Shown here: positions 1 to 20,000 of the stretch, piece after piece
Numbering within the stretch: the stretch's first letter is position 1
Layout of the letters: every line of letters starts with the position of its first letter
IMG/VR virus record: IMGVR_UViG_3300013004_000028
From: an uncultured virus (IMG/VR IMGVR_UViG_3300013004_000028)
Lineage: Duplodnaviria > Heunggongvirae > Uroviricota > Caudoviricetes
Length of the DNA: 20,000 bases
Reading direction: 5' to 3' (one strand)
The notes under the pieces: model-generated
Told to the model about the DNA's origin: nothing
Seen by the model: the letters and a program-made list of their open reading frames with translations, nothing else
The model's database searches: none
Position numbers and translations under genes: made by a program

Positions 1-3000
1 TACACTTCTTTCTTGTCTAAGCTGTACGTTTTTCGCTTTTTCAGCTTCAAAACTTTTATAATCTTGTGTTTGAGTTACCGCAGCTGATCTTCTTAATATA
101 TCAGCTTGTTCTGACCCTCTACCAGTTAATGATTTTGCAGTTATATTAGCTGTCGAGCTTGCATAATTAGGCATAGCGGCGGAGCTAGGATTCATTGATG
201 TGTTAGTTGCTGCAACACCACTACTAGGAACAGTTGTAACACCAGCTCCAGCTACGCTAGGAACCGTTGGAACACTGGCTCCAGCTACGCTAGGAACAGT
301 TGTAACGCCAGCTCCAGCTACGCTAGGAACCGTTGGAACACCAGCTCCAGCTACGTTAGGAACCACTGGGAATCCAGCTCCAGCTGCGCCTGCACTCGCA
401 GCTATTGGAACATTTGCTCCGGCTGAAGCTGCCATTTGGTTATTATTAGCAAAAATGCTATTTACTCCACCAACTCCTTTTATTTCTCTAGCAAAACTTT
501 GAACAGTAGAATCTTGAAAATAAGGATTATTAAATTTTTCATCTAACATTCTTTTAGATTCATCTGCTCCTGATCCTCCTATCTGTATACCTTCTGTAAT
601 TTTTTTTATAGATGCATCGGAAAAAATACTACCTTGATTAGATTTTGCTCTAGCCTTATTTAAATCCCTCAATTTTTGGCCTATATCATCTGCCATAGTT
701 TTTTGCAACTGTGCTTTCCCGGATCTTTCCTCGTTAGTTCTTTTAACTACATTATCTTTGCCGTATCTTTCAGCTTGAGCTTGTTCATCTTCATATTTAA
801 TTCTATCATTCTGCATCTCTAAATTTGATGCTTCGACTAATAATTTTCTTCCTGTTTCAGTCTCTCCTCCGCCTGATCTTTCAGCTTTATCTCTTAATTT
901 TTGTATTTTAGCATCTGTCTCTAATACTGCCCCAGTATTCATAAGTTTTTTAGTATATTGAGGGGGACCAGCTAAAGCACTTTTACCTATCTCAGCTAAA
1001 TTCCTTCTTTGAGATTCTTTTAACTGGTCTTGAGATATTGTATTTATAGATCTTAAGCCATCGGCTTGATCTATTCTTAATTTTTCTATACCTAGTACAA
1101 CTTCTTGATTTATATCAGCTATTTGGGATAAGATTTCTTTTGAGCCATCTGATGATCCTAAACTTTGCTTTATAAGACCTTCTAAAGATGAAAGATCTCC
1201 CCCTCCTTTTAATACAGAACTAGCTTGATTAAGAATATTTGATCTTTGTTCTATAGAAGCATTTTTTGGAATTAATGCTGTAAGCTGCTCCACTGCTTTA
1301 GAAACTATTTCAGTGCCTTTCTTTTCAGCATCTAAATTTAAGTCTTTTGTTTGAAGACTAGCTTGTCTATTTATACCCTCAGCTTCAGTAATTCTTCCCG
1401 ATGCTCTATCCGAGTCTAGTCTGCTTTTTTCTATTGATAAATTAGTTCCCGCTGTTGAAAAATTCTTATAGTTTATCAATGCTGTATCTAAAGTTAAACC
1501 TTTCAATCCTTCATCAAAAACTTTTTGGAAGTCTAAGCTAAACCCTTGTATTCCTGTTTGCACAGTGTCATTCAGATTTTTATTAAAAGTCAAAAGCGCA
1601 GCTGCATATTTATCCATACTTTGTATAGAGCTATCTGTGAATTCTTTATTTAAATCTCCATAAGTTTTACTCGCCATTTTTACTTGAGACTCAGTTAGTC
1701 CTAACTCTGAACCGAATTGAGTTATAAAATCTCCCATACTTAAAGTCCCATTCCCCAATTTATCTATAGCCTCTGAAGCTTCTTTGGATTTAACTTTAGT
1801 AAAATCTATACTATCAATAATAGGATTTAAAAATGTGTCAAAATCTTCTGTTTTGAAATCTGAAGTTTTAGTTTTGTTGCCAAAAACACTAACATTTTCT
1901 TCTCTAGATTTCTTTATTATCTCAGAAGTAACCAAATTCCCTTGACTAAAATTCAGATCTTTACTCTTCTTTTCTTGAAAATTTGCTATAGCTTCTTGTT
2001 TTTTTAAATCACTTTTTTCATTTAATATCGTAGAAATTAATTCCGGATCTTTAATCCCTCCTAATGATTTAGCAAATGTGGATTGAGCTTTAGCTATCTT
2101 TTTTGGATCTCCTCCTGAAGTTTTTAATTCAGAAATTTCATTTTGAGATTTAATAGCTTCTTGCAAAGAAGTAATTTGAGATTCAGTGGATTGAATTAAT
2201 TTTTGGTTGTTATTAGTCAATTCCAATGTAGATGGAACAGCAGCTTTAGTAGCTTTAGTGGCATAATTAAAAGCCCCTGCGAGAACCCCTACAATAGGGG
2301 CAATAGGAGCTAGAGCCGGAACCATAGCTACCATCATTGCGGCTGAAGCTCCAGCTGCGATAGATTCTCCTATATTCTGAACCTCCTTTTGAGCCTTTGT
2401 TTGCTCTTTTCCTTCCTCCGGCGTTGAAAACATCCCAGTTACAGTAGAAGCAGTAAAGGCTAATCCCATCATTTTTGCATTGATAGCTCCAGCTTTTGCT
2501 GCTCTTTTCTCTTTTTTCTCTTGTTTGAGTTCTTGCGGAGTTTTTGTTACTTTATTATCTGAATCGGGTAGATCTCCGCCCATAGGCATTCCTCCTCCCG
2601 CAGGCATTGCTCCTTGTTTCCCCCCCCCTTGTTGACCTCCTCCTTGCAAAATTCCACCTTTCTGGTTCGCGTTTAGTTCTTTTTGTTTAGCAAAATCAGC
2701 TTTGTATTCTTTTCTTATTGAACGTGATTCATTGTTTACGCTTCGTAATCTATTAGCTTTAGCTTTTCTTGCATCTTTTTCTACTTGAAATCTGTTCTCT
2801 ATTTGAGTTCTTGGAAAACTTTGCATCCCTTTTCCTGCCCCTTGTATACCTTTCGTAGGTAAAATCGGAGATCCAAGCTTACCTCCGGGAGTCATAATCC
2901 CAGCTGCCACTGATCTATTGTAAAGTCTATCAGCTCTGATAGAGTCTGCTTTTCTATTCCTTTCTTCTGATCCTACAATTTGACCATCTCTATTTCTGAA

Positions 3001-6000
3001 CAATTTGCTTTGCCCTTGTCCTCCTTTTTTAAATGTATTTTCAACACCTTTCGCTCCTACTCTTCTTTTATTAATTCTATCTTGAGTAAGATTTTTTAAT
3101 ATCTCTTTTCTACTTACAAACTGGTTCTGTGCTGTAAGAGTCGGCTGATATCTCCCCGGAGCTTGAGGTAGTTTAGCCATCTGCGCTTTAGCATTAGTGT
3201 AGTCAATTTTTATATTTCTCCTTTTTCTATCAGCATTAGCTTTAGCATCTCTTTTAGCTTGATCTTGAGGGGAAATGCCTGCTTTTTTGATAGGCGCAGC
3301 ATTTGTGCGAGAAGCTTTTTTTTCGGCTTCAGCAGCTTTTCTTTTAGCTTGGTTTCTTTGAAAAATTTCTCTTGTAGCTTGAAAAGATCCTCCTAAACCT
3401 GATCTTAGACTACTGGGCAAAGCAGGTCTAGCTCTTACGGCTGCTACTTTTTGTTGAGCAGCTTGAGTTTTATCTTTTTTTTCCTGATCCTTGTCTGCAT
3501 TCTTTTGTTTTGCTTCATTTCTTTTCCTTATTTTCTTTAAAGCTCTTTTCTCTTTGGGAGTCGCAAAATTAGGAATGAAACCTTCAGAAGAGGAATTAGG
3601 ATTTTCTCTTGAAAAGCGAGAGCTTAAATAATCATCCACAGTTGGCACTATAACGCTCAAAGCTGTTCTGAGAGAAGGTAGATTGGCTCTTTGGACTGAT
3701 GTTAATAGATTTCCTGTACTATATTGAACTTGATCTAAAACTTTTTTAAAAAATTCTATTTCATCAGAAGAAATGTCGGGAGCTCCATCTATTTGAGATA
3801 TAAGAAGTGATAAAGCATTTGTAGAAGTAGGAGTATTTAGCATACTTCTAATTTTTAAAGCCAATGGACTATTAGCCGCAGTTTTTACTTTAGAGGCTCC
3901 TTGTCTTACCCTGTTCATTAATGAGGGTCTACGAACAGGAATTTCAAAATTAGGAATAAAACCAAAAGCTGAAGTTCTGCTTACCAATCCGCTTGAACTA
4001 TCTCCATAAGTTCTTTTTGTTGTAGGCTCTATTTTCGCCATTTTGGCGAAACTCATCCCCTTGGATAAAGTCTTTTCGTCCTTGTTAAAAACTGCAAGAC
4101 CTTTTGGGTTAGATTTTGTTTTTAAACTAGCTCTTCTCCCAATCTTAACATCTTTTCTTTCAAAACCCGCACTCATTTCCGCGTTTACGGATTCATTTAA
4201 AGCTTTTCTTTCTTGTGCATAAGGAATTTTTGCAGGGGAAAGCCGAGAAAAGAAATTAGGAATAAAGCCTTTTGCAAAAGAAGTCGGTTTACCTCTCAAT
4301 CCTAATCCTTGAATACTATATCCTCTACCTCTTTTTTTATTTGGATTTTTAGAACCCCTTATATCGTCACTTTTTTCGTCAAATCTTTTCGATAGGGGAA
4401 TTAAATTTCCGTCATCATCATACTCTACTAAAGCAGCTGATTTGATTTGTGAGGCATTCGGAACAACTAGCTCAGAAGACATAGTTTTTTCTTGAAGTGT
4501 TCTTCCTGCTATTCCCCTTATTGAGTCATAGGGTATTTTACCCTCCTTCATTAAAATAGCTGTACCTATTTTGTATTTTTCATTTTTTGCACTTCTTGAT
4601 CTTAAAGTGGAAAGAAGCAATGAACGATTACTAATTTTAGCTATTTCTTCAGGACTTAAGTGGCCGTATTTGCCGAGTTTAGCGTAAGCATCATTGATAG
4701 CTATCTCATAATTGACTCTAGCATTTAAATAAGGCATAAACTCATCAGGCAAATTTCCCGTTAAAGGTTTTTGAGCTTTTACATATACTTCGTCTTTCCT
4801 AAATTGAACATCACTAGCTTTTAATCCTAATGCTTTGAGTCTGTCTTCATGTGGTTTTGAATTTACAGATACATCTGACCCACCAATAGATAAAGAAGCA
4901 TCTTCAGCAGTATAATATCCCGGACCAAAATTTAGATCTTTAATCTCTGAACGCAACGGAACCCCTTTATTATAAAAACCTAATCTAACCCCTTTTCTAT
5001 TGTATGGGGAATCTTGAGCTTCTTTTTCAACCATCTTCTTCAAAAGATCTGTATTATTTTTCTCTACAGCTTCTTTATACATTTTATCTTTTTCTGAAGA
5101 GAAATCAAAAGCTGGAGTTTTACTTATTTTAGCTAAACTAGATTCAACTTTTTCTCTTCCGTATTTTGCAATTAAGAAGTCATAAGTTTTTCTATCTATA
5201 TTTCTGGCAAGATTCTTTCCAGATTTTTTATTTCCAACAACGTCTCTAAAAAATGTTTTGTCGGAAGCAAGAGAAGGAGTTGCGAAATTAGGAATAAAAC
5301 CTCTTGAATTAGTTTTTTTGCTATACTCATTAACTTGATTTTTTAAATTTGGATCAATTACATTTGTATATCCGGCATCTATAATAGTAGCTTTACCTCC
5401 AGATTTAACAAACTTGTCGTATAAATCCTGACTTGATTCAGGTACTTTATAGTACTTAACATAGTCCTTAAGCAAATTATTTTTATTTTCTTCAATAAAT
5501 TTTCGACCTTGAGGATTTAAAGTATAATTGGCCCCATGAAGGTCATCCATTTCCAACCCAGCTTTTTTTAATCGGGCTTGCAAAATACGCCCGAAAACTC
5601 CAGAAGCCGCTATACCAACAGAGTCACGAGCCATTGGTTCTTTAATGATCTCTTTCCGAATGCTTTTAGCTCGCAATGCTCTTTCTAAATTATCTGGAAT
5701 TTTAGGTCCTGTAATTCCGTCAACTAGTCTTTTTTCAGCTAATAATTTTGATACTGTAAACTCATCTGTTATTGTTTTTGGTAAATTAGATTCAGATTTG
5801 ACGTTTGCTGTTTTTGTGTCTTTTTTTGTTTCAAATCCTGCAAAAATTCCAGCTGACGAAGAGGGTTTTCTATTATAAAATCTTTTTACCCCTATATCCT
5901 TAGTTAATCTATGAAATGTTCCTTCTGCTCCGCCACCCATAAAAGAAGATTGGAGTGCAAAATTAGGAATAAATCCTTCAGAAGCGGACATACCTTTAGA

Positions 6001-9000
6001 TCTGGGATCTATACCTTCTTTTTTAGCTAAACCCATTCCATTAGCTAAAGTTCCTTCATACTTATTATAAGTGCCAAAACCTTCTGGATTAAAAGGAGTT
6101 CTTAAAGAAGGGTTTTTACCCATTCTTATTTTTCCGATAGGTATTCCAGCTTTAGCTTCTTTGGCTCTAGATTTCTTTTTGGCATTTTGAGTTTCTTTAT
6201 AAGAAAGTTTTGAAGCAAAATTAGGAATAAAACCACTTGATAAAAAACGCTCTAAACCATTTTCTCTTAGCACTTGTTCTCTAGTCTTTTTTCTTCCTCC
6301 AGTGTTTCTCGGTTTATTATATCTTGCGGACAGAATAGCTTGAACCCGATCTTCATCAGATAAAGGAGCTATTTCACTAACAGGCATATTTCTATCCTGT
6401 ACATCAGTTGGTAATTGTCTTTCTGTTAGTATCTGTTGCTGAATTTTCTTATAACTGTTTGTAGTTTTCCTTGCTCTACTTCCTTGTCCTGCTAAATTAG
6501 CCGCCCATTCTTGAACTTTCCTTTCATCATCGGATAGAGGACCTGTTTCTATAGCAGGCATATCACTGTCCGGTACACTCATCCTTTCAGGATAGGCATT
6601 CATTGTCATTCCAACTTCTTTACCCATGTTAGGTAGATCCCTCGCCCTAGTGGAGCCCTGAAAACGTAACTTTGGAATAACTATTTTAGGAACAATTCTT
6701 TTACCATTTACTATCTGTGTTAGAGGTCCGGCATTAGTTTGTCTACGAGTTATTGGATCAATATCATTTAAATCAGGGACAGCTATATAATTGGTTAATT
6801 TTATTCTGTCGTATTTATCTGGAACGCCTTCTGTAAAAAGGGGTAAAAGCATTGGACTTAACTCAGCTATATTTTCAGGAAGAAATCTCCCATATTTATC
6901 TCCAACTTTGGGAGCTGTCCAATCTCCAGCTTTAGCTTCAAGTAAAGAGATTTCTTTATTTTCTATAGAATCTATTGAGAATGCATCGACTGCGTTATTG
7001 CCTTTATTAAATCCGGTGTTTCTAGTCGGAATAAATTTAGGGCCTACTTTTGTTTTATTGGCTTGCTGTATAGCGTATCTTTCAAAAACTCCAGTATAAT
7101 CAGTTTGATCTACTTTGCCATCTTTTCTATTTTTATCTTTAAAGCGATAAGAATCTGGAGCAGATTGCAAAATTGAAGACATTAAATTTCTTCTTGAGCC
7201 CCCTTTATCAGGAATCTTAACTTGAACTTGTTCAAAAGAAATTGTACTAATTTTATCATCAAACTCAACATTTTTATTGCCTCTAGACTGAGCTAAAGCA
7301 AATTGATTCGCAGCATTTACATTATTAGGTAAAAATTGTGATATATCTATATAATCATCAGATTCATCAATTTTACTATTTAAATTAACATTCTTTTTAC
7401 TCTTCGACTTAGGATTATTTATTGGTTCATCAATTATATCATCGACATAATCATCTGTTTGCAGAGCCTTGTACATCCTAGTCGCTCTATCTAATATTCT
7501 ACTTCCAGAATCAGATTCTTGTATTCTCTTTCTTTGTTTCCTAAGCGCTCGTATTTCGTCGGCTTGTTCTGGAGGGGTTATATTTTTTCCAACTGTATAT
7601 ATTTTTGGTGGAAGCTCTCCTAGCCGTCTATTTATTTTATCAATTGCTTTATTCTTTTTTAGAGAAGTTCTTCCCATTGTTTTATCAATAAATGCGGTCC
7701 TATTTTGTATTTGAGGTAAATTAGCTATTAAAAGATCTTCTGACCCTCCCGCAGCTAATCTCCTAATTCCTTTTGTATCTCCTTCTCCAATTGCTTTTCT
7801 TAATTCAGTTCCACTTATACCCTCAGTCCTAGCGTCCTGCACCACTTGTAATCCCTTTTCTGTATATTTTGCGGTTTCATAGAGTCCCTTATCGTCACCT
7901 ACTAATGCAATACTTCCGGGAGTAGGGCTTAGATATCTTCCGTCTGACACTTTAAAAACAGAAGGTATTCTACCTCTGAATTCGGAAGACGGAATAACTG
8001 TTGTTTTGGCTCCAGTCGCTTTTTTTATTAATTGTCTTCTAAGACCTATAGGAAAAACTGAGGTACGATAAGAATGTTTATCGCCTTCCTTAAGTGTAGC
8101 TCCAGAACTAACTCCGAATACTATATTCTCTGGTTCGAAACCTAACGAACGAGCTTGTGTAAACATTTCCTTATGCCCTTCCGTAAATGGGGCAAAAGCT
8201 CCATATGCGAATGCAATTTTCTTCTTTTCAATATTAAGTTGTTTTTTAATTATAGATGTTTTATCACCTTCTCTTTGCAATCTTGCGACAGGAACACCTT
8301 TATTTTCAGCCACTGCGGCTATATAATTAGGGTCTTCAGGATTTTTTCCTACAGTTTCTAGTAATGATTTCCCAGATCTACCTTGATTTGCTATTGGGTT
8401 ATCACTAGCTGCTCTTTTTTTAGCAGACTTTATTTGATCTTCTCTGGATATTTGTAGAGAAATTAGCCTATCTACTCCTCCGAAAAGTCCTTCTTGTAAA
8501 CTCCTTTCAGCATTTGACTGGGAAGCTTTTGTAGCTACGACTTCATCAACTTTGTCAATGTCTGACTCTTGTAGAATTGGTATTCGAGTCGTTTTTCTAA
8601 ATTTACTATCATCGCTCTTTTTTGGTATGCCATATTTGTCTGCATTAAATGCAAGAGAAGTTTTTCCTGACCCCGGAGCACCATAAATTCCAGTAATTCT
8701 TTTTAAACCTCCGGTTTTTCTTTTTTGCATAGCATAATTACCTAAATGCTCCCAATACTCATGCGTTTTTGAGTTGCCAAGTCTTTCCATTTCTGAATTA
8801 ACTATCTGTGCGTATTCAGGATTAGCTAAAACATCGCCATCTAATATACCAACTCTTCTAGTAATTTCTGCAAAATTCGGAATAAAGCCTTTGCTTGAAA
8901 AGTAAGAAGGAAGAGCCGCCGTAGAATTTTCTTGTCTTTTAATTAATGTGTATGGCTTTTCAAAAGATATAGGTTCTTTGATTTTATTTTTGAAAAATGG

Positions 9001-12000
9001 AAACTTTGATCTTTTATCTGTTTTTGGCAATTCTAAAGCTTTGGTTTGTAAAGCTTTTGAAACCAAATTATCTCTAGTTATTTCTCCCGCTTTAACTTCT
9101 GCTATCCCCTGCCTCTTTGAATTGATTATGTCCATTCTTGCACCTTTACCAGTTGCTAATACAGATGCTTCTTTATTTATTTCATTAAACGCTCTTTGTC
9201 CTGTTTTCTCAAACATATTCCCACCTACTTTAATAGCGAATCCATTTATTTGATTTTCGATAGAATCATTCTTTTCGCCTTCTATTAAAGGCATAGATGA
9301 GTCTTTAACTTCACCACGATTTCTTAAATTATCAATTAATAATTTTACCCCATCTTCAGTATATCCATTTTTTAGGCCTATATTAGTTATAAATTTTGCT
9401 TTATCTTCTGTAAATTCTCCTGCAAGTTTTTTCTTTATGCCTTTGATATAATCCGGAGTATTTAATGATACAACATTATATTTTAAATTTTTTATAGTAT
9501 CAACACCAACATCTGCAACACGAGAAGATTGTTCTCCTGAAATTTTACCTGAATATTCGATTGATTGTAATTGTCCATCATCATTTTTATTATATTTACT
9601 TATATCCTTTTTTTTAATTTTTCCTATTCCTTTTCCCCTCTCCAAAGAGGCTTTTGCGAAATTTGGAATAAAGCCTTTGCTAAATGATCTACGTTTATAT
9701 TCGTTAATTTTTTCCTTTGCTTCTTTGCTTCTTGCTTCTGCCATGCCAGCGTCCACAATAACAGCTTTGCCTCCAGCCTTTACGAAATCTTCATAAAGTT
9801 GGTTATCTGAGTCATATGATGCTCCCGCTCTACGCGAAGACAAATAATCTAAATGTTTTTTTAAGAAATCTTGACCTTTGGCGTTTACACTGTAATTTTC
9901 GCCAATTAGATCGCTCATAAGTACGCCAGAATCGTACATCTTACCCTCTAATATTTTTCCAAAGCCATTCGATGCATCCCTTCCAATTGACTTAATAGCC
10001 ATTGGATCTTTTATTATTTCTTTTCTAATACTGCTTGTTCTTACGGATCTATCTAATGTGTCTGGAATTTGAGGTCCTGTAACCCCCGGAATAAGGTTGC
10101 CTTCCGATAAAAGTCTGGATATCGAATATTCCCTTGTGACTTTATCTTGTATTTCTCTTCTACTTTGGTTTTTGTAAAATCTTTTTACGCCCACACCTTC
10201 TGAGAGTTTATGAAAAGAACCTTCTACTCCTCTTCCAATCTCCCTAGAGGTTTTTACGAAATTTGGAATAAAGCCACTTGAACGTAATACCCCATTCGAA
10301 GACACTTTAAATTGTTCTTGTTCATAAGGGTTTATACCAGTTTTTTTAATAGACTCTTCTTTATGTTTTTTACCCCCTTTTGAATTTGGAGGTGGATTAA
10401 TAAAATATTTTTTCTTAGATTCTGGTACAAAACCTTTGGAATTATTTGATGGTATTTTACTTGCTGTTTCAGCAGTATTCATGACCCCACCCACAGGAGA
10501 ATTAACAACAAGTCCCGAAGCATAACTGGAACTTAAAGCTCCTTTTTTTTCTGCCATTTTTACTTCAGGAGAAAAGCCATTAGAATAAGTCGGGATATAA
10601 CCTTTTGCTTTATTTTTTCCTCTTTTATTAGCTGCTAATCCTACTGTAACAGCTTCACTTACCTGAGCTATACCTTGTCTTCTAGCCATACTCATCATTA
10701 ATTCTTCTAAAATCTGTGTTTTCTCTACTAAACTTGTAGTTGTCGCTAATCTATCTACTAAGCCTTTATTGCCCATCAATATAGCTTTATTAACTGACAG
10801 TTGCATTTTTTCATCAACTAGAGAAGCTTTTTTCAAACCGGATAAAGCCTGAACTGCTGTAAAAGCATCTTTCGAAATTTTAAATAATAATCTACCAATA
10901 ATACCTATTAATAAGTATGCCCCCGGCCCAGCTAATGCAGAACTTATACCATTAAGTATAACTTTGCCTATTGAAAGTCCTGCCTTTTCACCTCCATCCG
11001 CTGCTGCCCCCAAATTAAGAGTGTCTAATATTTTATTGCCAATACCCACAAAACTATCTAAAATAGGTTGTACAGTTACTTTTCCTGTTTCTGCTAAAAA
11101 TTGAGTAAGATTATTCTTTAATTTTTGCAAATTAGCATCTGTAGTCTCTGTTAAGATTTTTAATCTTTCAGCTGCGTTTCCAGAAGAATCAGAAGCTACT
11201 CTAACAGCTTTATCAAATAAACTATACTCTCCATTTAAAGACTTTAATGTTGCTTGAAGAGTATTGATTTGATATACTCCGGCTACTTGTTCAAGAACGA
11301 ATGCCCTTTGACTATCTGATAAACTGTCTAATTTATTAGATAAATTCGTAAGGACTTCAATTTGTGATTTAAATTCTCCATTAGAATTTTCAGTAGCTAT
11401 GCCTATATTATTTAATACCTCTTGAACTGATGTTCTAGAAAGTCTAGTAAAAATTGTTTTTAAGCCGTTGGATATAACTGGAGCTCCCCGAGCAGAAACC
11501 TGTTGAACTACAGATATCAAAGATGCAATTTCTTTTAGTTCTATACCAGCTGCACTAGCTACGCTACCAACTCTTTTTAAACCGTCAGATATTCCAGCTG
11601 CACTAATTGCGAATGCATTGTCAAGAGAAACAATACTATCTACAACATCTTCATAAGTTAAAGCTTCATCGGTGAAAGTATTTATAGCAGCTGTTAAATT
11701 CTCAACAGTTTGAGCCGCATCGGTTCCAGCAATTTTAGAAAAAGCAAGAGCGGCATTTGTAGCCTTCAATGTCTCTTCTACTGACAAACCCTGCCTAGCA
11801 AATTCAGAGGCAGCTGCGGCGGCCACATCGAAACTCTGGCCTGTAGCATTAGCAACCTTAAAAAGCTCTGATGAAAATATCTGTAAATTAGAATTAGATG
11901 TTTGTAATATAGCTTGAATTCCAGCTAATTGCTTTTCAAGTTTTACAGAGTCTGTGAAAAGTCTTGTAAATGCTGTGGCTAATCCATAAACGACTGTGGT

Positions 12001-12219
12001 TGTAGCTGTAAAAGCTAAAACTCTAGCGGTAGCAGCATCTAAACTGCCTGAAAACTTATCGAAATCACCTGTAATTCTGCCAAGGGGCAAACTTCCACCT
12101 TTTAAATTTAGATTAAAACCTTTCTTTTCAAACAGATCTCTACCTTTTTTATGGGTAGTCAGAATAGCTGCATCTGCTTTATCTGTATATATTTGTAATC
12201 CGTAATTAATTTCGTCCAT
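1..12219 (-). CDS. Giant phage tail tape-measure protein with internal effector cassette array (3' end outside window, at least 4073 aa)
   Basis: ATG at 12219 (MDEINYGLQIYTDKADAA...). I found no in-frame stop down to base 1, which explains its absence from the ORF track. The N-terminus reads like a TP901/PhageMin_Tail-type core (SLDAATARVLAF...LFKVANATGQSFDVAAAAASEFARQGLSVEETLKATNAAL...ARGAPVISNGLKTIFTRL). It lies downstream of the tail tube and chaperone genes. The C-terminal part has hydrophobic helices and coiled coil. Confidence 0.93.
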   Translation of the reverse strand, partial: MDEINYGLQIYTDKADAAILTTHKKGRDLFEKKGFNLNLKGGSLPLGRITGDFDKFSGSLDAATARVLAFTATTTVVYGLATAFTRLFTDSVKLEKQLAGIQAILQTSNSNLQIFSSELFKVANATGQSFDVAAAAASEFARQGLSVEETLKATNAALAFSKIAGTDAAQTVENLTAAINTFTDEALTYEDVVDSIVSLDNAFAISAAGISDGLKRVGSVASAAGIELKEIASLISVVQQVSARGAPVISNGLKTIFTRLSRTSVQEVLNNIGIATENSNGEFKSQIEVLTNLSNKLDSLSDSQRAFVLEQVAGVYQINTLQATLKSLNGEYSLFDKAVRVASDSSGNAAERLKILTETTDANLQKLKNNLTQFLAETGKVTVQPILDSFVGIGNKILDTLNLGAAADGGEKAGLSIGKVILNGISSALAGPGAYLLIGIIGRLLFKISKDAFTAVQALSGLKKASLVDEKMQLSVNKAILMGNKGLVDRLATTTSLVEKTQILEELMMSMARRQGIAQVSEAVTVGLAANKRGKNKAKGYIPTYSNGFSPEVKMAEKKGALSSSYASGLVVNSPVGGVMNTAETASKIPSNNSKGFVPESKKKYFINPPPNSKGGKKHKEESIKKTGINPYEQEQFKVSSNGVLRSSGFIPNFVKTSREIGRGVEGSFHKLSEGVGVKRFYKNQSRREIQDKVTREYSISRLLSEGNLIPGVTGPQIPDTLDRSVRTSSIRKEIIKDPMAIKSIGRDASNGFGKILEGKMYDSGVLMSDLIGENYSVNAKGQDFLKKHLDYLSSRRAGASYDSDNQLYEDFVKAGGKAVIVDAGMAEARSKEAKEKINEYKRRSFSKGFIPNFAKASLERGKGIGKIKKKDISKYNKNDDGQLQSIEYSGKISGEQSSRVADVGVDTIKNLKYNVVSLNTPDYIKGIKKKLAGEFTEDKAKFITNIGLKNGYTEDGVKLLIDNLRNRGEVKDSSMPLIEGEKNDSIENQINGFAIKVGGNMFEKTGQRAFNEINKEASVLATGKGARMDIINSKRQGIAEVKAGEITRDNLVSKALQTKALELPKTDKRSKFPFFKNKIKEPISFEKPYTLIKRQENSTAALPSYFSSKGFIPNFAEITRRVGILDGDVLANPEYAQIVNSEMERLGNSKTHEYWEHLGNYAMQKRKTGGLKRITGIYGAPGSGKTSLAFNADKYGIPKKSDDSKFRKTTRIPILQESDIDKVDEVVATKASQSNAERSLQEGLFGGVDRLISLQISREDQIKSAKKRAASDNPIANQGRSGKSLLETVGKNPEDPNYIAAVAENKGVPVARLQREGDKTSIIKKQLNIEKKKIAFAYGAFAPFTEGHKEMFTQARSLGFEPENIVFGVSSGATLKEGDKHSYRTSVFPIGLRRQLIKKATGAKTTVIPSSEFRGRIPSVFKVSDGRYLSPTPGSIALVGDDKGLYETAKYTEKGLQVVQDARTEGISGTELRKAIGEGDTKGIRRLAAGGSEDLLIANLPQIQNRTAFIDKTMGRTSLKKNKAIDKINRRLGELPPKIYTVGKNITPPEQADEIRALRKQRKRIQESDSGSRILDRATRMYKALQTDDYVDDIIDEPINNPKSKSKKNVNLNSKIDESDDYIDISQFLPNNVNAANQFALAQSRGNKNVEFDDKISTISFEQVQVKIPDKGGSRRNLMSSILQSAPDSYRFKDKNRKDGKVDQTDYTGVFERYAIQQANKTKVGPKFIPTRNTGFNKGNNAVDAFSIDSIENKEISLLEAKAGDWTAPKVGDKYGRFLPENIAELSPMLLPLFTEGVPDKYDRIKLTNYIAVPDLNDIDPITRRQTNAGPLTQIVNGKRIVPKIVIPKLRFQGSTRARDLPNMGKEVGMTMNAYPERMSVPDSDMPAIETGPLSDDERKVQEWAANLAGQGSRARKTTNSYKKIQQQILTERQLPTDVQDRNMPVSEIAPLSDEDRVQAILSARYNKPRNTGGRKKTREQVLRENGLERFLSSGFIPNFASKLSYKETQNAKKKSRAKEAKAGIPIGKIRMGKNPSLRTPFNPEGFGTYNKYEGTLANGMGLAKKEGIDPRSKGMSASEGFIPNFALQSSFMGGGAEGTFHRLTKDIGVKRFYNRKPSSSAGIFAGFETKKDTKTANVKSESNLPKTITDEFTVSKLLAEKRLVDGITGPKIPDNLERALRAKSIRKEIIKEPMARDSVGIAASGVFGRILQARLKKAGLEMDDLHGANYTLNPQGRKFIEENKNNLLKDYVKYYKVPESSQDLYDKFVKSGGKATIIDAGYTNVIDPNLKNQVNEYSKKTNSRGFIPNFATPSLASDKTFFRDVVGNKKSGKNLARNIDRKTYDFLIAKYGREKVESSLAKISKTPAFDFSSEKDKMYKEAVEKNNTDLLKKMVEKEAQDSPYNRKGVRLGFYNKGVPLRSEIKDLNFGPGYYTAEDASLSIGGSDVSVNSKPHEDRLKALGLKASDVQFRKDEVYVKAQKPLTGNLPDEFMPYLNARVNYEIAINDAYAKLGKYGHLSPEEIAKISNRSLLLSTLRSRSAKNEKYKIGTAILMKEGKIPYDSIRGIAGRTLQEKTMSSELVVPNASQIKSAALVEYDDDGNLIPLSKRFDEKSDDIRGSKNPNKKRGRGYSIQGLGLRGKPTSFAKGFIPNFFSRLSPAKIPYAQERKALNESVNAEMSAGFERKDVKIGRRASLKTKSNPKGLAVFNKDEKTLSKGMSFAKMAKIEPTTKRTYGDSSSGLVSRTSAFGFIPNFEIPVRRPSLMNRVRQGASKVKTAANSPLALKIRSMLNTPTSTNALSLLISQIDGAPDISSDEIEFFKKVLDQVQYSTGNLLTSVQRANLPSLRTALSVIVPTVDDYLSSRFSRENPNSSSEGFIPNFATPKEKRALKKIRKRNEAKQKNADKDQEKKDKTQAAQQKVAAVRARPALPSSLRSGLGGSFQATREIFQRNQAKRKAAEAEKKASRTNAAPIKKAGISPQDQAKRDAKANADRKRRNIKIDYTNAKAQMAKLPQAPGRYQPTLTAQNQFVSRKEILKNLTQDRINKRRVGAKGVENTFKKGGQGQSKLFRNRDGQIVGSEERNRKADSIRADRLYNRSVAAGIMTPGGKLGSPILPTKGIQGAGKGMQSFPRTQIENRFQVEKDARKAKANRLRSVNNESRSIRKEYKADFAKQKELNANQKGGILQGGGQQGGGKQGAMPAGGGMPMGGDLPDSDNKVTKTPQELKQEKKEKRAAKAGAINAKMMGLAFTASTVTGMFSTPEEGKEQTKAQKEVQNIGESIAAGASAAMMVAMVPALAPIAPIVGVLAGAFNYATKATKAAVPSTLELTNNNQKLIQSTESQITSLQEAIKSQNEISELKTSGGDPKKIAKAQSTFAKSLGGIKDPELISTILNEKSDLKKQEAIANFQEKKSKDLNFSQGNLVTSEIIKKSREENVSVFGNKTKTSDFKTEDFDTFLNPIIDSIDFTKVKSKEASEAIDKLGNGTLSMGDFITQFGSELGLTESQVKMASKTYGDLNKEFTDSSIQSMDKYAAALLTFNKNLNDTVQTGIQGFSLDFQKVFDEGLKGLTLDTALINYKNFSTAGTNLSIEKSRLDSDRASGRITEAEGINRQASLQTKDLNLDAEKKGTEIVSKAVEQLTALIPKNASIEQRSNILNQASSVLKGGGDLSSLEGLIKQSLGSSDGSKEILSQIADINQEVVLGIEKLRIDQADGLRSINTISQDQLKESQRRNLAEIGKSALAGPPQYTKKLMNTGAVLETDAKIQKLRDKAERSGGGETETGRKLLVEASNLEMQNDRIKYEDEQAQAERYGKDNVVKRTNEERSGKAQLQKTMADDIGQKLRDLNKARAKSNQGSIFSDASIKKITEGIQIGGSGADESKRMLDEKFNNPYFQDSTVQSFAREIKGVGGVNSIFANNNQMAASAGANVPIAASAGAAGAGFPVVPNVAGAGVPTVPSVAGAGVTTVPSVAGASVPTVPSVAGAGVTTVPSSGVAATNTSMNPSSAAMPNYASSTANITAKSLTGRGSEQADILRRSAAVTQTQDYKSFEAEKAKNVQLRQERSV
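224..388 (-). repeat. 33-bp tandem repeat, five copies, encoding VAGAGV(T/P)TVPS
   Basis: Units start at 224, 257, 290, 323 and 356 (ctaggaacagttgtaacaccagctccagctacg and variants). The first four alternate between two variants. Confidence 0.93.
3964..4251 (-). repeat. ~80-95-aa repeated unit of unknown function, copy B
   Basis: AEMSAGFERKDVKIGRRASLKTKSNPKGLAVFNKDEKTLSKGMSFAK aligns with copy A (shared SLxTxxNPxGxxxxNKxExTLxxGMxxAK). Confidence 0.8.
4270..5283 (-). other. ADP-ribosyltransferase domain, ART-PolyVal-like (cassette in tape measure)
   Basis: YKEAVEKNNTDLLKKMVEKEA..KGVRLG, NFGPGYYTAED, EVYVKAQKPL, YDSIRG and SELVVPNASQIKSAALVEYDDDGNLIPLSKRFDEKSDDIR match, from memory, the motif series and C-terminal QIKSA..YDDxGNxIPLSxRF..DIR signature of ART domains in polyvalent proteins. 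Confidence 0.78.
5302..5958 (-). other. Protein-kinase-like domain 2 (paralogue of domain 1)
   Basis: MGGGAEGTFHRL, IGVKRFY, DEFTVSKLL, MDDLHGANYTLN (D 5542-5544) and IIDAGY (D 5377-5379). It is collinear with domain 1 (GITGPKIPDNLERALRAKSIRKEIIKEPMA vs GVTGPQIPDTLDRSVRTSSIRKEIIKDPMA). Confidence 0.82.
5977..6216 (-). repeat. ~80-aa repeated unit of unknown function, copy A
   Basis: EAKAGIPIGKIRMGKNPSLRTPFNPEGFGTYNKYEGTLANGMGLAK aligns with copy B at 3964-4251. Confidence 0.8.
6780..7150 (-). other. PD-(D/E)xK nuclease-like domain 2 (in tape measure)
   Basis: YTGVFERYA (7081-7092), NNAVDAF (D 6985-6987) and ISLLEAKAGDW (E 6937-6939, K 6931-6933). It shares the GxxFE/GxFE ... D ... ExKAG pattern with domain 1. 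Confidence 0.62.
7700..8225 (-). other. HIGH-class nucleotidyltransferase (cytidylyl/NMN-adenylyltransferase-like) domain (cassette in tape measure)
   Basis: KIAFAYGAFAPFTEGHKEMF has the GxFxPx(T/H)xGH motif (8173-8202). FPIGLRRQLIKK, IALVGDDK and RTEGISGTELRKAIGEGD (the ISxTxxR motif, ~7790-7830) follow in the expected order. Confidence 0.82.
8260..8871 (-). other. P-loop NTPase/nucleotide-kinase-like domain (cassette in tape measure)
   Basis: Hydrophobic strand plus Walker A, ITGIYGAPGSGKTSLA (8659-8682). Later RLISLQISREDQIKSAKKRAASD resembles the lid region of nucleotide kinases. Confidence 0.66.
8890..9657 (-). other. PD-(D/E)xK nuclease-like domain 1 (cassette in tape measure)
   Basis: GGNMFEK (E 9208-9210), ARMDII (D 9130-9132) and IAEVKAG (9091-9099) give the E...D...ExK order and spacing of the restriction-endonuclease fold. 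Confidence 0.62.
9676..10257 (-). other. Protein-kinase-like domain 1 (cassette in tape measure)
   Basis: IGRGVEGSFH Gly-rich loop (10219-10236), GVK lysine (10183-10185), alphaC-like REYSISRLL, catalytic loop SDLIGENY (D 9910-9912), and DFG-like IVDAGMA (D 9751-9753), in canonical order. Confidence 0.78.
10700..12219 (-). other. Tape-measure core domain (N-terminal part of the giant CDS)
   Basis: Ala-rich helical repeats (EFARQGLSVEETLKATNAAL, AISAAGISDGLKRVGSVASAAGIELKEIASLI, EQVAGVYQINTL) followed by a hydrophobic segment GISSALAGPGAYLLIGIIGRLLF (~10880-10950). Confidence 0.88.
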
Positions 12220-12250
12220 ATTGGTCTATTCACCTTGTTCCTTTAGCCGG

Positions 12251-12266
12251 TAATATATATTACACT
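12251..12266 (-). promoter_or_regulatory. Conserved GTGTA upstream motif (candidate phage promoter) before the tape measure
   Basis: AGTGTAATATATATT, about 42 nt before the ATG. The same core occurs in all four large intergenic gaps. Confidence 0.55.
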
Positions 12267-12312
12267 ATAGGTTATGAAGTAAGAAGAATTATAATTTTAT
12301 GTCAAAAATAAA

Positions 12313-13187
12313 TTATGAATTCTTAAAAGACTCAGCTGCATTTCTTAATGAAGATGCTTCTGCTTGTTTATTAGGTTTATTTTTATTATTCATTTCTGTT
12401 ATAAAAATTCTTTCAATCTCGTCCGCATCATTTCTTTCTTCGTCTGTTATATTTTCTGTTTTTTCTAATAAAGATATAAAATACTTTGAATAATCAAATA
12501 AGGTTAATTGATTCTGAGTTAAAAGATAACCATTTTTATTAAAATAAGATTCTGGATTAGAAGAATTTTTTATATAATCTCTAACATTTTTAAGAGCTGA
12601 CAACTTTCTTATATTAGATGTAGAAAATAAATCTAAACAATCTTTATAGCAATCAACAACTTCGTAAAGTTCTTGGTCACTGAAATCTATAACATCTTCA
12701 ATCTCAAATACTTTATTTTCTAATTTTTCATCTTTATAAAAACTTAAATGTAAAATATATTCAGTAATAGGCCCATTAGATAATGTTTCTGCTGATAAAT
12801 TTAATAAATTTTCTTTTTTAGATAACAAAGAGTTATAAGATTTCCTATAATCTGTTATTATATTATCTATTTCATCTAATTGCTCGTCAAACATAGCCTT
12901 AGATCTTTTTGATAACATTAATTGAATGTTACTACTTAAAGATTCTAAAGTCTTCTCTTGTTCTTCAGACCATAAATTTTCTTTAATTTTTTTATCCAAT
13001 AAGTCTTTCTTACTTAAAGCACCTTTAGCTTTATAGTTTTCTATAGACTTAAAAGTATAGTCATCAATAAGAGCGTACTCTATTGAACCAAAATGTTTTA
13101 AATATACTTTTTTTTTAAAAAAGTCTCAGAATACCCACGGCAAATATCAAAATAAATGCCGCCTGTATTTATGGCTTTGAATTCCAT
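12313..13187 (-). CDS. Pre-tape-measure protein (putative tail assembly chaperone), ~291 aa if read through a -1 shift at ~13107-13122
   Basis: ATG at 13187 gives MEFKAINTGGIYFDICRGYSETFLKKKYI-stop. The -1 frame is open from ~13125 (FFKKKVYLKHFGSIEYALIDDY...) into the tracked 228-aa ORF, whose TTG start at 12999 is probably not the true start. The gene lies directly upstream of the tape measure. Confidence 0.7.
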
Positions 13188-13192
13188 AAAAA

Positions 13193-13909
13193 TTAATCTT
13201 CCGATTCATCTATAATAGATTCTAACAATTTGAAGTCTTCTTCGTTTTCTGCTTGCTTTTTTAACCAAGTTGATATGAGAATTGATCCTTTGGAAAAAAC
13301 ATTTTTTTCATACTCATAAATATCTCCTTCGTCATCTAAAATATTATAATAATTTTCTAGTTTATCCTTATAATTTTTACCAGCGAAAATAGGTTTAAAT
13401 GTATCGTCTTCTTTATAGAAAAGAAAATTTAATGAACACCATTGTACAACTCTTCTTTCAGAGATAGACTCGGCAGATCTTTCAAAAATGCTATTAAGCC
13501 GAGATTGATAATCTTCTACCTGAGATGAAATATCTTTAATTTCTTCTAAAAGTTCTGGGTTCTCTACATTTTCAGCGCTTTCTTTTAGAAATCTATTTCT
13601 TTTTATATTGAGATCTTGAAGGAGTCTTTTCATAGCTTCTACATCTTTCTTGGAGTCAAGACCCCCAGAATCATGATAGCTATTTAGAATCATTGTATTC
13701 GTGGAAATGCCTTGAGCCTGAAGCTCCGATATTTGAATACTATAAAAAAGATCCATTTCATCTATCTCTCTATGAGATGGCTTCTTTATATGTACTTCGA
13801 CATCTTTTAAAACCTTAGTTTTAACAACAGTCTCAATACCTTGTTCGTTTTTATTTTTAGTTTCCTCAAATGAGGGTTTCTTTACTTTGAATGTGTATAA
13901 TGTCTTCAT
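13193..13909 (-). CDS. Putative tail assembly chaperone / hypothetical protein (238 aa)
   Basis: Acidic, helical ORF between tail tube and tape measure. VHIKKPSHREIDEMDLFY resembles the N-terminal xxxPt..e pattern of tail chaperones. AAGGA lies just upstream of the ATG. The function call is mainly positional. Confidence 0.6.
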   Translation of the reverse strand: MKTLYTFKVKKPSFEETKNKNEQGIETVVKTKVLKDVEVHIKKPSHREIDEMDLFYSIQISELQAQGISTNTMILNSYHDSGGLDSKKDVEAMKRLLQDLNIKRNRFLKESAENVENPELLEEIKDISSQVEDYQSRLNSIFERSAESISERRVVQWCSLNFLFYKEDDTFKPIFAGKNYKDKLENYYNILDDEGDIYEYEKNVFSKGSILISTWLKKQAENEEDFKLLESIIDESED

Positions 13910-13917
13910 AAAATCCT

Positions 13918-14211
13918 TTACCTTTGGTTTTCTATTTCTCTCAAAAGAGAGTTTCCGTAATCCAAAATTCTTTTTCTTAATTGTTTTATTTTATTATCGT
14001 CTAAATTGTTAGAATATTTAAGATACGATATTAAATTTACTGAAATTCCGTGTTCCTTTTTTAAAAAATCTTCGAGTTCTAAAAATGTTTTTTCCAAATT
14101 TTTTTGATTTTCCTCGTTCTCAACTTTTTCCTCATCAAGTATTTCCAAGAATAATTTAAAAAGAAGTTTAACAGCTCTTTCAGCCGTAAATTGCATATTA
14201 TAAAAATTCAT
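13918..14211 (-). CDS. Hypothetical protein (97 aa)
   Basis: Compact ATG-started ORF tightly packed against the next gene. No recognisable motif. Confidence 0.75.
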   Translation of the reverse strand: MNFYNMQFTAERAVKLLFKLFLEILDEEKVENEENQKNLEKTFLELEDFLKKEHGISVNLISYLKYSNNLDDNKIKQLRKRILDYGNSLLREIENQR

Positions 14212-14213
14212 CC

Positions 14214-14228
14214 AAACTCTCTTACACC
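14214..14228 (-). promoter_or_regulatory. Conserved GTGTA upstream motif before the 97-aa gene
   Basis: GGTGTAAGAGAGTTTGG-ATG immediately after the terminator T-run. This is the weakest copy. Confidence 0.4.
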
Positions 14229-14260
14229 AAAAAAAAAAGAGAGGGAAATTTCCCTCTCTC
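14229..14260 (-). terminator. Rho-independent terminator after the tail tube gene
   Basis: Perfect inverted repeat AGAGAGGGAAA/TTTCCCTCTCT (14238-14259) followed on the minus strand by a run of 10 T. Confidence 0.85.
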
Positions 14261-14290
14261 TTTATTTTAATATTTATTATTTATAAAGTA

Positions 14291-15454
14291 TTATGCGTAA
14301 GCAGTGACACCAGAGAAGAATATGTTATTATCTGCATCATCTGGAGCACCAATAGATCCTAACCATGTTAATGAAACAGATTGATTAGCGTCTGCATCAA
14401 TACTAAAAGCTTCAGACTGTAATGTTAATCCTTTTAATGTAATTTTAGCTTGTACTGTTCCCGTTCCATTACAATCTGGTCTTCTCATTGTAATTGTAGC
14501 TGTTTGAGAAGGATTTGAACAAACAAATTCTCTTAGATTAGCAGCCTTTAAATCTCCAGCTATAGCTTCAACTGTAAAATTAATATCAAGAGGAAAAGTT
14601 AATTCTCTATTTCTAGCATATCGAGCTCCTAAAGATTGAATAGGTTCACGAGCTAAGTCAAAAGATACATTGAATGACTGAATATTAAAGGTCGAATTAG
14701 TTGTATCTGCAAATAGACCTGTAGCATTTGTCTGTAAATCTACACTTACATCACCGGGTCTTAGTATGAAAGGTTTACTTGTACTACCTAGTGATCCGGC
14801 TGGTAATCTAAAGTTTGTGTTTACGCCTTCTACTTGAGTACCGTCATTAGGATTTATAGATGGGCTTTTAAGCCATCCACTAATAGCTGGAAGAGTTGTT
14901 TGTAAAAGAGTTAAACCTCCAGTTTGACCTCTTAAATTGTAACCTTCAATAGTAACACTAGCTGTAGGATATTCTCCAACACTAGCTTCTATAGAGTAAT
15001 TTGTAATTACACCATTACCAATTCCTAAAACGTAATCATCTGTAGCAGCTCCACTTCTAGTAACAGCATCTACACCTTCTGGAGTAACTAGTATAAAATA
15101 ATTCTTTTCATTTCTACCAGCAGCCTTTGTTAATATACCTGATATAGCGCCGACTTCAGCAGCGCCAATTCCAGTCGGAATTATATCAAATCCGATATTT
15201 TTTTCATTCTCGAAGTCTGTAAAGTAATATGAAAAAGGAACGCTGACAGTAGGATTGTCATTCGTATCTCTTGTGAGAGGAGCCAATTTGCCTATAACAC
15301 TTATAGGGGCTCTTTCATAATTCCATTCTGGACCACCTATAGAGGTTAATCTAAAAAGTTGTTTTATATCTCCCTCTCCAGACATTGTACCTGTTGCGGT
15401 ATTTACACTGGTGTATAGATTAAACGACTGTGATTGTGAGCGTATTCTTGGCAT
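14291..15454 (-). CDS. Probable major tail tube protein (387 aa)
   Basis: Beta-rich protein with two similar halves (WNYERAPISVIGKLAP..NPTVSVPFSYY vs FDLAREPIQSLGARYARNRELTFPLDINFTVE). It sits upstream of the chaperones and tape measure and is followed by a terminator, as expected for an abundant virion protein. Confidence 0.72.
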   Translation of the reverse strand: MPRIRSQSQSFNLYTSVNTATGTMSGEGDIKQLFRLTSIGGPEWNYERAPISVIGKLAPLTRDTNDNPTVSVPFSYYFTDFENEKNIGFDIIPTGIGAAEVGAISGILTKAAGRNEKNYFILVTPEGVDAVTRSGAATDDYVLGIGNGVITNYSIEASVGEYPTASVTIEGYNLRGQTGGLTLLQTTLPAISGWLKSPSINPNDGTQVEGVNTNFRLPAGSLGSTSKPFILRPGDVSVDLQTNATGLFADTTNSTFNIQSFNVSFDLAREPIQSLGARYARNRELTFPLDINFTVEAIAGDLKAANLREFVCSNPSQTATITMRRPDCNGTGTVQAKITLKGLTLQSEAFSIDADANQSVSLTWLGSIGAPDDADNNIFFSGVTAYA

Positions 15455-15469
15455 AGTTTGATAAAGTTA

Positions 15470-15485
15470 TACTATAATATACACT
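15470..15485 (-). promoter_or_regulatory. Conserved GTGTA upstream motif before the tail tube gene
   Basis: AGTGTATATTATAGT, about 26 nt before the ATG. Confidence 0.55.
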
Positions 15486-15527
15486 AAAAATTATATTTTT
15501 GAAAAAAATATTACAATAAATTCTATT

Positions 15528-17504
15528 TTAAGGAATAAATTCAGAAGGATATGTATTTAGAGTTCTTAATTCTAGTTTATGAAGTTCTGCTATTCCAGCT
15601 GCATTATCAACCGCTATATTTCTAGAAATTTTAACTCTCATTATATCTCCGGGAGAAATACCACTTAACTCTCCACTCGTTAAAGGCTGAGAAGTTTTTT
15701 TAATTTTACCTGCTAAAGGAGCTGAAGATGCTCCTATATAATAAGGTCCAAAAAAATTATCAGAAGAAATAACAGCTCCATCGTTTATTTTTTCTAAATA
15801 CATTTCCCAACCAACAGTGCCCACAGCTACTTGGCAAGACCACCACGCATTAAATAAGATTCCGCTATTTAAAAATGCATCATAAGGTACTAATGTTGAC
15901 CACAAAGCTGTTTGAGTTGTAACATCAGAAAAATTTAAAATAGGTCTACCATTTCTAGTAGAGAGATCCGCTGTAGTACCTGCAACAGGTGCTTCATAAT
16001 CTTTTGGACTTAAAACTCCAATAGTTTTAGAAAAATTGCTATCTAAGGTTCCATAAAGTAAAGAACCATCAGAAGAAATACCCGATACATATTGACCTAA
16101 TACTCCTAAGTTTCTTTTGACTCCACCTAACACAGATGTAGTCGGAGTTGGCATTAAAGATCCAGATACAGTTCCAATTAAGTTATTCGAATTTATACTA
16201 GTTAGATTAAAGCCATTTCCATAATAATTATTGCCTTTTATATTACCGTTTACATCTAATTTTTGAGTAGGAGAAATAGTATTAACTCCAAGATCTCCAT
16301 TAGTATTTATAAATAGTCTGTAATTTAAAGTTCCTGTTCCCGGAGAATTTTTTACTAAACTATTTGTTTGAGCTGCTAATCCAAAACTTCCCAATATATC
16401 ATAAGAGATTACAGTTTTATCTGAACCTGCTGTAATAGCTGCTGCCATACCTGTGCCGTAGCTGCAAATAAAACCTACTGGATTACCAGAAGTATTTTCT
16501 ATATAAACATGTGCCCCAGAAGAATAAATAGATTGAGTTTTAGAACTATCAACGCTATTCACTCTTAAAGTTTTAGTAGAAATAGATCCGTATCCAGCTC
16601 CACCATCATTAATTTTAAGTATACCCGAAGATACTCTTGATATTCCTATATCTGTAGAACCTGTTAATCCCGCAGCAAACATAACCCCTTTTGCAGAATT
16701 AGTTCCATAATATACTTGAGAAACTGAAGCTGCATTAAATTTTAAATCTCCTCCTTGAGAATATAATAAGGAACCATTAGCACTATCCGATTCGAGTATT
16801 ATTCTAGATGCTCCGCTAGGAGATATAATTTCAAATTGACTTTTTGCTCCGCCTGTTGCCCCTTGTAAAATAAAAGAACCATTTATACTTGAATCAGCAG
16901 ATAATCCAGATGTTCCGGCTCCAATTCTTGCTGATGGATAATTTACCCCATCTCCCTTCGCAATAAATTTTGCATTTATAGTTTGGTCTGCGGTAAAAAT
17001 ATTAGCCTCTGTAAGATAAACAGAATTCGGTCCTAAAGATCTAGGATAATTAACAGTTACAGTCACAGTACCTGTAGTAACAGAGGATGTAAAAACATCA
17101 TCTGGATTACCATATTTACTAATATAAACCTTAGCCTCTCCAACCGTTGATCCTCCAGATCTTTTTATTCTAAAAGAAACTGTAGATGCATCAGAATTTA
17201 TCAAAAAATCAAAATCATTTGTTCCTGATATTCCGCTATCCACTTCTGGAATAATTTTTTGCCAAACATTAGCTGTAGCATTATTTGTAACTGAGAATCT
17301 ATAAGATTTAGATATTGTAAATCCAGATGTATTTACTTGTACAGATACTTCAAAATACGCAGCTCCATTCAATAAAACCCAATCCCCTATAGATATATAA
17401 CTATTTGCTGTTCCTGATATATCTCTGGTAAAGTTTTTCCTAACAAGATAAGGCCAAGAAACATTGGCAGGAACTATCATTTCTGTGGAAGTATCTAAAT
17501 TCAT
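15528..17504 (-). CDS. Tail fibre / receptor-binding-like structural protein (658 aa)
   Basis: Gly/Ser/Thr-rich beta protein with fibre motifs (FINTNGDLGVNTISPTQKLDVNGNI, PTPTTSVLGGVK). Its C-terminal domain is paralogous to that of the 18626-20000 protein. Confidence 0.78.
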   Translation of the reverse strand: MNLDTSTEMIVPANVSWPYLVRKNFTRDISGTANSYISIGDWVLLNGAAYFEVSVQVNTSGFTISKSYRFSVTNNATANVWQKIIPEVDSGISGTNDFDFLINSDASTVSFRIKRSGGSTVGEAKVYISKYGNPDDVFTSSVTTGTVTVTVNYPRSLGPNSVYLTEANIFTADQTINAKFIAKGDGVNYPSARIGAGTSGLSADSSINGSFILQGATGGAKSQFEIISPSGASRIILESDSANGSLLYSQGGDLKFNAASVSQVYYGTNSAKGVMFAAGLTGSTDIGISRVSSGILKINDGGAGYGSISTKTLRVNSVDSSKTQSIYSSGAHVYIENTSGNPVGFICSYGTGMAAAITAGSDKTVISYDILGSFGLAAQTNSLVKNSPGTGTLNYRLFINTNGDLGVNTISPTQKLDVNGNIKGNNYYGNGFNLTSINSNNLIGTVSGSLMPTPTTSVLGGVKRNLGVLGQYVSGISSDGSLLYGTLDSNFSKTIGVLSPKDYEAPVAGTTADLSTRNGRPILNFSDVTTQTALWSTLVPYDAFLNSGILFNAWWSCQVAVGTVGWEMYLEKINDGAVISSDNFFGPYYIGASSAPLAGKIKKTSQPLTSGELSGISPGDIMRVKISRNIAVDNAAGIAELHKLELRTLNTYPSEFIP

Positions 17505-17510
17505 AATATG

Positions 17511-17526
17511 CTATATTTTATACACT
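17511..17526 (-). promoter_or_regulatory. Conserved GTGTA upstream motif before the 658-aa fibre gene
   Basis: AGTGTATAAAATATAG, about 17 nt before the ATG. Confidence 0.55.
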
Positions 17527-17538
17527 GTTTAATTAGAT

Positions 17539-17982
17539 TTATTTTGCTAAAATTTCGTCTCTTCTGGTTTCGTTTATTATGCCCGAACTTATCAGAGCGG
17601 AAAGCCCGCTTTGCACTCTAGGGTCATCGCTCCAAACCTCTCCAAACCAAGTAGATAAGAGAAGTCTTAAAGCAGCGACAGTCGTGTCTTGGGATAAACT
17701 TATAGCGGCCATTTCTGTTAAAGTAAATTCCTGAACAAACATGGACGAATTGTCCCAAGATTTCCTAGCATCGGCGGCTAATTCTTCTTCTGATTTATCT
17801 TCTACTACCCATTGACCTAAACCCCAGTAAGGTTCTTTTTGAAGAGATGGATCAAAAGAAGGCTTTTCTGGTACAGGTTGAAAATAATCTTTTTTAGGAT
17901 TATTGTTTTCAATCCAATCTAAATAAAGAGAATCTGGTAAGTCTCTGATTTCAAATTTTTGTATATCGTAGTAAAGGGACAT
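17539..17982 (-). CDS. Small tail-fibre-associated protein (147 aa), possible fibre assembly factor
   Basis: Located within the fibre cluster. PEKPSFDPSLQKEPYWGLGQWVVEDKSEEE resembles fibre-associated small proteins. Function is inferred. Confidence 0.55.
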   Translation of the reverse strand: MSLYYDIQKFEIRDLPDSLYLDWIENNNPKKDYFQPVPEKPSFDPSLQKEPYWGLGQWVVEDKSEEELAADARKSWDNSSMFVQEFTLTEMAAISLSQDTTVAALRLLLSTWFGEVWSDDPRVQSGLSALISSGIINETRRDEILAK

Positions 17983-17988
17983 ATTTTT

Positions 17989-18624
17989 TTAACCGTATAT
18001 TCTTGGATGATCAAAATTTGTTATAGAAACTTGTGTTAAAGTTCTGCCTTGAGCCAAATCCTTAGATAGTTGAAGGCCCCTATTATAAAATTTTAAATTA
18101 TTAGAGCTAACAAGATATGGGGCAAACCCTTTTGACAAAGATATTATTTGATCATCTGTTAATGCTCCGCTCCAAATTGCTGCTTCTGCTATTCTACCAT
18201 TGAAAAAAAATCCTCTTGATGTGCTCCATCTAGAACCTAACATAATATTATTAATTCCAACTGGATTTGAACTAGTTGTATTAGTAGCTTTTCCTCCTCC
18301 ATTTAAAAAAATAGATCTACCAGTTATACTTGTACAAACAGCTGCTGCATGATGCCATGTATTTGCTGTATATCCAATTGTGCTAGTAGCTGTTCTGTCT
18401 ACAGCTCCTACTAAAGAACTTATAGCTATAAAATCTCCTGCTAGATCTCCTCTGTTTACCATTTGAAATCTATCAACTCCATTAGCTACTCCAAGAGACA
18501 TTAAAGTTCCTCCAGCAGTAACATTAGCAGGATTAAACCAGCAAGCCATTGTAAATGGAAAAGTGGTAACTGGGGTAGATGTTGATTCTATATAAGAACT
18601 TGTACCATTTAAAGATAATGCCAT
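17989..18624 (-). CDS. LamG / concanavalin-A-like lectin domain virion protein (211 aa)
   Basis: ALSLNGTSSYI, FPFTMACWFNP, NTWHHAAAV, IFLNG and FFNGRIAEAAIWSGALTDDQI form the typical Laminin_G_3 motif series. Confidence 0.88.
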   Translation of the reverse strand: MALSLNGTSSYIESTSTPVTTFPFTMACWFNPANVTAGGTLMSLGVANGVDRFQMVNRGDLAGDFIAISSLVGAVDRTATSTIGYTANTWHHAAAVCTSITGRSIFLNGGGKATNTTSSNPVGINNIMLGSRWSTSRGFFFNGRIAEAAIWSGALTDDQIISLSKGFAPYLVSSNNLKFYNRGLQLSKDLAQGRTLTQVSITNFDHPRIYG

Positions 18625-18625
18625 A

Positions 18626-20000
18626 TTAAGCGATAGTTAAGAGGTCTACATAGAGTAATTGAGCGTCCCCAGCTAATGTATCAAGGGCGTTAGCTCCAGA
18701 TCTTACAATATGGAGTCTAAAAGAATCTCCTTGACTGAGAGAGTCTATTGCTGTACAGTTTAAAGATAAAGTGGATATAATTCCTGCCGTACCATTCGTA
18801 GCGCTAACACCTGTAGCAAAAGGACCAAAAGAATCTCCATCTAAATCATGATTAGCATTTTCAAATCGTGCGCCCCAGAAAACATTTCCAAGTATACCTG
18901 TTAGAGCTATCCATTCAACATTAACTCTTATTCCAGATATCAAATTAGATCCAGTAGGAATAATACCTTGGAAAATCCCGCTCTCATTCAAAGCTGCATC
19001 AAAATTAAGAACTGGTATAGAATTTCTTGTATCTAAAGTTGCAAATCCACCACCGGGAGGAATATTATCTAAAGCAGTAAAGTATGATAAATTTTTAGCA
19101 TGAACTAAGTTAGTTAATTGACTTCCGTCTCCACTAAAGAAACCAGCTCTAAGAGTTCCATGCCCAGCGGCACCATCTGACACTTTTAATATTCCAGATG
19201 ATAGTCTGGTGAATCCAACATCCGGATTGCCACCTATTCCTGTTCCGAAAAGGACTCCTTTGTTATTAACTCCGACTGCATTTACAACATTAAGATTACC
19301 TTGTATTCGTGTATCTCCATTGATGTATAACCTATCTGAGGTCGAAGTAATAGAATTATTTATAGATATATTTCCAGCAGAGTCCATCCAAAAATAATAA
19401 GTAGTTCCTCCTCCTCCCGCTGGATTATTCAATATACCAGCATTATCTTGTTTTCCTATACCAAAACTTCCAGCACTATCATAAAGAAAAATAGCAGCTT
19501 GTGTTCCAGCCACTAATGCTCCAGCTCTTCCTCCTACATAGCTAAAAATATATCCAGCTGTACCAACTGTGCTTTCCATAAGCATTTGACCTGTTACAGC
19601 TCTTGCATTAATTAATTTTCCAGTTATACTAGGACTTCCTATTCTAAGAGATCTACTAAGAAATATATCTTCAGAATTGAAACTTCCGACAGTATCTCTT
19701 TGAACTAGGGTATTAGCAACATTTAATGATGTTCCAGTTGTTCCTCCTCCCCCTCCAACACCTTGAATACCTTGTATACCTTGTACAGATAATCCTTGAA
19801 TGCCTTGAATACCTTGGGCACCTTGAACTCCTGTTCCAGTAGCTCCTATAATACCTTGGATACCTTGAACTCCTTGAGTACCTTGTACCCCTTGAGTTCC
19901 CTGCGCCCCAGTAGCTCCAGTAGCCCCAGTAGCTCCAGTAGCTCCAGTAACTCCTCTAATACCCTGTATCCCTTGGATACCTTGGATGCCTTGGATACCC
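18626..20000 (-). CDS. Collagen-repeat tail fibre protein (5' end outside window; the tracked 319-aa ORF is only its C-terminal part)
   Basis: The frame stays open upstream of 19585 to the window edge: Gly-X-Y repeats (GIQ/GAT/GVQ), then [26 protein letters not shown] (fibre-type NxxVxRDxxGxF motif), then a beta-rich C-terminal region. Confidence 0.85.
19760..20000 (-). repeat. Collagen-like Gly-X-Y 9-bp repeats
   Basis: Repeats of accttgaat/accttggat/tccagtagc encode GIQ, GVQ, GTQ and GAT triplets. Confidence 0.92.

Follow-up and report, generated by a model that had tools for sequence, protein, structure and literature searches.

A GFIPNF-type motif at the junctions of exchangeable cargo modules in a tape measure protein from an uncultured tailed phage of lake water

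The window, a stretch of 20,000 nucleotides of phage DNA, contains on its minus strand (1..12219) the first 4,073 codons of a large open reading frame (ORF), identified from the ORF listing and its translation, which continues past the low end of the window. The full-length protein of 5,095 amino acids, of which the window covers the first 4,073, was rebuilt from L002 and L174, both exact matches to the window. The protein matched PF10145 (PhageMin_Tail) at residues 123 to 314 with 106.1 bits at a curated cutoff of 33.2, and TIGR01760 at residues 91 to 402 with 130.2 bits at a cutoff of 28.8. Ten PHROGs for tape measure proteins (TMPs) also matched the window ORF. Judged by its sequence, the ORF encodes a TP901-type TMP, and the tailed phage to which it belongs is an uncultured one from lake water. 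Among the 12 neighbouring ORFs, the recognisable ones were limited to a Laminin_G_3 protein and a match to the PHROG "virion structural protein", and no families of the tail tube, the chaperone, or the baseplate were found in these 12.

The TMP is composed of three parts, all encoded on the minus strand, as are all features given below. The conserved N-terminal TP901-type domain (about residues 1 to 540, assigned as 1 to 539; 10603..12219) comprises the Pfam, PHROG, and TIGR01760 matches plus a hydrophobic segment at residues 428 to 446, and is 70% to 75% identical in the relatives P0003 to P0011. It is followed by an array of eight cargo modules and by a C-terminal part of about 2,200 residues (2886 to 5095), which starts in the window at 1..3564, possesses no copies of the motif described here, and has a hydrophobic stretch at residues 3286 to 3318. 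This C-terminal part may be the length-determining "ruler" of the protein. The cargo array consists of eight separately folding modules, partly enzyme-like, with a GFIPNF-type motif at every junction.

Exact GFIPNF occurred nine times, always in the one minus-strand frame of the TMP. The first copy, at residue 649 (10258..10275), closes the conserved N-terminal part. The next seven are at residues 849 (9658..9675), 1111 (8872..8889), 1996 (6217..6234), 2082 (5959..5976), 2307 (5284..5301), 2651 (4252..4269), and 2753 (3946..3963), and the ninth at residue 2880 (3565..3582) is the last junction ahead of the C-terminal part. From the composition of the 5,095-residue TMP, 5.8e-5 exact copies would be expected by chance. 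A serine or alanine residue was present at position −2 in all nine copies and an alanine directly after the motif in six of them. The observations of a first-pass annotation of this DNA were all reproduced. The two degenerate copies upstream, which that annotation had also reported, were read from the translation as GYIPTY at residue 540 (10585..10602) and GFVPES at residue 596 (10417..10434); at the site of residue 540, more distant relatives, P0012 among them, carry a canonical GFIPNF. A further stretch, QFLPNN at residue 1628 (7321..7338), lies inside module M5 and is kept as FLPNN in L183. It is possibly a decayed copy, since the domain following it is a separate, motif-fenced module in P0003, P0004, and other relatives. 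The distances between copies were irregular, 86 to 885 residues in the window TMP and 8 to 2,170 residues across the family. Residues 2886 to 5095 of the TMP were free of GFIPNF, and so were all other frames of the 31,486 bp assembled around its gene.

The modules between these copies differ in size and probable function. M3 (residues 655 to 848; 9676..10257) and M7 (2088 to 2306; 5302..5958) are paralogues with 39% identity. The AlphaFold2 model of M7 (pLDDT 75.8, pTM 0.74) retrieved PRPK/Bud32, WbdD, Rio2, APH, and PknB as best Foldseek hits, and all of the top 10 were kinase-like with E values of 3e-4 to 1e-3 and probabilities of 0.99 to 1.0, albeit at modest TM scores of 0.37 to 0.48. Matches of M7 to PDB profiles were weak (E 0.07 to 3), mostly to Ser/Thr kinases, and collinear. 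G14, G16, K31, E72, D145, N150, D200, and G202 were invariant in all nine aligned sequences, and we read them as the glycine-rich loop, the β3 lysine, the αC glutamate, the catalytic D..N, and the magnesium-binding D.G. Together, the predicted structure and these residues assign M7, and through M7 also M3, to the bilobal protein-kinase-like fold. M5 (1117 to 1995; 6235..8871) contains a cytidylyltransferase-like stretch (CTP_transf_like, 22.6 bits at a Pfam cutoff of 21), a putative P-loop string, and a conserved domain at about residues 1633 to 1817. In this domain E94, D126, and E142-x-K144 were invariant in all four sequences. The P-loop and this nuclease-like E...D...ExK pattern were read by eye and had no support from the PDB profile search, and neither this search nor Pfam yielded a nuclease match for the domain as a possible member of the PD-(D/E)xK nucleases.

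M6 (2002 to 2081; 5977..6216) and M9 (2657 to 2752; 3964..4251) are small "type-B" modules and paralogues of each other. The small module of about 85 residues starts and ends with the motif and was counted 129 times in 83 of 120 family proteins. M6 is 90.6% identical to a module of P0011, compared to 69% for the N-terminal domains of the same pair. The remaining three are M4 (855 to 1110; 8890..9657), which had no family match in Pfam, NCBIfam, or PHROGs, M8 (2313 to 2650; 4270..5283), and M10 (2759 to 2879; 3583..3945), fenced by copies 8 and 9. For M8 there was a weak lead to ART-PolyVal (protein-atlas score 0.87) and no match in Pfam, PDB, NCBIfam, or PHROGs. The first-pass annotation had proposed that the motif releases "each enzyme". 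This agrees with the two kinase-like modules and the one cytidylyltransferase-like stretch, while the other modules have no fold assignment.

Across 120 relatives, the motif is a linear element of nine residues, [AS]-x-G-[FY]-[IV]-P-N-[FL]-A. In 539 instances from these 120 proteins, the information content was high from −2 to +6 and dropped to background one residue beyond, a profile resembling that of the protease sites in viral polyproteins. The residue after the motif was small (A in 64%, S in 10%, and G in 2% of these instances). At the first junction, compared without any motif filter, G, P, and N were each retained in 107 of 108 relatives. Up to 24 copies were present in one chain (P0013), and a single member of the 120, P0099, possessed none, which indicates that the motif is tied to the cargo array and not to the TMP as such. 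The literature search found no paper containing the motif string.

The coding DNA was less uniform than the peptide. In the nine window copies, glycine was encoded by GGC (four), GGT (four), or GGA (one), proline by CCT (six), CCA (two), or CCG (one), and the last phenylalanine by TTT (five) or TTC (four), with ATT for isoleucine and AAT for asparagine throughout. In viral contigs, 190 motif instances were encoded by 77 distinct 18-mers, in which all synonymous codons occurred. So many different 18-mers for one peptide indicate selection on the peptide, as the first-pass annotation had concluded from synonymous codons in the nine copies, and the retention of G, P, and N agrees with this. The same annotation had noted copies identical over 17 to 19 bp; its 19-nt string indeed has two exact occurrences, one from 9657 and the other from 10257. 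The copies at 6217 and 3946 had 20 nt in common in register, and the median exact run in register was 11 nt over all 36 pairs of copies.

To locate the borders of exchange, the alignment segments of BLAST comparisons (HSPs) were related to the motif positions. In the cargo region, 67 of 92 HSP starts and 66 of 90 HSP ends were within 15 residues of a motif. Random placement of the motifs gave a mean of about 10 starts or ends near a motif, and the observed value was reached in 2 of 2,000 trials. Of the HSPs covering the N-terminal domain, 83 of 119 ended at residues 649 to 669, around copy 1. L183 lacks M4 precisely from motif to motif; at this indel the DNA parentage switches inside the motif, within the shared string GGCTTTATTCC.AATTT.GCA, and L183 is collinear with the window again from copy 6 on. 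The clustering of the HSP ends and this switch support the module-exchange junction that had been offered as one of the readings of the motif, and the homology breakpoints among related tape measures coincide with motif positions. The position of the copies at module borders is shown by both internal paralogy and the comparison with relatives. The same peptide joins unrelated neighbouring modules, for instance directly in M3|M4|M5. A total of 488 modules fell into 187 clusters, including 137 singletons, and 117 proteins displayed 90 distinct architectures. The motif, as these sequence comparisons show, is where modules are gained, lost, swapped, or put into another order in related phages, and it is very probably a junction of swappable modules. 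Similar arrangements are found in polymorphic toxins, where a short peptide (VENN in CdiA, DPxGL in Rhs proteins) marks the border between the constant part and the swappable modules, its coding DNA provides homology for cassette replacement, and the Rhs motif doubles as a cleavage site. However, these are bacterial toxins with a single variable C-terminal domain, whereas here a phage virion protein carries many copies of the motif.

DNA micro-homology between copies is a plausible mechanism of the exchange; selection for in-frame, functional junctions would produce an identical picture. Among the contigs of four lake metagenomes, those of other organisms matched the phage only over 20 to 26 nt at motif sites, indicating that such micro-homologies exist between co-occurring phages. 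These matches, the runs of up to 20 nt in the window copies, and the M4 parentage switch inside the shared string would all suit copies kept solely for recombination, with the peptide merely tolerated as a flexible spacer. This explanation is improbable, because the DNA itself is not conserved, as the 77 18-mers and the short median run in the window demonstrate, and because the peptide is near-invariant even between proteins with N-terminal domains of only 33% to 40% identity, where a spacer would drift. Even less probable is a structural role as the first or last strand of each domain, or of an ancestral 85-residue repeat, kept for folding. The commonest module is bounded by the motif, it was found in 92 of the 120 proteins when searched by HMM, and library-wide the protein clusters that contain it number at least 1,072. 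On the other hand, the small module is missing from 28 of 120 motif-bearing proteins, the motif directly joins large unrelated modules, conservation is at background one residue beyond it, and in both models discussed below it is predicted outside the confident core and without secondary structure.

A docking or packing function deserves more weight than these two, although it is still rather unlikely. Without being cut, the peptide may bind a tail component such as the lumen of the tube, a chaperone acting in assembly, or the other two TMP chains of the trimer, which would keep the three chains in register and the bulky modules assembly-competent. Near-invariant G, P, and N residues with aromatic neighbours would suit a fixed bound conformation, the motif is situated in predicted non-regular segments free to bind, and it is confined to the TMP within the 31.5 kb examined; moreover, TMPs are trimers with weak contacts in the lumen (PMC10038345). 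The irregular spacing of the copies is at odds with periodic contacts to the tube rings, and no partner for binding was found. Processing of the TMP at the motif is our best explanation of its biochemical role, as a candidate put forward tentatively.

Processing of TMPs is known from other phages. In T5, the TMP pb2 is cut after R1127, which splits off an enzyme-like part during tail morphogenesis while both parts remain in the tail (Linares et al. 2023, PMC10038345), and the processing of lambda gpH to gpH* is cited in the same paper. The T5 site, ...NSFVPR|AEGG, has F-V-P and the following alanine in common with GF[IV]PNF-A, a weak likeness of three residues plus alanine at the sequence level, and it lacks the G, the N, and the second F. 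There is one site near the C terminus of pb2, in contrast to nine candidate sites in the N-proximal and middle regions of the window TMP. Neither T5 pb2 nor lambda gpH was matched by an HMM built from 129 small modules with flanking motifs, the best domain scoring −0.5 bits. The phage-related Prp protease cuts with high specificity between an aromatic residue and an alanine, acting on the motif MLxx(D/N)LQ(F/L)F'A(S/H)KK of L27 and the phage 80alpha capsid (PMC9405229). In the Prp motif S or K follows, and several window copies read NF-ASK or NF-AK. The upstream residues differ, Prp is known from Firmicutes, and no member of the Prp family was encoded by the 12 neighbouring ORFs; the comparison is an analogy only.

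Giant proteins with a similar cargo have been described as well. In Thermus phage P23-45, the TMP is fused to the virion RNA polymerase in gp96 (Chaban et al. 2024, PMC10770324). With about 5,000 residues gp96 is another giant TMP, and like the protein described here it has a folded enzyme in its N-terminal region, thought to enter the host via the tail. Its single cargo is an RNA polymerase instead of kinase-like and nucleotidyltransferase-like modules, and the part of that paper available to us contains no repeated junction peptide, module shuffling, or proteolysis. In phages and conjugative elements, polyvalent proteins are giant chains of unrelated enzyme domains with extensive domain shuffling, for which delivery together with the DNA and processing into units have been proposed (Iyer et al. 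2017, PMC5512222). Several unrelated catalytic domains are predicted here too, in the two kinase-like modules and the CTP_transf_like stretch, and the relatives P0056 and P0063 carry ART-PolyVal (PF18760) according to precomputed domain annotation. In contrast, the processing of polyvalent proteins is ascribed to an embedded metallopeptidase, which was not detected in the window TMP. The term "tape measure" is absent from PMC5512222, and a standard junction peptide does not appear in the available part of it.

Residues 1 to 7 and 223 to 231 of the M7 model, which belong to the motifs, had pLDDT values below 50 around a folded core of residues 10 to 220, and in the M6 model both motifs (16 to 21 and 102 to 107), which are internal to the construct, were also below 50. 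The motif is thus predicted to lie outside the folded cores in both AlphaFold2 models, with low pLDDT near construct ends or in columns of thin alignments being a weak sign of disorder. The first-pass annotation had suggested looking for GFIPNF in other virion proteins and for a protease; neither turned up in the 31,486 bp or the 12 flanking ORFs, respectively. Protease families were also not found by Pfam, NCBIfam, or PHROGs in the whole TMP or in each module, searches that divergent domains could escape.

If the motif is a processing site, it would be recognised by a specific protease, either of the phage or the host, which would cut the TMP at or beside N-F|A. Cutting at all sites would sever the N-terminal domain from the C-terminal part, which would be tolerable only once assembly is complete; the proposed timing is on ejection, or after the uncut chain has done its part in building the tail. 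With the outermost motifs lying between the array and the N-terminal domain on one side and the C-terminal part on the other, cuts at the first and the last motif would release the cargo and leave both TMP parts at full length. The kinase-like, nucleotidyltransferase-like, and other modules may then reach the host as individual proteins before the DNA does. With a common peptide and a similar coding string of 18 to 24 nt at the module ends, any in-frame recombinant of two copies would remain processable, which would explain the rapid shuffling of cargo modules among these phages.

Every copy of the junction peptide GFIPNF in the window is carried by a single minus-strand ORF (window 1-12219), which is open at its low end. 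The nine exact copies described in the first-pass annotation are present at the same coordinates (aa 649-2880), against an expectation of 5.8e-5 copies from composition, and so are the degenerate forms GYIPTY and GFVPES upstream of them. Other details of that description stand as well: a serine or alanine is positioned two residues ahead of the motif in all nine copies and an alanine directly after it in six of nine, the Gly, Pro, and Phe codons vary synonymously between the copies, and copies 9658 and 10258 have a 19-nt string in common. Residues 2886-5095 of the protein contain no motif copy, and neither do the other frames in 31.5 kb of sequence around the gene.

A 170-kb viral contig contains the whole window without a difference, and the full length of the gene product, 5,095 aa, was obtained by joining two overlapping loci of this contig; the same gene is located on a 124-kb and a 71-kb contig, with 100% identity over two queried stretches. 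Since the first 500 residues match PhageMin_Tail (PF10145; 106 bits, cutoff 33.2), TIGR01760 (130 bits, cutoff 28.8), and ten tape-measure PHROGs, the protein is a tape measure protein (TMP) of the TP901 type. Its C-terminal part includes about four tandem copies of the peptide VP(T/S)VAGAGV(P/T)T (window 220-369, minus strand; aa 3951-4000). Upstream of the TMP gene, a 211-aa ORF (window 17989-18624, minus strand) matches Laminin_G_3, a concanavalin-A-like lectin/glucanase family, with an E value of 3e-18 and also a “virion structural protein” PHROG; the remaining neighbors, seven upstream and four downstream ORFs, gave no family match. All sampled words of the phage DNA are contained in 24 lake-water metagenome runs. 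In cultured phages, the DNA of the module array had no match, module M6 had none by tblastn at E values up to 1, and the N-terminal domain found only TMPs of about 25% identity, from Bacillus, Lactococcus, and Mycobacterium phages. By these comparisons there is no close cultured phage, the best tblastn identity being about 25% and confined to the Pfam domain.

With TMP residues 1-640 as the query, 235 relatives were found, of which the 120 among the matches listed were 2,244 to 6,843 aa long. At least one copy of the pattern G[FY..][IV..]P.[FY..] was present in 119 of these 120 listed relatives, and two or more copies in 117 of them. The logo over 539 instances reads [AS]-x-G-[FY]-[IV]-P-N-[FL]-A and falls to background information at positions -4 and +7. 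This logo selects on the motif itself, and the residues at the first junction of 108 N-terminal domain alignments were therefore read as a control: G, P, and N were each found in 107 alignments, F or Y in 96, I or V in 103, while the final motif position was F in 95. At least 168 stretches with the GFIPNFA pattern were found in viral contigs. Among the matches listed, 190 instances were encoded by 77 different 18-mers that between them include each synonymous codon, and chance matches in closed frames accounted for 6 of the 190. Judged from this codon diversity, conservation acts on the peptide and not on the DNA, as had been proposed from the copies in the window. The largest array among the relatives compared, in the 5,251-aa protein P0013, has 24 motif copies in one chain. 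Two short ORF calls, P0198 and P0218, start 3 to 6 residues ahead of the motif and could be split forms or fragments.

The motifs divide aa 649-2885 into eight modules, M3 to M10, which include two pairs of paralogs, M3/M7 with 39% and M6/M9 with 40% identity. M3 (window 9676-10257, minus strand) and M7 (window 5302-5958, minus strand) are protein-kinase-like minimal domains of about 200 aa. Their fold, modeled on M7, gave PRPK/Bud32, WbdD, Rio2, APH, and PknB as the top Foldseek matches, with E values of 3e-4 to 1e-2, their profile matches to Ser/Thr kinases were weak and collinear, and the residues of catalytic type, G14, G16, K31, E72, D145, N150, D200, and G202, are all invariant; the protein atlas assigned M7 to no named family. 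The presence of two kinase-like copies within a virion TMP suggests that a kinase is delivered together with the DNA. M5 (window 6235-8871, minus strand; 885 aa) contains three elements that no motif separates: a cytidylyltransferase-like stretch with HxGH (22.6 bits, Pfam cutoff 21), a P-loop string GAPGSGKT that was read by eye, and a conserved domain marked by the pattern E...D...ExK. This last domain had no support in PDB or Pfam, a PDB profile search returning no nuclease, and it forms a separate motif-fenced module in closer relatives. The peptide QFLPNN (window 7321-7338, minus strand) directly precedes this nuclease-pattern domain, and the same FLPNN is found in L183, a metagenome locus encoding a related TMP; two modules may have fused here, leaving it as a decayed junction motif. 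For M8, the only lead came from the protein atlas and pointed to ART-PolyVal (score 0.87), and PDB sequences gave no match. M4 and M10 had no matches in Pfam, NCBIfam, or PHROGs.

M6 and M9 represent a small module, designated type-B, with a helix, hairpin, helix core. Its fold had no match in the PDB by Foldseek (best E value 1.6), in the BFVD viral structure library (0.89), or by a wide VIA-align comparison (best Z score 3.6). It is nevertheless the commonest module of the family: among the matches listed, clustering assigned 129 modules in 83 of 120 relatives to this type, and an HMM detected it in 92 of 120. In a library of 1.84 billion proteins clustered at 50% identity, 1,072 clusters matched at E values up to 1e-3 and 764 at up to 1e-10, and 108 of the 146 newly returned best matches were proteins of at least 2,000 aa. 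Viral contigs searched with M6 yielded only the phage itself and one relative with 33% identity. An obligate coupling of the small module to the motif was ruled out, because 28 of 120 motif-bearing proteins among the matches listed do not have it. A 483-aa protein, P0124, consists of three tandem small modules joined by ...DIPNLAKRE...[IL]PHF[AT]K instead of GFIPNFA, meaning that the core IPN[LF]A is retained in a diverged setting, apparently one not of TMP size.

When the 120 listed relatives were cut at their motifs, 488 modules resulted, which formed 187 clusters including 137 singletons, and the 117 listed proteins with two or more motifs displayed 90 different architectures. The positions at which homology begins and ends were mapped by BLAST of the TMP against 119 relatives, and these edges cluster at the motifs, as a role of the peptide as module-exchange junction had implied. 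The N-terminal domain alignments ended at residues 649-669 in 83 of 119 cases; within the array, 67 of 92 HSP starts and 66 of 90 ends were located no more than 15 aa from a motif. Nine randomly placed sites gave a mean of about 10, and the observed value was reached in 2 of 2000 trials; since the same small module accounts for many of the HSPs, they do not count as independent. Two relatives with an N-terminal domain 70-75% identical to that of the TMP, P0003 and P0005, are without M3, and in both the first motif leads straight into an M4-like module. In another, P0011, an M7-like module precedes the M6-like one, which is the reverse of the order in this TMP, and this M6-like module is 90.6% identical to M6, compared to 69% for the N-terminal domain.

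A metagenome scan with a single protein query found nothing; repeated with an alignment as query, it returned six loci. One of them, L183, is collinear with the TMP, at 64-71% identity, except in two places. An unrelated 200-aa module replaces M6 and M7, with homology resuming at the motif at aa 2307, and M4 is absent exactly from motif to motif, so that in ...YKRRSFSKGFIPNFAK followed directly by TNRTVGIIDGDVL... the end of M3 is joined to the start of M5. Of the 36 nt ahead of this motif in L183, 28 positions match the copy at aa 849 and 11 the copy at aa 1111; of the 36 nt after it, 27 match copy 1111 and 17 match copy 849. This indicates a switch within the shared motif string, and the proposed exchange junction is thereby supported at the DNA level. 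These sequence comparisons show a linear motif, conserved as a peptide, at each junction and the modules behaving as independent evolutionary units with exchange points at the motif, and the evolutionary role of the motif as a junction is well supported.

Within the window, in-register exact runs between motif copies are 5 to 20 nt long, with a median of 11. The contigs of four lake-water metagenome runs (X1, X3, X7, and X12) were compared with window 3000-10800. In each run, one contig spans this region with no differences and no gaps; the phage recurs in runs released from 2018 to 2024, and the 7.8-kb cargo array is identical in four. Contigs of other organisms in the four runs match over just 20-26 nt where a motif is located, for instance at 3946-3970, 4252-4277, 5956-5979, and 6210-6234, so that micro-homologies exist between co-occurring phages. 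The “joints” listed were traced to such short matches, made by other contigs where motifs are located, and not to deletion forms of the phage. No deletion forms of the phage were seen in contigs of the four runs, and contigs drop rare variants; the comparison shows that the full array is present, not that variants are absent.

The readings considered for the function of the peptide are processing, docking, recombination, and structure. That the motif is a processing site is a serious possibility, if somewhat short of an even chance, and is favored from sequence because the motif is as long and as invariant as a specific protease site, the residue after it is small, the linked domains have no reason to stay tethered, and TMP cleavage has precedents. 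In the text of PMC10038345 available, T5 pb2 is described as cut after R1127, with both parts remaining in the tail; its site, SFVPR/AEGG with the slash at the cut, bears a thin resemblance to GF[IV]PNF-A. No protease family was found in the TMP or its 12 neighboring ORFs. A docking or packing motif is the rather less probable reading. That the motif-flanked unit is homologous to lambda gpH or T5 pb2 was first suspected by eye from ATGGYV in gpH and AAGGYVPNF in the related protein P0076, but it found no support in the module HMM, which detects neither.

A pure recombination linker, in which the coding string would matter and not the peptide, is improbable in view of the codon diversity, which contradicts it. 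That the motif is a structural end-piece of the modules is highly improbable: large modules join directly at the motif, and the structure models speak against it. The AlphaFold2 model of M7, from a nine-sequence alignment, reached a pLDDT of 75.8 and a pTM of 0.74 with a confident core at residues 10-220, and both terminal motifs had pLDDT values below 50 and were without secondary structure. In the model of M6, built with 15 extra residues flanking each motif, the core at residues 27-90 had a pLDDT of about 78 and both motifs again remained below 50. These low values are consistent with the abrupt boundaries of the logo and may hint that the motif is located outside the folded cores, with the reservation that low scores are expected in any case at termini and in columns with a thin alignment.

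Following the processing reading further, the TMP may, tentatively, be a tail-lumen polyprotein, an effector “magazine” cut at the motifs, with cassettes traded among co-occurring lake phages. The intact chain would serve first in tail assembly; cuts at each [AS]xGF[IV]PNF/A would then yield about ten proteins stacked in the tube, to be fired into the host ahead of the DNA in a fixed order. The cargo would be kinase-like and nucleotidyltransferase-like, perhaps also ADP-ribosyltransferase-like and nuclease-like. The junction peptide and its 18-24-nt coding string would act as a plug-and-play socket, through which co-occurring lake phages would swap effector cassettes. The junction motifs of polymorphic toxins are a conceptual parallel, and this arrangement would be their phage counterpart, one that occurs in over a thousand protein clusters.

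Both TMPs in which one enzyme is embedded and polyvalent injected proteins are already known. The former include T5 pb2 and P23-45 gp96 (PMC10770324); the latter are described in PMC5512222, a paper from which the term “tape measure” is absent. Full-text searches of the literature found no paper with GFIPNF, GFVPNF, GYIPNF, GYVPNF, FIPNFA, or FVPNFA in a relevant context, and a standard junction peptide fencing a whole array of swappable TMP modules was not found there. The motif-fenced array is real and widespread, and apparently undescribed. If the motif is a processing site, tail maturation would gain a new specific pair of protease and substrate, the passage of folded enzymes through the tail would be explained, and phage-delivered effectors, candidate enzymes of anti-defense or takeover, could be cataloged by a sequence handle. 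A docking role would instead be relevant to the chaperoning of giant TMPs. With processing and docking alike, the motif is a natural junction that is portable and lends itself to swapping domains between virion proteins.

Follow-up and report, generated by a model that had tools for sequence, protein, structure and literature searches.

Tape measure proteins are located in the phage tail, which they exit ahead of the DNA. Some of them also hold embedded cell-wall hydrolase motifs or domains, including those of mycobacteriophage TM4, T5 (pb2) and the TP901-1 type. In these, as proposed here, a functional domain resides within the tail ruler and is delivered at infection, but the activities are single and directed at the envelope, whereas the tape measure described below combines many enzyme folds of apparently cytoplasmic type in a modular array whose parts can be exchanged.

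Published precedent also exists for the fusion of an enzyme to a tape measure. According to the available part of its description, gp96 of Thermus phage P23-45 is a tape measure of 5,002 residues with a virion RNA polymerase as its N-terminal part; this polymerase transcribes pre-early genes, and the authors suggest that it works as infection begins (PMC10770324). The protein analyzed here is similarly giant (5,095 residues) and likewise appears to carry large enzymes; judged by that description, however, P23-45 has one N-terminal enzyme, whereas here eight cassettes, fenced off by a short peptide, follow the PF10145 core. The portion of the gp96 description at hand makes no mention of a fence motif, a cassette array or cassette exchange (PMC10770324).

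A second point of comparison is provided by the polyvalent proteins that phages and conjugative elements encode, for which entry into the host together with the DNA has been proposed (Iyer, Burroughs, Anand, de Souza and Aravind 2017; PMC5512222). As far as the accessible text goes, they resemble the present cassettes in uniting, within a single giant polypeptide, effector-type domains of several unrelated kinds that are extensively shuffled, and the ART-PolyVal domain (PF18760), linked below to cassette M6, belongs to them (PMC5512222). In contrast, their domains are separated by metallopeptidase domains, none of which was detected in the tape measure here, and the same text describes neither a standard fence peptide nor a tape-measure scaffold, with "tape measure" and "tape-measure" at 0 occurrences (PMC5512222). 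Full-text literature searches found no paper describing a fenced enzyme-cassette tape measure architecture, in keeping with the initial annotation, which knew of no such description.

The tape-measure scaffold

The window, a stretch of 20,000 nucleotides from a large uncultured tailed phage of lake water, contains a single open frame on the minus strand (1..12219), the strand of all features given below. This frame, initially put at 4073 aa or more, is real; it comprises codons 1-4073 of 5095, leaves the window at position 1 and reaches a stop on the same contig 3069 bases beyond the window (L005:44..13114), giving a protein of 5,095 aa to which one database protein (P0003) is identical in length. 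A PF10145 (PhageMin_Tail) core occupies aa 123-314 (11278..11853; E 2.9e-30) within a conserved N-terminal block, aa 1-539, and all ten PHROG matches of the protein, over its N-terminal 380-500 aa, are to tape measure families (E 1e-9 to 6e-37). Moreover, 87 of the 91 tape measures compared have the N-terminal block; the 91 comprise 27 database proteins (this one included) and 64 viral-contig ORFs.

The cassette array, with a net charge of +109, sits between two hydrophobic segments called by the Kyte-Doolittle scale (19-residue window, at least 1.5). The first, at aa 420-446 (10882..10962), lies upstream of the array, while the second, at aa 3286-3320 (2260..2364), follows it beyond a linker that is basic and of low complexity by composition (2365..3564); linker and second segment together (aa 2886-3320) are 20.5% K+R, with a net charge of +50. 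Next comes the C-terminal ruler region (aa 3321-5095), which starts at 1..2259 and continues off the window; its roughly 1,700 aa are rich in charged and poor in aromatic residues, a composition also seen in tape measures. VPTVPSVAGAG-type tandem repeats occur in this region near window positions 115-340, and contigs from all four lake-water runs examined break at 242-337. Both the tape-measure N-terminus and the helical, hydrophobic C-terminus noted initially are borne out, and on sequence evidence the protein is confirmed as the tape measure of a large uncultured tailed lake-water phage with a cassette array.

Fences and cassettes

As originally reported, nine exact GFIPNF copies separate the modules of the array, at aa 649-654 (10258..10275), 849-854 (9658..9675), 1111-1116 (8872..8889), 1996-2001 (6217..6234), 2082-2087 (5959..5976), 2307-2312 (5284..5301), 2651-2656 (4252..4269), 2753-2758 (3946..3963) and 2880-2885 (3565..3582). 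By chance, 5.9e-5 copies per protein would be expected, and not one copy appeared in 2000 shuffles. These nine fences bound eight cassettes (M1 to M8, aa 655-2879), preceded by a small unit at aa 540-648 (10276..10602) that runs from a variant fence, GYIPTY at aa 540, to the first exact copy; the region first delimited, 3565-10610, covers aa 537-2885, beginning with the variant motif and ending with the last fence. Relatives hold separately fenced units of two families, F6 and F8, at the position of the pre-array unit, and the profiles of the two match weakly (hhalign probability 62%). The consensus fence is a decapeptide, [A/F/S]-[S/A]-x-G-F-I-P-N-F-A. Among 173 fence sites in 25 proteins, F stands at position 2 in 149, the following A in 127 and S/A two residues before in 166, while the search pattern itself fixes G, P and N. 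Distant relatives display AAGG[F/Y][I/V]P variants. The codons of the nine fences differ at synonymous positions, and the motif is evidently under strong selection at the protein level.

The best-characterized cassette is M3, which begins with a predicted P-loop NTPase (aa 1117-1331, 8227..8871) bearing an invariant GxxGxGK Walker A motif, with G67, G69 and K70 kept in all 17 aligned rows. The structural model that includes this domain has a pLDDT of 85, and the best match to residues 5-213 of the model is a zeta toxin kinase (6epg_B; Z 8.7, rmsd 3.5, 153 aligned), in agreement with the P-loop kinase first proposed. The second domain (aa 1332-1506, 7702..8226) similarly upholds the suggestion of a (T/H)xGH nucleotidyltransferase, an adenylyltransferase of PPAT/NMNAT fold; PF01467 is matched at 22.6 bits against a cut-off of 21, T230, G232 and H233 together with S353, T355 and R358 are invariant (TxGH and ISGTxxR), and the model matches PPAT, NMNAT and NadM at Z 13.4-14.8. 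A helical extension then reaches about aa 1595 (7435-7701).

No fence separates the third part of M3 (aa 1596-1995, 6235..7434; core 6550-7371) from the domains before it, whereas in relatives it forms a fenced cassette of its own. It displays a restriction-endonuclease-like pattern, FE ... VD ... LLEAK, with E97, D129, E145 and K147 invariant in all nine rows. A similar pattern in cassette M2 (aa 855-1110, 8890..9657), FE ... RMD ... EVK, is invariant in all four family members. M2 had no Pfam or PHROG match, and its similarity to the Tox-REase-7, -3 and -9 clusters, at 0.86-0.87, falls under the 0.9 line and serves as a lead only. For the two PD-(D/E)xK nucleases initially claimed, the E..D..ExK pattern stands, while a nuclease fold is weakly indicated by a single model, that of the third part of M3 (pLDDT 44; best structural Z 4.7), for which about 30 of 50 match rows are nucleases by title.

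Minimal effector kinases of the OspG/NleH type and phage T7 gp0.7 are roughly 200 residues long and act on host proteins, having been either delivered or produced early. Cassettes M1 (aa 655-848, 9676..10257) and M5 (aa 2088-2306, 5302..5958) are paralogues (38% identity, E 4e-50) of minimal protein-kinase-like character that differ from these in being internal modules of a tape measure. Both retain the G-loop, Lys, Glu, D-L-x-G-x-N and D-x-G, and these motifs are invariant across seven family members. The nearest named atlas clusters of M1 (APH, ABC1/RIO1, OspG and YrbL, at 0.93) are leads only; a profile search of solved structures with the kinase-like cassette found no kinase, and neither sequence nor structure comparison gave a significant match. 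The two kinase-fold enzymes first annotated are thus retained as two kinase-like cassettes, the motifs being the evidence.

M6 (aa 2313-2650, 4270..5283) appears to be a divergent ART-PolyVal-like ADP-ribosyltransferase, as had been suggested, through transitive homology to PF18760. It matches 494 representatives at E<=1e-3, and 11 of 16 scanned ones carry PF18760, which in one protein (P0064) falls inside the very stretch matched by M6. Its tail, ELVV..SQIKSA..NLIPLSKRF..DIR, is common to giant polyvalent-type proteins. M4 (aa 2002-2081, 5977..6216) and M7 (aa 2657-2752, 3964..4251) are small, conserved paralogues (36% identity, E 9e-13). M4 belongs to family C5, found in 19 proteins, and is the kind of unit with which the arrays of relatives usually end. 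Finally, M8 (aa 2759-2879, 3583..3945) is an orphan with no relative among the 591 modules described below and no family match. Six of nine cassette-region pieces had no Pfam, NCBIfam or PHROG match and, besides sub-threshold rows at chance level, family matches in the region were confined to the nucleotidyltransferase part.

Cassette turnover among relatives

At least three fences occur in 89 of the 91 tape measures, and cutting these proteins at their fences produced 591 modules, which fall into 44 families and 60 singletons. Of the 91, 80 have a small closing unit, either C2 or C5. No Pfam match reached the cut-off for 31 of 33 representative cassettes of relatives; GNAT and staphylococcal-nuclease cassettes passed it. 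Recent turnover is evident in close pairs. For example, P0022 and P0007 share 93-96% identity in four of their five common blocks and 61% in the small closing unit, and P0007 carries one extra kinase cassette. In another example, L044 and L043 share 99-100% identity across the N-terminal block, the closing unit and the C-terminal part, while differing by three cassettes. Moreover, in the pairs L023/L027 and L034/L033, identity at the DNA level starts or stops within the fence codons. Whole cassettes are gained, lost and replaced among related phages via recombination within the ~20 fence-coding bases, and the initial expectation that homologues would keep their termini while cassette number and identity vary is borne out.

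Proposed delivery and competing readings

The favored reading, to which a probability of about 60% is assigned, is that this tape measure carries exchangeable enzyme-like cassettes that travel in the virion and reach the host as ready-made takeover or counter-defence enzymes. Because tape measures exit the tail ahead of the DNA, the cassettes most likely enter the host at infection. With a lumen of about 4 nm, the tail tube should be too narrow for domains of 190-480 aa, each present in at least three copies, in their folded state; the cassettes would therefore have to be stored unfolded, or elsewhere.

That same geometry favors another reading, considered unlikely, in which the protein is a polyprotein vehicle: it would be translated late and cut at its fences during assembly, with the cassettes acting in the producing cell or being discarded, none delivered, and only the N- and C-terminal ruler pieces ending in the tail. 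The fence, short and strictly conserved, recurs at each boundary between modules, as would be expected of a processing site. Moreover, lambda gpH is processed near a C-proximal pair of ATGG[F/Y][T/V]G motifs (aa 734 and 779, bracketing a 40-residue unit), whose pattern of small-G-G-aromatic-aliphatic is also that of the AAGG[F/Y][I/V]P fence variants, a likeness of a few residues only; phmmer found no homology of gpH to any of the 91 tape measures at E<=1. Excising the middle of the ruler, however, would part its two halves, and we know of no mechanism for rejoining the halves of a cut ruler protein. In addition, domain searches of the tape measure detected no peptidase domain able to cut the fences. 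From the available parts of both sources, domains like ART-PolyVal characteristically occur in proteins for which injection has been proposed (PMC5512222), and the large enzyme of P23-45 stays fused to its tape measure in the virion (PMC10770324).

It is also conceivable, if rather improbable, that the virion-borne cassettes are something other than cytoplasmic enzymes, namely spacers, parts for envelope penetration or a channel, or decayed remnants with relic motifs. Most lack a recognizable family, the nuclease-patterned model gave no confident fold, and the kinase-like cassettes were assigned by motifs. Against this, the Walker A, TxGH, ISGTxxR, kinase and E..D..ExK motifs are invariant across diverged family members, and the confident nucleotidyltransferase model matches nucleotide-binding enzymes at Z ~14. 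To our knowledge, none of these cassette folds is known for cell-envelope work.

Little credence is given to the idea that the protein is no tail ruler but a head-packaged or other virion-internal polyvalent protein with a PF10145-like domain. Among the neighboring genes, none matched a tail-tube, sheath or chaperone family, those of collagen-like and LamG fibre type are found upstream rather than downstream, and 5,095 aa would mean a very long tail if the whole protein measured length. The ten tape measure PHROGs at the N-terminus nevertheless speak for a ruler, as do the hydrophobic segment and charged, low-aromatic sequence after the array and the same layout in relatives on contigs of 17-83 kb.

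Finally, a chimeric contig joining unrelated genes through the fence sequence has a negligible chance of being correct, even though the 18 fence-coding bases occur nine times in the gene and other contigs of the same runs have only ~21-26 bases in common at fences, giving short-sided "joints", because three IMG/VR contigs from different data sets are 100% identical across ~30 kb, the gene included, and the gene is covered with 0 differences in all four lake-water runs examined by independent single contigs (window 312-12400 in X3 and X7, 2974-12400 in X1, 2951-12400 in X12), with all sampled words of the cassette region also present in 24 of 24 listed runs, possibly from one sampling campaign.

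Under the favored reading of virion-borne delivery, independently evolving cassettes would have grown between the N-terminal core and the C-terminal hydrophobic segment and helical ruler. We infer that they would be packaged as part of the tape measure protein, enter the cytoplasm and be catalytically active there on targets that may include host defences. The fences may be cut, freeing the cassettes, or the cassettes may stay tethered at the membrane channel. In either case, they would reach the host at infection, before expression of any phage gene, and would serve as ready-made takeover or counter-defence enzymes, much as has been proposed for polyvalent proteins.

The tape measure gene and its surroundings

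The tape measure gene occupies window 1..12219 on the minus strand as a single open frame of 4073 codons that exits the window at its low end, and on longer contigs the frame runs 1,022 further codons to a stop, giving a full protein of 5,095 aa. Three IMG/VR contigs, 124, 170 and 71 kb long and 100% identical across the ~30 kb compared, contain the same DNA, and a database protein, P0003, has the same length as the full protein and matches it at 100% over the queried region. All 24 lake-water metagenome runs listed, none of them an RNA run, contain the complete cassette region; these runs possibly derive from a single campaign, and the source itself may be among them. In all four of the runs examined, independent contigs cover the gene with 0 differences, and two of these span window 312-12400 unbroken. 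Given the identical contigs and the independent ones from each of the four runs, this is a genuine gene and no assembly chimera, which disposes of the chimeric assembly that the initial annotation had named as a danger to its own reading.

The N-terminus is that of a tape measure, as had been proposed. The PhageMin_Tail family (PF10145) matches aa 123-314 (E 2.9e-30, 106 bits against a cut-off of 33.2), and ten PHROG families, whose annotation is in every case tail length tape measure protein, align with the first 380-500 residues. Hydrophobic segments lie at aa 420-446 and aa 3286-3320, and between them are found the array of cassettes, whose net charge is +109, and a very basic linker (K+R 20.5%). 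By composition only, the C-terminal 1,675 aa beyond the second hydrophobic segment are 32% charged and 3.6% aromatic. Tandem repeats of the VPTVPSVAGAG type occur in this C-terminal ruler (window ~115-340, minus strand; aa ~3960-4035); contigs from all four runs examined end at these repeats, at window 242-337, and the repeat copy number may be variable or unresolved.

Upstream of the tape measure gene, and not downstream, are genes for a LamG-domain protein (window 17989-18624, minus strand) and a collagen-repeat, tail-fibre-like protein (window 18626-19999, minus strand). Six further upstream ORFs beyond these two, and three large downstream ORFs, are without family matches, and the flanking genes have no match to families of the tail tube, tail chaperones or distal tail. 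A related 42 kb contig has the same gene layout around its tape measure. All three IMG/VR contigs stop within or shortly beyond the collagen-repeat gene, and two of the compared contigs, L002 and L003, carry one extra copy of a 147-base repeat in that gene (98.6% identical).

The GFIPNF fence and cassette turnover

The division of the protein into modules by a recurrent hexapeptide, as first described, was borne out. Nine exact copies of GFIPNF, hereafter the fence, are located at aa 649, 849, 1111, 1996, 2082, 2307, 2651, 2753 and 2880, and cutting there yields eight cassettes, M1 to M8; a variant, GYIPTY, precedes them at aa 540. The interval originally annotated, window 3565..10610, corresponds to this fenced region. 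Only 6e-5 copies of GFIPNF would be expected by chance, and 2000 shuffles produced not a single one.

Searching with the cassette region retrieved 26 other proteins of 2,535-6,311 aa, and PF10145 is recorded in 25 of the 27 listed proteins, the window's own included (precomputed Pfam column). A search with the locus added 64 more tape measure ORFs of 1,935-3,728 aa, on viral contigs that measure 17-83 kb. The tape measure gene, at 5.8-11.2 kb, makes up a large share of each of these contigs (L007-L071). At least three fences are present in 89 of the 91 tape measures compared, and the consensus over 173 sites is [A/F/S]-[S/A]-x-G-[F/Y]-[I/V]-P-N-F-A. The two proteins that have no GFIPNF fence, P0026 (5,461 aa) and P0028 (6,311 aa), possess the P-loop/nucleotidyltransferase module of M3, and their modules are joined instead by glycine-rich sequences of the forms GG[L/M]IQ[K/R]FA.GG and FA[T/S]GG[V/L]VPG...D.VPAML..GEFV. 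No relative was found in two species-genome scans that used only a few peptide patterns, and among 50,697 cultured or deposited phage records there was neither a DNA match for the window nor a protein match for the cassette region.

When the 91 proteins were cut at their joints, 591 modules were obtained, 60 of them singletons and the others grouped in 44 families. Of the 91 proteins, 87 have the N-terminal block and 80 a small closing unit, and the number of cassettes in between ranges from two to about twenty, in an order that changes. The expectation of conserved termini around cassettes of varying number and identity was thus upheld, and an invariant central region, the opposite outcome, is contradicted. 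Two very common families, C3 (~218 aa, 48 proteins) and C4 (~184 aa, 26 proteins), have no Pfam match.

Turnover is also evident between close relatives. The database proteins P0007 and P0022 are 93-96% identical in four of their five common blocks and 61% identical in the small closing unit, and P0007 possesses an additional kinase cassette. The viral tape measures L043 and L044 are 99-100% identical in the N-terminal block, the closing unit and the C-terminal part, with three extra and two replaced cassettes in L043. Identity of the window's protein to P0006 is 81% in M6, 76% in the N-terminal block, 37% in the C-terminal part and 32% in M2, and the histories of its cassettes are unequal.

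In two such pairs of near-identical backbones (L023/L027 and L034/L033), the point at which DNA identity begins or ends falls within ~20 fence-coding bases. On this sequence evidence, the fence acts at least at the DNA level, as a recombination joint. A role at the protein level is argued for as well, since the motif is strictly conserved as protein despite varying codons, and the fence may be a cutting site, a docking element or a neutral insulating joint. Codons for the fence Gly, Pro and Phe vary; Ile is encoded by ATT in nine of nine fences, compared with 43% of Ile codons gene-wide (ATA 51%). Family libraries, in which most of the cassettes match nothing at all, yielded no peptidase match in the protein, including none for the metallopeptidase (MPTase) domain that has been proposed as a separator in polyvalent proteins.

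Other contigs of the same runs match the window for only ~21-26 bases at or beside fences (window 3945-3970, 5282-5301, 5956-5976 and 6214-6234) and then diverge, which suggests that co-occurring lake-water relatives share fence DNA. Joints such as 3970->5282 and 3342->5956 were considered as deletion variants of the tape measure gene and rejected; their sides are only 21-26 bases long and lie at fence-coding sequence, and such joints are read as other contigs sharing fence DNA.

Contents of the cassettes

The initial annotation had recognized two kinase-fold enzymes, two PD-(D/E)xK nucleases, a P-loop kinase, a (T/H)xGH nucleotidyltransferase and an ADP-ribosyltransferase among the modules, and these assignments fared unequally. 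The firmest is the nucleotidyltransferase of M3, a composite cassette. A model of the first 479 aa of M3, made with 16 relatives (pLDDT 85, pTM 0.78), superposes over residues 216-390 on PPAT, NMNAT and NadM with Z 13.4-14.8, most rows having an rmsd of 2.5-3.0 across 140-160 residues. The best match is PPAT 3x1k_A (Z 14.8, rmsd 2.5, 142 residues aligned), and a second structural search returned NadM at Z 14.1, NMNAT at Z 13.6 and PPAT at Z 13.4. T230, G232 and H233 of the (T/H)xGH motif (TEGH at aa 1346-1349) are invariant in 17 of 17 rows, as are S353, T355 and R358 of ISGTxxR; ISxTxxR is the defining second motif of HIGH-motif nucleotidyltransferases. With both motifs and a Rossmann-like fold in agreement, this identification is confirmed, and the Pfam family PF01467 also matches, barely above its cut-off. 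The top structural rows are tied and pick out no single substrate class, whether NAD-type, CoA-type or other.

The preceding P-loop domain of M3 has a Walker A sequence, GAPGSGKTS, in which G67, G69 and K70 of GxxGxGK are invariant. The only structural match listed for model residues 5-213 is to a zeta-toxin kinase (6epg_B, Z 8.7), and sequence matches were at chance level only (adenylate kinase, dephospho-CoA kinase and RAD51; E 0.3-1.1). The Walker A motif supports a P-loop domain, and its class as a kinase is putative. Of the cassettes compared, the P-loop/nucleotidyltransferase module is the most widespread, being present in 15 of the 27 database proteins. A search by shared words found one stand-alone homologue of near length, encoded on a 2.5 kb contig and probably a fragment.

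The last 400 aa of M3 form a third part, which exists in relatives as a cassette with its own fences. Its E97, D129, E145 and K147, in the order E..D..ExK, are invariant in nine of nine family rows; a poor model (pLDDT 44) places them on one predicted helix and two strands. In a wide structural search the best match reached Z 4.7, under the level that the tool calls meaningful. Given the poor model, it is suggestive only that ~30 of the 50 listed rows are nucleases by title, namely restriction enzymes, junction resolvases, FAN1, viral cap-snatching endonucleases and defence nucleases, which all share one fold. The M2 family presents the same residue order (FE / RMD / EVK) in four of four members, and its atlas leads to Tox-REase families are sub-threshold. 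A profile-profile comparison detected no relation between the M2 family and the family of the M3 third part, and among the 21 cassette families so compared the top pair, F6-F8, reached a probability of 62%. For the two proposed nucleases, then, the E..D..(D/E)xK order is present in both, and the fold match for the M3 third part stops at Z 4.7.

M1 and M5 are paralogous (38% identity, E 4e-50) and, judged by their motifs, kinase-like. Together with five relatives they display a Gly-rich loop, the Lys of GVKRF, a Glu, D-L-H-G-x-N and I-I-D-x-G, and G8, G10, G13, F15, K25, E66, D139, N144, D194 and G196 are invariant in seven of seven rows; M1 has Ile instead of His in D-L-H-G-x-N. The nearest named atlas clusters for M1, at 0.93 and as leads only, are APH, ABC1/RIO1, OspG and YrbL. 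The complete protein-kinase-like motif set fits the two proposed kinase-fold enzymes, but neither cassette has a kinase match in Pfam, PHROGs or solved structures. The queries against solved structures were M5 with phmmer and a profile of the family alignment, the latter weaker because it spanned whole tape measures. A search by shared words found no stand-alone homologue of M5 near its length.

M6 may be described as ART-PolyVal-like by transitive homology, since its relatives carry PF18760 and its own Pfam match is absent. Among 1.84 billion sequences, 494 representatives match M6 at E<=1e-3, nearly all of them giant proteins, and the ART-PolyVal family (PF18760) is present in 11 of the 16 matches scanned. 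In P0064, M6 aa 65-316 align with residues 357-603 (E 3.7e-12), and PF18760 lies inside that stretch, at 391-571 (E 4e-31). The GPGYY of M6 and the Glu of SSELVV align with ART-PolyVal members, and M6 has R in VRLGFY as compared with YHGT in typical members; roles in catalysis for these residues would be plausible. The ADP-ribosyltransferase call accordingly holds through this homologous stretch but not through a direct match, as M6 itself returned no PF18760 even at E<=10. Another protein matched by M6, P0031 (4,993 aa), combines an M6-like domain with MutS domain I (PF01624, E 8e-27).

As for the remaining cassettes, M4 and M7 are small and paralogous to one another (36% identity), and M8 is an orphan. 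Searches of Pfam, NCBIfam and PHROGs with M1, M2, M4-M8 and the pre-array unit gave nothing beyond sub-threshold rows at chance level. Two of 33 representative cassettes of the relatives pass Pfam cut-offs, one as a GNAT acetyltransferase and one as a staphylococcal nuclease, and the other 31 have no Pfam match at cut-off.

Probable delivery and its implications

Tape measure proteins reside in the tail, are the first to leave it and help to build a channel through the envelope, as two papers restate (PMC10770324, PMC13190303). Because of this location and early exit, the cassettes would most likely be carried in the virion within the tape measure protein, and would most likely arrive in the host at infection. 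The closest published systems are the tape measure gp96 of Thermus phage P23-45 and the polyvalent proteins. In P23-45, carriage and host entry are reported as demonstrated for one enzyme, an RNA polymerase fused to the tape measure (PMC10770324). Host entry at infection has been proposed for polyvalent proteins in a paper that makes no mention of tape measures (PMC5512222). The likeness to these proteins lies in having at least two unrelated effector or enzyme domains in one phage polypeptide, and the window's tape measure has kinase-like, P-loop, nucleotidyltransferase and ART-PolyVal-like domains.

Enzyme-bearing tape measures and polyvalent proteins are both known already, and the fenced tape measure array is a variant of the two; with nine fences and four nameable cassette types, the window's protein is among the richer ones. 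Full-text literature, which leaves most subscription journals outside, turned up no account of tape measures with a fenced cassette array, and the fence motif as a search term returned 0 papers. The tape measure of phage lambda, gpH (J02459), has two ATGG[F/Y][T/V]G motifs at aa 734 and 779 around a 40-residue unit containing GEFV, a layout that recalls fence-unit-fence; this is a resemblance of short motifs only, and homology to the present family is not detectable.

A bolder and rather improbable proposal is that the tape measure is a standard, plug-and-play platform for protein injection, with the fence as a processing or release signal and the M3-type module countering NAD-depleting immunity. 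Either a protease of the phage or the host would cleave the fence, or the fence would serve in the tail as a docking site for unfolded cassettes; within seconds of adsorption each cassette would then be loose in the host cytoplasm. The module of zeta-like kinase and NMNAT/PPAT-fold adenylyltransferase would remake or modify a dinucleotide cofactor (such as NAD+ or CoA), and NAD-depleting immunity would be blunted ahead of the transcription of any phage gene.

Delivery of the cassettes at infection is directly testable by virion proteomics owing to the fence motif, which is also an easy handle for finding this class in metagenomes. Were the cassettes delivered, pre-made enzymes of long-tailed phages would have a second way into the host beside head-packaged proteins, and this route would be modular, with cargo swapped among relatives at a fixed peptide joint. 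It would also account for tape measure genes that are far longer than tail length needs, and would provide a natural scaffold by which phage tails could be loaded with foreign proteins. Moreover, hundreds of unannotated cassette families, an extrapolation from the families and singletons of the 91 proteins, mostly without a Pfam match, would become candidate proteins for early takeover or counter-defence.
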